Sequence record: MK327941.1
Source: Escherichia phage vB_EcoM_G37-3
Length of the DNA stretch: 64,000 nt
Reading direction: 5' to 3' (one strand)
Part shown: positions 1 through 64,000 of the stretch, one piece after another
Layout: every line of letters starts with the position of its first letter
Numbering within the stretch: position 1 is the first letter of the stretch
Position numbers and translations under genes: made by a program
The notes under the pieces: model-generated
What the model was told of the DNA's origin: nothing
Databases searched by the model: none
Seen by the model: the letters and a program-made list of their open reading frames with translations, nothing else

Positions 1-224
1 ATACTGGTTCCTTCTGCCGGAGTTTCTTCTTCCATTTCGGAAGCCAGTTTAGTTAATTCGGTTTCTACGAACTCGATCATGTTCTCTAGTGAGAACGTCT
101 TTTTGACCTTAATATCAAATTGTTTTGCGTAGTCCGCTAATTCTGTTTTAGCGGTTTTCTGTGCTTCTTTGTCGTCGGACGCCGCAATAGCGCGGAGTTC
201 TTCGAAATATTCTTTATCAAACAT
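1..224 (-). CDS. hypothetical protein, N-terminal part only (ORF runs off the window start)
   Basis: ATG at 224-222 preceded by GGAGAATAAC; open frame MFDKEYFEELRAIAASDD... continues to position 1. Confidence 0.5.
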   Translation of the reverse strand, partial: MFDKEYFEELRAIAASDDKEAQKTAKTELADYAKQFDIKVKKTFSLENMIEFVETELTKLASEMEEETPAEGTS

Positions 225-250
225 GTTATTCTCCTGATTGGGGGTGTTTG

Positions 251-258
251 TATAAATA
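251..258 (+). promoter_or_regulatory. T4-type late promoter motif TATAAATA upstream of uvsW
   Basis: exact TATAAATA about 40 nt upstream of the uvsW ATG. Confidence 0.4.
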
Positions 259-294
259 TTTGTATACTGTATTTATTGAGTGAGGCTATTCGCT

Positions 295-1982
295 ATGCAA
301 GATATTAAATTCACTTTCTGAACTACTCCCATGTTCAAATTGAATGTAGCGATTCAATTTTATTAGAAATGCGAGATTATTTTAGTTTTGAAGTCGAGGG
401 AGCGCGGTTTCAAAAAAGATTTAAGTATGGTGGATGGGATGGGCGTATTCGTCTTTTAGATTACAACGGAAAGCTGCCAATCGGTCTAACTAAAACCGTG
501 GGAATCTTCGCTAAAAATATGGGCTATAGCGTATGGGTAGATCCTCGCTTATTCGAAAAAGAACAAGTTACAGAAGAAGAAATTACAAAATGGTGTAATA
601 ACTTAGAATTATATTCCGGTGCTAACAGGATCACCCCTCATTGGTATCAATCAAAGGCCGTCTTTGAAGGTATTTCATCATAAACGCCGTATGTTAGTTT
701 TGCCTACGTCCGCTGGTAAATCTGCGATTGCTTGTATGTTGTCTCGTTGGTACTTAGAGAATTACGAAGGGAAAGTGTTGATCATCGTTCCTACCACGTC
801 GCTAGTGCTGCAAATGCGTGATGACTTTGTTGATTATCGCCAGTTTCCTTATGAAGCAATTCATACTATCATGAGCGGTACTAGTAAACACGTAGGTGAT
901 CGCCTGATCGTTGTTAGTACGTGGCAATCTGCATGTAAACAACCTAGTGAGTGGTTCCAACAATTCGGGATGGTTATTGTTGACGAATGTCACAAGGCCA
1001 CTGCTAAAACCTGCTAAACATCGTTACTGATATGGATCATTGTCAATTTAAGATCGGCATGACTGGTTCCCCTCGTGACGGGAAAGCTAACATGATGCAG
1101 TATGTCGGGCTTTTCGGTGATATTTCTAAGATCGTGAGTATTGACCGCCTGATGGAAGAAGGGCAGGTGACAAAACTGAAAATTAACTGTCTTTTCCTTC
1201 GTTATACCGATGAGGAATAGCGCGGTTAAGGGGCGAGAATATGCGGAAGAGATCAAGTACATTACATCTAACCCACGACGAAATAAGTTTGCTTGTAATT
1301 TGGCGCTAAAACTCGCTAAGAAGGGCGAAAACGTATTCCTGATGTTCCGCAACACTAAGCACTGAAAATTAACTGTCTTTTCCTTCGTTATACCGATGAG
1401 GAATGTAGCGCGGTTAAGGGGCGAGAATATGCGGAAGAGATCAAGTACATTACATCTAACCCACGACGAAATAAGTTTGCTTGTAATTTGGCGCTAAAAC
1501 TCGCTAAGAAGGGCGAAAACGTATTCCTGATGTTCCGCAACACTAAGCACGGAAAACTTATGTATGATGCGTTACAGAAGGTACACGACAAGGTTTATTA
1601 TATTGACGGTGGAGTTAAGACAGAAGAACGTGATGAATTTAAGAAATTAGCGGAAGGGGAAACCGGGATCATTTGCGTTGCATCCTATGGTGTGTTCTCT
1701 ACTGGTGTTTCCATCAAGAATTTGCATCATGTTATTTTCGGTCATCCAGTGAAGGAATCAACTATCGTTCGTCAGAGTATCGGTCGTGCATTGCGTAAAC
1801 ATGGTTCTAAGGATATTGCAACGGTCTGGGATCTTATAGATCATCTGGCGGTGAAGACAAAGAGCAATAATGCTAAGAAACAGTTTAGCCACCTTAATTA
1901 TGCTCTTAAACATGCGCTTGAAAGAATAAAAATTTACAACACCGATCGATTCGAATATGTCACGAAAACAATCGAGATTTAA
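295..1982 (+). pseudogene. uvsW: UvsW-like helicase gene, disrupted by three frameshifts and an internal tandem duplication
   Basis: Pieces in three frames (ATG 295; 369..683; 619..1017; 1032..1220; 1488..1982) together align along T4 UvsW (SAGKS Walker A, DECH box, C-terminal helicase domain); 1-nt frame breaks near 309-311, 672-680, 1009-1019; premature TAG at 1218. Confidence 0.85.
1176..1549 (+). repeat. imperfect direct tandem duplication (copy 1 1176..1361, 186 bp; copy 2 1362..1549, 188 bp) inside uvsW
   Basis: Copies identical except GT at 1405-1406, absent from copy 1, which gives TAG stop at 1218-1220. Confidence 0.9.
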
Positions 1983-1987
1983 TAAAT

Positions 1988-2010
1988 AGGGGCTTTAATG
2001 CCCCTTTATT
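1988..2010 (+). terminator. rho-independent terminator-like hairpin after uvsW
   Basis: AGGGGC-TTTA-ATGCCCCT followed by TTATT. Confidence 0.45.
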
Positions 2011-2025
2011 CTACGGAGATTAAAA

Positions 2026-2262
2026 ATGATTAGCTTTAAACGTTTTTTGGTTGAGGCCGCTATTGACGGTTTCATGCGTAAGATTTATTCTTGTAATACT
2101 ATCGAGGGATTAAATGAACTTGAGGCATATTATGAGAAGCGCAAGAAAGAAACAGAATTGAAACCTGCTGATGATATTTCGATCCGTGATGCCATCGCTG
2201 GACGCCGTAAGCAATTGGAAGCGGACAACGAGCCAGAAGAGGAGCCGGAAGAGGATTTTTAA
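2026..2262 (+). CDS. hypothetical acidic protein (78 aa)
   Basis: ORF with GGAG 8 nt upstream of ATG; acidic C-terminus. Confidence 0.6.
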   Translation: MISFKRFLVEAAIDGFMRKIYSCNTIEGLNELEAYYEKRKKETELKPADDISIRDAIAGRRKQLEADNEPEEEPEEDF

Positions 2263-2267
2263 GATAT

Positions 2268-2296
2268 AAAAAAGCCCCATCAATGATGGGGCAAAA
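2268..2296. terminator. bidirectional terminator-like hairpin between convergent genes
   Basis: AAAAAAGCCCCATCAATGATGGGGCAAAA; perfect 8-bp stem flanked by A run and T run (minus strand). Confidence 0.5.
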
Positions 2297-2325
2297 TAAA
2301 CCAATTAAAATCGGTTATCAACAAA

Positions 2326-2502
2326 TTACATTAACAGCATTGTTTGCTCTACGAGTTGTTCTTGTTCTTCGCCGTTCGCATCTTCACTAATCGAACGTTC
2401 TGTTACTAGCTGTAAGCAGTAGCCAGTGTGAACAACGCCGTTTTCTGTCTGGACGGATAACGCATCCTCGACAGGTTGTTTACAACAAATACAGATTTTC
2501 AT
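2326..2502 (-). CDS. small Cys-rich protein (58 aa), in the uvsY.-2 position; not in ORF track
   Basis: AGGAGGAATTTTT-ATG; MKICICCKQPVED...; directly downstream of uvsY. Confidence 0.5.
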   Translation of the reverse strand: MKICICCKQPVEDALSVQTENGVVHTGYCLQLVTERSISEDANGEEQEQLVEQTMLLM

Positions 2503-2523
2503 AAAAATTCCTCCTGCATGTAT

Positions 2524-2931
2524 TTAGCGACCAGATTCCAGCATACGCAATTCTATAGCATTCTTGATCGCAAAGCCACGAGATTTAACGATATCAAGTG
2601 CGCGACCAGCGAAATCCATTACCATCTGGTAATATGCAATTTTCGTATCAAGCGGTAAGATCTCGTCGTCTGCTGCCATGACAACTTTCAATTCTGATTT
2701 CTCATATTCAGCACGACACCAGTCATCACTACGGTTAGTGTAAAAGTCAAGACGATTTTTCATAGCCTTTTTCTTTTTAGCCTCAAGAGCAATCGTCTCT
2801 CTTTTCGCCTCGCTGTAAATCCTTAACCACTTTGAGTATACTACCGGATTATTCAGCGCCTCCCATTGCAACTTAGTCGCATCGATCTTCATGTCAGATT
2901 CTAATTGTTCTTTCAAATCGTTTAGGTCCAT
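2524..2931 (-). CDS. uvsY: UvsY recombination mediator protein
   Basis: 135 aa; aligns with T4 UvsY (LQWEA.NN...YSKWL, KSRGFAIK). Confidence 0.9.
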   Translation of the reverse strand: MDLNDLKEQLESDMKIDATKLQWEALNNPVVYSKWLRIYSEAKRETIALEAKKKKAMKNRLDFYTNRSDDWCRAEYEKSELKVVMAADDEILPLDTKIAYYQMVMDFAGRALDIVKSRGFAIKNAIELRMLESGR

Positions 2932-2978
2932 AATATCCCCTTATTCACACTAAGACCTATATCATATCACACACAAAA

Positions 2979-3377
2979 TCACTTTGCAAGTCTTATGCGT
3001 AGTTGTTCAAGATCATCTGGGTTATCTATTACTGAAAAGTAGATTGATACTATGATTGAGTTATCGTCGTACTGCGGAGTTACTTCTACTGTCAGGTTTC
3101 GGACCCGTGGTTCATAGTTTCGGATCGCCTCATTGATGTTTTTTGATAAGGTATCCACCGTCAGTGGGTTCATGTTCTCAAACAGTGATTTATTGAGATC
3201 GCATCCAAACAGTGGATCAAATGGACGAGATCCCTTGCGAGTAGTCACGATCAGTAGAATAGAATCTTTAACCGCTTTAATCCCTATGTTCTTTTTAACG
3301 TCGTTATTCCACGATCTGGATATATTGAGATCCAAATCAGTATACATCTGATTAATAGTTGCCATGTTATACCTCAA
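2979..3377 (-). CDS. 25: baseplate wedge protein gp25
   Basis: 132 aa; TTRKGSRPFDPLFGCDL and FSVIDNPDD motifs match T4 gp25. Confidence 0.9.
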   Translation of the reverse strand: MRYNMATINQMYTDLDLNISRSWNNDVKKNIGIKAVKDSILLIVTTRKGSRPFDPLFGCDLNKSLFENMNPLTVDTLSKNINEAIRNYEPRVRNLTVEVTPQYDDNSIIVSIYFSVIDNPDDLEQLRIRLAK

Positions 3378-4003
3378 AGAATTTTAAGGAAACTGGATAG
3401 ACCTGATAATGAATATACACCAGATTCCCCGCATTCGCACTTGATCGGTACTGCCAGCGTGATTTGATTTCTTGTTAGCTCGTCGATCACTTCTTCCACT
3501 TTATCCGTGGTAAGCATATCCAGCACGCGGTCAAAGTCCTGTGCGTTCAGGTCGTCTATATTGAATTGCTGATCGCCGATCACGATATATTCGATACATG
3601 CAATTACCATCTGCATAATATCAACATCTTCTGTAAACTTAGGTTGACGAAATTTGATTTTTACTTGCCCTAAGTCCAGAATATACGGTTCAACTTCTGG
3701 TATCTGTGTGCGTGAAACATCAAGAGAGTATACTTTCTCTTTATTGCATACACCACACACCCAAGTAGCATCAATTTTCATCTTATTGAGGCTGTGACAC
3801 CATAAGAGAAGAAAAATATATTCTGCTTCGCATTTCTCTAGCTCTAATGCATTGATCCCCGTACATTCATGTATGATCTCTATAACAACCTCTGACAGCT
3901 TGCCAGTCTCTTTTGCTGCTACCAGTTTTTGAAATTCGCCGAAGGTGAAAGCACGGGCGTGTATCAACTTTTCGCCTAATTGGATCTTGAAAAAGTATTG
4001 CAT
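3374..4003 (-). CDS. 26: baseplate hub protein gp26
   Basis: 209 aa, size and position as T4 gp26; 4-nt overlap with gene 25. Confidence 0.75.
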   Translation of the reverse strand: MQYFFKIQLGEKLIHARAFTFGEFQKLVAAKETGKLSEVVIEIIHECTGINALELEKCEAEYIFLLLWCHSLNKMKIDATWVCGVCNKEKVYSLDVSRTQIPEVEPYILDLGQVKIKFRQPKFTEDVDIMQMVIACIEYIVIGDQQFNIDDLNAQDFDRVLDMLTTDKVEEVIDELTRNQITLAVPIKCECGESGVYSLSGLSSFLKIL

Positions 4004-4045
4004 AATAAAACACCCTTTATAAACACATAGAATTATTTAGTATTT

Positions 4046-4053
4046 TATAAATA
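4046..4053 (+). promoter_or_regulatory. T4-type late promoter motif TATAAATA upstream of gene 51
   Basis: exact TATAAATA about 20 nt upstream of the gene 51 ATG. Confidence 0.45.
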
Positions 4054-4073
4054 CCCGAAAGGGGGATTATACC

Positions 4074-4844
4074 ATGAATATTATCCGAATAAAACTACCG
4101 GAAGGTGTGCAGAGATTTAAACCATTCACGGTAAAAGATTATAGAGATTTCCTTCTGGTGTCAACTGAAATTAAGATGAATCCAGAAGAAGAACAAACGA
4201 TTCTTGATGAGCTATTAGAAGAAATATATCCAGACGTAGATCCGGCATTTCGTGAATATATTTTCCTGAATGTCTTTACTAGTTCAATTGGTAAAACTAA
4301 GATACCGCTTTGTTTTACTTGCCCGACTTGCAACAAAGAAAGAAGAATGTTGCTTAACTTACAGGTTGAAGCACTAAAACCAATCGTTCTAGAGGCCGCA
4401 GGGCTTAAAATAACTTTCCGGTATGTTAAACCATCAACCGACTATGCAAAAACGTTTCTGGATGCGATAGAGCGTGTATCTGATGGTATTAATGACTATC
4501 TATGGACTGAATTGCCGGAAGAAGTTAGAGAACAGGTTATCGATTCAATCTCATTTTCTGAATTTGAAGAAGTTGTTAAGCAGATGCACACAATCAAGAT
4601 CGAACAAAAGATATCTTGTTGTGAGAGTCATGACCTGAAATACATAGGTCTTCTTCCATTATTCAAATTGTTGTTGAATCCAGATGAGTTATTCATCTTT
4701 TATCGAATAAACCATCTATTGGCAAAATCAAATTATTCTATCAGTGATCTTATGGACATGTTACCCGTCGAGAGAAACATTGCACTGACACTGGTCGAGA
4801 AAGACGTAAAAGAGGCAAACAATGCAAAGAACGGGGTTTCCTAA
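4074..4844 (+). CDS. 51: baseplate hub assembly protein gp51
   Basis: 256 aa; synteny between 26 and 27; CxxC pair (CFTCPTC). Confidence 0.75.
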   Translation: MNIIRIKLPEGVQRFKPFTVKDYRDFLLVSTEIKMNPEEEQTILDELLEEIYPDVDPAFREYIFLNVFTSSIGKTKIPLCFTCPTCNKERRMLLNLQVEALKPIVLEAAGLKITFRYVKPSTDYAKTFLDAIERVSDGINDYLWTELPEEVREQVIDSISFSEFEEVVKQMHTIKIEQKISCCESHDLKYIGLLPLFKLLLNPDELFIFYRINHLLAKSNYSISDLMDMLPVERNIALTLVEKDVKEANNAKNGVS

Positions 4845-5931
4845 TGTCTCAATAAAACTTTATCAGGATTATGAGGCATTTCTAAATCATCGCTTTATAG
4901 AATTGGGTGCTACCTTTGTTACAATGACTCTGCGTGATTCGATTCGTGGGGTGAACGAAGGATTGTTGCAATTCTATGATAATAAGGCGATGCATACAAA
5001 ATTAAACGGGAGAGAGATCATTCAGATTTCGCTATCCACTGCTAATACAGATGAAGTGTTTAACCGAATCTATGGGATCTCTCATAGTAATGTAACAATT
5101 GACCAAAAATCCGACAACATTTTAACATTCCAGTTAAAGAGCTATCACGAATCATTAAACCTTAAATTTTCTCGCTCATTGACAAATAACGCGGTTAATA
5201 ACGTAACTAGCATGATTGATGCCATCTATAAGGAAGTTCCTTTATGGAAACCTACTATAAAGGGTGATAACGTTGTTATTCCTCGTTGTCCGTGGGTTAG
5301 TACCATAAATGACTATATGGATTTTGTGAGGGCATACGGGCAAAGCGTAGAAACCGAGTCTTTCGTGTATTGCTGGGAAGATTTTGATGGTATAACGATC
5401 GCTGGACACGATACAATATTAAAAAATGAGCCAATACCAGCTATAATCTGTGAGCCTAGACTCATGGGGCAGTTTATTGATATGTCGCCTAATCTGATGG
5501 TTTTTAATTTCGAGTGGCAGACTAAGAGCAATGCTAAAGTTAAAAATTCATTTAGCAATGTGACATACACAACTATTGATTTTGTTACTAAGCAGTATAA
5601 TAAAATTATTGTTGGTAATGGGGATAACATTGCACACTTTGCTCATGGTGGCGCTTATGGCGATTTAACTTATAAGAATGCGTTTTTGGAAGGTTCTAAA
5701 CTTGCCACAATAGAACAATATGATTCATATGCTACCGCCGTGTGTCACGGTAATTTTTCGTTGCGCCCCGGTATGGTTATTCGATTCTTTGATGAGAAGC
5801 AACAAGCACGCAATGATTTTATTGTTGACGAAGTTGTGCATGAAATTAGCCGAGAGCAATCATTAACTCACCTGTATATGATCGGTAACAGCGAAGAATT
5901 ACAGGAAGTCAAATTTGAAGGTAAGATATAA
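4822..5931 (+). CDS. 27: baseplate hub protein gp27
   Basis: 369 aa; synteny and size. Confidence 0.8.
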   Translation: MQRTGFPNVSIKLYQDYEAFLNHRFIELGATFVTMTLRDSIRGVNEGLLQFYDNKAMHTKLNGREIIQISLSTANTDEVFNRIYGISHSNVTIDQKSDNILTFQLKSYHESLNLKFSRSLTNNAVNNVTSMIDAIYKEVPLWKPTIKGDNVVIPRCPWVSTINDYMDFVRAYGQSVETESFVYCWEDFDGITIAGHDTILKNEPIPAIICEPRLMGQFIDMSPNLMVFNFEWQTKSNAKVKNSFSNVTYTTIDFVTKQYNKIIVGNGDNIAHFAHGGAYGDLTYKNAFLEGSKLATIEQYDSYATAVCHGNFSLRPGMVIRFFDEKQQARNDFIVDEVVHEISREQSLTHLYMIGNSEELQEVKFEGKI

Positions 5932-6449
5932 TGACAGAAACTAAACCTATGTTAAAATTTGTTGTTCCTGTAAAAAAATTAGAGATAAACGGGAAACATA
6001 TCAAGATCCCAAAAATGGGGATTAAGCAACATCGATTATTAAAAGATGTTCGTAGCTGTGATGAAACATTAAAGATTCTTCTTGATTCAATCTGTCCTGG
6101 GTTAAACGCTGCCGAGTCTGAATTGGTTATGCTTAACCTTTGTGCGTTTAATGGTAAGTGTCTGGAAGAAAAAGATGGTCTTAAGCTGTCTGATGTGTAT
6201 ATTTGTACAGAGACTGAATTTACTTTAAATGGTAAAGTCTTTAAATTTAAAAATCCAATGTATACTTCTGACCCCATTATCGATGACGCTGATTTCTTGA
6301 GTCATCATTATCACGATCCTAGTGTAGACTTCCATGATTTCCCAGCTTTTATTATGGATTGGGCTACAGGATTAAGAAAAACTATTGCACTGGATACACC
6401 GGAAGGTACTATCTATGGTGGAATTAACATATTGGATCGCCTATCATGA
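5931..6449 (+). CDS. 28: baseplate hub distal subunit gp28
   Basis: 172 aa; synteny and size; start overlaps stop of 27. Confidence 0.8.
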   Translation: MTETKPMLKFVVPVKKLEINGKHIKIPKMGIKQHRLLKDVRSCDETLKILLDSICPGLNAAESELVMLNLCAFNGKCLEEKDGLKLSDVYICTETEFTLNGKVFKFKNPMYTSDPIIDDADFLSHHYHDPSVDFHDFPAFIMDWATGLRKTIALDTPEGTIYGGINILDRLS

Positions 6450-6473
6450 ATGACGCATTAACATCATTTCGGG

Positions 6474-8177
6474 ATGCGCAAGGAAGCGGAAGAAAACCCG
6501 ATTGATAAACTTAACAAATTAGATAAACTTGATTCTATTGATAATTTGCAAGCCGCTACCGAATTGGTGGCGGAGACAGTGGAACAAAAATCTAATGAAG
6601 TTGTTGGTGCGGTAGAGGATAACACCGCAGCCAATGAATTGACGGCAGAAAATACACAATCTACCGCTGGCAATACCCAAAAAACTTATGAAGAATTGCA
6701 AAAACTCAATAATTTCTCTTCTCAGATGAATGAGAAATTACGTGGTTTTGGTGTTATGATGGAACGTAGATTTGGTGTTGTCAGTAAAATGGCTAGCGGT
6801 ATTGGTGCGATTGAAGAAGCATTGAAAAAACCGGAACAACCGCAAACAATGCCATCACCTCAGCCAGTTTTGCCTACTGTGCCGGAACAGCCTAATAATG
6901 ACAACTATCAAGGTCTTCCAAAGAAAAAACCAGATGTTGAGGAACGGAAGAAAAAGAACGCCACAGATAAGCGTAATGCAGATTCTATGGAAAATCTTCT
7001 TAAAGTTGTTCGTGGAGGATTTAAAGAAACCATAGGTATCTCTAATAAGGTCTTAGGGATGTTATTTAAGATCACTTTGACCGCTATGGCAGAAGCCGCA
7101 AAATGGGGTGCTATTTTGATGGGTATTGTTTTTGTCATTGATACCCTGATGGTTCATTTCAGATATTGGAGCGATTTATTCGAGACAAAGTTCAGTGAAT
7201 TTATGGATAAGGCCGGAGAATGGGCTGGTCCTATTAGCGATATTTTAACTACTGTTCGTCAGGTTCGAGATTATTGGTCTAAAGGCGAATATGGGGAGTT
7301 AATTAAATCTCTTGTTATGGGTATTGGTGATGCATTCTATAAAACCTTTATCCAACTTGATCGAATTATCACTACTGGTATTGCTAAAATTCTTCGCATG
7401 ATCCCTGGTATGGGTGATTATGCCGATAAGTTAGAATATGGTGCTTTAAAATCTGCTGTCGCTCAAGGCTATACGCCAAATGAAAGAGAACTCGAATTAA
7501 TGGATAAGATCGAGTCTGAACACGAAGAAGACAAATATGGAGAGCGCACAGGATGGACAGGAAAAGCCCGTGATATTGGCGAAGCTATTGGGGATTCTAT
7601 TAAGGATAAAGTTAACGAAGGTCTTGTTAGTCTGGGCTGGAGAGATCAAAAGGATGTTGACGCAGAGAAACGACAAGAAGAATTAAAACGCGGGGAATAT
7701 AAGTCTGTTTCTGCTGAACAACGATCTGCTAGTCGTAAACTTAGAATTAAAAGCGAGGGCGCGATCAATAATATTAATGAAGTTATGGAGAATTTGAGCG
7801 GTGACTATGACAAAGAAAGAATGGGAGAGTTGAAAAAGGATATTGATGTTTACCGTGAGCAAGTTCAAGATCCTACATTAGTTGAAAGTGATCGTTCTCA
7901 GTTAGAGCGTCTTATTGAAAAATTTGATGAGATGTATGCTGATAAAACTAAGGGTGTGGTTCCAACTAATCCTGTTCCTGCAACTGAAACGGAAACAGCA
8001 AAACAAGCGGAACGTACTGAACAAATGCAGAAACAAGCTGCAATCCAGCAACAAACGACAAATCAGACCTCAAACGTAAATAATACACAAATTGTAACAA
8101 ACAATAGAACTATTAAACAGGGTGCACCAACAACTAGAATTGATGCTCCCGGTACAATTAATATGGGGAACTTTTAA
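6474..8177 (+). CDS. 29: baseplate hub / tail length determinator gp29
   Basis: 567 aa; N-terminus resembles T4 gp29; start choice uncertain (weak RBS). Confidence 0.8.
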   Translation: MRKEAEENPIDKLNKLDKLDSIDNLQAATELVAETVEQKSNEVVGAVEDNTAANELTAENTQSTAGNTQKTYEELQKLNNFSSQMNEKLRGFGVMMERRFGVVSKMASGIGAIEEALKKPEQPQTMPSPQPVLPTVPEQPNNDNYQGLPKKKPDVEERKKKNATDKRNADSMENLLKVVRGGFKETIGISNKVLGMLFKITLTAMAEAAKWGAILMGIVFVIDTLMVHFRYWSDLFETKFSEFMDKAGEWAGPISDILTTVRQVRDYWSKGEYGELIKSLVMGIGDAFYKTFIQLDRIITTGIAKILRMIPGMGDYADKLEYGALKSAVAQGYTPNERELELMDKIESEHEEDKYGERTGWTGKARDIGEAIGDSIKDKVNEGLVSLGWRDQKDVDAEKRQEELKRGEYKSVSAEQRSASRKLRIKSEGAINNINEVMENLSGDYDKERMGELKKDIDVYREQVQDPTLVESDRSQLERLIEKFDEMYADKTKGVVPTNPVPATETETAKQAERTEQMQKQAAIQQQTTNQTSNVNNTQIVTNNRTIKQGAPTTRIDAPGTINMGNF

Positions 8178-9235
8178 TGAAAATTAGTGTTATCAATGAT
8201 GCCGTTGATAGCTTTAAAGCGGGGGTTAAAACCTCCGCTGGTTTTACCTCAAAAAATAAAGGGAAAACATTAACCGCTCAATTCCCCGCTGAACGTGCTA
8301 GCGGTAATGATGCTAGCGGTTATTATATCAACGACTTATATAATAATGGTCTGTTATTCACTGCATACGATTATACATCTCGTACTACTGGTTCGTTGCG
8401 TGATTTCAGGAAAAAGAAAAATGTTGCTAGCGGTTTTGGCGGTAGCGTTAATATCGCTGGTTTTGATTTAAATTTGGGTGGGAGAAATGCTGCATTTGAC
8501 CGAGAGGCAATTGCTAATATTCTTCTTCCTCGTAGTCAATCTGACGTTGACGCTGCTAGCCATAAGTTTAATGATGTTGGTGAATCTGTTATTTCTCGCG
8601 GTGGTGGTACTTTAGGCGGTGCTCTTTCTAATATGGCATCTACTGCCGTTTTTGGCGGTATCGAAAGTATTACTGGTGGATACCTTGCCGATCACGGTGA
8701 GCAGATTTATAATACTGCGCGAAGTATGTATGCTGGTGCTGACGCACGAACTAAAAACTACGTATGGCATCTAACCCCACGTAGTATTGAAGACCTTCGC
8801 AATATTCTGATCATATACGAAACGTTTTTAGAATTGTCTTATGGTTCTAGTGGTATTTCCAGCACCGCAAAAGAATTAAAAGCGGAAGTTGATGCGTGGT
8901 ATAAAAATACACTATTGAGAAAATCCACCCCAGAGGAAGCGAAGAGAAATGATACTCTGTTTGAAGGGATCACCGATTTTCTATCAAACGTAATTACTGT
9001 ATCTAACCCGACAATATGGATGATCTCTAACTTCGGCAAGCGTACATCGTTTGAAGGGCGTAGCGATGCATTTGGTCCCGCTCAGATCTCAAGTGTACGT
9101 CTGGACAAGTCGCCTGATGGTAAGTTTAATGGCCTTGCTATTTCTCCTAACTTGCCGAGTACCTTTGTTCTGGAAGTATCATTTAGAGAGATCTTGACAC
9201 TTTCCCGTGGTACTATATTTGGGAGTGCGGCATAA
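8177..9235 (+). CDS. 48: baseplate tail-tube junction protein gp48
   Basis: 352 aa; synteny and size; ATGA overlap with 29. Confidence 0.85.
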   Translation: MKISVINDAVDSFKAGVKTSAGFTSKNKGKTLTAQFPAERASGNDASGYYINDLYNNGLLFTAYDYTSRTTGSLRDFRKKKNVASGFGGSVNIAGFDLNLGGRNAAFDREAIANILLPRSQSDVDAASHKFNDVGESVISRGGGTLGGALSNMASTAVFGGIESITGGYLADHGEQIYNTARSMYAGADARTKNYVWHLTPRSIEDLRNILIIYETFLELSYGSSGISSTAKELKAEVDAWYKNTLLRKSTPEEAKRNDTLFEGITDFLSNVITVSNPTIWMISNFGKRTSFEGRSDAFGPAQISSVRLDKSPDGKFNGLAISPNLPSTFVLEVSFREILTLSRGTIFGSAA

Positions 9236-10167
9236 TGTTTGATTTAAATGATTTTAACGAACAAGCCGCTAACCTTGACTTTCAGCGATCTAACTTATTC
9301 AGCGTGGCATTTGCCACCACTCCAAGTAATAAGACACAAGCGATCCTAGAAAGTATGGGTGGTGCGGTATATGATATTATACCAAATGCATTAAATGACT
9401 ATTTCGGGATTACTCGTGGTGATTATACTGACGCATTAACAAATCTTGCTGTACAGGGTGTTAGGCGTGCTGTTGATTCATCTGGTGTCAAAAAGTATCT
9501 TTTAGGTGCAATGTCATCCCGCGTAGTTCAATCTCTTCTGGGGCAATTTGATGTTGGTACATATGCGCTTGACTGGTTCAATATGGCATATAAGACAAGC
9601 GGTCTTCTGGTGTATGCTGTTAAGGTTCCAGAAAACAGATTGAATTATGAAATGGACCGTAACCACAATGCGCCAAACATTCGAATTACCGGACGTGATT
9701 TTGATCCGCTTGTATTGAGCTTTAGAATGGACTCTAGCGCATCAAACTATAGAGCAATGCAGGATTGGGTTAACTCAGTAGAAGACCCCGTTACAGGGCT
9801 TCGTGCGCTTCCTGTTGACGTTGAAGCAGATATTCAGGTTAACTTACATAACCGAATGGGAGTTCCTCACACGATCATGATGTTTAATGGTTGTGTTCCT
9901 GTTGGTGTGAGTGCACCGGAATTAACCTATGAAAATAACAACGAAATTACAACATTCGATGTTACTTTTGCGTATAGGACTATGCAAACTGGTGCTGTAG
10001 GAGAGCAAGCCGCGCGAGAATGGATTGAGGATAAGGCAATAAACGCAATAACAAACACTTTCGGTAATAATTTACTTGATAGTGGGTTATCTGCTGCTGG
10101 TAATGCTTTATCGCGTCTAAATGGCGTTGGTGGGCGTGTGGTGAATACTGTCACTAACTGGTTCTGA
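9235..10167 (+). CDS. 54: baseplate tail-tube initiator gp54
   Basis: 310 aa; synteny and size. Confidence 0.85.
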   Translation: MFDLNDFNEQAANLDFQRSNLFSVAFATTPSNKTQAILESMGGAVYDIIPNALNDYFGITRGDYTDALTNLAVQGVRRAVDSSGVKKYLLGAMSSRVVQSLLGQFDVGTYALDWFNMAYKTSGLLVYAVKVPENRLNYEMDRNHNAPNIRITGRDFDPLVLSFRMDSSASNYRAMQDWVNSVEDPVTGLRALPVDVEADIQVNLHNRMGVPHTIMMFNGCVPVGVSAPELTYENNNEITTFDVTFAYRTMQTGAVGEQAAREWIEDKAINAITNTFGNNLLDSGLSAAGNALSRLNGVGGRVVNTVTNWF

Positions 10168-10176
10168 TAAACGAAA

Positions 10177-10201
10177 GGCGGGGATTATCCCCGCCTTTTT
10201 A
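10177..10201 (+). terminator. rho-independent terminator after gene 54 (bidirectional)
   Basis: GGCGGGGATTATCCCCGCC followed by TTTTTA. Confidence 0.65.
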
Positions 10202-10711
10202 TTTGATTAAATCATCACATTGTTTGCGTAGTTTATAGCGATACTGTTTTGATTGTAGCAATTGAAGTTTTTCATAATCCCCTTCCTCATATGCAGCCGA
10301 AAGATCATCTTGATATGCTGCTTCCGTCCCGATTACACATACTCCAAATTTTCTACGACGGTCGGCATCTTCCATTGCTTTGCGATTCATTTCTTCAATT
10401 GAATTTTCATGACCATAATAATATTCGTAAATGCGTTTCTTCTCTGCTTCTTTATCTGCCTTAATCTTTGCGATCTGTTCTGCTGATTCCGGTTGACGAC
10501 CTAAACGCTGTAATGAGGCGTCTTTCTTTTCAAGGTAGTCAATCACGCAATCTTCAACGCTATTAAATGGAAAACGTGACTCTTTCTGCCATCGTTCACA
10601 TGACCGTACAAACTCGTGTGTATTCTTAGATGCAAGTGCCAGATCATGCACAGCGCACCCATTAAGCATAGCCACTAAAGCCGCAAGACCAATCAGTTTA
10701 ATCATTTTCAT
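10199..10711 (-). CDS. putative lipoprotein (170 aa)
   Basis: signal peptide with lipobox LNGC (MKMIKLIGLAALVAMLNGC). Confidence 0.6.
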   Translation of the reverse strand: MKMIKLIGLAALVAMLNGCAVHDLALASKNTHEFVRSCERWQKESRFPFNSVEDCVIDYLEKKDASLQRLGRQPESAEQIAKIKADKEAEKKRIYEYYYGHENSIEEMNRKAMEDADRRRKFGVCVIGTEAAYQDDLSAAYEEGDYEKLQLLQSKQYRYKLRKQCDDLIK

Positions 10712-11532
10712 TTAGTCACCTCACCGAAAATTGTAAATTGTCTACGATTCTCATCGCCGAAAGATTCTACTACGTCGTTTACCTTGACGCAAGTCCCGCG
10801 CGGTAAAATTACTTCACATTCGCAAGGGTTCCATGCAATTGACCCAACAACAAAACCTTTATGATCTTTTACGTCAATTACCCATGATACATTACAAGAA
10901 TGTTGCATCTTTCCGGTCATTGATTCATATCGATTCTCACAATAAAGGCTAGTGCTGTTTGATAGCCATCCTCCAAAGATGATTGGTGTCATGCTGGTAG
11001 ATACAAAGTTTTTAAAGGTAAACTCCTTATCTTCAATGATACGCTCTATTGTCTGAATGTCAAGATGTTGACCGCGATAAAGAGTACCGTTTAACTTTTC
11101 GGTTTTATCCATGACGCAATCCATCAAATCGACAATCTCTGATATCTCATCGGTCATGTCTTCTTCCCCTAAGAGAGCACCATTTACCCATTCGTATTGT
11201 TCAGACACATAATCACAGATTGCATTATATTCTGCTGGGGTTATGTTGTTATGTTTGTAATGTTTGAATACATTATCTCCAAAGTCTTCGGAGTGTACTT
11301 CATACATCACATTAATGATTTTCTTGACAAATCCATAATCTTGTGTCTCACGCTCAAGGAAGCGGATAACCTTCACATAATCATCAAAGTTAATCTGATC
11401 GCTAATCATCTCAGTGATCATGTAACCATTAATCCCCTCAATGTCATATGTTTCAATATAATTGTCCATACGTTCCATCATTGATTCGCGTGATTCTTCC
11501 GAAAGACGAAAATCCTGTAATTTCTTGAACAT
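10708..11532 (-). CDS. ADP-ribosyltransferase, Alt/Mod-like (274 aa)
   Basis: R-S-E motifs: LYRG, FVSTS, CECEVILPRG; paralogous to C-terminus of Alt. Confidence 0.7.
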   Translation of the reverse strand: MFKKLQDFRLSEESRESMMERMDNYIETYDIEGINGYMITEMISDQINFDDYVKVIRFLERETQDYGFVKKIINVMYEVHSEDFGDNVFKHYKHNNITPAEYNAICDYVSEQYEWVNGALLGEEDMTDEISEIVDLMDCVMDKTEKLNGTLYRGQHLDIQTIERIIEDKEFTFKNFVSTSMTPIIFGGWLSNSTSLYCENRYESMTGKMQHSCNVSWVIDVKDHKGFVVGSIAWNPCECEVILPRGTCVKVNDVVESFGDENRRQFTIFGEVTK

Positions 11533-11566
11533 TTTAAACCTCCCATATAACAGAAAACGGGGCTAG

Positions 11567-11594
11567 TATAAAACTAGTCCCCGTTTGAGTCAAC
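11567..11594 (-). terminator. terminator-like hairpin downstream of the ART gene
   Basis: ACGGGGCTAGT-ATAAAA-CTAGTCCCCGT with flanking T run on minus strand. Confidence 0.4.
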
Positions 11595-11610
11595 CATTAT
11601 TTCTTAAAAA

Positions 11611-13662
11611 TTACATTTTAAATTTATCTGGCATTGCGTCTACAGATACCAGATCAGCGATAAGCTGACGTAGAGTTGCCTTATCTGCTTTCTTACGTTC
11701 GGTTTTAGCTTCGCTAATGAAGCTGGAGAAAGACAGGTCAGAAGCAGGTTTAACAACACCTTCACGGATGAATGCATCGCCGTCCGCGATCATCTCGCCA
11801 GATTCTTGTAATGCTGCCAGTTCATTTTTGTTCATAATATGTGCCTCAATGTAATAAGTTTCTTGTGAATCCGTCGATGCCGTAGCACGAGTTACCGTAT
11901 CAAAGGATAACACAACACCGCGAGGAAGTAAAATCTCGCATTCTTTGTAAGCAAATGCTTTGTTACCTACTGGCAAGACAGGGATGTTTTCCGCGCCAGC
12001 AATGGAGAAAGCAACATTAGCGCCACCTTCACCGCGAGAGCCAGCCATAGAATCAACACCAGCAACGGCACTAGCCACGTTTGCATTCCAGCCGCCAAAA
12101 ATGTTAGGTGCAAGGGAAGTGCTCACATAGTTTTTAAAGTAAAACGCTTTTTGCTTACGTGCAGTTTCCCACATTTGCGACCGGAAGTCCATACCACGAT
12201 ACAGAATAGTACCAGGATCAAGTTTAACGCCATAGTTAGAGAAGGCATTATCCAGTGCATCGCACATCTTGACCAATTCTTCTGGATCTGCGATTCCCTC
12301 AAACTCTTCCAGCTTACGGTCGGTTAGGAAGTTGTTCATATTGATGTATGCTGCATCGGCATATTCGCTCAACACAAAACCTTCCGCGCCTGGTAGATCA
12401 AGATCAATATCTGCCATCATTTCACCCATGTTGCTAGCAATTGCTTCAAACATACCGGAAGCAACATTACGTAGGGCATCGGTTTTAATCTGGGTGATAT
12501 GACTACGCAGCATTTCAGCTTTTACATCTGCTGGCATAGACTGGTCTACTCGATCCATTGCCAGGGCGGTGATCTTGTTTTCGAATACTTCCTCGCTCAT
12601 GATTTCTTTTAAGCGTTTGATTGATGCTGCGATAACTTCCGCAGACAATGGATCATATTGATCCTGAACTTTTACCAGTTCGCTTACTGCGTATTTTGCA
12701 TCGGCTTCGCTTTCAAAAATAGTACGCATGAAACCATAGCGAGTGATAATATCACTTGTCCAGTCATTCAGAGAACGGGCGGTTGAACGTTCTAAGGCTT
12801 GACGATCAATCAGAGTATTAAACTGTTTCTTAGGTTCGGCTTCGGTGATATCTTCTTCCGGTTTAAGATTAATTTTTTCTGGATGATTCACATAGTCGCT
12901 GTTATAGGTCGCTTGAGTTTTCAGCATTTCTTCTTTAGTCAAACGAGATTTAGCCGCTACGCGTTGTTCCGCTTCCGCGTTTCGTTCTTCTTCTGACACC
13001 AGACTAGCCGCATACGCCTCATCTTTAGTCAGAGATTCACCAGTAGCCTTAGATACCCAGCGATCACCTAAATCACTTTCTACTTTAGTGAACAAGGAAT
13101 CATCAAGTTTAATCCCTTTAATCTTATCAATCGCCATACCGCGACGCTTGACAACAACTAAAGCGATCTTTTTGCTGGTCATTACTTCCTGCTGGAATAC
13201 TTCAAACTTCGGTGTACGACGCACCAAACGCTCTATAACGCGCTTAACCAGTTCGGTCTTACCTTTCATGCGGGATACGTTAAAACGGAACATAACAGCG
13301 TCTAATTGCGCTTTACGGGCTGTTTCCATAACCACATCAAAAGCACTTGCCATAACTGCAATCGGGTTATCGCCTAGACCATTTTTAAGCTGTACAATAC
13401 GACCGCTTTTGTTCATTTCGCACAGTACAACATGCGCTGTCTTGTCACCCATACGAATGATTTTAGGTGTTTTGTTGGTGAAGTTACAAAGACGGACAAT
13501 CACATCTTTATCGCGTGTCTGTACTGCAAAAAGCTGTTTAGGATTCTGCTTAGGCTTTAAGCACTGTACCGGAGCAATACTACCAAAGTTTTCTTCCTCT
13601 TCCGTCAACAGCCATTTCTCGAAAGATTCAATCATTAGGTCGTCGATTTCTAAGTTAAACAT
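11611..13662 (-). CDS. alt: ADP-ribosyltransferase Alt
   Basis: 683 aa (T4 Alt about 682 aa); ILYRG, YVSTS, ECEILLPRG motifs. Confidence 0.9.
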   Translation of the reverse strand: MFNLEIDDLMIESFEKWLLTEEEENFGSIAPVQCLKPKQNPKQLFAVQTRDKDVIVRLCNFTNKTPKIIRMGDKTAHVVLCEMNKSGRIVQLKNGLGDNPIAVMASAFDVVMETARKAQLDAVMFRFNVSRMKGKTELVKRVIERLVRRTPKFEVFQQEVMTSKKIALVVVKRRGMAIDKIKGIKLDDSLFTKVESDLGDRWVSKATGESLTKDEAYAASLVSEEERNAEAEQRVAAKSRLTKEEMLKTQATYNSDYVNHPEKINLKPEEDITEAEPKKQFNTLIDRQALERSTARSLNDWTSDIITRYGFMRTIFESEADAKYAVSELVKVQDQYDPLSAEVIAASIKRLKEIMSEEVFENKITALAMDRVDQSMPADVKAEMLRSHITQIKTDALRNVASGMFEAIASNMGEMMADIDLDLPGAEGFVLSEYADAAYINMNNFLTDRKLEEFEGIADPEELVKMCDALDNAFSNYGVKLDPGTILYRGMDFRSQMWETARKQKAFYFKNYVSTSLAPNIFGGWNANVASAVAGVDSMAGSRGEGGANVAFSIAGAENIPVLPVGNKAFAYKECEILLPRGVVLSFDTVTRATASTDSQETYYIEAHIMNKNELAALQESGEMIADGDAFIREGVVKPASDLSFSSFISEAKTERKKADKATLRQLIADLVSVDAMPDKFKM

Positions 13663-13702
13663 TTTATATCCTCTAGTTGATAACCTATAAACCTATATTT
13701 AT

Positions 13703-13730
13703 GAAAACGGGGCTTAACGCCCCCTTTTTA
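13703..13730. terminator. terminator-like hairpin between small early gene and alt
   Basis: GGGGC-TTAAC-GCCCC followed by CTTTTTA. Confidence 0.45.
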
Positions 13731-13943
13731 TTATAATGCACCATCGAGCAATTGCTCTAAGGTGTATCCTGAATAGTCTTTTTCAATCAGGATATATTTT
13801 CCTACTCGTTTAATACAACCGCGCATTTCAACATATTCTGCGTAGTTGATGGTGCGAGTTGTTCCATCTTCTAGCAAAGCAGTACCGATTTCGTTAATGC
13901 GGTCATAAGTTACGTAGGTAATGATGATTTCGATGTTAGCCAT
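13731..13943 (-). CDS. small early protein (70 aa)
   Basis: True start MANIEIII at 13943 with AAGGAG; the longer track ORF reads through the promoter. Confidence 0.6.
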   Translation of the reverse strand: MANIEIIITYVTYDRINEIGTALLEDGTTRTINYAEYVEMRGCIKRVGKYILIEKDYSGYTLEQLLDGAL

Positions 13944-13977
13944 TTGATACTCCTTAGTAGTTCGTTTCGGTATGTGT

Positions 13978-14006
13978 ATTATAGGGGATCGATGATCCCC
14001 TGTCAA
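13978..14006 (-). promoter_or_regulatory. early sigma70-type promoter cassette (PeSL-like, palindromic spacer)
   Basis: minus strand TTGACA-GGGGATCATCGATCCCC-TATAAT, AT-rich UP region. Confidence 0.6.
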
Positions 14007-14014
14007 CAACTTTT

Positions 14015-14533
14015 TTAGTTATTTTTTAATTGCTCATCTTGCAATAGGGCAATCACATGCTGGCGATGTTCTTCCGATTGAGGCACACCGAAAAAGTTTG
14101 TTTTGTAGAAATACTCTAATCGGTCTTCTCGTGTGCTCTCTTCCATCATGATCGCGGGTAGTCCGAGATTTCGGAAACGTCGCTTTTCTGCTGGCGTAAA
14201 ATCACTGTAATACAACATAGAATCATCATTACCAGCAATGCTAAACTCATCTTTCATAAAGGAGAATATTGCGTTTAAACGCTGTTTACCGTCCACGATT
14301 TCGATCTCATAGCGAGAGCCATCATCAATCTTAGCCATTGCGATAGCACCAACCGGAAAATCATTAATCAGGTTTTCGATAAACATACGTTTGTTTTCGG
14401 TGTCCCATACCAAAGGACGCTGATAATCTGGGTTCATGTTGATATATCCATCTTCTAACCACGCCTCATAAACAGAGATGACAAAGTTTTTAGTATTGGT
14501 ATAGTAACGGCGTTTAGGCGTTAAACGGTTCAT
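14015..14533 (-). CDS. DUF262 / ParB-like nuclease domain protein (172 aa)
   Basis: PDYQRPLVW and IVDGKQRL (DGQQR-type) motifs; start MNRL at 14533 with AGGAG; last gene of 5-gene operon. Confidence 0.7.
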   Translation of the reverse strand: MNRLTPKRRYYTNTKNFVISVYEAWLEDGYINMNPDYQRPLVWDTENKRMFIENLINDFPVGAIAMAKIDDGSRYEIEIVDGKQRLNAIFSFMKDEFSIAGNDDSMLYYSDFTPAEKRRFRNLGLPAIMMEESTREDRLEYFYKTNFFGVPQSEEHRQHVIALLQDEQLKNN

Positions 14534-14534
14534 G

Positions 14535-14867
14535 TTATAGTCTCCTGAATGGATCATCACGTAAATCAATATCTTTTAAGAACTCATCCCATGAATGGCG
14601 GATATTGTTCTTAATTCTCCAGATAAGCGCAGGGATTGAACGCTCTCCCATCTGGAAGTATGGATCATATGATCCGTATGCCCAATATGCTACTACAATT
14701 CCACAATCAGAGCAATAGTATTCTATTTCACTTGCTGGCGACCAAAGTCCATCAATATGATCGGTGATCTTGCTTTCGATGTTATGGCTATGACAATCAG
14801 GGCAACGGATGCAATGACCTTGTTTATCGTAATTTGACGTTAGCGAATACTTAAACAATCTCATCAT
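14535..14867 (-). CDS. zinc-ribbon-like Cys-rich protein (110 aa)
   Basis: CIRCPDC ... CSDCG; translationally coupled to neighbours. Confidence 0.6.
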   Translation of the reverse strand: MMRLFKYSLTSNYDKQGHCIRCPDCHSHNIESKITDHIDGLWSPASEIEYYCSDCGIVVAYWAYGSYDPYFQMGERSIPALIWRIKNNIRHSWDEFLKDIDLRDDPFRRL

Positions 14868-15580
14868 AGATCCTTATTGGCTTCAAATACTGCCTTTGCG
14901 AATCCTCGCGGGGTAAGTGACCTTATAGTCTTTGTTTTCGTTCCTTTCCCGCCTAGCTTAGAATGCTGTTTACTGTACCCTTTATTAATCTGCAAAGGTT
15001 TCTTTTCTGGCATCATAAAGCCTTGTCCGGTCCATAAGCAAGTCTTTTTCGGGTACATATCACGGGCGGCAATATACTCAGGAAACGTAGGATGCTTATC
15101 ATCTTCCGGCAAATAACCGCCATATTCCCACGGATGAAACATATAATCAGGCTTACGCCACATGCTAGAGATAACGCTTACAGGATTCTCTATCATGTAG
15201 GGAACTCCTAGCCATTCACCCAAATAAGCGGTTATTTTAGCTGCCCGTACATCATGAACTTGAATCAATGGTCCTTGTTCTCGTTTCTTTCGTTCAAAGT
15301 GCGCAGCGCCACTAACAGCTAAATTGGTGCACGGTGGGAATGCAAAGATAATATCCGGTTTCCCCCATTCAAGGTCCATTGCTCTTTCCAGCCAGTTCAA
15401 ATCAATCCATGTGTTTACATAGGTAATGTTTGGATGTTCAAATCTGGTATTATACTTTTTGTATGTGCCGTGGTCGCCATCATCAGCATTAAAGCAGATC
15501 ACCTTATGACCTGCTTTAGCCCATTCTAGCCCCATTATCCCCGATCCGTCAAAGTTACAGAATATTAATTTTTGTTTCAT
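14864..15580 (-). CDS. compact C5-cytosine methyltransferase-like protein (238 aa)
   Basis: motif I-like FDGSGIMG, motif IV-like FPPCTNLAVSG (Pro-Cys nucleophile), motif VI-like ENP; no large target-recognition domain. Confidence 0.55.
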   Translation of the reverse strand: MKQKLIFCNFDGSGIMGLEWAKAGHKVICFNADDGDHGTYKKYNTRFEHPNITYVNTWIDLNWLERAMDLEWGKPDIIFAFPPCTNLAVSGAAHFERKKREQGPLIQVHDVRAAKITAYLGEWLGVPYMIENPVSVISSMWRKPDYMFHPWEYGGYLPEDDKHPTFPEYIAARDMYPKKTCLWTGQGFMMPEKKPLQINKGYSKQHSKLGGKGTKTKTIRSLTPRGFAKAVFEANKDL

Positions 15581-15822
15581 ATACGCCCCTTTAATCCAAC
15601 ACAGATTTTAGAAGGTTCTTTGCCGTGCCACATTAAGTAAAGTCCGTTAATGCGGCCTTGTTTTGTATATGATTCTTTTCTGATCTTCTTATAGTGTCGT
15701 GTTTCCTCAGCCGATTGTTTAGAATACCAATCATAAAGGAAGATGAACAAAGGCCACCCATTAGCGGCCTTAATGCAGTTATTCAAAAATTCCTTATTGC
15801 GTTTAATTAATTTTCTTTTCAC
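15577..15822 (-). CDS. hypothetical protein (81 aa)
   Basis: ORF with 4-nt overlaps to both neighbours. Confidence 0.55.
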   Translation of the reverse strand: MKRKLIKRNKEFLNNCIKAANGWPLFIFLYDWYSKQSAEETRHYKKIRKESYTKQGRINGLYLMWHGKEPSKICVGLKGRI

Positions 15823-16070
15823 GCTGCCCCCATTGGTTTGATAGTAACAGAATCTAAAAGACCTTTGTTAGCCAGTTCGCGGCAAGTTTTCAGATCCGCA
15901 ACTTCCCAACCAGCCGCAATCAGGTTATCAATCAGGCTGTTAGCAACTTCTTCGCTCATGAAAGAGCACTGTTTGCCGATGGTGTAGCGTACACGCTGTA
16001 ATTTCAGTTTACGGAAGCCTTTAACGTTCAGGTCTTTAGCGATTTTCTTTGCGGTTTCGATGTTAGCCAT
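15819..16070 (-). CDS. hypothetical protein (83 aa), first gene of operon
   Basis: ORF immediately downstream of promoter cassette. Confidence 0.6.
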   Translation of the reverse strand: MANIETAKKIAKDLNVKGFRKLKLQRVRYTIGKQCSFMSEEVANSLIDNLIAAGWEVADLKTCRELANKGLLDSVTIKPMGAA

Positions 16071-16110
16071 TGTTTGATTCTCCTAAGTGGTATCTCGTCT
16101 TGATGGTTGT

Positions 16111-16139
16111 ATTGTAGGGGAGTTATCCTCCCCTGTCAA
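16111..16139 (-). promoter_or_regulatory. early promoter cassette (PeSL-like)
   Basis: TTGACA-GGGGAGGATAACTCCCC-TACAAT on minus strand. Confidence 0.55.
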
Positions 16140-16153
16140 CACTTTTTATAAAA

Positions 16154-16321
16154 TTATTTGTTAATTTCTGGTGCGTTGCTAGGATAGTAACCTTCTTTAA
16201 CACCCAGATATTTTGCAACCATCCCTACAATCTTCTGTGCTACTACAATGTCAAATTTCAGATAATCTTCGCCGTGGGTTTCAATGATATATGCTTCACA
16301 TGCTGCTTTAGTCTCGAACAT
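16154..16321 (-). CDS. small protein (55 aa), copy 1 of duplicated gene; not in ORF track
   Basis: GGAGAATCAAA-ATG; MFETKAACEAYIIETHGEDYLKFDIVVAQKIVGMVAKYLGVKEGYYPSNAPEINK. Confidence 0.55.
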   Translation of the reverse strand: MFETKAACEAYIIETHGEDYLKFDIVVAQKIVGMVAKYLGVKEGYYPSNAPEINK

Positions 16322-16354
16322 TTTGATTCTCCTATTTCGTTTCGTTATGTGTGT

Positions 16355-16383
16355 ATTATAGGGGATCTCCCGATCCCCGTCAA
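16355..16383 (-). promoter_or_regulatory. early promoter cassette (PeSL-like)
   Basis: TTGACG-GGGATCGGGAGATCCCC-TATAAT. Confidence 0.6.
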
Positions 16384-16397
16384 CAACTTTTTTAAAA

Positions 16398-16679
16398 TTA
16401 TTCGTGATTAGTTTCGATGTTGTGCATTTTGCACCAGTTCAGCCAATCACCCAGATCCTGATAGTTAATGCTTTTATCTGCTGCCATCGTTTTTGTCTTG
16501 ATACCCATATGTGCGTTATGAGTAAGCATTTTTACAGTGAACTCAATTTTATCACCTTTAGCTTTAACATCAACCAGTTTGGTCCACTGGCTACCAGCGC
16601 CGCGAATGTTCATACCAACGATGTTTCCGATGTATGCTTCTTTGTTTTTCAGGATTTCGGTTGCTTTGATGAATTTCAT
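16398..16679 (-). CDS. hypothetical protein (93 aa)
   Basis: ORF with conserved leader and GGAG. Confidence 0.6.
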   Translation of the reverse strand: MKFIKATEILKNKEAYIGNIVGMNIRGAGSQWTKLVDVKAKGDKIEFTVKMLTHNAHMGIKTKTMAADKSINYQDLGDWLNWCKMHNIETNHE

Positions 16680-16749
16680 TTTTGATTCTCCAGTTCGTTT
16701 CGGTATGTGTGTATTATGCTATGTTCTTACTTTGGTGTCAACAACTTTT

Positions 16750-17019
16750 TTAGATATTTTCAGAAATAAATTTTAAAACTTGACGTAAATGTTTCTCATC
16801 TTTGATAGTCGCCGGAAGTTCTTCTTTTACTTCCTGTGCAAGATAGATATTTCCGTTCCAAGTGAAAGATCCGTCTTCGTTTACGCGATAGCTGAACATC
16901 CACTCGCAATCATTTTCGATTTCATATACACACAGAAGGGTGTAATCGTTAAAGCTATTGATTTCAAGGTCGAAGCCGTGACGTTTTGCAAAGTTGGTAG
17001 TGGTTTTAGTCAGAGCCAT
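16750..17019 (-). CDS. hypothetical protein (89 aa)
   Basis: ORF with conserved leader. Confidence 0.6.
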   Translation of the reverse strand: MALTKTTTNFAKRHGFDLEINSFNDYTLLCVYEIENDCEWMFSYRVNEDGSFTWNGNIYLAQEVKEELPATIKDEKHLRQVLKFISENI

Positions 17020-17098
17020 TGTTTGATTCTCCTAAATGGTATCTCGTTTCGATGTGTGTATTATGCTATAGGCCGGATCTGGTGTCAATGCCTTTTTT

Positions 17099-17123
17099 AA
17101 AAAAGCCGACACTAAGGTCGGCT
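17099..17123 (-). terminator. rho-independent terminator downstream of 17131 gene
   Basis: AGCCGAC-CTTAGT-GTCGGCT then TTTTTT on minus strand. Confidence 0.5.
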
Positions 17124-17130
17124 AATAAAA

Positions 17131-17439
17131 TCATTTAGACAAGTAATCATTCTGTGCAATACGGTCGGCGTATGCTGGTGTTATGTCAATCGCCAGCACT
17201 TTAACGCGTGCTTTCTTGCGACCTGGGTTTTCTCGTAACCAGTGCTCATGACCGTGAACATTTTTATACTTTGATGCTTCTTCAAATGTACGGATCGGAC
17301 CTGGGTAATCAGCGTAAAGGATCTCTAGGTCTTCGGTGATGTAAAAATATACATCGTAATTACTGTTCTCTAGTTTAAGCAGAGAGTTGCGAAATTGTGG
17401 TAAATTCTCGCGGGTAAATTCAACTACAAGATTTTTCAT
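17131..17439 (-). CDS. small protein family member (102 aa), HxHW / LAxD family
   Basis: YFYITEDL ... HGHEHW ... VLAIDI; paralog of six neighbours. Confidence 0.65.
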   Translation of the reverse strand: MKNLVVEFTRENLPQFRNSLLKLENSNYDVYFYITEDLEILYADYPGPIRTFEEASKYKNVHGHEHWLRENPGRKKARVKVLAIDITPAYADRIAQNDYLSK

Positions 17440-17489
17440 AGTGATATCCTCATTCAGATAGATTAAAAGGGGGCTTAACGCCCCGTATA

Positions 17490-17777
17490 TTAAAACAGTC
17501 CTTCCTGTACACCGTAGTAGAGTTCATCGCTGATAATTTCATTAATGCGACGGTGTGCATATTCCTGATTTGCGAAGTTATCAGCAAGTTCTACTTTAGT
17601 TTCGCCGTCATGAGTCCATTTAGTGATAACTTTACCATCTGCAAATTTGAAGTTGAACTCTTTAGCTACTGCATCGCGTACCAGACGTGCGAACTTGTTG
17701 TTACGGATTGCATTATCGGTTTCGTGTGCAGCGTGAGCGAATTTGTTAACTTTCAGAGTGATAGTAATGTATGCCAT
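17490..17777 (-). CDS. hypothetical protein (95 aa); paralog of 21019..21330
   Basis: shared AxR..VR.A.AKEFN.K motif. Confidence 0.6.
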   Translation of the reverse strand: MAYITITLKVNKFAHAAHETDNAIRNNKFARLVRDAVAKEFNFKFADGKVITKWTHDGETKVELADNFANQEYAHRRINEIISDELYYGVQEGLF

Positions 17778-17823
17778 AATTTGATTCTCCTAGTTAGAAA
17801 GTGTATCTCGTTTCGATGGGGAT

Positions 17824-17852
17824 ATTATGCTATATCCCCGATCCGGTGTCAA
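17824..17852 (-). promoter_or_regulatory. early promoter cassette (PeSL-like)
   Basis: TTGACA, 17-nt spacer, CATAAT. Confidence 0.5.
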
Positions 17853-17858
17853 CACTTT

Positions 17859-18137
17859 TTATAAAATAATTTTTTGATATTTTTCTATGATGTTCGTGTA
17901 AGTCACATCAACCGCTAGCACCGTTGCTTCGAATCCACCGTTTAGCCAATGGCTATGATCATGATCGTGAAAGAAACCTAGACCAGTACGAAGACCTTCT
18001 TTATATTCTGCGCGTACATTCAGTTTGTCGTCGATAAACAGATAAAACCATGAATTTTTACTAGGATTGATGATACAACCTTTCAGATTAGGGAGAATAT
18101 CACGACTAAGAATAAACTTATCACCTACTTTGAGCAT
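17859..18137 (-). CDS. small protein family member (92 aa)
   Basis: start MLKVGD with GAGGAA; FYLFIDDKL ... HDHSHW ... VLAVDV. Confidence 0.6.
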   Translation of the reverse strand: MLKVGDKFILSRDILPNLKGCIINPSKNSWFYLFIDDKLNVRAEYKEGLRTGLGFFHDHDHSHWLNGGFEATVLAVDVTYTNIIEKYQKIIL

Positions 18138-18151
18138 AATATTTTCCTCAC

Positions 18152-18460
18152 TTATAAAGTTTGACCGTTGTTTTTCGCGTAATGCTGAATGCGTGCTTGA
18201 TCTGCTTCCGCTGGTGATAGATTCCATGCGATCACTACAACTTCTGACGCATCATGATCATTATCACTTACCCAATGATTATGATTCATACAATTGTTTG
18301 CTATCGCGTGAGCAAATGATCTCATTACCGGAGACGTATAATCATAGTAACGGATTTTCAGATTTTCATCAACGTACAAGTAGATCGTATACGGCTTATA
18401 TTCAGTAACCAGTAACAGACAGTTACGCAATTCTGGGAAAATCTTTTTAGTTAATTTCAT
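18152..18460 (-). CDS. small protein family member (102 aa)
   Basis: start MKLTKK with GAGGA; YLYVDENL ... NHNHW ... VIAWNL. Confidence 0.6.
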   Translation of the reverse strand: MKLTKKIFPELRNCLLLVTEYKPYTIYLYVDENLKIRYYDYTSPVMRSFAHAIANNCMNHNHWVSDNDHDASEVVVIAWNLSPAEADQARIQHYAKNNGQTL

Positions 18461-18461
18461 T

Positions 18462-18680
18462 TTATAATCCTCGGTCGCGGCTATAGTACACGGTACGCCA
18501 TACAATTTCATGTTTCGTGTCGCTCCAGCACACGATCTCATTTACTCTTAAATCTTTGTTATCAACAAAAGATGAACATTGTGACGCTTCTTTCATCATT
18601 TTATCTGCTGTTTTCTCATCAAATACAGCACAGATTTCTTTATACACTCGATAATCTTTGAATTGACTCTGGATACTCAT
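18462..18680 (-). CDS. hypothetical protein (72 aa); paralog of the next gene
   Basis: SQFKDYRVYKEICAVFDEKTADKMMKEASQCSSF. Confidence 0.55.
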   Translation of the reverse strand: MSIQSQFKDYRVYKEICAVFDEKTADKMMKEASQCSSFVDNKDLRVNEIVCWSDTKHEIVWRTVYYSRDRGL

Positions 18681-18682
18681 AA

Positions 18683-18892
18683 TTAACACCAATCAAGAGT
18701 TTTTGAGAAAACCTCTATCCATTGTTGAGTATATGCGGTTTCTTTCCATGATACAATACCAGTAGAATAATGGTTTTTGTTTCCAGAAAAGGACGGGCAT
18801 TTTGATGCATCTTCCATCATCTTTTCGGCGAACTCTGGTTCGTATACCCGCAAAATCTGTTGATATGCTTTGTATTCTTTAAATTTGCTCAT
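18683..18892 (-). CDS. hypothetical protein (69 aa); paralog of previous gene
   Basis: SKFKEYKAYQQILRVYEPEFAEKMMEDASKCPSF. Confidence 0.55.
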   Translation of the reverse strand: MSKFKEYKAYQQILRVYEPEFAEKMMEDASKCPSFSGNKNHYSTGIVSWKETAYTQQWIEVFSKTLDWC

Positions 18893-19157
18893 AATCATTC
18901 ACTACCTTATCAGCTTCTTTTGTTGTTTTTACATCAACTGCGATAACCCGTAAAGGTTCGTCATGGTTCCACCAATGATCGTGAATATCGGCTTGTGATT
19001 TATCACCAAAGGAATCACGAATATCATTTTTACATTTATAGCTAATGTGACCGTCATAGTCAACATAAAGGTAATTATCGAAAATCGGCGTTTTTAAGAT
19101 CATACCGAAAAATCTTTCTTTGTGTGTCTTATCCAGTGTTGCAGTAATTCGCATCAT
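18879..19157 (-). CDS. small protein family member (92 aa)
   Basis: YLYVDYDGH ... HDHWW ... VIAVDV. Confidence 0.6.
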   Translation of the reverse strand: MMRITATLDKTHKERFFGMILKTPIFDNYLYVDYDGHISYKCKNDIRDSFGDKSQADIHDHWWNHDEPLRVIAVDVKTTKEADKVVNDYEQI

Positions 19158-19169
19158 AATATATTCCTC

Positions 19170-19349
19170 TTAGAAAGGGATGGTCATTTCTTGAGCTTGT
19201 ACATTCTCGTTAGGATTAAACTTCATCCAACCGATATTGTCTACCAGCATATGTACATTTTTATCATATCCTACGTGAGTAGTCAACACTAAATGTGCTT
19301 TACCTTCAACGATGATTTCCATGTACTTCTGAACTTCGATAGCTTTCAT
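19170..19349 (-). CDS. small protein (59 aa); not in ORF track
   Basis: GGAGAATCAAA-ATG; MKAIEVQKYMEIIVEGKAHLVLTTHVGYDKNVHMLVDNIGWMKFNPNENVQAQEMTIPF; own promoter cassette upstream. Confidence 0.5.
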   Translation of the reverse strand: MKAIEVQKYMEIIVEGKAHLVLTTHVGYDKNVHMLVDNIGWMKFNPNENVQAQEMTIPF

Positions 19350-19413
19350 TTTGATTCTCCGTTTGTTGTCTTGATGGGAGTATCTTACTACTCCCTTTAA
19401 TCATTGTCAACGA

Positions 19414-19581
19414 TTATTTGTTAATTTCCGGTGCGTTGCTTGGATAGTAGCCTTCTTTAACACCCAGATATTTTGCAACCATTCCGGTGATCTTCTGTGC
19501 TACTACGATATCGAATTTCAGGTAGTCTTCACCGTGGTTTGCTACAATGTATGCTTCGCATTCTGCTTTAGTCTGGAACAT
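19414..19581 (-). CDS. small protein (55 aa), copy 2 of duplicated gene; not in ORF track
   Basis: about 85 percent nt identity to 16154..16321; MFQTKAECEAYIVANHGEDYLKFDIVVAQKITGMVAKYLGVKEGYYPSNAPEINK. Confidence 0.55.
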   Translation of the reverse strand: MFQTKAECEAYIVANHGEDYLKFDIVVAQKITGMVAKYLGVKEGYYPSNAPEINK

Positions 19582-19615
19582 TTTTGATTCTCCTATATCT
19601 CGTTGGTATGTGTGT

Positions 19616-19644
19616 AGTATAGGGGATCACCGATCCCCTGTCAA
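19616..19644 (-). promoter_or_regulatory. early promoter cassette (PeSL-like)
   Basis: TTGACA-GGGGATCGGTGATCCCC-TATACT. Confidence 0.6.
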
Positions 19645-19652
19645 CAACTTTT

Positions 19653-19943
19653 TTATTCTTTATACGCATATTTCATAAATTTGTCTGCTACTTCATCGGC
19701 ATGTTCCGATTCTACGCCGGATTCGAGAACAATAGCAAGGTCGGTTTCGTCGTGACCTTCGTACCAGTGATTATGTGTGTCGTTTGAATCAATATAGAAT
19801 TTATCACCTTCGTAAGTTCGAGCAAATACATCTAAATTCTCGTCGATGTAAAAGATCCAATCTTCATAAAGAATAACCGTATTAGCAAGGTTCTTATTAC
19901 CTTCAACGAAAGGTTCGGCTACAAACAAATCAGTACGTTCCAT
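19653..19943 (-). CDS. small protein family member (96 aa)
   Basis: FYIDENL ... THNHW ... LAIVLE. Confidence 0.6.
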   Translation of the reverse strand: MERTDLFVAEPFVEGNKNLANTVILYEDWIFYIDENLDVFARTYEGDKFYIDSNDTHNHWYEGHDETDLAIVLESGVESEHADEVADKFMKYAYKE

Positions 19944-19958
19944 AGTATTTTCCTCAAA

Positions 19959-20120
19959 TTAAGAAAAAGCGTTGAAAACACCCGCCAACACAACTACGTT
20001 AGCGATAAGGCTTAAAAAGCATTTCTTGATACTTTCAGTGCAGATACCAATACTGGCAGGAATTACACCGATCACGATAGCATAAAGAATAACTGCGATT
20101 TCTTGAAATACACCGTTCAT
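19959..20120 (-). CDS. small hydrophobic membrane protein (53 aa); not in ORF track
   Basis: GAGGATAATATT-ATG; MNGVFQEIAVILYAIVIGVIPASIGICTESIKKCFLSLIANVVVLAGVFNAFS. Confidence 0.5.
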   Translation of the reverse strand: MNGVFQEIAVILYAIVIGVIPASIGICTESIKKCFLSLIANVVVLAGVFNAFS

Positions 20121-20176
20121 AATATTATCCTCAATTTGTGGGAGAGTATTACCCTCCCGATTATTGTTATACTACA

Positions 20177-20479
20177 TTACGCAAAATGGCGTGTCAATAC
20201 TTCTTTTGCTGTTCCGCTAAGATTCTCGATCTCTCCTGGCATAACATCAACCGCCAGAACTTCTACAACATCCTCTGATCCTAACCAGTGAGTATGACCT
20301 TTGTAGAACTTGATATCCCATTTATCGCTATCGCTAGCCCACCACACATCACCGTCTATAAAGTTGATGTAAAGCACACTACGACACATTGAATTAGTTA
20401 CTTTCAATACTGCGCCTTTCATCTCTTCCACGGTATGGTCTTCCATTTTGAAGACCTCGCCTACCTTAACTTTTGCCAT
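20177..20479 (-). CDS. small protein family member (100 aa)
   Basis: start MAKVKV; LYINFIDGD ... GHTHW ... VLAVDV. Confidence 0.6.
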   Translation of the reverse strand: MAKVKVGEVFKMEDHTVEEMKGAVLKVTNSMCRSVLYINFIDGDVWWASDSDKWDIKFYKGHTHWLGSEDVVEVLAVDVMPGEIENLSGTAKEVLTRHFA

Positions 20480-20480
20480 G

Positions 20481-20747
20481 TTACATGCTCCGAATATGTT
20501 TAGATGCATCTTCCAGTTCGTCGATAGTGACACTGTGAGCCAGTAAGTGTACTGGTTGTGGTTCTTCACCTTCCATAGTATTGATCAGATGACCGTTTCC
20601 TGGGTGGAATGTATCGTTGCCGTTCCAAATAGCATACACATCATCTTCTGTTACGTAGATAATAAGTCCAATCGGTGATTCTGGTAATTGAAAAATTTTA
20701 CCCACTGCATCTTTGCGATTGTTTACGATATCTTTTACTGTCTTCAT
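20481..20747 (-). CDS. small protein family member, divergent (88 aa)
   Basis: IIYVTEDD ... GNGH ... LLAHSV. Confidence 0.5.
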   Translation of the reverse strand: MKTVKDIVNNRKDAVGKIFQLPESPIGLIIYVTEDDVYAIWNGNDTFHPGNGHLINTMEGEEPQPVHLLAHSVTIDELEDASKHIRSM

Positions 20748-20766
20748 TTAGTTACCTCTCGTTAAA

Positions 20767-20946
20767 TTACATCACAATCACGCCAGCCGTTGAAAGTTGA
20801 TGTTTCAACTGAGCATTTTCTGCTACTGTCAAATCAATGATTTCTTGTGACGCTGCAATCATATAGCCATTGGTGATATTGTTTTGCATCAGTTCAATGG
20901 TTTCTTCGTTGTAGCGGATTTTAGCGATGATTTCGTTGAAGTTCAT
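20767..20946 (-). CDS. small protein (59 aa); not in ORF track
   Basis: GGAGAATCAAAC-ATG; MNFNEIIAKIRYNEETIELMQNNITNGYMIAASQEIIDLTVAENAQLKHQLSTAGVIVM. Confidence 0.5.
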   Translation of the reverse strand: MNFNEIIAKIRYNEETIELMQNNITNGYMIAASQEIIDLTVAENAQLKHQLSTAGVIVM

Positions 20947-20980
20947 GTTTGATTCTCCTAGTTCGTTTCGGTATGTGTGT

Positions 20981-21010
20981 ATTATAGGGGAGTTTAACCT
21001 CCCTTGTCAA
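20981..21010 (-). promoter_or_regulatory. early promoter cassette (PeSL-like)
   Basis: TTGACA-AGGGAGGTTAAACTCCCC-TATAAT. Confidence 0.6.
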
Positions 21011-21018
21011 CAACTTTT

Positions 21019-21330
21019 TTAAAGTTTTTCCATGATAACGGTCATAATTACATCTTCTGCGCGGGCGGTCAGATTATCAGCGTCAGCATGTGGGCGGTTG
21101 GTTGTTACAGAGATAACACCGTTGCGCACTGGTTTGATATTGATATCAAGATGATCCGCGAAACGTTCGCCAGTTACAGAATGAATTTTGGTGTTAAATT
21201 CTTTTGCCAGTGCCTTGCGAACTTCACGAATCAGGATAGCGTTTTTCAGTTGGTTCTCCGCGCTCATGGTCTTCTGGGTGTTCATGGTTCCGTCGAAGTC
21301 AATCATTGGCAGCGTTACGATGTATTTCAT
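21019..21330 (-). CDS. hypothetical protein (103 aa); paralog of 17490..17777
   Basis: ORF with conserved leader. Confidence 0.6.
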   Translation of the reverse strand: MKYIVTLPMIDFDGTMNTQKTMSAENQLKNAILIREVRKALAKEFNTKIHSVTGERFADHLDINIKPVRNGVISVTTNRPHADADNLTARAEDVIMTVIMEKL

Positions 21331-21375
21331 TTTTGATTCTCCGTTTAAGAAAGTGTGTTTCGTTTTGATGTGTGT

Positions 21376-21404
21376 AGTATAGGGGATACGTGATCCCCTG
21401 TCAA
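21376..21404 (-). promoter_or_regulatory. early promoter cassette (PeSL-like)
   Basis: TTGACA-GGGGATCACGTATCCCC-TATACT. Confidence 0.6.
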
Positions 21405-21417
21405 CAACTTTTTTGAA

Positions 21418-21762
21418 TTATTTTTTCATGAGCTTAATGGCTTCTTCCATAGCCAGCACATTTCGATAGTTAGGGTATCGTGTTAGATCGTCATACATTC
21501 GCTTAAGGGTGGAAACTTCCTCAAACTCTGGGTTTTCTAGATACAGTTGAACAAATTGTTTCTCTACCATCTCGGCTTTTAGCTTGTCTGCTTGTTCCTG
21601 TTCATATGATTTCGTTGGACCCAACACCAACAAAATGATAAAGGTGATCAACGGGCTAATGATCAATGATAGGATAACATAACCGATAACGCTACGGTTT
21701 AAACGGCTTGCGTACATGCCTACCAGGAAAACAAAAAGGATATAGATAAACAGAAAGAACAT
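21418..21762 (-). CDS. membrane protein (114 aa)
   Basis: two hydrophobic N-terminal segments. Confidence 0.6.
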   Translation of the reverse strand: MFFLFIYILFVFLVGMYASRLNRSVIGYVILSLIISPLITFIILLVLGPTKSYEQEQADKLKAEMVEKQFVQLYLENPEFEEVSTLKRMYDDLTRYPNYRNVLAMEEAIKLMKK

Positions 21763-21769
21763 ATAATGG

Positions 21770-22243
21770 TTACTCCTTATTTTCGCGCTCGTACTTTTCG
21801 AAATAAAATTCTACTGGCTGGTCATGAATTGACAGCAAGCCAAAGCGTTTAGCCGCTCGCAATCCCATATTGCGCTGAATGTACTTCTGGAAGTTCTCGC
21901 GTATACACTTACGCCAGTATTCTAAGCCCATACAGCTTTTATAAAGATTGCATTGCACACACGCCGGATTCATGTTATCAAGTATATCATGTTCCGGTTT
22001 ATGCATTCCTACAACCTTATACTTCCACGATCCATCATCATTACGGGCAATTCGTCCATTTTCATCATAGACTACCTTTGAGCGTCGCAATACTGGTTTG
22101 ATGTGGTCTGCGTGCCAGCGATCCCCTAGTTCCTCGCCACAATAGGCACAACGTCCACCATATTTCATTTTCAGGATCTGGCGTTGCTCTTTCTTTGACA
22201 ATTTTTTAGGTTTAGGGGCTTTCGCCCCTTCATTATCACACAT
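21770..22243 (-). CDS. small HNH endonuclease-like protein (157 aa)
   Basis: CAYCGEEL ... HADHIKP ... PACVQCN (HNH zinc-finger pattern); overlaps ligase stop. Confidence 0.65.
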   Translation of the reverse strand: MCDNEGAKAPKPKKLSKKEQRQILKMKYGGRCAYCGEELGDRWHADHIKPVLRRSKVVYDENGRIARNDDGSWKYKVVGMHKPEHDILDNMNPACVQCNLYKSCMGLEYWRKCIRENFQKYIQRNMGLRAAKRFGLLSIHDQPVEFYFEKYERENKE

Positions 22244-23738
22244 CGAATACCTCTTTTACTGTATTTGCAGTGGTCTTGTCGTAGCGAATACGTTTGATGA
22301 TCGGGAGAAATAAAGAGAACTCCGGTTCATCTTCTTTACGTGATTTGCTGCGGATATACCCGTTGCATGTCATCTCAATGACTTTTCCAATCAGGTTATG
22401 ACGGTCAGCCCATAACATTTCTCGGTCGAGTTCATTTCGACGATCGAACGGAATTACACGTTCAATACCATCATCACCTTTTTCGGTTGTAGTGTCGGTT
22501 AATCCCGATCCGGTGTTAGTCATCATTCGTCCGCACGCACTACGGACAGTAAAACCGCCTACCTTATTGGGGTCTTTACTATGCGGATATACATCAACAA
22601 TTTCCGCGTCGAAGTCAATCACTTCTTTAAATTTAACCTGATCTTTACTACGGCGATCTTCAAATACACCATGTAAATTTTTAAGGATAATACCTTCTAA
22701 GCCCATGTTTACATAGCGATGATATACTTCGCGAGCTTCATCTATATTGTTAACTACAGTGTTTTCGATTATCTGAACACGAGGATCGTTAAGTTCTTCA
22801 ACAATCTGTTTTAGTTCTTCGAATCGATCTTTATATTGCTTCGTTGCTTTCTCGTTTCCGTAATACACATCACGGTCGATAACATCCCAGACAGTATAAA
22901 CAATACATTGGGCTTCTTCTTTTGGAATAGTTCCTTTAAGTGATTTGTTGAGGATACCATTTCCGGTCTGACGGTCTGCAACAACGGATTCTTTTACTGC
23001 TTCCGCTACTGGCGTTAATGGCATTTCCTCTTCTTCAAATATCCATGACAGAGTACCATCATAAACGCTTTCAACGAAGTTCTGCGCTGGTGTTTGCGAA
23101 AGGGTAGGCATATATACCAATTCGCCATCTAGAACAATTCCACGGCCTCGTAGACGCTCTAAAACCGCAAACAAATCATCAAGTCCCTGATAGGTATTAC
23201 CTGAACGGGTATAGATTGCTAATGTTTCCCCGTCAATATCAGCCATACCACGAGCACCATCGCTTTTAAGTTGTGCATACGCCGGATACTTGATATTAGC
23301 AATAGCCTTATCAGAATATGACGATGCAAGGTGACACGGTTGCTGGGGGATCAGTTTCTTCCATACCTTGTTTGCAGTGGTAGCGGAACAACCACATTCC
23401 AGATCACGATTCAGGACCATCATTGCAACTTTAGCATCATCTTCTGACAAGCAAGTCAGAGTATCGGTAACTAGCTGTAATGCTGCGTTACCAGTTACTT
23501 GACGCGTGGCAAGTTTATTTTTAAAGACCTGTAATGCACCGGATAAAGACAATACAGACGAATAACGCGATGGTTTATCGTATTTCTTTACGCCAAACGT
23601 AACCTGTTTGCAATATGCCAGATAAAAGCATTCTTTCAGTGTTTCATTGCTTGCAGATTCTTTCAGGATCTTTTCTTTCAGCGATGTTTTGTCTGTTGCT
23701 GCAAGCTGGTTAATGATATTAAGAATTGACATTTTCAC
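22236..23738 (-). CDS. 30: ATP-dependent DNA ligase gp30
   Basis: 500 aa; KSDGAR active-site motif; aligns with T4 ligase. Confidence 0.9.
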   Translation of the reverse strand: MKMSILNIINQLAATDKTSLKEKILKESASNETLKECFYLAYCKQVTFGVKKYDKPSRYSSVLSLSGALQVFKNKLATRQVTGNAALQLVTDTLTCLSEDDAKVAMMVLNRDLECGCSATTANKVWKKLIPQQPCHLASSYSDKAIANIKYPAYAQLKSDGARGMADIDGETLAIYTRSGNTYQGLDDLFAVLERLRGRGIVLDGELVYMPTLSQTPAQNFVESVYDGTLSWIFEEEEMPLTPVAEAVKESVVADRQTGNGILNKSLKGTIPKEEAQCIVYTVWDVIDRDVYYGNEKATKQYKDRFEELKQIVEELNDPRVQIIENTVVNNIDEAREVYHRYVNMGLEGIILKNLHGVFEDRRSKDQVKFKEVIDFDAEIVDVYPHSKDPNKVGGFTVRSACGRMMTNTGSGLTDTTTEKGDDGIERVIPFDRRNELDREMLWADRHNLIGKVIEMTCNGYIRSKSRKEDEPEFSLFLPIIKRIRYDKTTANTVKEVFDV

Positions 23739-24198
23739 CTCGTTTTGTTAAACGTTCACGAATATCATTGAGGATACTACAAAATTCCGATTCAGTCAAT
23801 ATAGTCTTTAACGGATCAGTTCCACCTATGCTATGACGTAATTTCTTATTTCCTGTAGCGAGTAATGCTTTACAAAATTCTGGGTTATTCCGTGCCATCG
23901 TAACAAATGCCAGATGTACCAGTCTGTAATAATGCTCACTCATTCGATGAATCGGGCGACCCTGAAAATATAACATGTGATTCTCAATCTTTTCAGTTCT
24001 TCCGGTTCTTTTTGCTTTGCCACCGTGCATCAAAAAGATTTCTCTTTGTCTCTGAGGGTTCTTAAATCTTAGCCCCTGTAAAAATCCTTCTGTGCTGTTA
24101 ATATCGCAACCAAATAGACGGAATGGTCTTTTATTGAAATTACTCAATTCACCAGATGGATAAGGTCCACCCGCATAGATATCAATTTCAGAAGTCAT
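23719..24198 (-). CDS. NADAR (YbiA-like) domain protein (159 aa)
   Basis: SNF, STEGFLQGLRF (cf. SEHYFQAQKF), GGKAKRTGR, ALLATGNKKL motifs. Confidence 0.65.
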   Translation of the reverse strand: MTSEIDIYAGGPYPSGELSNFNKRPFRLFGCDINSTEGFLQGLRFKNPQRQREIFLMHGGKAKRTGRTEKIENHMLYFQGRPIHRMSEHYYRLVHLAFVTMARNNPEFCKALLATGNKKLRHSIGGTDPLKTILTESEFCSILNDIRERLTKRGENVNS

Positions 24199-24352
24199 TG
24201 AAACTAATCTCGCTAATCAGAGAGAACGGATCATAATCGTCATTAGGAATATCGATAGTAATCGAATGAGGATTTACCCATACACCAAACTGGTCTTCTT
24301 CGGTGAATACTTCGGTATGGATTTCGTGGATGTTTACATTCATAGTTTTCAT
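24188..24352 (-). CDS. small protein (54 aa); not in ORF track
   Basis: AAGGAATTTTATT-ATG; stop overlaps NADAR-like gene start. Confidence 0.4.
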   Translation of the reverse strand: MKTMNVNIHEIHTEVFTEEDQFGVWVNPHSITIDIPNDDYDPFSLISEISFNDF

Positions 24353-24397
24353 AATAAAATTCCTTAATAATCAATAACTTACAAAATCATATAGCCA

Positions 24398-24423
24398 AAA
24401 TATAGGCGGGATTATTACCCGCC
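24398..24423 (-). terminator. rho-independent terminator after gene 31
   Basis: GGCGGGTAATAATCCCGCC followed by T-rich tract on minus strand. Confidence 0.5.
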
Positions 24424-24434
24424 GTTTAAAATCA

Positions 24435-24758
24435 TTAACCGTAAACTACCACAATATTCTGTTTGTGCGTTACAGTCCATTTCAGGTCGATCTCTTCTTC
24501 CTTCTTAACGCCGTTAATAACGTCTGGATGAGGAACTTTATTAAGTTTCCCATGAGGAAGCAATACAGTCTTGCCCAGCAATTCTTTATCAACGTTATCA
24601 CCGATATCAATAATCTTACCGACTAAAGGAATCTCTCCCATAGTTCGTTTTTGCTCTATGATAATACCAAAATCGCTCTTTACTTCGGTCCCTGCGCTTT
24701 CCGCTTTAGCTTCAATGATCACATAGTCACCAAGTGCTTTAGGAGTTTTAACGGTCAT
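24435..24758 (-). CDS. 31: co-chaperonin GroES-like gp31
   Basis: 107 aa; GroES-like pattern (LGDYVII, AESAG); T4 position between ligase and cd. Confidence 0.7.
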   Translation of the reverse strand: MTVKTPKALGDYVIIEAKAESAGTEVKSDFGIIIEQKRTMGEIPLVGKIIDIGDNVDKELLGKTVLLPHGKLNKVPHPDVINGVKKEEEIDLKWTVTHKQNIVVVYG

Positions 24759-24799
24759 AATTTTCTTACCTCTTCAATTCATCTCAATAGTAAATTATT

Positions 24800-25410
24800 T
24801 TATTTCGCGACCTTTGGATTTCGCCGCAGACCGGAATGTATTTGCGCTATACAACAATAAGAAACATTAAACATATCAGCTATAATTTGCTTCTTAACTT
24901 TTCCTTTAAGCCGCATTATTTCTTCGACTTGCGCATTTGTCAGTTTTGCCCGTGAGTGGTTTTCACCGACATTGTTATTGAGTCCAGTTCTAAATGAATG
25001 TCTCATATTTTCTAGTAAGGTTACTATTTCTAGATTCCACACATAATTGCAGGTTTTACACCATTGATGTGATTAACCTCAAGTCCGGTAACGTCTCCTA
25101 GAAATGCATTTGCTACAAGTCGATGTATCTTTTCGGCTTTAACTGAGATTTTACCATTGTCTTTTTGTTTTGACAATGTTGAATAATAATATCCATATCG
25201 GTCTAAAATTGGTTTTATTATTTTACCAACACGTTTTTGTTTTACGAGCTTAATATTACCGGGAGAAACTTCTCTATAAAATTCGATACTTCGGTCAATA
25301 GATCTCAATCTACCATAATTAGAGATTTCATACCACGGATAACCTACAGCTTGTCTCCATTCTTCCGGCGCTGGTAATATGATATTATCATCTTTTGTTT
25401 CCATTGTCAA
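24800..25410 (-). pseudogene. HNH homing endonuclease (NUMOD4 + HNH) split by a -1 frameshift
   Basis: N-part YPWYEISNYGRLRS ... VNHINGVK; C-part CNYVWNLEIVTLLENMRH continues in another frame; shift at TTTT 25054-25057. Confidence 0.6.
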
Positions 25411-25733
25411 CTGCCACCGTAAATTTCGACGATCTGCGCTGGAGTCAGCCCATCCACATTAATCAGACTATCAAGCCCAAAACTACGGAAACCTTCAACT
25501 GCAATTTCATATACTGGCAAAGATGTTTCTGATTCTTTACGCGGTTTTTCAACATTCGGAACTAACCACTTTTCGTATGTTTCAAACGGCATCAGTGCCG
25601 GATCTCGCGTGGCGATCATCTCGCGGACAGTACCATCTTTCTTAGTAAACTGCAAAGAGTGAGTACCGACCGAAAACATTTTCTTTAGTGCTTCACGAAG
25701 TGCGATATTATCAACTTGTTCAGTCATTATCAA
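25407..25733 (-). CDS. hypothetical protein (108 aa)
   Basis: ORF overlapping cd stop. Confidence 0.55.
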   Translation of the reverse strand: MIMTEQVDNIALREALKKMFSVGTHSLQFTKKDGTVREMIATRDPALMPFETYEKWLVPNVEKPRKESETSLPVYEIAVEGFRSFGLDSLINVDGLTPAQIVEIYGGS

Positions 25734-26226
25734 TACCCTTCAAATCAGTCAATAATGCTTTTGGAATACGCGTGATTGTAATATCTGTATTATTCAGAAT
25801 ATCAGCCCAATCACGCCCACCATTTCGATCATATGTGTCGCAATAGTATAAATGTTTAATTCCACTGTTTGCAATTGCTTTAGCGCAATCTGGACACGGT
25901 GAAGCAGTACACCACATACTAGCGCCTTCAATCGATACACCGCTACGGGCAGCAAACAAAATAGCATTTAATTCAGCATGGATCTCGTTTTTCTGTGACC
26001 ATGCACTATGCTCTGGTCGTTTTTCTGGGATCATTTTGCCGTCATCATCCAGCCAACCGTTTTTATGTGCATGACAGCTACAATTTACTTGCCCTGCTGG
26101 AGTTCCGTTAAATCCAGTAGAAATGATTCGCCCGTCTTTTTCGATCAGTGCGCCTACCTTCCACGAAACACATTTAGAGTTCTTTGCGATCAGATAGGCG
26201 ATCTGCATGTAAGTTTGTGACAACAT
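25720..26226 (-). CDS. cd: dCMP deaminase
   Basis: 168 aa; HAELNAI and PCPDCA zinc-binding motifs. Confidence 0.9.
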   Translation of the reverse strand: MLSQTYMQIAYLIAKNSKCVSWKVGALIEKDGRIISTGFNGTPAGQVNCSCHAHKNGWLDDDGKMIPEKRPEHSAWSQKNEIHAELNAILFAARSGVSIEGASMWCTASPCPDCAKAIANSGIKHLYYCDTYDRNGGRDWADILNNTDITITRIPKALLTDLKGIDND

Positions 26227-26247
26227 AATATAATCCTCACATATTAA

Positions 26248-26451
26248 TTAACCGTATACGCGAAAGTATTCTACTGATCCGTCGCTATACTGTTTTACAT
26301 TGAATGTATTCACACCATGATTATTTCTCATGATGACATATACACTGCGACGTTCATCGCTAAACGGCATAACTGGCGCTGGTTCAATATCAACACTAAA
26401 ACCACGGTTAGCAAGTGCTTCGCCTAATTGCTTGAGTTTATCGGTAAACAT
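26248..26451 (-). CDS. hypothetical protein (67 aa)
   Basis: ORF, synteny. Confidence 0.5.
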   Translation of the reverse strand: MFTDKLKQLGEALANRGFSVDIEPAPVMPFSDERRSVYVIMRNNHGVNTFNVKQYSDGSVEYFRVYG

Positions 26452-27350
26452 TAAAATTCTCCGTAGTTAACCTGAAAACATTCTACACCAATTGAGCGGT
26501 ACATGTCAACCACTTGATCGCGGTCATCTACCGCCAAAACAACATGATAACGCGGTGCAATTTCAGAGAAGAAGATCTCTTTCTTCACTTCATGATCAGG
26601 ACGACGATCATTAGTTTCACGTTGAAAGTGATCACTAGGTTCAATACCCTGTTCACGCAGCCATTGCAGAGTATCTTCTTCGCAAACATCCTCACGCCCT
26701 GAGCATGTAATGATACGATAGCCATTATCACGATACAGTTTAAGCATTTCGATCACTTGCGGACGAGGTTTATCTTCTTTGACCTTTGTCCAGTCAAACG
26801 GATGACGACCGCCCTTATCCGCTAATGTCCCATCAATATCAAAGATCACTGCCTTTGGCAGCATGGTATTCGGTTTGTATACTTCTTGACCCATATATTC
26901 CTGCATCAGATAAAATTGGTTACGCAAATGAGAAAGTGGAATTGCTTTCTCGCCGCGATAGAAATTACGTTTCTTTAGTGTCTCAAATGATTCATTGAAC
27001 ACTTGTTCAGTATACACCGCGTTAAATTCTTTTGCAAGTTCTTTGTAGAATACACGATGTTTTTCTTTCAGGTTGGTATCGGAGATAATGATACTCAATC
27101 CGCGTGATAGAGTCTCACGAGCAATCATTCTCTGAATAGACTCTACCAGTTTTTCTTTTTCCTTAGTATACTTGTATTTCAAATGTGAGTCAACACCAAA
27201 CAACATAAGACGAAGATCATCGCGATTCACATTACGATAATTACTAAACCGTTTACACGTTTCCATAGCCCATGTAGTTTTACCGGACCCAGAACAACCA
27301 ACGGTTAAAATCACTTCACATTTCGGCATTATTTCTCCTTCGGTTTGCAC
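26451..27350 (-). CDS. pseT: polynucleotide 5-prime kinase / 3-prime phosphatase
   Basis: 299 aa; GCSGSGKTT P-loop and DIDGTLA HAD motif; aligns with T4 Pnk. Confidence 0.9.
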   Translation of the reverse strand: MQTEGEIMPKCEVILTVGCSGSGKTTWAMETCKRFSNYRNVNRDDLRLMLFGVDSHLKYKYTKEKEKLVESIQRMIARETLSRGLSIIISDTNLKEKHRVFYKELAKEFNAVYTEQVFNESFETLKKRNFYRGEKAIPLSHLRNQFYLMQEYMGQEVYKPNTMLPKAVIFDIDGTLADKGGRHPFDWTKVKEDKPRPQVIEMLKLYRDNGYRIITCSGREDVCEEDTLQWLREQGIEPSDHFQRETNDRRPDHEVKKEIFFSEIAPRYHVVLAVDDRDQVVDMYRSIGVECFQVNYGEF

Positions 27351-27781
27351 CGTTCCTCATTAAGTTCTTTTCGATAATAACACATGATCAACTTACTTTC
27401 AAGTGTATATCTCTTAATATCCGCAAGCCAGACTCTAAATTTTTGGGAGTCCTCCCACGACATAGAAACTCTAGGTTTACCGTCTATTGTATCCACTTTC
27501 AGGTCAATGTCAACTTTTTCTATTGGTGCTGGTAGTGAAGGATGTAATTTCGGTTCCTGTGAATAATGGTCCAGTGTACACGAAGAAAGCGCAAATACAA
27601 TAGGCACAGCGAAAACATGGATTATGGCGGTCTGAAAATTCTTATGTGCTTTCTTAAACATCCAGTGTATCACGAAAATTGAAAACACCATCAGGATAAT
27701 AATGCTTGCACCTATCCCCAGATAATCAACCAGATTAAAATTGCTTATCTGCTCTTGCGTAGGCAATATTTCTATGCTCAT
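27329..27781 (-). CDS. membrane protein (150 aa)
   Basis: two TM segments. Confidence 0.55.
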   Translation of the reverse strand: MSIEILPTQEQISNFNLVDYLGIGASIIILMVFSIFVIHWMFKKAHKNFQTAIIHVFAVPIVFALSSCTLDHYSQEPKLHPSLPAPIEKVDIDLKVDTIDGKPRVSMSWEDSQKFRVWLADIKRYTLESKLIMCYYRKELNEERCKPKEK

Positions 27782-28101
27782 TTAGTAGCCTCCTTTAATT
27801 CTTCGGTAAACTCCTTAAATGAGTCATTAAGCTGTTTCTCTACCAACTTGGGTTTTTGTGCTACTACATAGCCTCGTGTAGCGTCTTTCATTGCTTTGTT
27901 TTGTTCTTCTGCAAACTTAGTTCTTATTCCGTACATCTCCTTTTGTAGTGAGTCTACAATCTTCATCTTTTCATCTGTCTTTTTCTTATACTCTGTAAAT
28001 TCCTGATTCAGTCGATCTACCTCCTTTTTATTTTCCCACCACATATTACCACCTACCCCTAGCAAGACAGAGATGATAACAATGTATATCAGCTTTGACA
28101 T
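27778..28101 (-). CDS. membrane-anchored coiled-coil protein (107 aa)
   Basis: N-terminal TM then charged helical region. Confidence 0.55.
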   Translation of the reverse strand: MSKLIYIVIISVLLGVGGNMWWENKKEVDRLNQEFTEYKKKTDEKMKIVDSLQKEMYGIRTKFAEEQNKAMKDATRGYVVAQKPKLVEKQLNDSFKEFTEELKEATK

Positions 28102-28144
28102 ATTACCCCCAACGACAAAAGGCGGGAACTAGCCCCGCTTATTA

Positions 28145-29314
28145 TTACCAATCAATCTTATCAGCCGGAATCAGTTTCTTATAATTCCGTAGATAGTAAG
28201 TTTTCATTGAATCCAGAATACGGTCATAATCAAGACCATCAAATGCAATCATCAGACACATGAAAATATATGCTTGTGCATCACCGTGTTTACGTGATTC
28301 GATAGTCGCATTTGATGCATATGTCTTTCTGTCTTCTCCCGCGTGTGCGTTATAAAATTCTGTTGCTGTCGTGAAGGCATTGCGAAGAATAGACCTGAAT
28401 GCTTCCTCGAATAGCTCGATTCGTTCCAGTGCTTCCGGTTCGCCTTCATATGCAGCACGCAAATCATCGGTTTCGCTTTCTACGACATAGTAGATCAGGT
28501 TATTAGGAAACATCGATGTGTTTTTAATGTTATGCACACCAATATACCATTCACTCTTCACTTTGAACATTTGACCGTCTTTAGTGCGTGCAACAATTCC
28601 TTCGATACCTTCTGCGATCCGAACTTCATCAAGAATATTGCTAAAACGCGCTGAATCAACCTGTAACGCATTTACCAGATGAGAACGTAGGATTGCGTCA
28701 GCAAATAGCATTTGATGCGGTACGTACTCTCCTGTGACGTTATGGCGTACATTCAGAAGTGTTAGCGACGGTTCAGAATATTCTACAACAATTCGGTTGC
28801 TGGGCGCTGTATATTCAAAGTTGAAAGTATAATCAGACCCAATATCAGCAATCTTAGCGCGTAGATCCGCATACTTCTCTGAATACAGAAGACCGTTTGC
28901 TCTCTCTGCTTGGCTTGAGTACAAGGCCGCTTTAGACTTCAACTGAACATAGCCGTTATCAATGTATGTGCTTACTAGACTACCGTCCATTTTGTCCATG
29001 ACCATTTCCACATCTTCCGGCTTAAAGCGAGCGCGATCATTCTCACCCAAATTAAAAAACTTCTCCATAGGACGAGATGCGATGCGGACCGGACGACCTT
29101 TATCGTCAATTTCAAACATGATCCCGCGACACTCTAACGCATCTGGTTTATTCCACATTTCCGGTTTGCTCAAGTACAGATAGCTAAAAATGCGCATACG
29201 GGTTTGCATCGCCGTAATTTCATCTTTGTAATAGAACGTATCAGATCCGTCACATAGTGCCATCAGATTTTTGAACAATGCTAAAACTTTTTTGTTGTTT
29301 TCTTTTGTTGACAT
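28145..29314 (-). CDS. rnlA: RNA ligase 1
   Basis: 389 aa; ALECRGIMFE, RIASRPMEKFFNL match T4 Rnl1. Confidence 0.85.
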   Translation of the reverse strand: MSTKENNKKVLALFKNLMALCDGSDTFYYKDEITAMQTRMRIFSYLYLSKPEMWNKPDALECRGIMFEIDDKGRPVRIASRPMEKFFNLGENDRARFKPEDVEMVMDKMDGSLVSTYIDNGYVQLKSKAALYSSQAERANGLLYSEKYADLRAKIADIGSDYTFNFEYTAPSNRIVVEYSEPSLTLLNVRHNVTGEYVPHQMLFADAILRSHLVNALQVDSARFSNILDEVRIAEGIEGIVARTKDGQMFKVKSEWYIGVHNIKNTSMFPNNLIYYVVESETDDLRAAYEGEPEALERIELFEEAFRSILRNAFTTATEFYNAHAGEDRKTYASNATIESRKHGDAQAYIFMCLMIAFDGLDYDRILDSMKTYYLRNYKKLIPADKIDW

Positions 29315-29711
29315 AATTTGTGTTCCATTCTGGTTTAAATTTGGTGATCAAAACAGGTTCTTCGATATCGGCAGTGCTTATAATATCTTTACCCGTTGGA
29401 TTCTCAATATATAACTCAAAGCACTGGCGGTAATAGAATGTTACTGTCTTCCCTTCCTCTAGCGCCTTATGAATATTCTTACTCTTGCGAGTATCCGCTG
29501 TTGGTGTTTGTCTGTTAATGCTAGTCCGGTAATAATTGATCCGCTTTCTGAGATTGACAGTCTGACCAATGTATACCAGTTCATCATCAACCACAATAGC
29601 ATAAAGAACATTTAAACGGTTCTTCTGAGGCGGTAGAATCACATCACCATCTTTACACTCTAAACATGAATATTTAACGAATCCATAGTTTTCTATTAGC
29701 TCATTAATCAT
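29250..29711 (-). CDS. denA: endonuclease II (GIY-YIG)
   Basis: 153 aa; VYIGQTVNLRKRINYYR matches T4 EndoII; 3-prime end overlaps rnlA start by about 65 nt. Confidence 0.85.
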   Translation of the reverse strand: MINELIENYGFVKYSCLECKDGDVILPPQKNRLNVLYAIVVDDELVYIGQTVNLRKRINYYRTSINRQTPTADTRKSKNIHKALEEGKTVTFYYRQCFELYIENPTGKDIISTADIEEPVLITKFKPEWNTNYVNKRKQQKSFSIVQKSDGTM

Positions 29712-29761
29712 TATCCTTTCCTCACGTCACAACAAAGGCGGGATTTCTCCCGCCCACCTTA

Positions 29762-30160
29762 TTAACTTTCCAGAATATCGCGAGCTTCGTTACGCTCCTT
29801 GATGATTTTCAGGACAAATTCCAGTTTTTCTTTGTTTAGTGTTCCGTTTTCCATTGCTTCTTTGACGGTAAACACTCCGCCACCTTGCCCGTATACAGTG
29901 ACAGTGATTTCACCTAACATCGTGGTATGAAAACCGCCAATTTTCGGTGATTCGAAAGAAACAATTACCTCGCGGACAGTATTACCGTCGTTGATTTCTG
30001 AGAGGGTAATGTCGTTTTTGTAGGCGGTTGCTTTAACCATACGGATCAGCATAGTCTGATCTGGGGAGATGGTCATTTTGTCCATTGCATGTTGCAATGC
30101 AGCGTAACCGAAAACTTTAACGAAGTCCAGAACGTCTTTGCGAGTTTGAAATTTAATCAT
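29762..30160 (-). CDS. hypothetical protein (132 aa)
   Basis: ORF behind promoter cassette. Confidence 0.6.
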   Translation of the reverse strand: MIKFQTRKDVLDFVKVFGYAALQHAMDKMTISPDQTMLIRMVKATAYKNDITLSEINDGNTVREVIVSFESPKIGGFHTTMLGEITVTVYGQGGGVFTVKEAMENGTLNKEKLEFVLKIIKERNEARDILES

Positions 30161-30193
30161 CTTGATACTCCTTAGTTGTTTTGGTATGGGAGT

Positions 30194-30222
30194 ATCTTAC
30201 TACTCCCGTGATATGCTGTCAA
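30194..30222 (-). promoter_or_regulatory. early promoter cassette (PeSL-like, stem-loop overlapping -10)
   Basis: TTGACA, 17-nt spacer, TAAGAT inside GGGAGTA..TACTCCC hairpin. Confidence 0.5.
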
Positions 30223-30230
30223 CTGCTTTT

Positions 30231-30380
30231 TTATGCAACCGCAAACATCAACATTTGAACATTCTTGGCTGTCTGGCTTTCAAAGTTCTGACATTCTTTG
30301 ATAATGTCCTCTACTTTCTCGCCGGAGATCTCCGCGTAAGTTTCGATTGCCATTTTAAGTACCGCGTCAAAGTTGTTCAT
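30231..30380 (-). CDS. small protein (49 aa); not in ORF track
   Basis: GGAGAATCAA-ATG; MNNFDAVLKMAIETYAEISGEKVEDIIKECQNFESQTAKNVQMLMFAVA. Confidence 0.45.
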   Translation of the reverse strand: MNNFDAVLKMAIETYAEISGEKVEDIIKECQNFESQTAKNVQMLMFAVA

Positions 30381-30418
30381 TTGATTCTCCTTAAAGTGTA
30401 TTTCGTTTCGATGGGGGT

Positions 30419-30447
30419 ATATTACTACCCCCGTTTCATGCTGTCAA
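30419..30447 (-). promoter_or_regulatory. early promoter cassette (PeSL-like)
   Basis: TTGACA, 17-nt spacer, TAATAT within GGGGGTAGTAATATACCCCC. Confidence 0.5.
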
Positions 30448-30666
30448 CTACTTTTTAATGACAAGTTCGAATTTTGCTACCTTGCGTCCTCGTTTATTGA
30501 AAGCAACCCACGGACGGTTTTCAATGTAGAACAATTCTTCACCAATAATGAATACTGGCTGATTGTAAAGGCGACCCATCAGGTCACGCTGGCGAATGGT
30601 AGTAGATTCGTATACTTCGCCCACTACAAAGTGTTTGCTGATAGAGTCGGTGCAAGTAAATTTCAT
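30448..30666 (-). CDS. hypothetical protein (72 aa); paralog of 59498..59704
   Basis: shared C-terminal VAKFE motif. Confidence 0.55.
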   Translation of the reverse strand: MKFTCTDSISKHFVVGEVYESTTIRQRDLMGRLYNQPVFIIGEELFYIENRPWVAFNKRGRKVAKFELVIKK

Positions 30667-30699
30667 TTTGATTCTCCTTTGTTTCGTTTCGATGGGAGT

Positions 30700-30728
30700 A
30701 TCTTACTACCCCCGTTATTCAGTGTCAA
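30700..30728 (-). promoter_or_regulatory. early promoter cassette (PeSL-like)
   Basis: TTGACA, 17-nt spacer, TAAGAT. Confidence 0.5.
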
Positions 30729-30735
30729 CTACTTT

Positions 30736-30954
30736 TTACTTGTTGTATTCATTCCACCATTGGGTGAGCTTATCAATTATTTTTGTGTTTCTATCCAACT
30801 TCTCCCACCGTTTTCTAGGGTTTATCAACCGGAATAGGTAAGGTGTACTTGTTAAGTGAACTCGGTCAATGTAGTGATTGATGTACTGCTTTTCGATTCT
30901 AAGTTTCATCTTTTTACGATGAAAATATGCAATGACTTGTTCTTCTGTTTCCAT
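30736..30954 (-). CDS. hypothetical basic protein (72 aa)
   Basis: ORF behind promoter-like element. Confidence 0.55.
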   Translation of the reverse strand: METEEQVIAYFHRKKMKLRIEKQYINHYIDRVHLTSTPYLFRLINPRKRWEKLDRNTKIIDKLTQWWNEYNK

Positions 30955-31015
30955 ATGTTCCTCCGTTTCGATGTGCGTATTATGCTATGGCAAGATCAGA
31001 TTGTCAACACCCAAT

Positions 31016-31043
31016 AACAAAAAAGTCGCCACGATGGGCGACT
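31016..31043 (-). terminator. rho-independent terminator downstream of HAD-like gene
   Basis: AGTCGCC-CATCGT-GGCGACT then TTTTTTGTTATT on minus strand. Confidence 0.5.
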
Positions 31044-31054
31044 TTGAACAAACA

Positions 31055-31531
31055 TTAATCATGACCGTGATTTGCAATATCCGCTCGCGTCTTATCTTTG
31101 TGATTTCCTACGTCAAAGACACGATAACCATTTTCACGCAAAACTTTAATCACTTCTGGGTTATCCTCAAAGACTCCGACAACTTCATCTTTATCAAAGG
31201 ATTTAATTACCTCTAATTTGATGTGATAGTCTTTACGGGAATCGGTACGGCCTCTCATAAAGATTTTATCAAAACACACCCCGTTAGAAATTAACCAATC
31301 AATTGTTTCCATGTAAGCATGTGAACTTCGTCCGGTGAGGATGTAAATCAAATGCCCGTTGTCGGAAAGAGCATTAATAACACGAATTACATCGTAAATG
31401 GGGGAATCTCCCCCACATGCCTTGTTATATTCGATCCATGACTCGACTTTATCAAGATTTTCGGTTGGCATCTTTGCTAGTCGATGCGTTGGATCTGTGA
31501 TCGTAAAATCTAAATCGACAAAATATATCAT
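31055..31531 (-). CDS. HAD-superfamily phosphatase-like protein (158 aa)
   Basis: N-terminal VDLDFTIT (DxD) motif. Confidence 0.6.
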   Translation of the reverse strand: MIYFVDLDFTITDPTHRLAKMPTENLDKVESWIEYNKACGGDSPIYDVIRVINALSDNGHLIYILTGRSSHAYMETIDWLISNGVCFDKIFMRGRTDSRKDYHIKLEVIKSFDKDEVVGVFEDNPEVIKVLRENGYRVFDVGNHKDKTRADIANHGHD

Positions 31532-32691
31532 AGATATTTCCCGAATCGGTTGTAGTCGTCGTCTGTTAAATCGGTATTAACCTGAGATACCAGATACATA
31601 ATCTCTACTTCTTGCGCTGCATTCTGTACTTCGTCAGAGTTCAACCATTTACGCATCCACGGTAACGGATGACGACGAACACTAAACGGGCTTTTCAGTC
31701 CGGCAGCACGCATACGGGAATCTGCCAGGTATTCTACATAGGTTTTCAGAATTTCCGGTGACAGGTTAGGAATTGCCCCCATTGCGAATAGGTGGTCTAC
31801 CCATTCTTTTTCTTGCTCGACAACATCCAGAAAGATTTTCGTTGCTTCACCTTCAAGTTCTTCCGCAATCTGTTTCCACTCATCACCATCAACCCCCGTT
31901 TGCCATTGACGAATAATGTATTGTGTGCCTTTTAAGTGAAGTTGTTCATCACGCGCAATAAATTTCATGATCTTCGCGTTACCTTCCAGTAAACCACGTT
32001 CGGCAAAGCTGAAAGTACATGCAAAGGACACATAAAAACGAATTGCTTCCAGTGCATTGACGCAGTGTGCACACAGATAAATCGAAGCCATCAGATCTCG
32101 TTTTGTATCTTCAAAAAATCTTCTTGCATCATCTAATGCTGTCTGGTCGTCTCGTTCTTCCCAATAGCGGAGATCTTCTTTTGCATTCTCATACTTACGA
32201 ATCCAATAAAGAACATCATCATAATATTTCCCGATAGATTCCGCTCGCTTCATGATAGCAGGGTTATCGATGATCTGGTCGAACTCACTAGCCGGATCAA
32301 TGAAACAGTTACGCATAATGTGTGTATAGCTTCGGCTATGAATCGTTTCGCTGAATGTCCATGTTTGCAACCATGTATCGAGAGTTGGATCAGATACAAT
32401 TGGACCAAATACACGGGCTGGCGCTCTGCCTTGAATCGAATCTAGCAAAGTTTGATAACGTAAGTTCTCGGTGAAGAAACGCTTTTCAACATCGCTCATA
32501 TTCAGATATTGAATGCGGTCAGTTGCAAGTGAAATCTCTTCTGGACGCCAGAAAAATGACAACTGCTTCTCGATCAACTCTTCAAATACTTGATGACGCT
32601 GAATATCATAACGAGCAATCCCTAAATCACTACCAAAAAACATCGGTTCGGTCATAATATCAACATGTTCACGATTAAATACGCTCATCAC
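31528..32691 (-). CDS. nrdB: ribonucleotide reductase small subunit
   Basis: 387 aa uninterrupted; synteny. Confidence 0.9.
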   Translation of the reverse strand: MMSVFNREHVDIMTEPMFFGSDLGIARYDIQRHQVFEELIEKQLSFFWRPEEISLATDRIQYLNMSDVEKRFFTENLRYQTLLDSIQGRAPARVFGPIVSDPTLDTWLQTWTFSETIHSRSYTHIMRNCFIDPASEFDQIIDNPAIMKRAESIGKYYDDVLYWIRKYENAKEDLRYWEERDDQTALDDARRFFEDTKRDLMASIYLCAHCVNALEAIRFYVSFACTFSFAERGLLEGNAKIMKFIARDEQLHLKGTQYIIRQWQTGVDGDEWKQIAEELEGEATKIFLDVVEQEKEWVDHLFAMGAIPNLSPEILKTYVEYLADSRMRAAGLKSPFSVRRHPLPWMRKWLNSDEVQNAAQEVEIMYLVSQVNTDLTDDDYNRFGKYL

Positions 32692-33230
32692 TATTCTCCA
32701 TCAATTTTGTTTATATTGTAACCCATGTTGCCTTTTTCTATTTCTCTCAACGCAACTGAATTAAACGCTCTTGCCGCATCTTGTTCGCTATCAAATCTCC
32801 CTATATGAACACTCTTTCCTTGTATATTAATATGAACTAGCCATCTATTTGTGTACTTACACCAACTTACCCCGTTATATTTTGATGATGCACCTTTAAA
32901 TTTAGTTCTGTTTCGATTGTTGACAGAATAATCAGTACCTCGTAAATTTTCTATATGATTGTTCAGCTTGTTTCGGTCGATGTGATCTATAACTTTAGGC
33001 TTATGCCCGTGAAACATATGATAAATCACATGATGTATTAACTTCTTTCTATTGTCTACTGTTAGTTGAAGATATCCCCCATTATGTGGACTTCCAACCT
33101 CATCACCAACTTTAACTTTATTGCTTGTTGAAACCTTTCTGAAAAGTTTACCATCTTCGTATTTAAATAGATAATGATACCTTTCGTAAAGTATTCGGTC
33201 CTCTTCCGTATAATGTATTACCTCATACAT
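32691..33230 (-). CDS. HNH + AP2-domain homing endonuclease (mobE-like position)
   Basis: 179 aa; IDHIDRNKLNN (HNH) and YNGVSWCK...HIGRFDSEQDAARAFN (AP2-like). Confidence 0.7.
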   Translation of the reverse strand: MYEVIHYTEEDRILYERYHYLFKYEDGKLFRKVSTSNKVKVGDEVGSPHNGGYLQLTVDNRKKLIHHVIYHMFHGHKPKVIDHIDRNKLNNHIENLRGTDYSVNNRNRTKFKGASSKYNGVSWCKYTNRWLVHINIQGKSVHIGRFDSEQDAARAFNSVALREIEKGNMGYNINKIDGE

Positions 33231-33606
33231 AATATTTTACTCACTTTTTAACACAAAAGAACTTAGTATTTCTGTTAACTTCGCTATCCTGCTGCAATTC
33301 CTGCACAGCTTCAAAACAATTTTGATGTGATGAAAACTCTACGCTGGTAACAGTTCCTTTATTATATACGCCTACGCTAACGGAAAGCAATAACCATACA
33401 GTAGCCATTATCCTACAACCTCAAAGCATTTATCATCAGGAAGAATAGCCCATTCTACGCCATATTCATCCTCAACGTAGTAGCAAGCCCCATCATGTCG
33501 AGCATCATATACATCACCGACAACAAAGCTATCAGCTAGCTAAAAATCTACAGCAACACATTTTAATTTGGTCATAATAAAATCCTCACTTGTTTTTGAT
33601 GGTTGT

Positions 33607-33635
33607 ATTATAGCGGGGATTTCTCCCCGCGTCAA
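33607..33635 (-). promoter_or_regulatory. early promoter cassette (PeSL-like) downstream of nrdA
   Basis: TTGACG-CGGGGAGAAATCCCCGC-TATAAT. Confidence 0.5.
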
Positions 33636-33643
33636 CAGTTATT

Positions 33644-35887
33644 TTACAGCTTACAGGATGAACACTCGCTAGCGTCTTCCGTACCATCAGCACCATCACG
33701 CACGTTAGCGTAATACAGTGTCTTGAGGCCGTAATATTGAGCAAACAGCATATCATCTAACACATCAGCAATATCGACTTTACCAGTCTTATAAGTGCTT
33801 GGATCATAGGATGTATTGGAACTAATCGCCTGATCTACAAACTTCTGCATGATCGCTGCCAGTGTCAGATAGGGCTTGTTACCTTTCTTGATCAGTGTCC
33901 AAAGCAGGTCAATAACATCAGCATTATTCTCTACGTTCGGAATAACCTGATTAAATTGCCCTTCTTTCGATCCTTTAACCGATACAATCCCGCGAGGCGG
34001 TTCAATACCGTTTGTGCTGTTAGATACCTGAGAAGATGACTCACAAGGCATCAGCGCCGAAAGCGTACTGTTACGAATGCCATATTTTTTCAGGTCTTCG
34101 CGCAGTTCTTCCCAATCCATCTCATACACCGGATCAACCAGTTCATCTACTGTCTTTTTGTACCAGTCGATAGGAAGTTCACCGCGACCATAGCGTGTTT
34201 CGTGCATCAGTTCGCAAGCACCCTTCTCTTTAGCCAGTCGCACACTAGCCTTAATCAGAGCATATTGCAAGCGTTCAAACGTTTTATGCGTAAACTCGTT
34301 AGCGTCTTCATATGTGAAGAAATTATCTGCTAGATATGATGCAAAGTTAGTCACGCCAACGCCCAGAGATCGACGTTTTTTGGCTGTCAGAGCTTGTTCT
34401 ACAGGATAATCCTGATAATCTAACAGGTTGTCAAGTGCACGCACCATAACCATAGCAATGCGTTCTACTTCTTCCATATTTTCGATATCGAAATTACCTA
34501 AAACATATGCTGCCAAAGTACATAGGCTAATTTCTGAATCATCACGACCCATCGGTTTTGTTGGCAGAGCAATTTCACAACACAGGTTAGATTGTTTAAT
34601 CGGTGCTACATTACGAATAAACGCCCCGTGATTGTTCATGTTGTCTGTGAACGCTGGATAGATTCGACCAGTGTTAAAACGTTCAATTGCCACCGCTAAA
34701 AACAGGTCTTCGGCTTTAACACGAGTTTTACGAACACTCGGATCTTTTTCCAGTTTTTCGTAAAGCTGACGGAAACCTTCCTCATCTCGGAAGTACAGAT
34801 CCCACAACAAGCCACCTGCAACATCTGGACTAAACAGAGTAATGTAATCCCGTTTAAGGAATCGCTCTACCATCAGGTTATTAATCTGTACGCCGTAATC
34901 AAGATGACGAATGCGGTTATCTTCTACCCCCTTATTGTTCTTTAACACAATCAGACTTTCAAACTCTAAATGCCACATTGGGTAATAGAGAGTCGCCGCC
35001 CCGCCACGAATACCGCCTTGTGAGCATGACTTAACGGCAGTCTGAAAATGTTTCCAGAATGGGATAACTCCAGTATGACGAACTTCACCATGCCCGATCT
35101 TAGATCCTTCCGCGCGAATCATGCCAGCGTTGATACCGATACCAGCACGCTTGCTAATATACTTGATGATTGCATTTGCGGTTTCATTAATACCCTGCAA
35201 TGAGTCATCACTTTCAATCACCACACACGAACTAAATTGGCGTGTTGGGGTACGCACACCTGCCATAATCGGAGTAGGCAGAGAGATTTGCTTATTCGCA
35301 ACCGCATTATAAAAATCAATCACATGTTCAAGTCGATTTTCTGTCTCTTCTTGATGCAAGCACATACCGATCAGCATATACGCAAATTGCGGTGTTTCGA
35401 TGATTTTCTTAGTGCTGCGATCCTGAACAAGATATTTCTCTTTTAACTGCATCGCACCAGCATAGGTCATTTTAAAATCAAGTTTATGGTCGATGAATTT
35501 CTCCAGATATTCCACTTCTTCACGGGAATACTTTTGCAGAATTTCACGATCATATTTTCCGGTTGCAATATTACGCTCAATATGGCTGTAAAAATCAATC
35601 GGTTGGAATTGACCGTATACTGATTTGCGAAGCGCGAACATTGCAAGGTTACTTGCTACATATTGATAATCAGGTGTTTCTACAGTAATGTTATCTGCTG
35701 CGACCTTAATCAATACTTTCTGGATATCATTGGTAGACATACCTTCTGTCAGAAGTGGTTCAACCATATCAAACAATTCATATGGATCAACGTTATGACC
35801 TTCGGCTGCCGCTTCCAGAATTTTCATTACTTTTTCTTTTTCAAACGGAACAGTCAGACCGGAAGACTTAACAACATTTTTAATCAT
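33644..35887 (-). CDS. nrdA: ribonucleotide reductase large subunit
   Basis: 747 aa; ATP-cone N-terminus, C-terminal CSSCKL-type tail. Confidence 0.9.
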   Translation of the reverse strand: MIKNVVKSSGLTVPFEKEKVMKILEAAAEGHNVDPYELFDMVEPLLTEGMSTNDIQKVLIKVAADNITVETPDYQYVASNLAMFALRKSVYGQFQPIDFYSHIERNIATGKYDREILQKYSREEVEYLEKFIDHKLDFKMTYAGAMQLKEKYLVQDRSTKKIIETPQFAYMLIGMCLHQEETENRLEHVIDFYNAVANKQISLPTPIMAGVRTPTRQFSSCVVIESDDSLQGINETANAIIKYISKRAGIGINAGMIRAEGSKIGHGEVRHTGVIPFWKHFQTAVKSCSQGGIRGGAATLYYPMWHLEFESLIVLKNNKGVEDNRIRHLDYGVQINNLMVERFLKRDYITLFSPDVAGGLLWDLYFRDEEGFRQLYEKLEKDPSVRKTRVKAEDLFLAVAIERFNTGRIYPAFTDNMNNHGAFIRNVAPIKQSNLCCEIALPTKPMGRDDSEISLCTLAAYVLGNFDIENMEEVERIAMVMVRALDNLLDYQDYPVEQALTAKKRRSLGVGVTNFASYLADNFFTYEDANEFTHKTFERLQYALIKASVRLAKEKGACELMHETRYGRGELPIDWYKKTVDELVDPVYEMDWEELREDLKKYGIRNSTLSALMPCESSSQVSNSTNGIEPPRGIVSVKGSKEGQFNQVIPNVENNADVIDLLWTLIKKGNKPYLTLAAIMQKFVDQAISSNTSYDPSTYKTGKVDIADVLDDMLFAQYYGLKTLYYANVRDGADGTEDASECSSCKL

Positions 35888-35956
35888 ATTACCTCACTTC
35901 ATATTTTAGCAGGAACAAGTTTTATCCTCCATATTGGGGGCTTTCGCCCCCTTTGT

Positions 35957-37177
35957 TTATACTGCCATTTGAGCGGTGATCGCTGGATGGCTTTGATAGT
36001 TGTGAATTTTAAAATCTTTCGGAGTCTTTGTCAATACCTCATCTAAAGATTTAAATTCCGGCAACTCAATTGTTGGTTTATCAAACGGAACACGGCTTAA
36101 CTGTTCCATAACTTGATCAAAATGGTTTTTGTAAATGTGAGTATCTCCACCAGAGAAAATCAGTTCTCCTACCTCAAGATCACACATTTTCGCTATGATG
36201 TGAGTTAACAGCGCATAGCTGGCGACGTTAAAGGGCAAGCCCAAAAAGCAGTCTACGCTTCGCTGAAACCACATACAAGACAGTTTACCTTCATTGACGT
36301 AGAATTGTACGAACGGATGACATACACCCAATACAGCATTATGTGTTCCTTGTACGTTCCATGAGTCAATGATGATACGTCGATCCGTTGGATTGTTTTT
36401 AATTTGTTCAATCACGTTTTGTAACTGGTCTTCCCAAATCTTCGGGCGATAGACATATTCTTCATCGTCTTTAGTGCTTGATGTGTCTACGTCCATACTA
36501 ACAAACATCGTGGTATCCGGTGCTATAATATCCCCACCCAGATAATCACTATCAAGCAGATAACCGAAATAACCATCATCTACCCATTCCTGGAATCCCC
36601 ACAAGCAATATGCATCATTAACAAAATTAGATTGAGTCTTCCAGTGGTCTGCTACCAGAATATAATCAAACTCTTCATAACGCATACCACGCCAGATAGC
36701 ACATAAACGGTCTTCTGTGTCATTGGTTGGCGTAAAGTCTTCTACCCACGGGTGCTTAAATGTATGTGTATATTTGCTCTTAACGCGCTTAATTTTGATT
36801 TCACCATGTGGATGAATCGGTTTGCGTCGCCACGCCATACCATACATATTGCCGACATTATAACCATTGAATCGCAAGGGATTCTTTTCTTTCATATCAA
36901 GACAGTTGCCGCGCCAAATATCAAAGGCTTCCTCGTCAAACTTGCCGCGTGTAATTTCCTGTAAGCGACGGCGGTCAAGTGATCCATCCATAAACCATAG
37001 CAATTCGCCAATTACAGAGGCTGTAGCCATCTTTTTAGTGGTCAGTAATGGGAAACCCTTGCTTAAATCAATTCGCATCTCTGCGCCGAATTTAGAGAGC
37101 GTACCTACCCCCGTGCGGTCTTCACGAGGACAGCCATTATCAAGAACATCACGCAATAGTTTCAAATATTCTTTCAT
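35957..37177 (-). CDS. td: thymidylate synthase with about 120-aa internal insertion
   Basis: 406 aa; DRTGVGT, DRRIIIDSWN, CHPFVQFYV, FLGLPFNVASYALL; insertion between WRRK and DQLQNV. Confidence 0.85.
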   Translation of the reverse strand: MKEYLKLLRDVLDNGCPREDRTGVGTLSKFGAEMRIDLSKGFPLLTTKKMATASVIGELLWFMDGSLDRRRLQEITRGKFDEEAFDIWRGNCLDMKEKNPLRFNGYNVGNMYGMAWRRKPIHPHGEIKIKRVKSKYTHTFKHPWVEDFTPTNDTEDRLCAIWRGMRYEEFDYILVADHWKTQSNFVNDAYCLWGFQEWVDDGYFGYLLDSDYLGGDIIAPDTTMFVSMDVDTSSTKDDEEYVYRPKIWEDQLQNVIEQIKNNPTDRRIIIDSWNVQGTHNAVLGVCHPFVQFYVNEGKLSCMWFQRSVDCFLGLPFNVASYALLTHIIAKMCDLEVGELIFSGGDTHIYKNHFDQVMEQLSRVPFDKPTIELPEFKSLDEVLTKTPKDFKIHNYQSHPAITAQMAV

Positions 37178-37418
37178 CCCACATCACCTTTTTCTTATTG
37201 ATTGCTTTCTTACGCAGTTTTGCTACTGTCTCGTCAATGTCTATAAAGATAACACCACGGTCGAATATAGTAGCAGGTCTTGATATATCGCTATTTTCTT
37301 GCACAGGAAGCCATGATGCGCTCGCTTCATCATAGAGATATTGTAAACCGTAATAATCTACGGCTACTGCGTAGTTTTCACTGGTAGCTGACCATAATTG
37401 AATAATACCGACTTTCAT
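37149..37418 (-). CDS. hypothetical protein (89 aa from MKVGIIQ)
   Basis: ORF between frd and td; start uncertain. Confidence 0.45.
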   Translation of the reverse strand: MKVGIIQLWSATSENYAVAVDYYGLQYLYDEASASWLPVQENSDISRPATIFDRGVIFIDIDETVAKLRKKAINKKKVMWDERIFETIA

Positions 37419-37511
37419 TATTGTTCCCGTCCGCAATGTAAACACCGACTACCAGCAAACATCAAAGATTCACCACAATGTTTGCACTCATAATCTGTCA
37501 GAATTTTCATG

Positions 37512-38093
37512 TTACGCCTTCTTACGTTCTAAAATTTGTTCGCTGATCAGGTAATCATCAAGGAAGTAATTATGTTCTTCTTTTGTTGCAAAGTCAAAAT
37601 ATAATTCCTGAATCATTTCCTTAGAGATGCCAACATCATATTCAAACGGATCATTAATTCCTGGTCGTTGAACATACGTTAACACAATACGGTCCGCAAA
37701 GTCAACTGCTTTTTCAATCAGGGAAGGTCCGCCAATAACGCTTACCAAACCTTGCAATTTCTCTATGACTTCTAATAATTCCTTCAATCCACCATCATTA
37801 GTAATCGCGGTATACACATCTGGTTGGTCGCCGTTTTTTGCTTTCGGTGCTGGCTTACTGGTATCGGTGCTAACAACCACATTCACACGACCTTCCAGTG
37901 CTTTAGGGAGACTTTCAAAGGTATTACGTCCCATTACAACCGCCGCAAGATCAACATCTCCCATAGTGCGCATTTTAAAGTTTTCCATGTCCTTTTTGAT
38001 TGGACGTCCCCACGGTAAACCGCCTTTAAAACCAAAAGCCCAATTTTCATCTGACATTTTAGTATCACCAATCGCAAATACACATTGAATCAT
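37512..38093 (-). CDS. frd: dihydrofolate reductase
   Basis: 193 aa; GGLPWG, MGRNTFESLP motifs. Confidence 0.85.
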   Translation of the reverse strand: MIQCVFAIGDTKMSDENWAFGFKGGLPWGRPIKKDMENFKMRTMGDVDLAAVVMGRNTFESLPKALEGRVNVVVSTDTSKPAPKAKNGDQPDVYTAITNDGGLKELLEVIEKLQGLVSVIGGPSLIEKAVDFADRIVLTYVQRPGINDPFEYDVGISKEMIQELYFDFATKEEHNYFLDDYLISEQILERKKA

Positions 38094-38108
38094 AATATAA
38101 ATCTCCCA

Positions 38109-38471
38109 TCAAATCAGTTTGAAATAGTTTTCGTTTACATTTTCTTCTGTGATTGCTGTCTTAAATTCTTGACCGTTATCCGGTGTGATGAAATAACGGT
38201 CAGAATAATCACGAAAACGTTTTAAGTGAGATACCCCAACATTAACACCATTTTCCCAAAAACGAAAGGTAATCATTTTTGGTTCATATCGATAGTCGCT
38301 GGTTAACACAGTACCATCACCGCGACGGGCTTCATAAACCGTAATACATTCACGATTAGCGGCTTTAAGGCATTCTTCAATAGTGCCGCATGAGATAATA
38401 CTTACTTTTTCATCTACGATTTGTTCTACAGTCCACATAATATAATCCTCTCTTTGTTTCGATATGTGCAT
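38109..38471 (-). CDS. hypothetical protein (120 aa)
   Basis: ORF with promoter cassette at 38461..38488. Confidence 0.6.
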   Translation of the reverse strand: MHISKQREDYIMWTVEQIVDEKVSIISCGTIEECLKAANRECITVYEARRGDGTVLTSDYRYEPKMITFRFWENGVNVGVSHLKRFRDYSDRYFITPDNGQEFKTAITEENVNENYFKLI

Positions 38472-38488
38472 TATACACTATTGCGTTA
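38461..38488 (-). promoter_or_regulatory. early promoter cassette
   Basis: TTGACA, 16-nt spacer, TATAAT. Confidence 0.5.
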
Positions 38489-39709
38489 CGCTGTCAACTC
38501 TTTTTCAAAAGATTTTACGATATACATGATGGTGCTCAATTCGGACGGCGCTACTGTCTCTGTGTAGCCATCCGGCATATCTTCTTTCGAGATATAGGAA
38601 GTTTTACCTTTCATTGCTTCCTTGATTTTGTTCTCTAATTCTAAGATCTTTTGACCGTCTTGTAAAGTCAATTCATAAAAGATCTCATGATCGAACTTTG
38701 AAACACGAGATTGGTTTCTCATGCGCTCATGTGTTTCTTTGTTTGTTATTCCAAATTTCACGCCAACAAAGGAATCATTGTTGGTTAATTTCTGTATATA
38801 AAGAGTTCCTGTCTTTAATGCCTGATAACCATGCTTAGAACACAACGGGCAGCGTGTTCCGCGATTAACAAAATTATCAATAGTTACATCCCATTCATGG
38901 TTACGTTCGCATGTCAGAAGTATTCTTGTTAATGCACCTTTCCACTTTCCTGAAATCCCAATAAATTTTAGTCTGTTGGTTTCGCATATTTTTTTAATTT
39001 GTTTTAATCGGTCACTTTTTGTTATTGGTGCTGTTCCGCTACATTTGCGACACCGACGACCTAGTTTGAACTTATCATAACTTTGTTCGTAAATGTGATT
39101 ATTAGGACACTCAAATTTAAGTTTAGTTTTTGTTCCTCTCCATTCCCCAATTATACCCAAAAATTTATAATCTCCTTTATTTTCATTTATATAAGATAAG
39201 GAATCTTCTTTATCATGCATCTTGCCCCCGTTACATAAAGGACATCTTGTTTTTTGATGAATGAAATCTGTATATGTTGGTTGGTATGTGTGTCCGTTTG
39301 TACAGTTCATAATGAGTCTTGTTCTGCTATTTTTATACTCCCCACCAACAAAACCAACAAATACATCGTTTGTTTCTTGTTTTATTCTTTCTATCACATT
39401 GTTTGGGTTTAATCTTTGAGAATCAACCACACATTTCTTACACGAAACTTTTTTCCTGATATTTGCTAGAGTTGATGTGTATTCATGCTTGTTATTACAT
39501 AATATAAGAGCTTTTGTTTTGAGACCAGACCATTCTCCAACAAACCCCATGAAAGAATAACCAACTTCCAAACATGAATTTTTTACAACATTTTCCCAAT
39601 AGAAGGGAGTTTTCGTGTTTCCTTTTATTTCTATACGAATCTCGTGTGCTTGACGTACCAACATATTTTTATCCTCCGTTGTTTCGATGATTGTATTATA
39701 CATTACCAC
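38486..39709 (-). CDS. protein with four tandem Cys-containing repeats and C-terminal GIY-YIG / T5orf172-like domain (407 aa)
   Basis: four roughly 45-aa repeats (FxGxxGEWxGxKTK...CxNxHxY, CPLC / CRKC) then LYIQKL...VKFGITNK...DGYTETV. Confidence 0.55.
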   Translation of the reverse strand: MVMYNTIIETTEDKNMLVRQAHEIRIEIKGNTKTPFYWENVVKNSCLEVGYSFMGFVGEWSGLKTKALILCNNKHEYTSTLANIRKKVSCKKCVVDSQRLNPNNVIERIKQETNDVFVGFVGGEYKNSRTRLIMNCTNGHTYQPTYTDFIHQKTRCPLCNGGKMHDKEDSLSYINENKGDYKFLGIIGEWRGTKTKLKFECPNNHIYEQSYDKFKLGRRCRKCSGTAPITKSDRLKQIKKICETNRLKFIGISGKWKGALTRILLTCERNHEWDVTIDNFVNRGTRCPLCSKHGYQALKTGTLYIQKLTNNDSFVGVKFGITNKETHERMRNQSRVSKFDHEIFYELTLQDGQKILELENKIKEAMKGKTSYISKEDMPDGYTETVAPSELSTIMYIVKSFEKELTA

Positions 39710-39723
39710 ATCAGCATGTCAAT
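39695..39723 (-). promoter_or_regulatory. early promoter cassette
   Basis: TTGACA, 17-nt spacer, TATAAT. Confidence 0.5.
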
Positions 39724-39752
39724 ACATTTTCATAAAATTTTAGGCAATAAAA

Positions 39753-39775
39753 AAGCCTTCCCGAAGGAAGGCTTT
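39753..39775. terminator. bidirectional rho-independent terminator after gene 32
   Basis: AAGCCTTCC-CGAA-GGAAGGCTT flanked by A run and T run. Confidence 0.6.
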
Positions 39776-39783
39776 AAAATTCA

Positions 39784-40758
39784 TTACATCCCTAACAGAG
39801 CGTCAAGATCATCCAGATCAGAAGCGGAGGAAGTACCGCCACCCAGGTCCAGAGATGCCATCAGATCATCAGCGGAAGAATCTAACGCCGTGCTAGCTGC
39901 GTTAATACCAACTACAGTGCTAACCGCGTTAATACCAGCATCGAATGCATTCATCTGTGCGTCAAAATCGTCAAGCTGGCTGTTAATCGCTGCCGCAGCA
40001 CTGGAAGCCGCAGCACCAGCTACCATAGACACACCCATAGTTTTCTTAAATTTGGTTTCCAGTTCATCGAACGGTTTAAACTGGCTAGGCGCTACAATCT
40101 CACTCAGGTCAACCATGTTTTCCATCAGATATTTCTGATATGCTTCGTCTTCAATTTTCGGAAGCTGTGATTGCTGCATGAAACGAGAATCATCATAGTT
40201 CTGGTGTTTATCAACCTTCTTAGCTTTCAGGAGGAAGTTAGCACCGGAGAACACACAAGTTACATCTACCGGAACTTCGCCCATATCGGTATTCACGTTC
40301 ACCATTGCAACGATCTTATCATAAATTTTCTGACCGAAGCGGAATTTGAATACCTTACCTTCATTTTCTGGTGCTTGAGGATCTTTCAGTACCAGAATAT
40401 TTGCGTAGTAAGAGGCTTTACGCTTAATCAGTTGCCATTCGGTTTTATCGGTATTGTACAGGTCTTTTTCGTTAATATATTTGCACACAGGGCAAGAATC
40501 AAAATCACCGTGGGTGCTTGAGCAGTTTTCCCAATACCATTTACCATTAACTTTGAAGGAATGGTTTACCAGTTTCACAATCGGCAGACCGTCTTCTGTC
40601 TTAGACGGCAGGAAGCGAATCAGGGCTTCACCGTTACCTGCTGCATCAGTCTTAATCTTCCACTCTTTCGGATCTTCTTTGGAGAAACCGTTGCCACCTT
40701 TCAGTGCGGCCAGTTGAGCTTGCAGTTTGGAAGAATCTTGGCGTTTAAACATATTCAC
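39784..40758 (-). CDS. 32: single-stranded DNA-binding protein gp32
   Basis: 324 aa; [19 protein letters not shown] zinc site, acidic C-terminus. Confidence 0.9.
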
Positions 40759-40788
40759 TATTCCTTCTTTTGATTAATTTACTAGACT

Positions 40789-40816
40789 ATTATACAGATT
40801 TAAATTTACTTGTCAA
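40789..40816 (-). promoter_or_regulatory. sigma70-type promoter upstream of gene 32
   Basis: TTGACA, 16-nt spacer, TATAAT about 35 nt upstream of ATG. Confidence 0.5.
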
Positions 40817-41493
40817 CTATTTGTTTCGGCTTTTAATTGAGATATTTCTTTACACTCTTTAACTACTTTAACAAATAATGCTCTTGCTTTTGCGGCGTCA
40901 ATAACAAGTAGTTTCTTGTACGCCTTCATTTTAACACTATAAGTTTGCCAAATCAAGTCTTTGGCTACCTTGTCGTGTTCGTCGATTATATTTAGAAAGC
41001 TATCTAACAACATAAACGACTCAAACGATATAATCCGATTTTGCAGTAGTTTAAAGATACCGCTAGTTTCGGTTGCGGGATTGTATGTAATTAGCTCTTT
41101 AAGAGTAACCCCGCGTTTCTCTGAGAAGTATACCAGACTTTTAATGTCATCGTCAAATCGTGTTGCTGCATCGGTTATCTTTCCTATGTATTCCATATAA
41201 AAGCCGTATGCGTCAACATCAGTGATTTCACCTACCCATGCATCGGTATTAGCTACCAGATTGCTTAGGAATAGGAAGTATAATTCTCTTAGATTGTACT
41301 TTTCCGCTAATTTTGCGAAATAATACTTATCTCTGCGTTTATTGAATGCGGCATCAGACAACCGCATCCTCCAATTGTATTTTACGCAATCATAACGCCC
41401 GTTCATGTGAGCTTTCATCATGCAATATAACATATACACAGATTTAGCATTAATTCGCATATCTGGATCTGGAGGAAGACGGTTTCTGATCAT
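40813..41493 (-). CDS. 59: helicase loader gp59
   Basis: 226 aa; aligns with T4 gp59 (YKLYLMIK..HMNGKYD, ISFESF.LLDSFLNIID). Confidence 0.85.
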   Translation of the reverse strand: MIRNRLPPDPDMRINAKSVYMLYCMMKAHMNGRYDCVKYNWRMRLSDAAFNKRRDKYYFAKLAEKYNLRELYFLFLSNLVANTDAWVGEITDVDAYGFYMEYIGKITDAATRFDDDIKSLVYFSEKRGVTLKELITYNPATETSGIFKLLQNRIISFESFMLLDSFLNIIDEHDKVAKDLIWQTYSVKMKAYKKLLVIDAAKARALFVKVVKECKEISQLKAETNS

Positions 41494-41502
41494 ACATACC
41501 CC

Positions 41503-41772
41503 TTAAATATCGAGAGTGTTTGTCGGTTCGTCGATCACTCCCTTCCTGAGCGTTCTATTTACTATACATTCTTGTGTGATCTTGTCAATAATGGACACTG
41601 GAATATATTTCTGATAGTGACCATATTCGATAGAGTTTTCCTCTACAAACTGCGTTGTCGCTTCAAGATAAGTCAATCCATCTTCAACAACCAGTTTTTC
41701 GATTGCAAGACCGTTTGCTGTTTTATTCGCGGCTTTTACCGCATGTTCATTAAGCATTGAACACCCGATCAT
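41503..41772 (-). CDS. 33: late transcription co-activator gp33
   Basis: 89 aa; YLEATTQFVEENSI matches T4 gp33. Confidence 0.7.
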   Translation of the reverse strand: MIGCSMLNEHAVKAANKTANGLAIEKLVVEDGLTYLEATTQFVEENSIEYGHYQKYIPVSIIDKITQECIVNRTLRKGVIDEPTNTLDI

Positions 41773-42025
41773 AGAGTTCTACCGCTTCGTCGCGTTCTGC
41801 TTCGAAGGTTTCGCGCTGTTGCTGGTGATACAGTTTAAACAGAATGCCCCACATTTTACCATCTACGCCTAATTCTTCTTTAGCACGCTGTTTGATCTCT
41901 TTGATCTTATCGCCATATGCTTCTTGAATGGTTTTCTGATCGCTGGCTTCTTTAATCAGTTGTGCCAGGGTATTTCCGTGTACATTTTCATCGAATACTA
42001 CTTTTTCTTTTTTCTGTTCAGTCAT
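41750..42025 (-). CDS. dsbA: dsDNA-binding protein DsbA-like
   Basis: 91 aa; size and position between 33 and rnh. Confidence 0.55.
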   Translation of the reverse strand: MTEQKKEKVVFDENVHGNTLAQLIKEASDQKTIQEAYGDKIKEIKQRAKEELGVDGKMWGILFKLYHQQQRETFEAERDEAVELYDRVFNA

Positions 42026-42030
42026 AATAT

Positions 42031-42627
42031 TTAACCCTCTTTCGTCATTAATTGAAAACCACGTTCAGCTTTTGAGATTTCGCTAGGACTTAAATCGTCA
42101 CCCACATATTCTAGCATCATTTCTCGGATAATGTCAAGTGCTTTTTCATCACCTGATTTTAACTCGAACTCAAGTTCATAGTGAGCGTCTCCCATTACTT
42201 CGCCGACTTTGCAATAATAGAAAGTGTCTTTGCACATTTCCACTATAGCACCCTCAAGGTCAAGTGTCAATGACTTGCGGTATGTCATGACTTGCAGTAA
42301 AGGAACGATAAGGTCGGAGTTTACGCCTAGACTATCAACATAGTGATAGAAATCATCCATTGTTGAAAAAGTAATTTCTTCTCGGTTGAAGAGTCCAGAT
42401 TCACTATCACCTATTTTGACCATGATCAATGATCTATTAACGTCAAGTCGAGCATAAATTCCTTTTCGACGCAGTGCATGATCTTCGGTATCATAATAAA
42501 ATTCGTGTTTTAGAGTGTTAGCACGATCTACTAGATTGCACCCGTCATACATTGCCACCCACAAATCACAGATGGTTTCGACGCCAATTTGTGAGTGTGC
42601 ATAGTATTTTAATTCAAGTTCTTTCAT
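42031..42627 (-). CDS. CYTH-like (triphosphate tunnel metalloenzyme) domain protein (198 aa)
   Basis: N-terminal ELELK (ExExK) and C-terminal ELEFELK acidic motifs. Confidence 0.45.
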   Translation of the reverse strand: MKELELKYYAHSQIGVETICDLWVAMYDGCNLVDRANTLKHEFYYDTEDHALRRKGIYARLDVNRSLIMVKIGDSESGLFNREEITFSTMDDFYHYVDSLGVNSDLIVPLLQVMTYRKSLTLDLEGAIVEMCKDTFYYCKVGEVMGDAHYELEFELKSGDEKALDIIREMMLEYVGDDLSPSEISKAERGFQLMTKEG

Positions 42628-42637
42628 CTGTCAACCC

Positions 42638-43585
42638 TTAGAACTCACCAATTTTCTGCAACATTTTAACTAACGCATTTGTTACAAAATAGTTATAAAT
42701 TTTACCGCGTGGTGCTGGTTTAGATTTCTCCCATGCTAACAAAATTTCATATTCGATGTTATCGGGAATAAATTCAAAATCAATAAGTTCGCGGTTTTCG
42801 TCAAAGCGTCGTGCTTCTTCCTCTGTCATCAAAGACTTTGGATCTTCGGCATCGAAAATTTGCTCTAACCATTTGGTTGCAATTGGTTTAGCTCGTTCTC
42901 CTTCAAGTCGTGAGATAATGAAATCACTACGGCACTTGATCGAAGCTACACCGTCTTTTGCGTCACCCTTAACACATTTTACCATAAGGTCTTTGTAAGG
43001 GCTACCATATTTGCATTTCTTCCATGCTTTCTGTACTGGCGCCCACTGTTTCACGTTTTTGTATTTGTGCAACTGTGTGTAGTCACCATCGCCGGAGTTG
43101 ATTAGCACCTGACGACCTTCTACAGAAAACTTTTTAGTTAATACAGCGATTATATCATCCGCTTCAACTTTGTCAACCTTAATAACGTGATAAGGCATGT
43201 TCTCTTTAAACTCTTCGGTGATCTTATTGATCGCAGCAAAGATCATCTCCCAATCACGCGGATCTGCGTCTCGTTTTTCCTTACGGTTGCGTTTATAGTA
43301 AGGGGCGATATCACGTCGCCAGTAACCTTTACTTGAATCAAAGGCAAGTACCGTAATAGGGTATTGCTCTTTGAATTTTGTCATATTATAACGCATGGTG
43401 TCAAGGATAAGATGACGGATCATGCCTTCATTAATAGGATCTTCCGGTTTAAAGGTATGCGAGATAGTAGCAATCATAAGCTGCGACATATCAATCAAAT
43501 GCACACCTTCCGGCAGTTTATCTTCTGGATCATCGAAGAAATCATTAAGTGTAGCGGTAGTTTTTGTAAACGGGTTATACGTCAT
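42638..43585 (-). CDS. rnh: RNase H / 5-prime-3-prime exonuclease
   Basis: 315 aa; aligns with T4 RNase H (GYWRRD, SGDGDYTQLHKY, PRGKIY). Confidence 0.85.
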   Translation of the reverse strand: MTYNPFTKTTATLNDFFDDPEDKLPEGVHLIDMSQLMIATISHTFKPEDPINEGMIRHLILDTMRYNMTKFKEQYPITVLAFDSSKGYWRRDIAPYYKRNRKEKRDADPRDWEMIFAAINKITEEFKENMPYHVIKVDKVEADDIIAVLTKKFSVEGRQVLINSGDGDYTQLHKYKNVKQWAPVQKAWKKCKYGSPYKDLMVKCVKGDAKDGVASIKCRSDFIISRLEGERAKPIATKWLEQIFDAEDPKSLMTEEEARRFDENRELIDFEFIPDNIEYEILLAWEKSKPAPRGKIYNYFVTNALVKMLQKIGEF

Positions 43586-43587
43586 AA

Positions 43588-43773
43588 TTAAGTTCTCTCC
43601 ACTCTCACAACAACATATTCGCCAAACGAGTTAGATACTTCACGATCATACCCGTATTTCTCCATAACTCGCAGAATTGCATTGTTTAGTTCTGCGCGAA
43701 AATAATTATAATCCTTATCAGGTATTCTGTCAACTATCCATTTTGCACCGTCTGACAAATCAAATTTAACCAT
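43588..43773 (-). CDS. hypothetical protein (61 aa)
   Basis: ORF, coupled to rnh. Confidence 0.5.
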   Translation of the reverse strand: MVKFDLSDGAKWIVDRIPDKDYNYFRAELNNAILRVMEKYGYDREVSNSFGEYVVVRVERT

Positions 43774-43779
43774 AATATA

Positions 43780-44361
43780 TCATCCTCTTTTTGGAAAATT
43801 TAAATAAGCATACTCGCCAACTATTTCATGTGCTGCACGGTCATAAGCCTTAGCCGCCTCAACTTCTGTCTCAAAGTATCCTAGATGTATATTCTTTCGA
43901 TTGATAACAATATACGCCTTCCACGGCTTTTTCTTGCTTGGTGATAATGATACACCTTTATATTTGCTATGGCAAGCCTTTTTCTTTGAGACGTTAAACT
44001 GATTTTGCTGTTCGGTTGCTTCTCTCATGTTTGACGGTCTATTGTTAGTTTTGTCTTGGTCTATGTGATCTATTCGTTCAACCTGAGTACCATACTCTAA
44101 AAACCAGACAACTCTATGTACAAACAGATTAAGTTTATGACCATTGTTGTAAAATGTAAAGTATAAATATCCTTCTTTATGGAGACATACCCTTACCACA
44201 TCACCTTTTTTGTATATGGACCCTTCTTTTCGGAATCCAGCAGCTACAGAATCCTTTAAATGGTATAATATTCCATCGACATGATAGAATCTACCTTTTA
44301 TCGCTTTCTGTGTCTCGATATCCCAAAATTTTGTTTTTGCCACAACAAACACCTCACACAA
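43780..44361 (-). CDS. HNH + AP2-domain homing endonuclease (193 aa)
   Basis: IDHIDQDKTNN (HNH) and YKGVS...HLGYFETEVEAAKAYD (AP2-like); paralog of 32691..33230. Confidence 0.7.
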   Translation of the reverse strand: MCEVFVVAKTKFWDIETQKAIKGRFYHVDGILYHLKDSVAAGFRKEGSIYKKGDVVRVCLHKEGYLYFTFYNNGHKLNLFVHRVVWFLEYGTQVERIDHIDQDKTNNRPSNMREATEQQNQFNVSKKKACHSKYKGVSLSPSKKKPWKAYIVINRKNIHLGYFETEVEAAKAYDRAAHEIVGEYAYLNFPKRG

Positions 44362-44395
44362 TAAATAATTTCATATTATAACAGGAGACCCAATA

Positions 44396-47300
44396 ATGGC
44401 AGATTTTTCTCAACATTTCAAGGCCACCTTTGGCTTTGACGCTGGTAATGAAAAGGTCGTCAATGTAGCATACGCAGATAAAAACACATCAACGGATGCG
44501 GTCAACGTTGAATTTTTCAATTACCATAATGGTATTACTCAGTATGACACAACTCGCGGTTATGATCAATACGGAACTACAATCTATCAAAACCGTCCGT
44601 ATTATGCAAAAGAAGATATCACAAAGCCAGCGGGTGATTTTGACCCGACGAAATGGCAAGCACTGCGCAACGATCCACGTTGGGATTATATTGCAGCAAC
44701 TTCCGGTGATACTCCTTTAAAGTCTGGTGATTATATCGCAGCAGATGGTCAATTTGCAAACTTGACTTTCTCTATGCCAAACAAACCAGCAGAGGGAGAC
44801 ACTATAACAGTAAAAGATATCGGTGGCAAGTGTGGTGTTAACGAATTATCGTTCTTGAGTTCAGGGCATGAGTTTTACCATAACGGTAATGTGTATAACC
44901 GAAAATGGTATTGCACTACCCCGTATGCAATGAACTATTTCATCTTTGTTCGTAATCGTTGGCATGTTTATCAGACAGGAACAGAGCCACGCGGTGTGTA
45001 CGCACAGCCAGCGATTGATGCTATTCAAATGCAGAATGGTGATCAGGTATTTCGTCGTAGTTCGTTGGGTAATATTACCTTAGTGCTTCCTAAGTTTGCC
45101 AACAATGGCGACATGATCCAGACTACAGATCTTGACGGGTTAACCGCAACCAACCACGTTACGGTTAAAGTTCATGAGCACGCAGAAGAACAATCAATTG
45201 GCACGTCCGGTCTAAAAGAGATTATCGGTAAGCGTAGCGGTCATGGTGTATTCATATTTGACAAACCGGAAAACTTATGGCGTTTGTGGGATGGTGATCA
45301 GTCTGTTCGCTTGAATCCTATCATTAGTGATACTCGCTTATCCCCTAATAGCTATGTTGCAGTATTTGGTGATCGTGATGTTGCCTTGACTTTACCGACC
45401 AATGTCGAGCCGGGTGATCGCATTCAAGTTTCTATGCAGTATATGCACGGAAACCAGACTTGCCGAATCATTACCTCAGAAGAGGATACAAAAATCCTTA
45501 TGCAGAAAAACATGGTTCAGTTTCCTAAGCGTAGCGAGTACCCATTCAATGGGACCGATACATGGACGGGAGTATCTGAATTGTCTTTCAACGCTGCAAA
45601 TGATTATGTACCTTATCTGGAGTTCTCTTATTCAGAAGGTGATGATGGTAAGAAATACTGGTTGGTGGCACATGCTCACCCGATTGTAGAACGAGTAGAT
45701 CCGACTCGTAAAGATCGTGTTGGTGTAATTGCACTGGCTACCCAGGATGAAACAAACAAAAACCATGAAGATAATCCTAGCGACGAAGTTGCGGTGACTC
45801 CAAAGGTTCTGGCTAACAAAACAGCCAACGAAACTCGACGCGGTATTGCTCGCATTGCGACTCAAGCGGAAACGCATCAAGATACTGGTTCCAGCTTCCT
45901 GGATGATGTTATCGTTACGCCTAAAAAGTTAAATGATTGTGTTGCTACCGAAGCCCGTCGTGGTGTAATGGAAATTGCAACTCAACATGAAACCAACGAA
46001 GGTTTAGACGATACTCGCGCAATAACTCCTAAGAAGTTAGAAGAACGTCGCGCTTCCGAAGATCTCGCTGGTATTGCTGAAATTGTTCAGGTTGGCGGTA
46101 GTGCTGCCACTCGACGTGGCGAAGCTGGTACAGGGATCTATAACATCAACGACCATGCTAAAATTGTTACGCCACAAAACATCAACGAAGTCAAGGCGAC
46201 CGAAACTTCCCGTGGTGTTGGCTATCTGGCAACTGACGCGGAAGTGCAAGGGGCTACAGAATCAACCCCGCAAGATGCTTTACTAATCACGACTCGCACG
46301 CTAACGAAGCGTACTGCTACAGAATCGCGTACTGGTATCGCTGAAATTGCAACTCAGGAAGAAACAAACTTAGGTCAAAGTGATAACCATATCATCACGC
46401 CTAAAAAGCTGCATACTCGCCGCGCAACGGAAACTTTACACGGTTTAGCAGAAATTGCAACTCAGTCGGAATTTGACGCAGGTCGTGACGATGCTCGCAT
46501 TTCTACCCCATTGAAGATTAAAACCTTCTTTGAGAATGCACAGCGTTTGAAAGTAGATCCGACTCAGGGGCTTAACCTTACGGGTGACTTGTGGCAAGGT
46601 ATCACGATCAGCGGTCTTGATGCAACCGAAGACACAAAAGGTGTCGCTAAAGTTGCTACTACTCAGCTTACGGATGTTGGTCAAGATGATACTACAATCA
46701 TCACGCCTAAAAAGCTGCAAGGCAAAAAAGCCACCGAAGGTAAAGAAGGTATTATCCGCGTTGGTACTCAAGCCGAAACCGTGGCTGGTACACTGGCTAA
46801 TGTAGCAATTTCTCCGAAGAACTTCAAATATGTTGTTCAGACAGAGGATACATGGAAAGCAACCGAAGCTCGTCGTGGATTCTTGAAAGTTGCTACTCAG
46901 GAAAACTGTTTTGTTGGTGATAATCTGCAAGGTTCTACTCAAGAACTAGGAAACTACCAGCATGACGGAATTGCTGTTACCCCTAAAGGATTAAACTACG
47001 CACTTGCTAATTTCTTACCTAAGATGGCAACTGCCCAGAATAGTTTGAAATTGGGTAACGTAGATGCCGCTAAATGGGCGCGTAGAGACATTGACCAGAC
47101 CATTGAGAGCAATTACACGTTTAATAAAAACGTTAACGTGAAGGGCGATTTAGAGTGCTTAAAATCAGGTTCCTTTGAAACTCTGTTTGTGACTAAGAAC
47201 TCGACTGATGATCCGAGTAATGGTCATCTGGTGTTGGGTGAGCGTGGAGTTGACGGTCACACCGGAATTACTCTGCATGGCACAACCGCATCGGAAGGCA

Positions 47301-48136
47301 TGGAAAACTCATGGTCTATTATCGTTGGTGGCACTGGAACATCTCAAGTTGTTGATAGTAATGCTATCGCTTTCGGTAAAATCAATGATGGTGGAGTCGT
47401 CGAGCATTACGCCTTTGCTATGGAACACAATGGCGACGCGACAGCATATAGAGACTTTATTGCAGGTCGTAACCTGTATGCGAAACAAGGCGGTTTATAC
47501 ATTGTTGACCAGTCTAATCCGGCAATGACTCGTTCCCCAGATGGTATGCTGAATATCGGTCACGGTGGAAGTGTTAACATCAAGGCAGGTCATCAAACGT
47601 TAACTACAGAGATCGCCGGACAGAAATATCAGATCGTCCACGCAGGAAACGCAGACGAAGTTCTTAACCGTCAGTTTGTTAAGAATGCTGGCGATACAAT
47701 GGTCGGTAAGCTGACTATGGATAATGCGCCTATTGTTTCTGTTAAGCATGAAGCTAGCGCGGCAACCGCTCCGGCAATCAGCAACATCGGTTTCTGGAAT
47801 ATGCGCGTTACTACCCAGAACATCAAAGAAACTTATCCAGAGAAGAAAAACGGTACTCTGATGCAATGGGGTACTGACGCGGACGGGCTTACCCAGCTTT
47901 GGTCCCCCGATGGTACTCATAAACATTATATCCGTTCCGGTACTGGTGGTCAATGGACCGCATGGGGTGAAATTTACACCAAACAGAATAAGCCTACCGC
48001 TCAGGAAATCGGGGCAGTAGTTGCAGAAGGTGGTTTAATGAACTCTATGACGGTTCGTGACTGGATCAAAGTTGGTAATGTTAAAATCATCGCCAATAAT
48101 CTGACTCGTACCGTAGACTTTATCTGGGAAGACTAA
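44396..48136 (+). CDS. 34: long tail fibre proximal subunit gp34
   Basis: 1246 aa; repeated (T/S)PKKL, ATQ.E motifs; synteny. Confidence 0.9.
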   Translation: MADFSQHFKATFGFDAGNEKVVNVAYADKNTSTDAVNVEFFNYHNGITQYDTTRGYDQYGTTIYQNRPYYAKEDITKPAGDFDPTKWQALRNDPRWDYIAATSGDTPLKSGDYIAADGQFANLTFSMPNKPAEGDTITVKDIGGKCGVNELSFLSSGHEFYHNGNVYNRKWYCTTPYAMNYFIFVRNRWHVYQTGTEPRGVYAQPAIDAIQMQNGDQVFRRSSLGNITLVLPKFANNGDMIQTTDLDGLTATNHVTVKVHEHAEEQSIGTSGLKEIIGKRSGHGVFIFDKPENLWRLWDGDQSVRLNPIISDTRLSPNSYVAVFGDRDVALTLPTNVEPGDRIQVSMQYMHGNQTCRIITSEEDTKILMQKNMVQFPKRSEYPFNGTDTWTGVSELSFNAANDYVPYLEFSYSEGDDGKKYWLVAHAHPIVERVDPTRKDRVGVIALATQDETNKNHEDNPSDEVAVTPKVLANKTANETRRGIARIATQAETHQDTGSSFLDDVIVTPKKLNDCVATEARRGVMEIATQHETNEGLDDTRAITPKKLEERRASEDLAGIAEIVQVGGSAATRRGEAGTGIYNINDHAKIVTPQNINEVKATETSRGVGYLATDAEVQGATESTPQDALLITTRTLTKRTATESRTGIAEIATQEETNLGQSDNHIITPKKLHTRRATETLHGLAEIATQSEFDAGRDDARISTPLKIKTFFENAQRLKVDPTQGLNLTGDLWQGITISGLDATEDTKGVAKVATTQLTDVGQDDTTIITPKKLQGKKATEGKEGIIRVGTQAETVAGTLANVAISPKNFKYVVQTEDTWKATEARRGFLKVATQENCFVGDNLQGSTQELGNYQHDGIAVTPKGLNYALANFLPKMATAQNSLKLGNVDAAKWARRDIDQTIESNYTFNKNVNVKGDLECLKSGSFETLFVTKNSTDDPSNGHLVLGERGVDGHTGITLHGTTASEGMENSWSIIVGGTGTSQVVDSNAIAFGKINDGGVVEHYAFAMEHNGDATAYRDFIAGRNLYAKQGGLYIVDQSNPAMTRSPDGMLNIGHGGSVNIKAGHQTLTTEIAGQKYQIVHAGNADEVLNRQFVKNAGDTMVGKLTMDNAPIVSVKHEASAATAPAISNIGFWNMRVTTQNIKETYPEKKNGTLMQWGTDADGLTQLWSPDGTHKHYIRSGTGGQWTAWGEIYTKQNKPTAQEIGAVVAEGGLMNSMTVRDWIKVGNVKIIANNLTRTVDFIWED

Positions 48137-48142
48137 TTAAAG

Positions 48143-48158
48143 GGGGCGAAAGCCCCCC
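48143..48158 (+). terminator. hairpin after gene 34
   Basis: GGGGGCGAAAGCCCCC; weak T tract. Confidence 0.35.
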
Positions 48159-48170
48159 TATGGGGTTATT

Positions 48171-49310
48171 ATGACACAAGAGATAGAATTACGCAACACT
48201 GGAATTAGGTTTGCGCATTTCGACGAAGACTCTGCGACATTTACCAGCATTTCAGAAAATAACTCTGTGATGTATAAGCTGGAAGTGCGCGGATCTAATG
48301 CGGATTCTACCAAACCAGCAAGAATTAGATTTAATGGAGTGGAGATCGTCGGGACTGGCTATGAGACTGGCCTAAACTTTAAAGTTTTTACTCCAACTGG
48401 ACAATTGCACGAAGAAAAGGTATTCTATGGTCGTGGTGCTGTATTGGCAATGCGTGATTATCTTTATTTGCTAAAAGGCGACTATATCATTGCGATGGCA
48501 ACGCATGGAGAATTGTTTGCAGATCCGATAAGTGATGATATATTTTCTAAGCTGGGATCTGTATCATTCCCGAATCACATTTTGTTACAGCAAATGCCTC
48601 GTGTATCCTATGCAGCAATTTATTCTACTAAAATGGGTAAAATTGTGTGCGAAGGGATGCAAGCAACGCACGGAGAAGGTCAAGATTCGTCTATACAAAT
48701 TGAGAAAGTTTATGATACTATAGACGATCTTGCAATAACAGGAACACCACAACGATTTTTAGATTATCCGGTTGAGTATGTTAGCGAAGATGCCGAACAT
48801 TTCGAGATAATACAATGGCCTCATGATGAGATCAGCGCACCACTTGAACATTTTAACATAAAGGCAGGTGACAAACTATCAATATCCTTTGAATTGTTCC
48901 GTGATAGTGCCGCAGCCGCAGCCAACGTAACAGCGCGTTTCTATCACAACTACTTCACTGATGGACAATATCAAACTGGCGTTCGTTATAATGCCAGCCA
49001 GAAAGATCAATGGGAAAAGTTTGAAACCGTCTATACCGTACCGGAAGGAGTTGATAGTGTTGCCACTGGTTGTATCAGATATCCAACCAACTCAAATGAA
49101 GGTATTGTTAAAATTAGAAACATACTAATAACGCCGATCAGTGGAGTCGTCAAAACTACTGGTCCTACTTCCTTTGGTGTTAACGGTATTAGAACAACTC
49201 ACATTCAGGATAACGGTAATTTCGATAACCCTGTTATGAGTCTTCTTAAACTACCTAGAGACAATAAACATATCACATCCAACAACTTTAAAGAGTTCGA
49301 TGTTGATTAA
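48171..49310 (+). CDS. 35: long tail fibre hinge protein gp35
   Basis: 379 aa; synteny and size. Confidence 0.8.
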   Translation: MTQEIELRNTGIRFAHFDEDSATFTSISENNSVMYKLEVRGSNADSTKPARIRFNGVEIVGTGYETGLNFKVFTPTGQLHEEKVFYGRGAVLAMRDYLYLLKGDYIIAMATHGELFADPISDDIFSKLGSVSFPNHILLQQMPRVSYAAIYSTKMGKIVCEGMQATHGEGQDSSIQIEKVYDTIDDLAITGTPQRFLDYPVEYVSEDAEHFEIIQWPHDEISAPLEHFNIKAGDKLSISFELFRDSAAAAANVTARFYHNYFTDGQYQTGVRYNASQKDQWEKFETVYTVPEGVDSVATGCIRYPTNSNEGIVKIRNILITPISGVVKTTGPTSFGVNGIRTTHIQDNGNFDNPVMSLLKLPRDNKHITSNNFKEFDVD

Positions 49311-49471
49311 CATTTTTAACAAGCCGATCCTCGTGGTCGGCTTTATTTTTATACAGTTGGTTAAAACATAACCAAAACGAAGAAAGATCTTTAGAATAAT
49401 AGAAAATTTGTTTCGGTTAAAAAATAGTCAGTGCCTACGGCACGTCGCGAAGCGATATTTTGTTAACATTC

Positions 49472-49479
49472 TATAAATA
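49472..49479 (+). promoter_or_regulatory. T4-type late promoter motif TATAAATA upstream of gene 36
   Basis: exact TATAAATA about 35 nt upstream of ATG. Confidence 0.5.
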
Positions 49480-49512
49480 CTCGGAACTATAACTAATTTT
49501 TGAGGTTACTTT

Positions 49513-51003
49513 ATGGCAGATTTGAAACATGGATCTACTGTAGGCGGATCTCCCATTTGGACGCAAGGAAACTTGACGATCCAGCCAGCGGGGGATCAGC
49601 TTTTCTACAAAGGTCATAAAATCTATACCGCTTTTGATAAACCTTCGGCTGCCGATTTTGATGCTGTTAGTGCATCCGAAGGTGGCACATTTCAAAAGCA
49701 AGTTCATTTCGAGGAAGGTTTAAGCGTAGGTAGCGCATCGGCTGGAGAAACCAAAAAGAACGGGATCTTTAAAGGAAATAGTGATGCGGCTAACTTTGAT
49801 GGTGTAAGTTGGGGTTTGCATTCGTGGAAATCTATTGGTTTTGTTAATGCTCGTGATGATGTTATCATGGCTTATATTGACACTACCACAGGTGATTTTA
49901 AAACTAAAGGGACTATCGAAGGGACAACCATTAAAGACACAGGTCAACGCGTCTATAGCCCTGTTAATAAACCAACGAATAATGATTTAGATTTGGTGTC
50001 TCGTCGCGGTGATACCCTCACAGGAACATATAATTTAAACACTGTCACTGTTAAACTATCGGTTGATTCGAAATTAATTGCAAGGGAACGTGATTTAATT
50101 AATTTTGATGCGACTAAGATCTATTATGGTAACGTTCTTGATACGTTGGTCTTCCGAAGTAAAGATGAGCCTACCATTTTTGTTAATGGCAGAGAAGGTC
50201 GTTTTTATCACACCAACAATAAACCAACTAAAGCCGATGTTGGGCTAGGCAATGTCACCAATGATGCACAGGTTAAACGTGCTGGTGATATTATGGAAGG
50301 TAACTTGCAAGCACCTAGAATGTTGGCGACAAACGATCCTGCTGGTCCTAATGAATTGGTTCGTTTGAGCTACTTTGAGAGAAAATCAATGGTAGCAAAT
50401 CCAACCATCATTGGAAACGTTGATTGGAACACTCTTATTAATCGCGGTATCTATCGTGTGGAAAATGCTGGGTCAGGTACTAATAAACCGTCTGATAGCT
50501 ATTATAACGGCGTTTTGATGGTATATCGCCCAGAAGATGCGGTCGGTACTCGTCGAATTGTTCAGGTGTATTATCCTGAATCTATTGACCATCCGATGTG
50601 CTGGCGTTCTTGTTCTAATGAATCATGGACTGCATGGAACTATGTAGATCACCGTAAATTGGCTGATATTCGCTATGTTAACGTCACTGGCGATACCATG
50701 ACAGGACCGTTAACTGTTCCGGCTGCAAACGGTGTTAGAACGGCTAGAGGTGCATATAATGGTGATAACTACTATGCCGGGTTAAATAGTGCTGACGGCA
50801 CGGCTATGATTCACCGTATCAGCGATATTAAAGCCACTGAAAAATTGGGTATTACACATGATTCGAAAGCTGTTTTCGTTAAATCGCGTGGAAATACTCA
50901 AGCCACAGACCGCTATGAACTTTACCACGAAGGGCATAAACCTACCCCTGCCGAAGTTGGTGCGGTTCCACTTAATGCGGTGATTGATTTCGGTACTTTC
51001 TAA
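49513..51003 (+). CDS. 36: long tail fibre distal connector gp36 (enlarged, 496 aa)
   Basis: synteny between 35 and 37; repeated YxxxNKPT motifs. Confidence 0.7.
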   Translation: MADLKHGSTVGGSPIWTQGNLTIQPAGDQLFYKGHKIYTAFDKPSAADFDAVSASEGGTFQKQVHFEEGLSVGSASAGETKKNGIFKGNSDAANFDGVSWGLHSWKSIGFVNARDDVIMAYIDTTTGDFKTKGTIEGTTIKDTGQRVYSPVNKPTNNDLDLVSRRGDTLTGTYNLNTVTVKLSVDSKLIARERDLINFDATKIYYGNVLDTLVFRSKDEPTIFVNGREGRFYHTNNKPTKADVGLGNVTNDAQVKRAGDIMEGNLQAPRMLATNDPAGPNELVRLSYFERKSMVANPTIIGNVDWNTLINRGIYRVENAGSGTNKPSDSYYNGVLMVYRPEDAVGTRRIVQVYYPESIDHPMCWRSCSNESWTAWNYVDHRKLADIRYVNVTGDTMTGPLTVPAANGVRTARGAYNGDNYYAGLNSADGTAMIHRISDIKATEKLGITHDSKAVFVKSRGNTQATDRYELYHEGHKPTPAEVGAVPLNAVIDFGTF

Positions 51004-51007
51004 TTTT

Positions 51008-51033
51008 AGCGGGGATTCTCTCCCCGCTTTTCT
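51008..51033 (+). terminator. rho-independent terminator after gene 36
   Basis: AGCGGGGA-TTCTC-TCCCCGCT then TTTCT. Confidence 0.5.
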
Positions 51034-51073
51034 AAATAATATTATTCTAATAACCGTTTAAGGATTTTATAAA

Positions 51074-53938
51074 ATGGCAGATTTAAACAGAATCCAATTT
51101 AAACGCACTAGCACTAAAGGTCGTAAACCTGATGCTAGTACGATGTATCCGGGGGAATTGGCAATCAACCTTGCGGATCAATACATGTTTACTAAAAATG
51201 ATTCGGGGACTCTCATCAATTTAAGTTGTCCTCCGGTGTATAACCGTGACGTTATAATGGCGGGTAAGGTTAAAGGGAATGATTATATTTTAAGCAAAAC
51301 CGCTAATTATTTTGAAGACCAAACCGCGCGAGATCTTAATTATTTTGGTGCGTTTCGACCGAATAATGCTGATGGTTGGTCTAACTTGATTCTGAACATT
51401 CCTCATCCCAGCGGTAAAGCACACGGTCGCGGTTTTGAGTTCCAATATGGGTCCAGCTCACCTCAAGTTAAAACCTATGGCTTTGATAAAGATGGTAATA
51501 AGCGATTCAGCTTTCGCATGTATCACGAAGGTGATAAGCCTAGTCCGTCAGAATTAAATGTGTACAGCAAACAAGAAGTAGATCGGATGTTCCAAAAGAC
51601 ACTTGATTTTGGAACTGAGTCTGGTTGGTTTAAAATTGCTACTGTATATCTTCCGCAACACTTCGGTCGTAGTGCTAAAATTAGATTGGTTGGTGGTAAT
51701 GGCTATAATGTAGGAAAGACAGATCGATGTAATATTATTGAATTAGTGTTGCGGAATGGCAACAATGCCCCTAAAGGAATTAATATTGTTGCTTATCATC
51801 ACATTTCTGGGGGTGAAAACCAATTTTGTGCTATTAATACAAGCGACGATAATTATGATATATATGCTTATTATTTCGGACATACATCATTTGTTCTTGC
51901 TGAATATCAAGCGTCTACCGGTGTTAATTTAACTGTACTTGATCGACCTGAATATGTCGGCGAAAAACCTGTAGCTGATCATATCTATGATGCATATACA
52001 ATATACTCCTTTAACAGTTTCAGTAACCGTGGAACGTTAAATTTTGCTGGAAACCCTCAAGGCCAATATGACATTGAGCATATGAACGAACAACCGACAA
52101 ATGCTAAAAAGATGTTGCGTCGGTTTAGAAGCTCTGCTCTTTCCACTATCTGGCATGAAACCGTTGATGACCAGAATTATCGTCTTGCCACTGGCTTTAC
52201 AGATTCAGGTCAACAATTATTGCTGACAACAACCGGGTTACATGTCAAGAGATTAACATTGGATGGCGGTGCTGCGGGTGGAAATGCTGGTATTGATATT
52301 CGTCGAGGACCAAACGAAGCAAGCCATTTTAATTTTATGGATTATCGCACTGGTCAAGATGTTCGTAATGGCTGGTTTGGTTTTGGTGATTTGACGACCA
52401 AAGATTTTATTTGGTGGAACGATAACGGTCAAAACTCGATAAACTTGGTCGAAAACGGTGAATTACAGATTTCTGGCGGTAAAGGCCAGAAAATTGTAAT
52501 GAATAGCGAAGTTGCATTATCTGAAAATGCTCGTTTGGCTGTTAGAGGTGGTAATTATGGCGTGATATTCCGTAATGATGGAACGAGCTTTCATCTGCTT
52601 ACTACCGATTTAAAAGATTCTTTTGGTAGTTGGAATAATCGCAGACCGTTCAGTTATGATTTCGCCGAAGGTGGATTAGATCTAGGTGGCACAACGACCG
52701 CTCGTTGTTTACATCTGGGAATTGATGGTAGTACCCGCATCGAGGATAACTTAGTTTTCCGGGCTGGATCTCGTCAATCAATGGACTATATTGAAATGAT
52801 CCATTGGGGTAACAGTAATATCGCTCGTGACAACGTTTTGAGTATGAAAGACTCGAAAGGATTCCTTGCTGAATTTGAACGCGTGGGTGGGACTAACGGC
52901 GTTAAAACCAGATTATTTGGCGAAACCTTCACTGACGGTACATTATACCTAAATCAGATGAATAATAGCTCTGAACGATTCTCTATCAACAATTGGGGAA
53001 ATTCAGAAGTTGGACGCGCGGCAGTAATGGAGATCGGTGATTCCAAAGGTTATCACTTCTATACTGAACGTAGAACAGATAACACCGTTTTATTTGATGT
53101 AGCTGGTGCTTTGACCGTGCATGGACCTAACGGAATAACCATCAAAAACTCAACTGGTGCACGCCATATCTGGTTTAGAGATGACAGCGAATCGGAAAAG
53201 GCTGTTATCTGGGCTACAGATGAGGGTATTTTACATATTCGCAATAACCACGGTGGACAATTTAGTCATCACTTCCAGGGTGCAATGATTAAAGCGGGAG
53301 AGCGTGTTCCATATAATAGTGAATACGCTCTTATCCGTGGTGATATTTCCGGTGGTGCATGGGTAGACTGGCGAGCGCGTCCGGCTGGATTGTTGGTAGA
53401 CTGTCAGGACTCACGAAATCAAGCATATAACATTTGGAAAGCTACTCATTGGGGCGAACAGCACCTTGCGGCGATGGGTGTTCATGCTGGCGGTGGTAAT
53501 CCTCATGTTGTATTGCATGTGGGTGGGAATGATTATGCATTTGCATCTAACGGTGATTTTACTGCTGGTGCTGCTGTATATTGTAACGACGTTTATATTC
53601 GTTCTGACCGTCGTCTGAAAATTAATGTTGAAGACTACGAAGAGAATGCGGTAGATAAGGTAAATAAACTCAAAGTTAAAACCTATGATAAAGTTAAATC
53701 TCTTTCTGACCGCGAAGTTATCGGCCATGAGATTGGTATTATCGCACAGGATTTGCAAGAAGTATTACCGGAAGCTGTTAGCACTTCTAGTGTCGGATCT
53801 CAGGATAACCCAGAAGAAATTTTAACAATTTCAAACTCCGCAGTGAACGCGCTGTTAATTAAAGCGATCCAAGAAATGAGCGAAGAAAATAAAATCCTTC
53901 GTGAACGTCTTGCTGCAATTGAGGCTAAATTAGGGTAA
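51074..53938 (+). CDS. 37: long tail fibre distal subunit gp37 with C-terminal intramolecular chaperone (peptidase S74-like) domain
   Basis: 954 aa; C-terminal about 110 aa IRSDRRLKINVEDYE...IGIIAQDLQEVLPEAV...NALLIKAIQE typical of auto-cleaving fibre chaperone domains. Confidence 0.85.
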   Translation: MADLNRIQFKRTSTKGRKPDASTMYPGELAINLADQYMFTKNDSGTLINLSCPPVYNRDVIMAGKVKGNDYILSKTANYFEDQTARDLNYFGAFRPNNADGWSNLILNIPHPSGKAHGRGFEFQYGSSSPQVKTYGFDKDGNKRFSFRMYHEGDKPSPSELNVYSKQEVDRMFQKTLDFGTESGWFKIATVYLPQHFGRSAKIRLVGGNGYNVGKTDRCNIIELVLRNGNNAPKGINIVAYHHISGGENQFCAINTSDDNYDIYAYYFGHTSFVLAEYQASTGVNLTVLDRPEYVGEKPVADHIYDAYTIYSFNSFSNRGTLNFAGNPQGQYDIEHMNEQPTNAKKMLRRFRSSALSTIWHETVDDQNYRLATGFTDSGQQLLLTTTGLHVKRLTLDGGAAGGNAGIDIRRGPNEASHFNFMDYRTGQDVRNGWFGFGDLTTKDFIWWNDNGQNSINLVENGELQISGGKGQKIVMNSEVALSENARLAVRGGNYGVIFRNDGTSFHLLTTDLKDSFGSWNNRRPFSYDFAEGGLDLGGTTTARCLHLGIDGSTRIEDNLVFRAGSRQSMDYIEMIHWGNSNIARDNVLSMKDSKGFLAEFERVGGTNGVKTRLFGETFTDGTLYLNQMNNSSERFSINNWGNSEVGRAAVMEIGDSKGYHFYTERRTDNTVLFDVAGALTVHGPNGITIKNSTGARHIWFRDDSESEKAVIWATDEGILHIRNNHGGQFSHHFQGAMIKAGERVPYNSEYALIRGDISGGAWVDWRARPAGLLVDCQDSRNQAYNIWKATHWGEQHLAAMGVHAGGGNPHVVLHVGGNDYAFASNGDFTAGAAVYCNDVYIRSDRRLKINVEDYEENAVDKVNKLKVKTYDKVKSLSDREVIGHEIGIIAQDLQEVLPEAVSTSSVGSQDNPEEILTISNSAVNALLIKAIQEMSEENKILRERLAAIEAKLG

Positions 53939-53977
53939 TTGGAAAGCGGGGAGAAAATCCCCGCTAAGGATTCTTAT

Positions 53978-54274
53978 ATGGGATATTGGGTCAGTAGTGA
54001 AATTAATACTAAAATCGATGCTTTAAAATGGCATGTATTTGATATTCCTAACGGCTATGGTACTGCTCGCGCTGGCGTTGCTGTCATGCGTCATAATGCT
54101 GGTGGTGGATGGTCTGATGCACATATTAACGTAGATGGTTTGACCGTTGCTCGTCGTCGTGGTGGGTCCAATTGGGGATCTACTATAAATTCGTTTGTTC
54201 CTGCTGGCTGTACCGTCTCCTTTGGTTTAGGGGGTGAAGGTGGTGTTGAATATTTTAAATTCATGGAGTTTTAA
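53978..54274 (+). CDS. small Gly-rich protein, paralog 1 of 3 (98 aa)
   Basis: AAGGA-N7-ATG; MGYW...FDIPNGYG...GGGW; hairpin 53946..53964 just upstream. Confidence 0.6.
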   Translation: MGYWVSSEINTKIDALKWHVFDIPNGYGTARAGVAVMRHNAGGGWSDAHINVDGLTVARRRGGSNWGSTINSFVPAGCTVSFGLGGEGGVEYFKFMEF

Positions 54275-54276
54275 TT

Positions 54277-54582
54277 ATGGCTGGATGGATAAATCAAAGA
54301 ATGTCAAACGCTATTAGTATTTGGGCTAATGGTGGATATTTTGATATCCCTAACGGTTGGGTCACTGATTCATGCGGAATTGTTTTTGCTCATATGGAAG
54401 CCATTAACGGTGCTGGTGATCTTGGTTCTGAATTGGCTGTAAATGGATTGATTGAATCAGGTCATCACGCTGGTAATGCCGGAAGTTGGGGCGCTAGTTC
54501 TTTAGTTGGCGCTGGTGCTACCGTTAGCTTTACATTGGGTAAAGGTAGTTTGCATTATTTCAAATTCAGGAGAATGCACTAA
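54277..54582 (+). CDS. small Gly-rich protein, paralog 2 of 3 (101 aa)
   Basis: MAGW...FDIPNGW...; ends YFKFRRMH. Confidence 0.6.
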   Translation: MAGWINQRMSNAISIWANGGYFDIPNGWVTDSCGIVFAHMEAINGAGDLGSELAVNGLIESGHHAGNAGSWGASSLVGAGATVSFTLGKGSLHYFKFRRMH

Positions 54583-54884
54583 TGGCATTTTGGGTAGATG
54601 GCGCTTTGGGGAATAGGGCGGGTAAAGCAAATCAAGGATGGTTTGATATTCCTAACGGTTGGACAGCCGACGCTTTCGGGACTATTTCATTTTCCGCTCA
54701 TTCTTCCGGTGGTGGCGGCGGTGACTCTGAATTGTTTATTCATGGTTTTTGTGTTTCTGGAAGCCATAAGGGTCATGATTGGGGACAGATCCATTCTTGT
54801 ATTGCACCGCAAGGGGCGGTAATTACCGTTAGCACAAATAGGGGGGTCGCTCATCTTCGTTATAGACGTTTGAGCAACCGCTAA
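54582..54884 (+). CDS. small Gly-rich protein, paralog 3 of 3 (100 aa)
   Basis: AGGAG RBS; MAFW...FDIPNGW...GGGGGD. Confidence 0.6.
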   Translation: MAFWVDGALGNRAGKANQGWFDIPNGWTADAFGTISFSAHSSGGGGGDSELFIHGFCVSGSHKGHDWGQIHSCIAPQGAVITVSTNRGVAHLRYRRLSNR

Positions 54885-54939
54885 ATAAATAGAATTACGG
54901 AAAACTCCCAGGGAAGGGAACTACTAAGGAGAAACGGCT

Positions 54940-55179
54940 ATGGTCTATAATATCGTCATTGGTGCTTTGTCTAATTTCGGAATGAAACTATTGTCAAAGT
55001 TAATTAGTGAAAAGATGCTCACTAAAATTTTCTTCTATTGCGCTCGTCGTCTTGCGGCTTATACCAATACGCCAATTGATGATCGTTTTGTGGAAGAGCT
55101 TTATAAGGAGTTTAATAAAGATCAGTCAGAAGATAGCAACGAGCAAAATAAAAATAGTGATAGTCAAGTACCTAAATAA
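54940..55179 (+). CDS. hypothetical protein (79 aa)
   Basis: AAGGAG RBS; hydrophobic N-terminus, acidic C-terminus. Confidence 0.55.
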   Translation: MVYNIVIGALSNFGMKLLSKLISEKMLTKIFFYCARRLAAYTNTPIDDRFVEELYKEFNKDQSEDSNEQNKNSDSQVPK

Positions 55180-55212
55180 GAATACACTGTCATAGTTATC
55201 TTAGGGCATTAT

Positions 55213-55869
55213 ATGCAAGTTTCTGAAAAAGGGAAAGACTTTGCTATCTCAAATGTCCTGCGCGCTATTTTCACAACTAAAAGCACGGAGTTGCTCGTAC
55301 TTCGTGTTTTTGCTGCCGTCGTGTTGTCTATATTAGCATTTGTCGTTTATAGTAAAAACGAGTTATTTGCCTTGTATAAAGAGACTCGTTATGAGACTTA
55401 TGCTCACGTTCTCCAGGTAGAGAAAGACCGCAATTTTGATAATGCAGCACAGGAGCAGTTACAGATAGTTCATGTGTCGGCTAATGCCGATTTTTCTGCT
55501 GTTTTTAGTTTTCGTCCGAAAAACCTAAACTATTTTGTTGATTTGGTGGCATATGAAGGAAAGTTACCTCATACAATCGACGAAAAGAATTTAGGCGGAT
55601 TCCCTATCAATAAAACGAGTGAAGAATATCGTAGGCATCTTTTAGGTAAATCCTATTTTACCGATAAAGATTTCCAGTATATTCCATCAAGAGAAAAGAA
55701 ATTAGAGAGTATCGATATAGGGTTTATGTATTCTTGCCCTATATTCAATCTCGATAATGTCTATTCTGGTAGTATCGCCATTGCATGGAAGAATAAACCG
55801 GATATTGACATTGAGAATTTAGATACTCTTTGCAATCAATCTGCCAGAATCCTCGGAAGGATTAGATAA
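55213..55869 (+). CDS. t: holin t
   Basis: 218 aa; single N-terminal TM; LQIVHVSANADFSAVFSFRPKNLNYFVDLVAYEGKLP matches T4 holin. Confidence 0.85.
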   Translation: MQVSEKGKDFAISNVLRAIFTTKSTELLVLRVFAAVVLSILAFVVYSKNELFALYKETRYETYAHVLQVEKDRNFDNAAQEQLQIVHVSANADFSAVFSFRPKNLNYFVDLVAYEGKLPHTIDEKNLGGFPINKTSEEYRRHLLGKSYFTDKDFQYIPSREKKLESIDIGFMYSCPIFNLDNVYSGSIAIAWKNKPDIDIENLDTLCNQSARILGRIR

Positions 55870-55875
55870 CTTAAA

Positions 55876-55908
55876 GGGGAAGCCTTTCGGCCTCCCCTTC
55901 TTTTTTAT
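55876..55908. terminator. bidirectional rho-independent terminator after holin
   Basis: AGGGGAAGCC-TTTC-GGCCTCCCCT then TTCTTTTTTATT. Confidence 0.6.
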
Positions 55909-56153
55909 TGGCGCATAGAAGCCCCTGAATCACATTTTGACGCTGTATGATGAAAACATGTAGCGTACCAGTCATCGGCTTGTTTGTCTTCGTCAGAAAA
56001 CGCATAATTTCGTTGTATGCCGTTTTCTACTTTGACCAGTGCAATAGCTGTTTCTGGAAGATCAATCAATCGGACAAAATCACCATCTTCCCACTCTACA
56101 CGAGCAATATCATAGCCCATCTCAAAGTATACAATCGCTTGTTCTAATTTCAT
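55905..56153 (-). CDS. DUF2829-like (Tad2-like) small protein (82 aa)
   Basis: N-terminal FEMGYDIARVEW and C-terminal AFSDEDKQADDW resemble the DUF2829 pattern. Confidence 0.45.
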   Translation of the reverse strand: MKLEQAIVYFEMGYDIARVEWEDGDFVRLIDLPETAIALVKVENGIQRNYAFSDEDKQADDWYATCFHHTASKCDSGASMRQ

Positions 56154-56479
56154 TCTGGAAACTTCCCGTAAACATTCTCTGCTAGCTTACGTGCATCTTT
56201 TACAATATCTTTCATGTAATGACTATAATTTTTAGCTAGATCAATGATACAATCAACAAAGAAGTAATAGCGTCGCAGTGCTACCAGCTCAACATCTTCA
56301 AGATGACCATTTTCTCCAATCGCTGAAATGTGTTTAAATTCCTTTCGGATCGCGTCCATCGCTACATTAACTTCTTTTATAATATCTTTCGTATTATATG
56401 CACCTCGACTAATCAAAATTTTGGTTAGGTCTTCTGCTTTTTCGTGAAAGTTGTCAATTTCAAACTCGATCATAATCAC
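56150..56479 (-). CDS. hypothetical protein (109 aa); paralog of 56588..56920
   Basis: shared helical pattern, both end ...EN(V/I)(Y/F)GKF. Confidence 0.55.
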   Translation of the reverse strand: MIMIEFEIDNFHEKAEDLTKILISRGAYNTKDIIKEVNVAMDAIRKEFKHISAIGENGHLEDVELVALRRYYFFVDCIIDLAKNYSHYMKDIVKDARKLAENVYGKFPE

Positions 56480-56587
56480 CTCTCATAATTTCACGCTGTT
56501 GTTTCAACATTTTTTCGTGGTTTGCTAATTCTATACCTTGTAATAGCATAACCAGTGCAATTTTCAATGATTCATCATCTTTCATAA

Positions 56588-56920
56588 TCAAAATTTACCG
56601 AAAATATTCTCTGTCATAATTCTTGCTTCGTCGATTATTTTCGTCATGTTCATGGTGTAGTTATGATCATTTAGTGCCTTAATAACAACGAGCAAGGAAT
56701 CTAAAAACACTCGATACCGGGTATATTCTACGCTATTTGTGAATACCGATGTTTTCTCTACTTTATCGATCAGATAGCCTAAAGCCGATAGCGCCTCGTT
56801 TACTTCCCTTGTTACTTTATCGGCGCTAAACAACACCGGATAAAGACGCGGTGTGATTAACCGCGCTGCCTCTTTCAATTCGGTCGCTTTCCATGATTCA
56901 TATTTGTCATAGTTAAACAT
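56588..56920 (-). CDS. hypothetical protein (110 aa); paralog of 56150..56479
   Basis: see paralog. Confidence 0.55.
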   Translation of the reverse strand: MFNYDKYESWKATELKEAARLITPRLYPVLFSADKVTREVNEALSALGYLIDKVEKTSVFTNSVEYTRYRVFLDSLLVVIKALNDHNYTMNMTKIIDEARIMTENIFGKF

Positions 56921-56931
56921 TGTATAATCTC

Positions 56932-57264
56932 TTACAGATGAAAACCTGTTACGATCACCGCATCGATCATACCGCTAGGAATAAACGGTTCGCCCTCTTT
57001 TATTTCAACTTTGAATTGATGCCATTTCGCTAATACTTCTTCCGGTACACCCAGCGATTCGGCGTCTGCTTTAGTTTCATCCATAATCCAACTAGGCTGC
57101 ATGAGAGCATAGTTTACATAGTCCATTTCTTGGGTCATGTCATCAATGTTAATATATTTGCAGTTGACGCGTTTCAGAATTTCAAATTCTTTATTATCAA
57201 CCTGTACCATGTATAATTCAGTAGTTTCTGGAATCAGTTCCCACACAATCAGTACATTTTTCAT
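56932..57264 (-). CDS. hypothetical protein (110 aa)
   Basis: ORF in small-gene block. Confidence 0.55.
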   Translation of the reverse strand: MKNVLIVWELIPETTELYMVQVDNKEFEILKRVNCKYINIDDMTQEMDYVNYALMQPSWIMDETKADAESLGVPEEVLAKWHQFKVEIKEGEPFIPSGMIDAVIVTGFHL

Positions 57265-57272
57265 AGTTCACC

Positions 57273-57641
57273 TCACTTAACAAAGATTTTCTTTAATGCT
57301 TTCAGGATCGTTGCTTCCGGCGCTTCTTCCGGTGGAGGAAGCAATTCTACCACTTCCTCTTCCAACTCGATATAGTCTACCAGATATTCTACATAGAATG
57401 CAAGTGCTTCCATGAAATTAGATGCTACATCCGATTCACCACACGCGCCTACATGCATTGTATAAACATCACTGCGATCAAGTTTGTGAATACTCCCCAG
57501 ATAGTTCCGGTTATACCAGACTTCCCACACTTTCAGCTTTCCGGTTTTGGTTGATGTTTTATAATCGGTTTCGTAATGATGCAATTGACGTTGCAGATCA
57601 TTGATAATAACACATTTTTCGTAATTGTTTTGAATTTCCAT
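57273..57641 (-). CDS. hypothetical protein (122 aa)
   Basis: ORF in small-gene block. Confidence 0.55.
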   Translation of the reverse strand: MEIQNNYEKCVIINDLQRQLHHYETDYKTSTKTGKLKVWEVWYNRNYLGSIHKLDRSDVYTMHVGACGESDVASNFMEALAFYVEYLVDYIELEEEVVELLPPPEEAPEATILKALKKIFVK

Positions 57642-57651
57642 GATGTAATCC

Positions 57652-57843
57652 TCACTTATCGTTAAGAAGTTCTAAAACTTTCTGTCGTACTTTGTCAATA
57701 TTAGTTGATTCAAAAACTGTACGGTATCCCCAGCTTTGACCGTATGAGCGGTTGCAATCTCCATATCCCCATTGTTCAACCTGATAGTATTCAAGGAATG
57801 GATGCTGCCGAACTATGATACCATCGCGATTAAAAATTACCAT
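57652..57843 (-). CDS. hypothetical protein (63 aa)
   Basis: ORF. Confidence 0.5.
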   Translation of the reverse strand: MVIFNRDGIIVRQHPFLEYYQVEQWGYGDCNRSYGQSWGYRTVFESTNIDKVRQKVLELLNDK

Positions 57844-57866
57844 AATATAATCCTCACGTCAACAAC

Positions 57867-58154
57867 TTATTTTCGGTTGTGGTCACGATATGTTTTAAAA
57901 TATCCCTCGTACCACGGTAAAACATCTGGATTTTTACCACTATACAGACCTTTAACCATCATGTCAATAAGACCGTCCGGTGTTTGATAATTACCAGCTT
58001 TTATAAGCTCTCTGATTAAAATTTCCCTGTATATGTCTTTCGGATCTTCGTAATCAACTTGTATCGTGGTTGTAGTCTCATTCAATTTGGTTTCTGGAGT
58101 ATCTTGCATCGCCTTCCACCAATCTTTTGTAATCTTCATGTTATTGAATTGCAT
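57867..58154 (-). CDS. hypothetical protein (95 aa)
   Basis: ORF. Confidence 0.55.
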   Translation of the reverse strand: MQFNNMKITKDWWKAMQDTPETKLNETTTTIQVDYEDPKDIYREILIRELIKAGNYQTPDGLIDMMVKGLYSGKNPDVLPWYEGYFKTYRDHNRK

Positions 58155-58165
58155 AATTTAACCTC

Positions 58166-58924
58166 TTACTTGCAAACGTATTGATCTACATCAATTGCGC
58201 CACCGAATGTAGGATGACGTTTTTCGAATCGAATAGTTCCGTCGTTTGGTTCGAAAACGGAGTATTCATATAGATCTTTCTTGCCAACATTCTTATAAAA
58301 CCCGCCTTTAGTCATAACGGTTTCTTGTACGTTTGCTTTGTGTACGTTGTATTCATCAATGTATACAAAATCAACCATCTTCCCATTTTTAATTGTTACT
58401 TTAAGATCTCCTGGTTGGTTTCCATATTTTGCATACAGTGGCGCTTCTTTAATTTTTGTGGAAATTCCATCTTTCATACTCCACTCATAACGAACGGTGC
58501 ATTGATAGGTAAAAGTTTCGACCTTCGGTTCTTCCACCACTTTTTCTTCCTGTTTCGGTTGTTCTTCTTCAACCTTCGCAGAAGTCTCTGAATCGCTTTC
58601 TGACGCGGTTTCTTCTTTAGGTAATACATTCATCAAGTTTTGGATTTGAGCGTTGTATACAGCCTCCAGTGGCTGAATCTGCCCGATATTGATCATTGTA
58701 TCACGAACAGTTTTATTCCAGTTTCGTTGCTCTTGTTTCAGAGACGGATCAATCTTAACAGCCTTAACATACACCTCATGAAGTTTAGAGTCCAGTGCGG
58801 AGATAGACTCATTAGCACAAATAAACTTCTCTGATTTGGTAGTAGCTTTAGCGCAATCGAAGGACGCAGCGTTAGCACCGAAAGCAGTAGCAGAAAGAAC
58901 GATAGCAGCGATAATGTTTTTCAT
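58166..58924 (-). CDS. secreted protein with LprI / DUF1311-like N-terminal domain (252 aa)
   Basis: signal peptide MKNIIAAIVLSATAFGANA; CAKATTKSEKFIC...LDSKL...Y pattern. Confidence 0.6.
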   Translation of the reverse strand: MKNIIAAIVLSATAFGANAASFDCAKATTKSEKFICANESISALDSKLHEVYVKAVKIDPSLKQEQRNWNKTVRDTMINIGQIQPLEAVYNAQIQNLMNVLPKEETASESDSETSAKVEEEQPKQEEKVVEEPKVETFTYQCTVRYEWSMKDGISTKIKEAPLYAKYGNQPGDLKVTIKNGKMVDFVYIDEYNVHKANVQETVMTKGGFYKNVGKKDLYEYSVFEPNDGTIRFEKRHPTFGGAIDVDQYVCK

Positions 58925-58958
58925 AATATATTCCTCAGTGTTTTGTCTTGATGTGAGT

Positions 58959-58987
58959 ATGTTACTACTCCCTTAATCCGGTGTCAA
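58959..58987 (-). promoter_or_regulatory. early promoter cassette (PeSL-like)
   Basis: TTGACA, 17-nt spacer, TAACAT within GGGAGTAGTAACATACTCAC. Confidence 0.5.
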
Positions 58988-58994
58988 CTACTTT

Positions 58995-59150
58995 TTAAAT
59001 TTCTTCTACAGTAAAGTCTTCAATGTTGTTGTGCTCGGAGAACGTTGCCAGACCAGCATTCCATGCATCATCCTCAGAGAAGAATACGCCGTAACGTTCA
59101 TATCCTTTAGAGCCTTCAAATTTAACCATTAATTTGTGAGTATGTTTCAT
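58995..59150 (-). CDS. small protein (51 aa)
   Basis: true start MKHTHK with AAGGAG; the track ORF N-terminus MLTGDRRSPI is translated promoter sequence. Confidence 0.5.
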   Translation of the reverse strand: MKHTHKLMVKFEGSKGYERYGVFFSEDDAWNAGLATFSEHNNIEDFTVEEI

Positions 59151-59181
59151 TTTGATTCTCCTTCGTTGTCTTGACGAGTTT

Positions 59182-59210
59182 AGTATAGGGGATCGGCGAT
59201 CCCCTGTCAA
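59182..59210 (-). promoter_or_regulatory. early promoter cassette (PeSL-like, palindromic spacer)
   Basis: TTGACA-GGGGATCGCCGATCCCC-TATACT. Confidence 0.6.
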
Positions 59211-59220
59211 CAACTATTTT

Positions 59221-59433
59221 TTAATTTTTACCCGCTCGTGCATTAATACGCATTTTCTGCATAGCCATGATCTGGCTTACTGCTTCTTCTTTACGTTCTT
59301 GCGTGATAACGTGACCAGATTCCGCAAACTCTCCAGCAACTTCTTCTACGATCTCGCGAACTTGAGAACGTCCAAAGATGCGGTTTCCTTCGTAGCTCAT
59401 AAATTCAGTCACTACTTGCTCAATAGATTTCAT
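59221..59433 (-). CDS. hypothetical protein (70 aa)
   Basis: start MKSIEQ with AAGGAG. Confidence 0.55.
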   Translation of the reverse strand: MKSIEQVVTEFMSYEGNRIFGRSQVREIVEEVAGEFAESGHVITQERKEEAVSQIMAMQKMRINARAGKN

Positions 59434-59462
59434 GTGATTCTCCTTTCGTTTGGTATGGGAGT

Positions 59463-59491
59463 ATAATACTACTCCCATTATTCAGTGTCAA
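59463..59491 (-). promoter_or_regulatory. early promoter cassette (PeSL-like)
   Basis: TTGACA, 17-nt spacer, TATTAT within GGGAGTAGTATTATACTCCC. Confidence 0.55.
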
Positions 59492-59497
59492 TAGATT

Positions 59498-59704
59498 TTA
59501 TTCGATTATTTCAAATTTTGCTACCGGATCACCGTTTCGTTTGGTTGCAGTAAGTTGTTGTTTGTCAAAGTAAAACCAAATATAGTCACCATGAACTACA
59601 TCAAATGTGTTTCCGCTATTGTCCGTGAATACATCAACATCATAATCACACCCGACACCAAAGCTATAATTGATGTGATCGGTTTCAATGCAACGTACTT
59701 TCAT
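59498..59704 (-). CDS. hypothetical protein (68 aa); paralog of 30448..30666
   Basis: shared VAKFE C-terminus. Confidence 0.55.
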   Translation of the reverse strand: MKVRCIETDHINYSFGVGCDYDVDVFTDNSGNTFDVVHGDYIWFYFDKQQLTATKRNGDPVAKFEIIE

Positions 59705-59775
59705 TTTTTGAATCTCCTTTTTGTTTCACTGTGTGTATTATGCAATGCTGGATTATGGAAGTCAAACAACTTTTC

Positions 59776-59803
59776 AAATAAAAAAGCCGACCACAAGGAT
59801 CGG
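59776..59803 (-). terminator. rho-independent terminator
   Basis: AGCCGA-TCCTTGTGG-TCGGCT then TTTTTTATTT on minus strand. Confidence 0.5.
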
Positions 59804-59815
59804 CTTAATAATCAG

Positions 59816-60211
59816 TTACTTACTAAATTTCTTTTTGGCTTCGTCTACTGCATGAGATGCCAGTACCGCCGCCGCATGTGCACTTTTATCTGTGTTGCAG
59901 AGAACACCCAGATAAACATCACGCCAAAGTTTAATCATCTCGTAGATCATATCAATATCATTTTCTTGTTTGTTGGCGATGCTATTCGTCGTTATCTGGT
60001 AAGGTAACGGCTTGATCTGTACTGGTTCCGTCATCGGGCTAATCGGTTTCGGATCAGTCATAATAGGTGCTGTTGTGGGTGGTGTTTTCCATACGCCATT
60101 ATTCCACGGTTTAATCGTTGTGTCGTAAAGTTTATAAGGATTTTTGTCTTGGTCAACCATCCATGCATGATGAGTACCCAAACCATTTGAAGTGATGCGT
60201 CGTTCAGTCAT
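59816..60211 (-). CDS. hypothetical protein (131 aa)
   Basis: ORF. Confidence 0.55.
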   Translation of the reverse strand: MTERRITSNGLGTHHAWMVDQDKNPYKLYDTTIKPWNNGVWKTPPTTAPIMTDPKPISPMTEPVQIKPLPYQITTNSIANKQENDIDMIYEMIKLWRDVYLGVLCNTDKSAHAAAVLASHAVDEAKKKFSK

Positions 60212-60214
60212 AAT

Positions 60215-60418
60215 TTATTTCCTCTCTGAAAATTCTTTCATCAAGCTGTCGATCTTTGCTCTGTGTTCTGGCGTGTTTGTCATCTCTGCTAATTTGCTCA
60301 GAGATTCACTGGTGATCCGGTTGGATTCTTCCAGTGTTTCAACGACAATTGGAACAATCTTTTTATTGTTGTACAGAAATGCAATATAACCGCCTTCTGG
60401 ATATTCTTTCATAATCAA
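60215..60418 (-). CDS. hypothetical protein (67 aa)
   Basis: ORF coupled to gene 52. Confidence 0.5.
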   Translation of the reverse strand: MIMKEYPEGGYIAFLYNNKKIVPIVVETLEESNRITSESLSKLAEMTNTPEHRAKIDSLMKEFSERK

Positions 60419-61776
60419 CCCTTCTTAAGTTCTTTAAGATCTTTCTTATATTCCTTCATTGCGGTCGTCTTTGTCCAATACTCATATTCACTATGATGTT
60501 TCTCGGCATCTTTGACCAGTCGATCATACTCTTCTTGAGTAACGCTATACAATGGCATAGAAACTAGCTTATCGGCGTATGGACGCAGTTTTTCATGTCC
60601 ATTGATGGATTGCATTACCTCGGCCTTTTTCTTGCCCTGTAGCTCGATTTCGCCCTTAATTACGAGATCGATAAATTCGGCTTTAGCCATTGCATAATTG
60701 TATGCTTCCAGCGTTTCCGCTTGCATCAATTCAATGCGTTTATCGACATACCCCAATCGGATTTCGACGAATCGACGGACCAGTTCGCTCGCTTTCTCGA
60801 ATACTTCTACTAAACCACGTTCATTAACCACTACGATATTCTGGGCTACTAACTGCGTTAGTTTAAAATCCTTCATGATTTGCTCATGTCGAGCGGATTC
60901 ATCTTCGCTTTTGAAATAATCGCGTTTCAGTGTTACTTCAAATCTGAATCCGTCCTTAGAGCAACGGTCATTATACGATACAATCAGATCTTTTTCTTCC
61001 AGTGCATCCAGTACCGCTACATATTCTTCACGGTCGAACTTATAAGGAACTTCTGATATTGTCAGTTTAGTCTTGCCGTTTAGTTCATATGTACCCTCAA
61101 GAATCACACCATCGCGATCATCTCGCGGGATAACTTTACCCGTGAATTTTGGGAATTGAACACTAGGTTCTTTATCCAGTTTTCCGACAAGTGCTAGCTC
61201 TGTGCATTCAATGAGGCTTTCCAGTGAATGCGGTAAAATGTCAGTTTTATACCCTGTAGCAATACCACTAATACCATTAGCCAATACCATTGGCACAACT
61301 GGCAAGTAGAACGCTGGCGGGATGTGTTCCAGATCTTCGTGCTTAGGTGCGCAATTCATATCTTTATAGATTTTAAAGAAGTTTTCATGCACACGAGCAA
61401 AGATATAACGTGCTGCACCTGCTTTCTGGACTAAACGCGATCCGAAGTTACCTTGACCGTCAAGCAGTGGAGTATTATTGCTCCATGTATTCGCCATTAG
61501 TGATCCGGCTTCTACGGCATTAGTTTCCCCGTGGTGATACCCCAACTCAGCAACACCAGACCCAATATCTGCCATCTTACGGAATTTCTTACGGTCGCCT
61601 TTACTCTTTTGAAGTGCACATTCCATAACAAAGCGTTGCACTGGTTTAAGCCCATCTACCAATTGAGGAATCCCGCGTTCCTCGGCAGAATAGATCGCAT
61701 ATTCCTTAGCTTCATTATGTACAATGCTTTCAAGGCTACGGTAAGTAACTGATTTATTCATCTTCACCTCATACAC
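60415..61776 (-). CDS. 52: DNA topoisomerase II medium subunit gp52
   Basis: 453 aa; GyrA-like N-terminus (LKPVQRF). Confidence 0.85.
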   Translation of the reverse strand: MYEVKMNKSVTYRSLESIVHNEAKEYAIYSAEERGIPQLVDGLKPVQRFVMECALQKSKGDRKKFRKMADIGSGVAELGYHHGETNAVEAGSLMANTWSNNTPLLDGQGNFGSRLVQKAGAARYIFARVHENFFKIYKDMNCAPKHEDLEHIPPAFYLPVVPMVLANGISGIATGYKTDILPHSLESLIECTELALVGKLDKEPSVQFPKFTGKVIPRDDRDGVILEGTYELNGKTKLTISEVPYKFDREEYVAVLDALEEKDLIVSYNDRCSKDGFRFEVTLKRDYFKSEDESARHEQIMKDFKLTQLVAQNIVVVNERGLVEVFEKASELVRRFVEIRLGYVDKRIELMQAETLEAYNYAMAKAEFIDLVIKGEIELQGKKKAEVMQSINGHEKLRPYADKLVSMPLYSVTQEEYDRLVKDAEKHHSEYEYWTKTTAMKEYKKDLKELKKG

Positions 61777-62131
61777 GCTTACAAATCACATTCTTTACTT
61801 TATCAGATTTATCAGCCCAATCCAATAGCCATTTTAACGGAAGGATTGACACAATAAACGGGGCAGCAATCAAAGCAAACATGATACACCTGATAATCAG
61901 GAAAACGCAAGTGACAAAACTAGCGATAGTGATCCCGACAAAACAAAATACCATAGAAAACAGAGTAATGATATAGAAAGGCCAGAATACCCACTCCCGC
62001 ATCTTAACGCCTTTGTATTCTCTGAATTGCTTAAAATCTACAAACAACTCTCGGATAGACGCGTACAGGACCGAAAAATCATCTTTCATTGCTCTGAATG
62101 AGCAATCTTCTATTTTAGAATGACCTAGCAT
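61769..62131 (-). CDS. membrane protein (120 aa)
   Basis: two or three TM segments. Confidence 0.55.
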   Translation of the reverse strand: MLGHSKIEDCSFRAMKDDFSVLYASIRELFVDFKQFREYKGVKMREWVFWPFYIITLFSMVFCFVGITIASFVTCVFLIIRCIMFALIAAPFIVSILPLKWLLDWADKSDKVKNVICKRV

Positions 62132-62133
62132 TA

Positions 62134-62427
62134 TTAACCGCCTTTCATCATTGATACTGGAATTGTTTTCTGATTTGTGTATAACTGGCCTACTTCAATT
62201 TTTTCTTGAATCACCACGACGTTACAATATCCACTGTCTTTAAGTTTTCTGATAATAACTCGCTTTTGTTCGTCGGTGATAGGATTGACTGTTCTCACCA
62301 ATTCACCGCAAATAATAGCACCATCTTTACAATTACCAGTAACTTTCATGCTACGACCGTGAACAACAACCACGTCACCGTAAATCACATTTTCGTCGTC
62401 GTATTTGGTAATAACCGTGACCGTCAT
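62134..62427 (-). CDS. hypothetical protein (97 aa)
   Basis: ORF. Confidence 0.5.
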   Translation of the reverse strand: MTVTVITKYDDENVIYGDVVVVHGRSMKVTGNCKDGAIICGELVRTVNPITDEQKRVIIRKLKDSGYCNVVVIQEKIEVGQLYTNQKTIPVSMMKGG

Positions 62428-62443
62428 AATGTATTCCCTCTAA

Positions 62444-62470
62444 GAAAGGCCGCGCAAAGCGGCCTATGTT
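62444..62470. terminator. terminator-like hairpin
   Basis: AGGCCGC-GCAAA-GCGGCCT. Confidence 0.45.
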
Positions 62471-62472
62471 GA

Positions 62473-62799
62473 TTATTGTTCTACAGTATAACCGTTGTTT
62501 TCAAGCCATGCAATAACAATCTTTTCACCAATTTCATCGAGCATTTCATCAGAGCCATATTCTTTGATGAAAATCGATGGATCATTATTGCTTACTACGT
62601 GCTGGATCACAACATGTTCAGGAATTGCGTCTAGTAGTTCGCTATGATCATACTCATTAACGATATCTTCAACACTAACATTATTAACCAAATCAACATC
62701 ATCCATAGTCACAGTAACGCGACCGGACGGACGCAATGAATATTGGCTACTTTCAACTTCAACATGTGCACTTTCGCAAGTAACTTTCATATCAACCAT
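62473..62799 (-). CDS. hypothetical acidic protein (108 aa)
   Basis: ORF. Confidence 0.5.
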   Translation of the reverse strand: MVDMKVTCESAHVEVESSQYSLRPSGRVTVTMDDVDLVNNVSVEDIVNEYDHSELLDAIPEHVVIQHVVSNNDPSIFIKEYGSDEMLDEIGEKIVIAWLENNGYTVEQ

Positions 62800-62813
62800 A
62801 ATTAATTCCTCTG

Positions 62814-63815
62814 TTAGTAATGGCTAAAACCTTCGGTTACATCTTCAACCACATAGTAACGATGGCAGCGCATTTTGGCATTCGCATAATCTTTCGGGAT
62901 ACTTACAACGTGACGCGGATCAACTTTACATTTAATGATTCGGCCTCGTCCACCGCCATAGTGCGGAATATAGTGTTTCGCTGCAACGTGGAGGCCATTA
63001 GAGCAAGTGCGATCATCATCTGGGTCCACGTCTTTACGCTTCATTTTAACCGTGCGACCTGGGCTATTATCAAACGTATGCGTAAAGAAATCTTTATAAT
63101 CAACATCAACACGTTTCCATGCATAGAAACAACCATCTTCCACGATCTCAATGTCGTTGTGCTCTAAGAAGTCAAATAGACGATCTACGGCCTTACGGCT
63201 AGGGTTTTTCTTGCACTTCTCAAAGAAGTTAAGATAGTGCGTATATGGCTTATTCTCTTTAATCGACTCCACAACTCGACGAGTCAGATTATTATCAAGA
63301 ACAATATTATGATAATACACAATACCATTTTCGATACGGAAAGCGCCGTGATAATATACTTCAACCGCTTTCTTAATGTCAATCAGCGTAATAGCTTTGA
63401 TGAAATCATTATGTTTAATCGCTTCCAGTGCTTCCTTAAAGTTAACATGTGATGGATCAGCAGTATAAACAATGTCACCACATGTAATAGTAATAAACTT
63501 AGTTGAGGCTATGGCTACGATTTTTGAGGAAGTAGTTACGGGCTTTTTTGCGCGTTCACCGCCTTTTCCTTTACTGGTTTTACGGCGTGCTTTACGTTTT
63601 TCTAGTGCCTTGCGACCTTCCGCTACTGCGTCTTTCTGAATCAGTAATACACGGGAGGCAGTGCGACGAGATACACCAAATGCTGCCGCAAGTGCTTCGC
63701 GGGTAGTAAACTTACCTTCGCCCCACTGTTTAGCCAGTTTGATTTGTTTCGCAGAATCCAGACATTGAACGTTACGGTCAGAGACGGTGATTTTTGCTTT
63801 AGTCATAGTATTCAT
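62814..63815 (-). CDS. rIIB: rIIB protein
   Basis: 333 aa; AVDRLFDFL..DIEIVEDGCFYAWK, IPHYGGG, DPRHVVSIPKDYANAKMRC match T4 rIIB; start may be ATG 63806 (better SD spacing). Confidence 0.75.
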   Translation of the reverse strand: MNTMTKAKITVSDRNVQCLDSAKQIKLAKQWGEGKFTTREALAAAFGVSRRTASRVLLIQKDAVAEGRKALEKRKARRKTSKGKGGERAKKPVTTSSKIVAIASTKFITITCGDIVYTADPSHVNFKEALEAIKHNDFIKAITLIDIKKAVEVYYHGAFRIENGIVYYHNIVLDNNLTRRVVESIKENKPYTHYLNFFEKCKKNPSRKAVDRLFDFLEHNDIEIVEDGCFYAWKRVDVDYKDFFTHTFDNSPGRTVKMKRKDVDPDDDRTCSNGLHVAAKHYIPHYGGGRGRIIKCKVDPRHVVSIPKDYANAKMRCHRYYVVEDVTEGFSHY

Positions 63816-63857
63816 TCCTCTATTAGTTGGGCGACTATCGCCGCCCGATTCACATCA

Positions 63858-63989
63858 TTATTTTGCTTCGACAACCTTGCGGATTGTGCGGTCTGATACA
63901 TTATAGATTCGTGCCAGTTCGCCTTTAGTCAAACCGCGAGCGTATTGTTTACGGATGGTTTCTTTCTGGATGGCGGTCAGTTTAGTCAT
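63858..63989 (-). CDS. small HTH protein (43 aa), or the C-terminal end of a longer gene (rIIA) running off the window
   Basis: GAGGTGATATT-ATG; ...GLTKGELARIYNVSDRTIRKVVEAK resembles rIIB N-terminal HTH; frame stays open to window end. Confidence 0.35.
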   Translation of the reverse strand: MTKLTAIQKETIRKQYARGLTKGELARIYNVSDRTIRKVVEAK

Positions 63990-64000
63990 AATATCACCTC

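Follow-up and report, generated by a model that had tools for sequence, protein, structure and literature searches.

The adhesin gp38 is the standard host-range determinant by which the specificity of T-even phages is predicted and re-engineered, and the distal long-tail-fibre subunit gp37 of phage S16 is its structurally characterised partner. In the S16 adhesin three helices form a bundle, from which three apical tryptophans, one every 120 degrees, project into equivalent hydrophobic pockets that gp37, once processed, offers at the base of its trimer (PMC6851490). The motif DVYIR^SD is the S16-type site of both gp37 cleavage and gp38 docking (PMC7917993). In RB49 and Phi1 the gp38 gene is displaced, its locus being at about 45 kb (PMC3157838).

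Here we analyse a 64-kb stretch of DNA (the window, to which all positions refer) that is part of a Krischvirus (RB49-like, or 'pseudo-T-even') genome, and in which three small paralogous genes, A, B and C, collectively termed the trio, follow gene 37. Comparative evidence from sequences and gene neighborhoods strongly supports the proposed role of the trio as a stand-in for gp38 at the fibre tip. On balance, considering the sequences, the predicted fold and the analogy with gp38 together, we think it somewhat probable that the three proteins form a three-chain knob, which would dock on the processed tip of gp37 and serve as an adhesin substituting for gp38.

The trio and its family

The trio lies in the slot between gene 37 and an ORF252-like gene followed by the holin gene (Table 1), which is the classical slot of gp38 in other Krischvirus, Tequatrovirus and Mosigvirus genomes. 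A megablast search with positions 53000-56000 matched 126 phage records, mainly from Krischvirus, with a query cover of at most 71% in each. The initial annotation had described three back-to-back, glycine-rich paralogs of about 100 residues in the gp38 position, with a shared FDIPNG motif, and this description holds throughout: the three proteins match each other in pairwise BLASTP comparisons (E-values 3e-5 to 1e-14, identity 24-40%), the F-D-I-P-N-G motif is invariant across them, and glycine makes up 17% of their residues versus 7.4% in the long open reading frames of the window. Comparisons with orthologs give dN/dS values of 0.09-0.33 (0.24-0.32 for paralog A), which indicates that these are real coding genes under purifying selection.

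Table 1. Features of the long-tail-fibre operon and of the trio region in the window
Feature	Position	Strand	Remarks
gp34	44396-48136		long-tail-fibre operon
gp35	48171-49310		long-tail-fibre operon
T4-type late promoter motif TATAAATA	49472..49479	+	before gene 36; nearest one 5' of the trio
gp36	49513-51003		long-tail-fibre operon
gp37	51074-53938		stop at 53938; PHROG and Pfam matches
gp37 mature part, residues 1-843	51074..53602	+	ends ..NDVYIR; autocleavage predicted at R843|S844
gp37 C-terminal intramolecular chaperone (Peptidase_S74)	53603..53938	+	Pfam PF13884; autocleavage and release predicted
RNA hairpin	53945..53965	+	between gp37 stop and gene A ribosome-binding site
Paralog A, 98 aa, MGYW..	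53978..54274	+	orthogroup C-terminal end F-x-E-[FLM]
Paralog B, 101 aa, MAGW..	54277..54582	+	orthogroup C-terminal end [FY]-x-R-x
Paralog C, 100 aa, MAFW..	54582..54884	+	start overlaps B stop (TAATG)
79-aa conserved ORF (phrog_402)	54940-55179		between trio and holin
Holin t	55213-55869		downstream of trio

The genes are tightly packed, with the ATG of A 40 nt past the stop codon of gene 37, a gap of 2 nt between A and B, and an overlap of the stop codon of B with the start codon of C. A mechanical list of open reading frames gave A a longer version, beginning with TTG at 53939; the ATG at 53978 is preferred because of an AAGGA Shine-Dalgarno sequence 7 nt upstream, the conserved hairpin that precedes it, and the fact that all orthologs begin with MGYW or MAYW. 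This hairpin has an 8-bp stem and a folding energy of -16.2 kcal/mol (z=-3.5). A near-identical one is found in the E. coli and Salmonella prophages described below and in the Krischvirus G2248, and in three further loci (L012, L038 and L040) other sequences fold to a hairpin at the same place. As it is not followed by a T-run, it is ruled out as a canonical intrinsic terminator; it might attenuate expression of the trio relative to gp37. The T4-type late promoter motif has 4 matches in the window against 6.6 expected, i.e. not above chance. None of them lies in 49480-64000, and hence none between gene 36 and the trio, which suggests that the trio is probably carried on the late fibre transcript together with genes 36 and 37.

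Searches of Pfam, PHROG, NCBIfam and PADLOC yielded no credible match for the trio proteins, with nothing recovered from Pfam even at E<=1, and a PDB profile search returned no family, only spurious repeat-driven 'Pizza' artefacts. Homology to an unrelated enzyme family, which the initial annotation had named as evidence against a tip role, was not found. By sequence inspection every member examined lacks a signal peptide, a lipobox and a membrane segment. In view of the first two of these, we discarded the idea of a lipoprotein that blocks the receptor or excludes superinfection.

The family is small. Searched with a profile, 5.8 billion proteins yielded 41 clusters, all from E. coli, Shigella, Salmonella or unnamed Logan/ENA assemblies and each bearing the source-given name 'hypothetical'. 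HMMER, run exhaustively with a profile against 1.84 billion representative proteins, produced 20 matches, about 14 of which are real proteins of about 100 residues. Among 50,697 phage records the trio is present only in G2248 and UPWr_E1, with a remnant in KFS-EC. It is matched in 24 of 5,426 complete E. coli genomes, in 22 of these over the full trio; all the matches are chromosomal, and the full-length ones are all annotated as three hypothetical proteins, the best being 98.9% identical in DNA to the window. IMG/VR contains only nine trio contigs, which are near-identical prophages, and the scanned GTDB species-representative genomes contain no trio locus. A literature search on the trio, its three phages and C1q-like heterotrimeric fibre tips found no description in the library searched, and the trio is thus apparently an undescribed protein family.

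The three paralogs correspond to three orthogroups, which are recognisable in six sequence lineages that share only 20-40% identity. Each has its own C-terminal signature: those of A and B are given in Table 1, and the C-terminus of orthogroup C is usually basic. In one aligned C-terminal column A has glutamate and B arginine in all six lineages. The persistence of the three orthogroups across the six lineages indicates that the triplication is old and that all three copies have been retained.

Fibre partners and the exchange with gp38

The gp37 of the window is a member of PHROG 1699 (long tail fiber distal subunit; E=4e-164) with a Pfam Gp34_trimer domain at residues 428-528, and ends in a Peptidase_S74 domain (PF13884, E=9e-15, residues 844-902). 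The motif ..DVYIR|SD is located at residues 839-845 and places a serine at the predicted cleavage site. By analogy with the literature on S16 and T2, autocleavage of this chaperone is predicted to expose the tip.

We examined 25 further loci belonging to the six lineages (L001, L002, L004, L006-L014, L028-L036, L038-L042), and in all 25 the family begins 20-50 nt past a fibre gene that ends in a Peptidase_S74 chaperone of the self-cleaving type; an HMM of this intramolecular chaperone (IMC), built in this analysis, matches every trio-associated fibre. The copy number is always three and the order always A-B-C, with the exceptions of the KFS-EC remnant, a truncated B in one locus (L033) and two loci in which the third copy is cut by the end of the contig; an intact locus with one, two or four copies was not encountered among those recovered. 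The fibres themselves are of diverse types. Besides the Krischvirus gp37 they include a 1040-1228-aa fibre of siphovirus-type prophages of E. coli and Salmonella, which have a lambda-type portal and genes for tape measure, distal tail and a J-like tip, and a fibre of 615 residues that begins with a Phage_T7_tail domain; three more metagenomic lineages also carry the trio behind a fibre. The trio is therefore linked to S74-type fibres in myovirus-, siphovirus- and podovirus-type contexts. Co-transfer in recombination modules could account for part of this linkage.

Residues 71-954 of the window gp37 are 85% identical to the fibre of an E. coli siphovirus-type prophage (L006), and only the first 70 residues are Krischvirus-specific. 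The distal part of about 340 residues, including the IMC, is 90-94% identical to the gp37 of the Tequatrovirus vB_SsoM_113 and the Mosigvirus ESh27, and in both of these phages the gene after gp37 encodes a classical 260-aa T2-type gp38 adhesin. These two phages also bear on the possibility that the trio proteins are non-virion assembly factors, which would fold or trim the S74 fibre, or help in the release of its chaperone, and then be discarded in the manner of T4 gp38 or Tfa. Such a role would agree with the position of the genes downstream of the fibre gene, the usual place of fibre chaperones, and with a linkage that follows the S74 domain and not a particular tip sequence. We nevertheless regard it as quite improbable, as vB_SsoM_113 and ESh27 produce near-identical gp37 tips and IMCs while lacking the trio, an S74 chaperone is intramolecular and sufficient by definition, the trio resembles no chaperone family in Pfam, PHROG or NCBIfam, and its predicted fold (see below) is a jelly roll of the knob type.

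The distribution of the trio among Krischvirus genomes was compared with that of gp38 by means of a junction probe over the displaced RB49-type gp38 locus, which matched 58 Krischvirus records. The locus is occupied in 44 of these and clearly empty in 12; the remaining two, phiS and FL04, were matched in part and have gp38 after gene 37. Of the 12 in which the locus is empty, G5211 and G2494 have an annotated adhesin after gene 37, FL15 and FL20 encode gp38 near the holin gene (PMC12032242), and in kvi and MIZ4 we confirmed a classical gp38. MIZ5, LF73P4 and KMB43 show the same megablast match pattern and would likewise carry gp38, and Skers was left out of this check. The last two, G2248 and UPWr_E1, possess an intact trio instead of gp38. 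A tblastn search for gp38 over all but 529 bp of the UPWr_E1 genome gave a best E-value of 0.7 (positive control KFS-EC, 1e-158), and in G2248 gp38 is absent at both loci examined. As the RB49-type gp38 locus lies outside the 64-kb window, this absence of gp38 pertains to the relatives UPWr_E1 and G2248 and not to the phage of the window itself. Hence each Krischvirus genome resolved by the probe has either gp38, at one of the two loci, or an intact trio, and none has both. G2248 and UPWr_E1 also have in common an extra 714-aa gene, which was checked as a candidate alternative receptor-binding protein; its sole match is a weak one to Hoc-like head-decoration proteins.

Traces of the exchange are preserved at two loci. 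In KFS-EC, where the displaced gp38 is present, the trio was destroyed by a 463-bp deletion joining A to C, followed by a frameshift. In a prophage of E. coli ETEC4085, which belongs to the same family as the trio-bearing prophages, A, B and the 5' half of C have given way to an imported segment that comprises a fibre tip, an IMC, gp38 and the initial codons of the ORF252-like gene; what is left of C is fused to 'MVYNIVIGA'. This segment shows 85-93% nucleotide identity to the Krischviruses FL04 and kvi. Replacement between the trio and gp38 is thus seen in both directions.

These observations also speak to the idea that the trio genes are hitch-hiking accessory genes in a recombination-prone fibre module, such as host-directed or lysis-associated jelly rolls comparable to XepA of PBSX or YomS of SPbeta. 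We hold this to be very improbable: in the prophages and the T7-type contig the trio adjoins the fibre gene and is away from the lysis genes, the complementary distribution with gp38 would be left unexplained, and the proteins show no signal peptide, membrane segment or PADLOC match.

Predicted fold and proposed docking

AlphaFold2 models of the B and C monomers (pLDDT 86.9 and 86.6) begin with an N-terminal helix of lower confidence (residues 2-17 in B and 2-12 in C), followed by a confidently predicted eight-stranded β-sandwich. The predicted fold of the trio proteins is an N-terminal helix joined to a small jelly roll, possibly of the C1q/TNF type. C1q/TNF sequence profiles did not match the trio, either in Pfam at E<=1 or in the PDB profile search, where only spurious repeat matches appeared. 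The residue that heads the helix, Trp4, is invariant in all 31 aligned enterobacterial (E. coli and Salmonella) members; in the distant lineages the tryptophan persists in B alone, its position in A and C being taken by L, M, Y, Q or N. The gp38 position of the trio does not extend to a common ancestry detectable in the profiles: the HMM comparison of the trio family with gp38 (hhalign of alignments A3 and A4) gave a probability of 1.2%, i.e. no homology, and the gp38 profiles of Pfam and PHROG did not match the trio at E<=1. A Smith-Waterman comparison of the N-terminal helices of the trio with the attachment helices of gp38 was not significant either (p about 0.3 in 2000 shuffles), and homology of these helices was dropped in favor of an analogy.

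A mechanism can be proposed as follows. As described in the literature for related fibres, gp37 would trimerise with the aid of its own C-terminal S74 chaperone, and self-cleavage of the latter after ..DVYIR would expose a flat trimeric tip, which in gp38 phages offers three symmetry-related hydrophobic pockets. A, B and C would each contribute one N-terminal helix, with a large hydrophobic residue at its head, and one compact C1q/TNF-like jelly roll, and the three chains might assemble into a pseudo-threefold knob, most likely with 1:1:1 stoichiometry. The three helices would then plug into the gp37 tip, and the distal loops of the knob could bind the host receptor. Docking on gp37, the heterotrimeric stoichiometry, presence in the virion and receptor binding are the parts of this scheme that we infer.

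A 1:1:1 heterotrimer is favored by the constant copy number and order of the genes, their translational coupling, the conserved C-termini specific to each orthogroup and the Glu/Arg reversal between A and B. The trio proteins could instead be three alternative adhesins, with homotrimers of A, of B and of C capping the fibres, so that a virion would bear mixed tips and three specificities. The evidence from the gp38 slot would apply equally to such proteins. Homotrimers are common among C1q/TNF-like domains. Broad host ranges are, moreover, a known trait of RB49-like phages (PMC9569957). Yet adhesins acting independently should be acquired, lost and rearranged singly, whereas the trio has exactly three copies in a fixed A-B-C order in six lineages, with no intact locus of one, two or four copies; its orthogroups are anciently distinct, with their own C-terminal motifs and the A/B reversal, and its genes are translationally coupled. 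We therefore judge alternative homotrimeric adhesins to be rather unlikely. The proposal of the initial annotation that these are fibre-tip adhesin modules accordingly survives in part: a tip role in gp38's place is supported by the shared tips, the mutual exclusion and the S74 linkage, but 'alternative' modules fit less well than a single three-chain complex.

The relationship between trio alleles and tips bears on what the knob might do once docked. The trio of G2248 belongs to a second allele class, 75-89% identical per paralog to that of the window, and lies behind a different gp37 tip. The identity of that tip is 62-68% with many Tequatrovirus gp37 proteins and 41% with S16 gp37, so that it too is of a gp38-partnering class. 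The docking and cleavage motif D[VI]YIR|SD is kept in both tip classes. The two allele classes differ along the whole proteins and not in obvious hypervariable loops. Two trio allele classes with an identity of only 75% are found on an identical tip, and, conversely, a G2248-like allele occurs with distal regions of gp37 as dissimilar as those of the prophage L006 and of G2248. The latter pairing would suit a tip cap or adaptor, i.e. a trio that plugs the gp37 pockets and stabilises or protects the tip, with the receptor recognised by the sides of gp37 or by other fibres. Such a cap would follow the same docking logic as an adhesin, and the alleles are distinguished by scattered substitutions at dN/dS of 0.09-0.33 rather than by the hypervariable loops typical of gp38. 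Even so, a mere cap appears unlikely: the trio takes the place of gp38, the receptor-binding element of the same tips; allele classes this divergent on an identical tip are what one would expect of a specificity element; and a knob of three times 80 residues exceeds the need of a plug.

The three-chain adhesin knob that we prefer can be formulated more specifically, by analogy with S16, although in this form we advance it only tentatively and consider it less than probable. The trio would be an obligate 1:1:1 C1q-like heterotrimer whose three prongs enter the very gp37 pockets that the gp38 tryptophans fill, a non-homologous and pseudo-symmetric mode of docking that could present up to three receptor faces per fibre and would be portable among myo-, sipho- and podoviruses.

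Trio-bearing genomes without gp38 would be called adhesin-less by schemes based on gp38. If the trio is indeed an adhesin, it would represent a second, unrelated family for the same job, probably made of three different chains, which would be unusual among phage receptor-binding proteins. It would also imply that a cassette of tip, chaperone and adhesin is traded among lytic T-even phages, temperate siphophages and T7-like phages, and would give host-range engineering a small, modular scaffold built from three chains of 100 aa.

Comparison with known systems

Among the fibre chaperones, T4 gp38 and the Tfa proteins of lambda, Mu and P2 are small and encoded directly past the distal fibre gene, as is the trio. 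The trio differs from them in having no homology to these families in Pfam, PHROGs or NCBIfam, and in that its partner fibre has its own IMC and other phages fold the same tips in the absence of the trio.

The likeness to the gp38 adhesins of the T2, T6, S16 and RB49 type (PDB 6F45) goes further. Both are encoded separately from the fibre in the same genomic slot; the partner is a gp37 of the same class, with an S74 IMC and the D[VI]YIR|SD motif, some of the tips being near-identical; both have N-terminal helices headed by tryptophan; and both are swapped as a cassette with the fibre tip. The differences are equally clear. As already pointed out in the initial annotation, the trio proteins are far smaller, with three chains of about 100 residues against a single gp38 chain of about 260. 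That single chain supplies a bundle of three helices with three tryptophans, whereas each trio protein has one helix and one Trp4. The fold of gp38 has a β-helix and a polyglycine-II sandwich, as against the eight-stranded jelly roll predicted for the trio, and in place of the GRM/HVS arrays of gp38, in which glycine-rich motifs alternate with hypervariable segments, the glycine runs of the trio form only short loops (e.g. SSGGGGGD). The trio, moreover, is also found on siphovirus-type prophage fibres and T7-type fibres.

With respect to the predicted fold, the nearest comparators would be trimeric knobs of the C1q/TNF type: the gC1q heterotrimer formed by the A, B and C chains of C1q, C1QL1, the NC1 domains of collagens VIII and X, BclA, and the C1q-like C-terminal knobs of phage fibres.

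Origins of the tail fibre and its placement in prophages

By sequence identity, gp37 of the window is a mosaic. The first ~70 residues are of the Krischvirus type and close to Phi1, and residues 71-954 share 85% identity with a fibre from a siphovirus-type E. coli prophage. Over the distal ~340 residues, identity to the gp37 proteins of Tequatrovirus and Mosigvirus phages is 90-94%. The mosaic shows that lytic and temperate phages have recently swapped fibre modules.

In the siphovirus-type prophages, as located in L006, the module comprising the fibre and the three tandem paralogs A, B and C (the trio) sits between two genes, each of which matches major-tail-protein profiles. A fibre gene at such a site in a siphovirus-type tail operon is unusual.

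Features of the window and of related loci (L-numbers)
Feature	Location	Remarks
gp37	window 51074-53938	mosaic
Hairpin without T-run	window 53945-53965	between fibre stop codon and gene A ribosome-binding site
Corresponding hairpin	L012 ~1957-1980	fibre stop to gene A
Corresponding hairpin	L038 ~1828-1850	fibre stop to gene A
Corresponding hairpin	L040 ~1507-1522	fibre stop to gene A
79-aa ORF	window 54940-55179	phrog_402; named Dc5/ORF252 in RB49 and Phi1
Flanking major-tail-protein match, 277 aa	L006 3541-4374	profile match
Flanking major-tail-protein match, 156 aa	L006 8962-9432	profile match
Imported T-even-like segment	L037 3278-5214	L037 = E. coli ETEC4085 chromosome 2746294-2756491
Trio remnant	L002 (KFS-EC) 3394-3877	A/C recombination product, then frameshift
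RB49-type gp38	L021 (KFS-EC) 7142-7918	kept
Truncated paralog B	L033 5695-5908	one IMG/VR prophage copy
~714-aa gene	L020 (G2248) 8894-11038	adjoins rI.-1
~714-aa gene	L027 (UPWr_E1) 5689-7836	adjoins rI.-1
Second fibre-like gene	L041 1375-4083	902 aa; E=3e-40 to tail fibre PHROGs

Replacement and decay of the trio

The ETEC4085 prophage, which belongs to the trio-bearing family, acquired a T-even-like fibre tip, chaperone and gp38 together with the first codons of a Krischvirus ORF252-like gene, and through this import lost A, B and half of C. The chimeric ORFs P0031 and P0040, in which MVYNIVIGA is joined to the C-terminal part of C, derive from scars of this kind.

The trio of KFS-EC lacks 463 bp, equivalent to window 54245 to 54708, with a frameshift downstream of the deletion. 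This remnant arose when two stretches, GG(E)GG in A and GGGGGD in C, recombined. The truncated B of L033 is apparently a second case of trio decay.

Hairpin and further genes around the trio

The hairpin preceding gene A is retained, in differing sequences, by several divergent lineages; attenuation, mRNA processing or mRNA stability are possible roles. In the metagenomic lineage L041, a second fibre-like gene lies downstream of the trio, and this phage may therefore possess two fibre systems.

The trio-bearing Krischviruses G2248 and UPWr_E1 both carry the additional ~714-aa gene beside rI.-1, a place where Phi1 has only a 129-nt ORF. Its sole match is a weak one, at E=4e-11, to phrog_1149 (Hoc-like head decoration proteins). 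Every Krischvirus genome examined retains the phrog_402 ORF between its adhesin slot and its holin gene, regardless of what the slot contains.

Follow-up and report, generated by a model that had tools for sequence, protein, structure and literature searches.

The best described members of the Tad2 family are immune-signal sponges of differing specificity. SPO1 Tad2 (gp34.65; PDB 8SME, 8SMF and 8SMG), a small acidic phage protein, is a type I Thoeris gcADPR sponge; HgmTad2, also known as AcrIIA7 (PDB 8KBI), and SptTad2 (8WJD) are dual sponges for gcADPR and cyclic dinucleotides; ModTad2/MoTad2 (PDB 8V3E, 9EIB) is a sponge for His-ADPR (type II Thoeris) and for cUMP/cCMP (Pycsar). Specificities within the family are proven to be broad and shifting (PMC12393519), and of 84 sponge-family homologues assayed against seven systems by Hadary et al., 19 were inactive in every case; the study included 18 Tad2 homologues. 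Published diphosphate contacts are N26 in SPO1 Tad2 (Yirmiya et al.) and N22-G23 in HgmTad2 (PMC10680739), and T78 of SPO1 Tad2 is a reported adenine contact. Mutation of HgmTad2 S90/T92/D93, the equivalent of the SPO1 S76/T78/D79 motif, abolishes binding (Li et al., PMC10680739). The characteristic assembly is a homotetramer, in which two ligand pockets lie between protomers that are not dimer partners. An insertion between strands beta2 and beta3 bears a helix, alpha2, which contributes to the V-shaped dimer interface of SPO1 Tad2 and ModTad2, and long insertions at this place form a second pocket for cyclic dinucleotides or cUMP (PMC10680739, PMC12393519).

A 64,000-nucleotide stretch of Escherichia phage vB_EcoM_G37-3 (MK327941.1; hereafter the window) was analysed for a candidate member of this family. 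DNA of the region is 97.6–98.8% identical to that of RB49-like phages (genus Krischvirus, family Straboviridae). The 82-aa open reading frame (ORF) that a first-pass annotation had placed at 55905-56153, giving no strand, is present at exactly this position on the minus strand; it has an ATG start, and no in-frame start was found further upstream. On the evidence of the ORF itself, Pfam, PHROG and identity with RB49, it was annotated as the coding sequence (82 aa plus stop) of a minimal Tad2-like (PF11195/DUF2829) protein, with the sequence MKLEQAIVYFEMGYDIARVEWEDGDFVRLIDLPETAIALVKVENGIQRNYAFSDEDKQADDWYATCFHHTASKCDSGASMRQ. The motifs on which the DUF2829 assignment had been based were all found, as F10-E11-M12-G13, A17-R18-V19-E20-W21 and A51-F-S-D-E-D-K-Q-A-D-D-W62. 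Direct reading of the sequence revealed a Shine-Dalgarno-like site, GGGAAG (56162-56167, minus strand), 8 nt before the ATG. The start codon overlaps the stop codon of an upstream 109-aa ORF (56150-56479) in an ATGA (56150-56153, minus strand), an arrangement that suggests translational coupling of the two genes.

The RB49 counterpart, RB49p255 (ORF253c), is 100% identical to the G37-3 protein, and the protein was present at 95% identity or more in all 58 Krischvirus records; in the Krischvirus records listed, the GenBank label is always 'hypothetical protein'. UniRef automatically names the exact G37-3 sequence (n = 10, Krischvirus) 'Thoeris anti-defense 2-like domain-containing protein', and a literature search found no paper linking RB49 or Krischvirus with Tad2 or Thoeris. 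Two diverged orthologues came from metagenomic T4-like contigs, P0004 with 59% identity and P0005 with 49%. Both occupy the same slot, as the last gene of the block and convergent with holin t, and on the longer of the two contigs the gene-52 topoisomerase subunit is encoded upstream of the block. Synonymous sites in the orthologues were saturated (pS 0.82–0.92), and non-synonymous divergence (pN) was 0.28–0.31 over residues 1–67 and 0.50–0.76 over the C-terminal tail. Because pS is saturated and pN is low in the core only, this pattern of substitution indicates that residues 1–67 are constrained coding sequence under purifying selection and that the tail drifts almost freely. We conclude that the ORF is a real gene and not a chance ORF. 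An 83-aa protein (P0002; ENA contig, 3785 bp) was considered as a C-terminal variant and rejected. It consists of the N-terminal 58 residues of the Tad2-like protein joined to a translation of the opposite strand (the plus-strand ORF 55947-56147 of the window), and it therefore appears to be a fold-back assembly artefact rather than a natural variant.

The proposed family assignment was borne out by the profile check. PF11195 (Tad2-like, formerly DUF2829) matched with 27.9 bits, above the gathering score of 25 (E 3.4e-6), residues 1–63 aligning with profile positions 1–71 of 73; judged by this sequence score, the match is a marginal pass, some 3 bits over the threshold. The P0004 and P0005 orthologues scored 26.1 and 25.5 bits, both above the cut-off; for comparison, a short form from Klebsiella (see below) scored 21.0, under the cut-off, and SPO1 Tad2 scored 85.8. 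The protein also matched PHROG 1048 (function unknown) with E 5e-19. In searches of the PDB at E values up to 10, the solved Tad2 structures were reached neither by phmmer with the protein nor by hmmsearch with a four-sequence profile; the solved Tad2 proteins detect one another at 1e-13 to 1e-17. Since the direct sequence search of the PDB was empty, the link to the solved proteins rests on Pfam, on hhalign and on comparison of folds. In hhalign, a nine-sequence profile of the short branch aligned with 82 canonical Tad2 sequences from IMG/VR with a probability of 88.5% and E 2.7e-6.

AlphaFold2 returned the same topology from alignments of four and ten sequences, with mean pLDDT of 76.5 and 80.4. 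In the model the core has pLDDT of ∼80–90, and residues 69/70–82, at less than 50, are predicted to be disordered. The predicted folded core, residues 1–67 (55953-56153, minus strand), comprises alpha1 (3–12), beta1 (14–18), beta2 (26–32), beta3 (36–43), beta4 (46–49), alpha3 (54–58) and beta5 (62–67). The predicted monomer, with its N-terminal helix, five-strand antiparallel sheet and short alpha3 before the last strand, has the Tad2 fold. This agreed with the fold expected at first pass, as the model matched only Tad2 structures and Tad2-like/DUF2829 phage proteins of BFVD. The top eight Foldseek matches in the PDB were all SPO1 or Myroides Tad2 chains (probability 1.0, TM 0.54–0.62), and the next match had an E value of 0.9. 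About 30 matches in BFVD had a probability of 1.0; most of those with a name were Tad2-like/DUF2829, and other proteins of ∼70 aa were included. No other family with the same fold was found in the PDB or BFVD searches. Profile and predicted fold together make membership of the Tad2/DUF2829 fold family well supported, though as a far outlier: the DUF2829/Tad2 identification is correct, and the protein is a new and divergent member of an established family.

Its distance from the best studied member is considerable. SPO1 Tad2 has the same alpha1, five-strand antiparallel sheet and alpha3, and its R-x-x-W and D-W motifs are kept in the G37-3 protein, which is likewise small and acidic; but identity is 14–18%, phmmer does not detect the relationship, and the charge is -8.3 as compared with -3.4 for SPO1 Tad2. 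The 24-residue beta2–beta3 insertion with alpha2 of SPO1 Tad2 is absent from the G37-3 protein, which has instead an extra disordered tail of 15 residues. This C-terminal tail (residues 68–82 plus stop; 55905-55952, minus strand), delimited by pLDDT, pN and alignments, is poorly conserved and is absent both from the 68–72-aa Klebsiella forms and from canonical Tad2. A C-x-H-H-x4-C metal site at the C-terminus was rejected, as it is not kept in orthologues (P0001 has Y for C74). AcrIIA7 is itself a DUF2829 protein, and family membership might thus be read as pointing to an anti-CRISPR of the AcrIIA7 type, which we regard as exceedingly improbable. Type II-A CRISPR is not, to our knowledge, an E. 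coli system. The Cas9 inhibition ascribed to AcrIIA7/HgmTad2 and homologues was, moreover, not reproducible, and the activity was reassigned to that of a Tad2 sponge (Li et al., PMC10680739).

The pocket was compared residue by residue. SPO1 Tad2 was taken from the SPO1 genome, its residues matching the numbering of Yirmiya et al., and was mapped onto the G37-3 protein by global profile alignment (hhalign). The alignment paired W25 with W21, N26 with E22, G27 with D23, I63 with V40, T65 with V42, D67 with N44, H71 with R48, W73 with Y50, S76 with S53, T78 with E55, D79 with D56, V80 with K57 and W85 with W62; K28 was deleted. Two segments carry the contacts. W21-E22-D23, in the beta1–beta2 loop (56085-56093, minus strand), aligns with the W25-N26-G27 gcADPR/diphosphate contact, and Y50-A-F-S53-D-E55-D56-K57, in the beta4–alpha3 loop and alpha3 (55983-56006, minus strand), aligns with W73-V-P-S76-Q-T78-D79-V80. 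All the structural elements that line the gcADPR pocket in the SPO1 paper are present in the predicted model, and the pocket residues W25, S76 and D79 are kept, as W21, S53 and D56. The diphosphate-contact dipeptide N26-G27 is acidic here (E22-D23), and the W-N-G-K motif is lost; the adenine-contact position T78 is also acidic (E55), and one clamp tryptophan, W73, is a tyrosine (Y50). In the canonical sequences W25, N26, W73, D79 and W85 are invariant (82/82) and S76 and T/S78 stand at ∼98%, figures that are biased upward because the patterns GWNGK[NG]M and D[VI]LAEDW were used in part to pick the 82 sequences. MoTad2 retains the W-N-G-K and W-x-P-S-x-S-D motifs together with the insertion, whereas the G37-3 protein does not.

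These substitutions bear on whether the protein could inhibit type I Thoeris in the canonical way, by binding 3'cADPR (1''-3' gcADPR) in the manner of SPO1 Tad2. Such an inhibitor would have the same fold and pocket elements, the W, S and D contacts are kept, and the replacement of W73 by Y is conservative. The changes from N26-G27 to E22-D23 and from T78 to E55, however, affect residues to which contacts with the phosphates and the adenine have been ascribed, and the branch departs from a motif conserved in ∼99% of the Tad2 proteins analysed by Li et al. (PMC10680739). Because the phosphate contacts are acidified, we consider canonical 3'cADPR binding unlikely. The core has a net charge of about -9.5 and a pI of 4.1; so acidic a core would disfavour an anionic ligand, unless the charge were offset by K57 or a metal ion.

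The second departure from the canonical architecture lies between beta2 and beta3. In the model the connection is ∼3 residues long (33–35), and the insertion that bears alpha2 is absent. Consistent with this, 28 residues separate the first clamp tryptophan from the second aromatic residue, as compared with 47 in SPO1 Tad2 and 34–73 (mode 49) in canonical sequences. In HgmTad2 and SptTad2 an insertion of 35–41 residues makes the cGG/cGAMP pocket; the G37-3 protein has essentially none. Sequestration of CBASS or Pycsar signals (cGAMP, cGG, cUMP/cCMP) in a second pocket, like that of HgmTad2, SptTad2 and MoTad2, could be entertained, as some Tad2 proteins act in this way and CBASS is common in E. 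coli. The second pocket is, however, built almost wholly from the beta2–beta5 insertion (35–41 residues in the cyclic-dinucleotide binders, 24 in SPO1 Tad2). With this insertion missing, binding of CBASS or Pycsar signals by that route is very unlikely. More generally, CBASS-type cyclic-nucleotide binding is the less likely activity, because part of the canonical pocket is remodelled and the protein lacks the insertion from which the second pocket and some of the dimer interface are formed.

The same minimal architecture was found in a second group of phages. A profile search of a 5.8-billion-protein database returned only Krischvirus-type proteins and 68–72-aa proteins from Klebsiella N4-like phages and prophages (P0009–P0014; for example VLCpiP4b P4b_00024), which are 28–34% identical to the G37-3 protein. 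One of these Klebsiella forms is named 'Thoeris anti-defense Tad2 family protein' in UniRef. Their W-to-Y spacing, at 29–30 residues, is similarly short, and they share with the G37-3 protein the same kinds of substitution, with W-[VD]-[DE] in place of W-N-G, Y in place of W73, and [ST]-D-x-D-[KRM]; they differ in having no C-terminal tail and, in VLCpiP4b, in lying between tail genes and not in an early anti-defence block. An exhaustive phmmer search of 1.84 billion proteins found five true relatives only. Three long proteins with matches in multiple stretches (P0003, P0007 and P0008) were set aside as repeat-protein artefacts; P0007, the one of the three that was read, is an FN3-like repeat protein. 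A scan of IMG/VR with the short-branch profile returned only Krischvirus contigs.

Canonical Tad2 domains were found in 428 of 50,697 phage records, 65 of which are Escherichia phage records; the latter include ∼70-kb N4-like phages, at least three among the matches listed. One of the 65, ECBP1, encodes a 163-aa DUF2829 protein (L089, 3752-4243), of which the Tad2 domain is the C-terminal part. A genomic slot common to the Klebsiella short form and canonical Tad2 of N4-like phages was considered and rejected, since the ECBP1 gene adjoins the virion RNA polymerase gene and the VLCpiP4b short form lies between tail genes.

In the ten-sequence alignment of the short branch, W21, Y50, D56, D61 and W62 are among the invariant residues, with S or T at position 53. 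What is left of the canonical pocket is thus precisely what is held fixed, and this argues for a pocket that has been maintained with a different chemistry. A serious rival, which we hold to be possible but clearly not the favoured reading, is that the Tad2 fold has been kept and its sponge function lost or changed; for example, the acidic surface might bind a host or phage protein, or the protein might bind no small molecule. The loss of K28 and the acidic residues at the diphosphate contacts and at E55 would fit such a change, as would the missing alpha2 dimerization helix and the strongly negative core; about a quarter of the sponge homologues tested were inactive in all seven assays, and the gene of the Klebsiella-phage homologue has tail genes on either side and is not part of an early anti-defence block. 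Set against this is the fixity, across very divergent short forms, of W21, Y50, S/T53 and D56, the residues aligned with the main hydrophobic and polar ligand contacts, and the searches of the PDB and BFVD offered no alternative family with this fold.

The best-supported reading, in which we place about even confidence, is that the protein may act as a sponge and take up a TIR-type ADP-ribose signal in its one conserved Tad2 pocket. From the sequence comparison and the model, we infer that subunits would self-associate such that the W21 loop (beta1–beta2) of one faces Y50, S53, D56 and K57 (the beta4–alpha3 loop and alpha3) of another. The two subunits would enclose between them a small nucleotide-derived alarm molecule, which would be held away from the host effector, with an anti-defence effect. 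A TIR-made ADP-ribose derivative, that is a Thoeris-type signal, is the favoured ligand class because, of the Tad2 pockets, this is the only one retained. Many active TIR-domain defence systems are present in E. coli (PMC11350192); together with the shifting specificities of Tad2, they keep a sponge role plausible.

A more specific proposal, and a rather doubtful one at present, is that the short proteins of Krischvirus and Klebsiella form a distinct functional subclass. Its members would have a ∼65-residue core without the alpha2 dimer interface and an acidified pocket (W-E/D-D, Y, S-D-E-D-K), and their signal would lie outside the characterized Tad2 specializations. The assembly would perhaps be a simple dimer with one pocket. 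Candidates for the signal are ADP-ribose derivatives that carry a cation, such as N7-cADPR or His-ADPR, and a new product of one of the many E. coli or Klebsiella TIR systems. If this subclass exists, the protein could be used as bait for its signal, as ModTad2 was for His-ADPR.

The point of interest of the G37-3 protein is its minimal, acidified architecture. Were it active as a sponge, RB49-like relatives of the T-even phages would have their first assigned immune-signal sponge, and the protein would define the minimum of a working Tad2, from which the dispensable parts of the family architecture could be read; were it inactive, it would show that function can be inferred from a 'Tad2-like' domain label only within limits. 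With its altered pocket it is an inexpensive candidate for the kind of screen that found new Tad2 specificities (Pycsar, type IV Thoeris). Krischvirus phages have a broad host range and are used in phage-therapy collections, so that knowledge of their counter-defence genes is of practical value.

The Tad2-like gene converges on the T-type holin gene t (55213-55869; Pfam Phage_holin_T, E 1e-60). The first-pass annotation had put it just past the holin hairpin and at the start of a block of small genes. The former is correct; but because the gene is convergent with holin t, with the hairpin between them, it is the last (3'-most) gene of a minus-strand small-gene block and not the first. The G+C-rich hairpin between holin t and the block, identified by folding energy (55873-55900, both strands), has a 12-bp stem as minus-strand RNA (-23.2 kcal/mol, z -5.1). 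As plus-strand RNA it is at -16.8 kcal/mol (z -1.8), with a U6 run after it; where the plus-strand RNA has an A-C mismatch, the minus-strand RNA has a G-U pair. The hairpin is likely to be a bidirectional terminator common to holin t and the minus-strand block, and it belongs to the GGGG...CCCC type known from the PeSL cassettes of RB49 and phi1 (PMC2839356).

Upstream of the Tad2-like gene, small minus-strand ORFs follow one another without a break, closely spaced or overlapping. The nearest intergenic sigma70-like promoter candidate, from a consensus scan only, is TTGACA-17-TAACAT (58959-58987, minus strand); if functional, it would start a packed small-gene run of ∼3.1 kb that ends with the Tad2-like gene. 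A second candidate from the scan, TTGACA-17-TATAGT (57939-57967, minus strand; 11/12), lies inside a 95-aa ORF. Promoter-like sites with a perfect TTGACA were found on the minus strand at 58987, 59210, 59491, 59765 and 63382. The total number of sites in the scan was not above chance, and the promoter evidence is therefore one of consensus matching only. In RB49 and phi1, strong sigma70-like early promoter and stem-loop cassettes have been shown experimentally in hyperplastic regions, which are rich in non-essential adaptive ORFs (Arbiol et al., PMC2839356). The block that the Tad2-like gene closes lies in a region of this kind; early expression of the gene is therefore plausible by analogy, and a sponge encoded here would probably be expressed early. 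Pfam and PHROG scans gave no functional or anti-defence annotation for the neighbouring small ORFs, the PHROG matches all being of 'unknown function' except for the holin. No second DUF2829-like ORF was found when all six-frame ORFs of the window were searched by HMM with the short and canonical profiles.

Several other features of the region were recorded. Directly upstream of the Tad2-like gene are two paralogous ORFs of 109/110 aa (56150-56479 and 56588-56920, minus strand), both of PHROG 9457 (function unknown). The RB49 record likens a 122-aa ORF (57273-57641, minus strand) to a 12.8-kDa protein from the asiA-motA region of T4, and the gene in the same relative position in L007 matches Pfam Phage_T4_Y16F; this likeness and this match tie the small-gene block to the T4 early region from t to gene 52. 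Also within the block, a 252-aa protein (58166-58924, minus strand) begins with a signal-peptide-like sequence and matches the Pfam domain LprI (lysozyme inhibitor) with 26 bits against a cut-off of 22. On the other side of holin t, three tandem ORFs of ∼100 aa (53939-54274, 54277-54582 and 54582-54884, plus strand) share an 'FDIPNGW' motif, have no Pfam or PHROG match, and directly follow the gene for the long-tail-fibre distal subunit (51074-53938). In RB49 the tail-fibre gene is followed straight away by the next conserved ORF, without these ORFs, and they therefore look like a variable receptor-recognition accessory module.

Follow-up and report, generated by a model that had tools for sequence, protein, structure and literature searches.

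The lysozyme inhibitor LprI of Mycobacterium tuberculosis (Rv1541c) is composed of a DUF1311 domain (PF07007) followed by an MliC domain (PF09864), and its lysozyme inhibition has been attributed to the C-terminal MliC domain. The Neisseria lysozyme inhibitor ACP is a disulfide-clamped eight-stranded barrel devoid of MliC motifs (PMC5507604). In phage T4, superinfection exclusion is due in part to the early periplasmic protein Spackle, an inhibitor of the gp5 tail lysozyme (PMC7677548). ScwA of Salmonella, a periplasmic DUF1311 protein, does not protect against lysozyme but raises the level of MltD, and its overproduction causes lysis (PMC7933661). DUF1311 is also listed among immunity-associated domains (PMC12135965): the DUF1311 immunity protein Etsi4 rescues Etse4 toxicity in EHEC (PMC12981562), Psi15, a DUF1311 protein of Pantoea, is paired with the pesticin-domain effector Pse15 (bioRxiv 10.64898/2026.08.01.741415), and orphan immunity genes with DUF1311/LprI domains are found in Pantoea (PMC9796082).

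Here, we analysed a window of 64,000 nucleotides, taken from Escherichia phage vB_EcoM_G37-3 (MK327941.1), a Krischvirus coliphage (RB49-like, T4-type). It carries a gene, ORF260, whose product resembles each of these systems in part. Like LprI, ORF260 combines export features with a DUF1311 head followed by a small barrel of the MliC/PliC fold class. On the other hand, LprI is a lipoprotein whereas the ORF260 leader is of the signal-peptidase-I type, and the ORF260 barrel lacks the MliC sequence signature, is larger (~118 aa), is polymorphic and is separated from the head by a long acidic linker. The barrel resembles that of ACP in the placement of Cys residues in the first and last strands and in the absence of MliC/PliC motifs from both. 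Similarly to Spackle (gp61.3, PF25676), ORF260 is an early, predicted Sec-exported soluble protein whose proposed target class is the gp5 tail lysozyme, but the two are unrelated in sequence and fold, Spackle being a highly conserved, non-polymorphic single-domain protein of 97 aa. ScwA is a soluble periplasmic DUF1311 protein, as ORF260 is predicted to be, and it has two DsbA-dependent disulfides; it differs in being a helical 275-aa protein with a C-terminal DUF1311. The DUF1311 immunity proteins of T6SS share with ORF260 the signal peptide and DUF1311 and act in the periplasm against peptidoglycan-targeting toxins. However, their genes adjoin effector genes in T6SS islands, whereas ORF260 is found among phage early genes or at the end of a prophage and carries the polymorphic barrel in addition. 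No cognate gene for a periplasm-acting effector was found beside ORF260, its neighbours being small early ORFs or the prophage end and hicAB.

ORF260 gave no Pfam match to Spackle, and the best hits for Spackle in RB49 or the window had E-values of 0.049 (tblastn, inside gene 41) and 0.4 (HMM). Marfavirus phages encode a true Spackle (Pfam E 1.7e-28) together with a protein made of a signal peptide, DUF1311 and a further tail; thus the two kinds of proteins are not simple substitutes. With a probability of about 0.4, we tentatively regard ORF260 as an early periplasmic inhibitor of incoming peptidoglycan hydrolases, acting in superinfection exclusion or immunity.

Gene, export signal and domain organization of ORF260

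The features of the gene and of its product are as follows.

58166..58924, minus strand: ORF260, ATG-started ORF of 252 aa, predicted exported two-domain protein
58959..58987, minus strand: sigma-70/T4-early-type promoter TTGACA-17-TAACAT, a consensus match only, with an A-rich stretch before it
58932..58936, minus strand: Shine-Dalgarno GAGGA, 7 nt before the ATG, read from the sequence
58868..58924, minus strand: Sec signal peptide, residues 1-19, cleavage predicted from rule-based features between ANA and AS
58631..58855, minus strand: DUF1311/LprI_N helical head, residues 24-98, containing the Cys24-Cys36 pair
58529..58615, minus strand: acidic/Lys-rich linker, residues 104-132, disordered (AlphaFold2 pLDDT <50)
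58169..58522, minus strand: polymorphic C-terminal beta-barrel, residues 135-252, with Cys142 in the first strand and Cys251 in the last

ORF260 is identical in protein sequence (100%) to RB49 ORF260c, annotated as 'hypothetical protein', and matches phrog_14799, which has no function assigned there, with an E-value of 1.8e-156. NCBIfam gave no match to ORF260, PADLOC none to ORF260 or to the product of a second gene considered below (10199..10711), and our literature search found no publication on the phage protein itself. Over 57000..60400, the window shares 92-98% identity with 58 phage records. The gene is surrounded by small early ORFs, between the topoisomerase gene 52 and the holin gene t, in a setting of the hyperplastic type reported for RB49 and Phi1, where early-promoter (PeSL) motifs recur (PMC2839356). 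The promoter match is positioned 35 nt upstream of the gene, and no late promoter TATAAATA was found on the strand of ORF260 in a search of the whole window. Both ORF260 and 10199..10711 belong to early-orientation transcription units.

A cleavable signal peptide had been proposed for ORF260, and the features of the leader bear this out. Its sequence, MKNIIAAIVLSATAFGANA followed by ASFDC, has one Lys in the n-region, a hydrophobic core of 10 residues with a mean Kyte-Doolittle value of 2.54, and A-N-A at positions -3 to -1 of the predicted cleavage site. The leader is kept in all homologues, and residues 1-20 are modelled by AlphaFold2 with a pLDDT <50. ORF260 has no lipobox, there being no Cys in or directly after the leader and the cleavage site being of the ANA/AS type. 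Two Cys pairs, 24/36 and 142/251, are invariant in the homologues, as is expected of a periplasmic, DsbA-oxidised protein. From the sequence, we infer that ORF260 is exported into the periplasm, where Cys24-Cys36 and Cys142-Cys251 would form disulfides.

The LprI/DUF1311-like pattern noted at the N-terminus in the original prediction corresponds to a genuine domain. PF07007 matches residues 24-76 with 26 bits (E 1.3e-5), above the curated gathering cut-off of 22 bits, and this match recurs in 16/16 family members and in 3 distant phage homologues. The motif C..KA....E..IC......LD..L...Y ... QR.W, with its Cys pair, is present and invariant in three alignments, and the predicted fold of the head is a small helical bundle as in PDB 3gi7. 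This assignment is not new, since the RB49 protein is named 'Lysozyme inhibitor LprI-like N-terminal domain-containing protein' in UniProt and the E. coli copies 'lysozyme inhibitor LprI family protein' in RefSeq. The functional part of the designation 'LprI lysozyme-inhibitor domain' is another matter, inhibition by LprI being attributed to its MliC domain instead. Indeed, PF07007 carries its LprI-derived label without direct evidence of lysozyme inhibition for that domain itself, and the label 'lysozyme inhibitor LprI' should not be taken as evidence of PF07007 function.

Residues 135-252 form a confident all-beta domain in the AlphaFold2 model (pLDDT ~88-92), in which strand 135-151 holds Cys142 and strand 244-251 holds Cys251, two residues that are invariant in all alleles. 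The model of the most divergent barrel type, that of an E. coli prophage allele, gave again a helix-linker-barrel arrangement with Cys residues in the first and last strands. Since two very different alleles are modelled alike, the barrel types are diverged versions of one fold and not unrelated domains. The C-terminal barrel did not figure in the original prediction; nor did the constant head with its hypervariable tail or the sharing with prophages.

Comparisons of the barrel with known structures point to a fold class and not to a family. Foldseek searches of the PDB returned no match at E <=0.001 and only weak matches of the same fold class. The modelled likeness to the lysozyme inhibitors Brucella PliC, ACP and PhiA holds at the level of the fold only and is non-specific, outer-membrane barrels, lipocalins/FABPs and designed barrels scoring similarly. 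Pfam gave no match for the barrel in any of the 16 members, with MliC absent at E up to 1, and hhalign of the barrel profile against E. coli MliC, a query checked by Pfam (E 6.7e-18) and in the PDB, gave a probability of 0.5%. A sequence search of the PDB with the barrel found no match; the barrel profile found there only weak matches to unrelated proteins (a PhoU-like protein and karilysin), which we take as chance. Among 1.84 billion representative proteins, the profile detected no relatives outside its own family, three repetitive proteins being judged spurious. In the homologue search, the full-length query yielded 20 proteins, the barrel alignment one fragment and the head alone none, both of these outcomes being taken as a limit of the tool. 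The lysozyme-recognition motifs of MliC/PliC (SxSGxxY and the TKG-type loop) are absent from the barrel; a 'TKGG' occurs in the window allele and is not kept in the other barrel types.

Divergence and distribution of the head and the barrel

Comparison of 40 sequences from phages, prophages and metagenomes revealed that residues 1 to ~130 are 96-100% identical, whereas the barrel exists in at least 10 sequence types with 12-50% identity between types, among which only Cys142, Gly153 and Cys251 are invariant. At the nucleotide level, the window and the phages Phi1, AV108, JSE and E26 are at least 92% identical on both flanks of a divergence island that extends from ~58540 to ~57880, with 35-68% identity over most of its span. 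The recombination boundary is located at the end of the linker, where identity falls from >=92% to <=68% at ~58540; the linker itself varies in length through EEKQP-type repeats. The island covers the linker end, the barrel and then the downstream gene ORF259, two conserved stretches of which account for patches of 73-83% identity.

57867..58154, minus strand: ORF259, 95 aa, without signal peptide, downstream of ORF260 and inside the same divergence island

As its head is constant and its tail variable, and as the next gene diverges too, ORF260 might be read as a polymorphic toxin with a constant N-terminus and a toxic C-terminus, for which ORF259 would be the immunity protein. We consider this extremely improbable and have rejected it, since barrel types A and B2 are accompanied by one and the same ORF259 allele. 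Furthermore, the divergence of ORF259 is not proportional to that of the barrel, and the prophage copies are followed by a terminator instead of a downstream ORF. Nor does ORF260 carry a domain for delivery: its only targeting feature is a Sec leader, which leads into the periplasm of the producing cell, and its C-terminal part is a predicted small disulfide-clamped barrel with no recognised catalytic domain.

Substitution rates estimated by the Nei-Gojobori method differ markedly between the two domains. Between alleles, the head shows dN of 0-0.02 and dS of 0.08-0.28, that is a dN/dS of ~0.03-0.1, which indicates strong purifying selection and not merely recent transfer. Between barrel types, dN reaches 0.35-1.06 and dS is >1.4 or undefined; synonymous sites are saturated there, so that a test for positive selection between types is uninformative. 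Within barrel types, dN/dS is 0.24-0.34, which corresponds to relaxed purifying selection, with no overall signal of positive selection. As judged from these sequences, the barrels are ancient allelic lineages recombined onto one head rather than the product of a recent burst of positive selection.

The ORF260 gene is present in all ~58 Krischvirus records found, with barrel type A in ~45, C1 in 12 and D1 in JSE. Of 5,426 complete E. coli genomes, 26 have a chromosomal gene that matches its first 381-408 nt at 94-96% identity and in which the same head is joined to other barrel types. This E. coli copy stands last among the genes of a prophage that has integrated at hicB and adjoins hicAB; it is self-contained, with its own AT-rich upstream region and a terminator, and its homology to the phage gene begins exactly at the ATG. 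In IMG/VR, the gene lies at the end of a prophage-like contig of 24-36 kb in 9 of the 11 loci. Barrel types cross between the two kinds of phages: type D is found in both JSE and prophages, and subtype B2 is carried by a 150-kb T4-like contig while subtype B1 occurs in prophages. That E. coli prophages carry this module too means gene flow between virulent and temperate phages. This sharing between virulent and temperate coliphages appears to be undescribed, as does the LprI-like arrangement of two domains in which the barrel is polymorphic and recombines.

These data bear also on whether ORF260 is a dispensable ORFan of the hyperplastic region, shuffled by recombination of promoter cassettes. 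The location is suggestive, as regions of small early ORFs and repeated promoter motifs commonly undergo insertions, deletions and replacements. Such a gene would hardly be found in every Krischvirus genome recovered, maintained independently in prophages and constrained to a head dN/dS of ~0.03-0.1 at dS up to 0.28 and to 0.24-0.34 within barrel types, which makes this explanation very unlikely.

Beyond close relatives, the head is combined with many other tails. Distant phage proteins have a signal peptide and DUF1311 head 37-49% identical to that of ORF260 and unrelated tails (Klebsiella Marfavirus, 248 aa; Aeromonas CC2, 239 aa; lambdoid ev099, 232 aa), and 74 proteobacterial proteins carry the same 'AASFDC' head with many unrelated tails of 0-500 residues, mostly without a Pfam family. 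Such a distribution would suit a barrel that acts as an effector unrelated to lysozymes, blocking entry in an Llp-, Cor- or Imm-like manner through a variable component of the envelope or the phage, with the head as a generic scaffold or anchor. The ejected tail or tape-measure protein and the periplasmic face of the receptor are candidate targets. Frequency-dependent selection exerted by diverse competitors would fit a barrel polymorphism whose dS is saturated, and the fold class, which includes lipocalin-, NHBA- and fHbp-like binders, is a general scaffold for binding ligands and proteins. However, no specific target can be named, the strong purifying selection on the head is left unexplained, and DUF1311 has links to muramidases that do not involve the tail. 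We consider this alternative possible, though rather doubtful.

The lipoprotein candidate encoded by 10199..10711

A second gene of the window had been singled out in the original prediction for its lipobox.

10199..10711, minus strand: candidate outer-membrane lipoprotein of 170 aa, last gene of an alt-like operon
10655..10666, minus strand: lipobox L-N-G-C, residues 16-19, with Ala at +2
10168..10195, minus strand: strong intrinsic terminator GGCGGGGATAATCCCCGCC plus T-run, directly after the lipoprotein gene, read from the sequence

The protein begins with MKMIKLIGLAALVAMLNGC, and the ATGA start of its gene overlaps the stop of an upstream gene for an Alt-like ADP-ribosyltransferase (Pfam ADPrib_exo_Tox, E 4.3e-16). 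Taken alone, the LNGC of the window allele fails strict lipobox patterns (PROSITE PS51257, DOLOP) because of Asn at -2, the pattern used being [LVI][ASTVI][GAS]C at the end of the signal peptide. The positional alleles of RB49 and Whisky, on the other hand, have a canonical LTGC, and the leader, Cys19 and four further Cys are invariant among alleles whose mature parts are only 29-48% identical. According to the established +2 rule, Ala at this position predicts sorting to the outer membrane. From its sequence, the product is plausibly an outer-membrane lipoprotein.

The protein matches phrog_16112, which has no function assigned there, and its only match in NCBIfam is far below the cut-off. 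The gene is confined to Krischvirus (58 records) and hypervariable across the genus, the window allele being 100% identical to that of E26/PHB13 and 30% to that of RB49. Most simply, its product is a further envelope protein of the same early programme, hypervariable independently of ORF260. We examined its likeness to Llp of T5 and Cor of phi80: it is likewise a candidate early phage lipoprotein with conserved Cys pairs, predicted to face the periplasm from the outer membrane, but it is larger (152-aa mature form) and no sequence similarity to them was found. By analogy, it could possibly mask or modify an envelope component, resulting in receptor masking or exclusion. RB49 has been reported to use OmpA. 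A spanin reading was rejected on inspection of the sequence, the protein being too long for an o-spanin and devoid of a u-spanin-like C-terminal transmembrane segment.

A possible role of ORF260 against incoming peptidoglycan hydrolases

The reading that coheres best is one of superinfection exclusion or of defence against enzymes that degrade the wall. The binding partners and phenotype of ORF260 we infer as follows. The gene would be transcribed from its own early-type promoter and the product exported through Sec as a soluble protein of ~26.6 kDa, consisting of a four-helix DUF1311 head (Cys24-Cys36), a flexible acidic linker of ~30 residues and a barrel clamped by Cys142-Cys251. In the periplasm, it would bind and neutralise peptidoglycan-cleaving enzymes that enter from outside. 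The main candidates are tail-spike lysozymes brought in by superinfecting phages, the kind of target that T4 Spackle has, and T6SS or bacteriocin muramidases are possible as well. The invariant head might recognise an invariant target, with the polymorphic barrel taking on variable ones. Infected cells would gain protection in this way during the virulent cycle, and lysogens through the prophage copy.

The only lysozyme domain of Krischvirus is the Phage_lysozyme domain of gp5 (RB49), and the candidate endolysin of RB49 is a Peptidase_M15_4; therefore, a broad muramidase inhibitor would leave lysis by the phage itself unimpeded. Across Krischvirus, the lysozyme domain of gp5 shows 98.7-100% identity whatever the barrel type, and is thus as invariant as the DUF1311 head. 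Co-variation of the barrel with the phage's own gp5 was also considered and rejected, gp5 being invariant.

The inhibitor reading is supported by the links of DUF1311 to peptidoglycan hydrolases, through LprI and the T6SS immunity partners, and by the PliC/ACP/PhiA-like fold of the barrel. Further points in its favour are the early-type promoter and orientation, the failure to find Spackle, the occurrence of the gene in all Krischvirus genomes and as a self-contained terminal gene in prophages, and the selection pattern of the two domains. Against it stand the absence of a sequence link between the barrel and MliC, the non-specific fold matches of the barrel, the coexistence of Spackle with a DUF1311 protein in Marfavirus, the lack of co-variation between barrel type and gp5, the negative PADLOC and NCBIfam searches and the counter-example of ScwA. 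ScwA suggests in particular that ORF260 could modulate host peptidoglycan enzymes and thereby wall turnover, lysis timing or lysis inhibition, since ScwA is itself a periplasmic DUF1311 protein with two disulfides that alters the level of a lytic transglycosylase and provokes lysis when overproduced. A conserved host target would fit the strong purifying selection on the head. On the other hand, the architecture of ScwA is different, with DUF1311 at its C-terminus, and a housekeeping target explains neither the ancient polymorphism of the barrel nor the terminal moron position in prophages. Such a host-directed function is unlikely.

Inhibition of incoming hydrolases can be extended to a more daring proposal, which we hold to be decidedly doubtful: ORF260 and its prophage relatives might form a polymorphic periplasmic exclusion locus, with cassette-swapped barrels on a constant head, at which the barrel allele decides which competing phages or injected wall-degrading toxins are neutralised and alleles are swapped between virulent T4-type phages and temperate prophages.

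Superinfection exclusion in T4-type phages is mechanistically understood for very few proteins (Spackle, Imm). In Krischvirus, where Spackle is not detectable, ORF260 is a universal, early, predicted-exported candidate with a plausible muramidase-inhibitor architecture, and its constant head with swappable barrel offers a natural allele series for phage-panel tests. RB49-like phages (Phi1, JSE) have been studied or isolated for therapy, so that a link to the design of phage cocktails is conceivable, and it would be of practical relevance if lysogens carrying ORF260-type genes resist some phages. If the proposal of an exclusion locus is true, phages would possess an equivalent of the polymorphic arrays of immunity genes, as well as a second answer, unrelated in structure, to the task of T4 Spackle.

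DUF1311 heads in phages and bacteria

When the full-length sequence of ORF260, the exported protein that joins a DUF1311/LprI_N head to a polymorphic C-terminal barrel, was used as the query, the homologue search returned 20 relatives, whereas almost none came back for the head by itself or for an alignment of the barrel. These near-empty results reflect the sensitivity limit of the search and are not a biological result. In bacterial genomes (loci L028-L107), a widespread N-terminal module combines a signal peptide with an 'AASFDC' DUF1311 head; the tails fused to it are very diverse and mostly devoid of annotation, in proteins of 115-1447 aa. Among the tails, four are DUF3298 and one consists of ankyrin repeats, and some loci (L029, L032, L033 and L079) carry two such genes. 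In Klebsiella phage PhiKpNIH-6, one early region, around the primase gene 61, contains both a Spackle and an SP-DUF1311-X gene at a distance of 2 kb from each other:

L014 140..421, true Spackle gene
L014 2501..3247, SP-DUF1311-X gene, 248 aa

Surroundings of ORF260

The divergence island holding the ORF260 barrel also contains its downstream neighbour, ORF259, which is devoid of a signal peptide.

57867..58154, minus strand, ORF259, 95 aa, phrog_15915 (function unknown)
59182..59210, minus strand, promoter-plus-stem-loop element TTGACA-GGGGATCGCCGATCCCC-TATACT, preceding ORF 58995..59213

The ORF259 allele of the window shares 45-51% identity with those of Phi1, JSE and E26, and a core ELI(K/R)AGNYQTP.GLID.MV is conserved among the alleles, which do not track the barrel type. 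The element at 59182..59210 is a textbook PeSL, the early-promoter and stem-loop motif described for RB49 (PMC2839356); unlike it, the ORF260 promoter has the hexamers but lacks the G/C stem-loop. On the same minus strand, ORF 58995..59213 is absent from AV108 (stretch 59020..59260), and ORF 59498..59704 shows just 50-60% nucleotide identity to Phi1, AV108 and JSE (stretch 59500..59800). These differences look like cassette-type insertions, deletions or replacements between early promoters, as in the descriptions of PeSL.

Lysis enzymes, Alt-like genes and allele matches

Beyond the window, in RB49 (L013 4719..5108 and 15150..16952), the protein annotated as 'putative endolysin' is a Peptidase_M15_4 and not a lysozyme, and the sole Phage_lysozyme domain found is that of gp5, with 98.7-100% identity across all Krischvirus genomes.

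Two Alt-like ADP-ribosyltransferase genes are arranged in tandem beside the gene of the candidate outer-membrane lipoprotein (10199..10711, minus strand), and the shorter one is translationally coupled to that gene through an ATGA overlap:

10708..11532, minus strand, Alt-like ADP-ribosyltransferase gene, 274 aa
11611..13662, minus strand, Alt-like ADP-ribosyltransferase gene, 683 aa

The ORF260 allele of the window is that of RB49 (100%), whereas its lipoprotein allele is that of E26 and PHB13 (100%), with only ~30% identity to the RB49 allele. Judged from these allele matches, the window is a mosaic.
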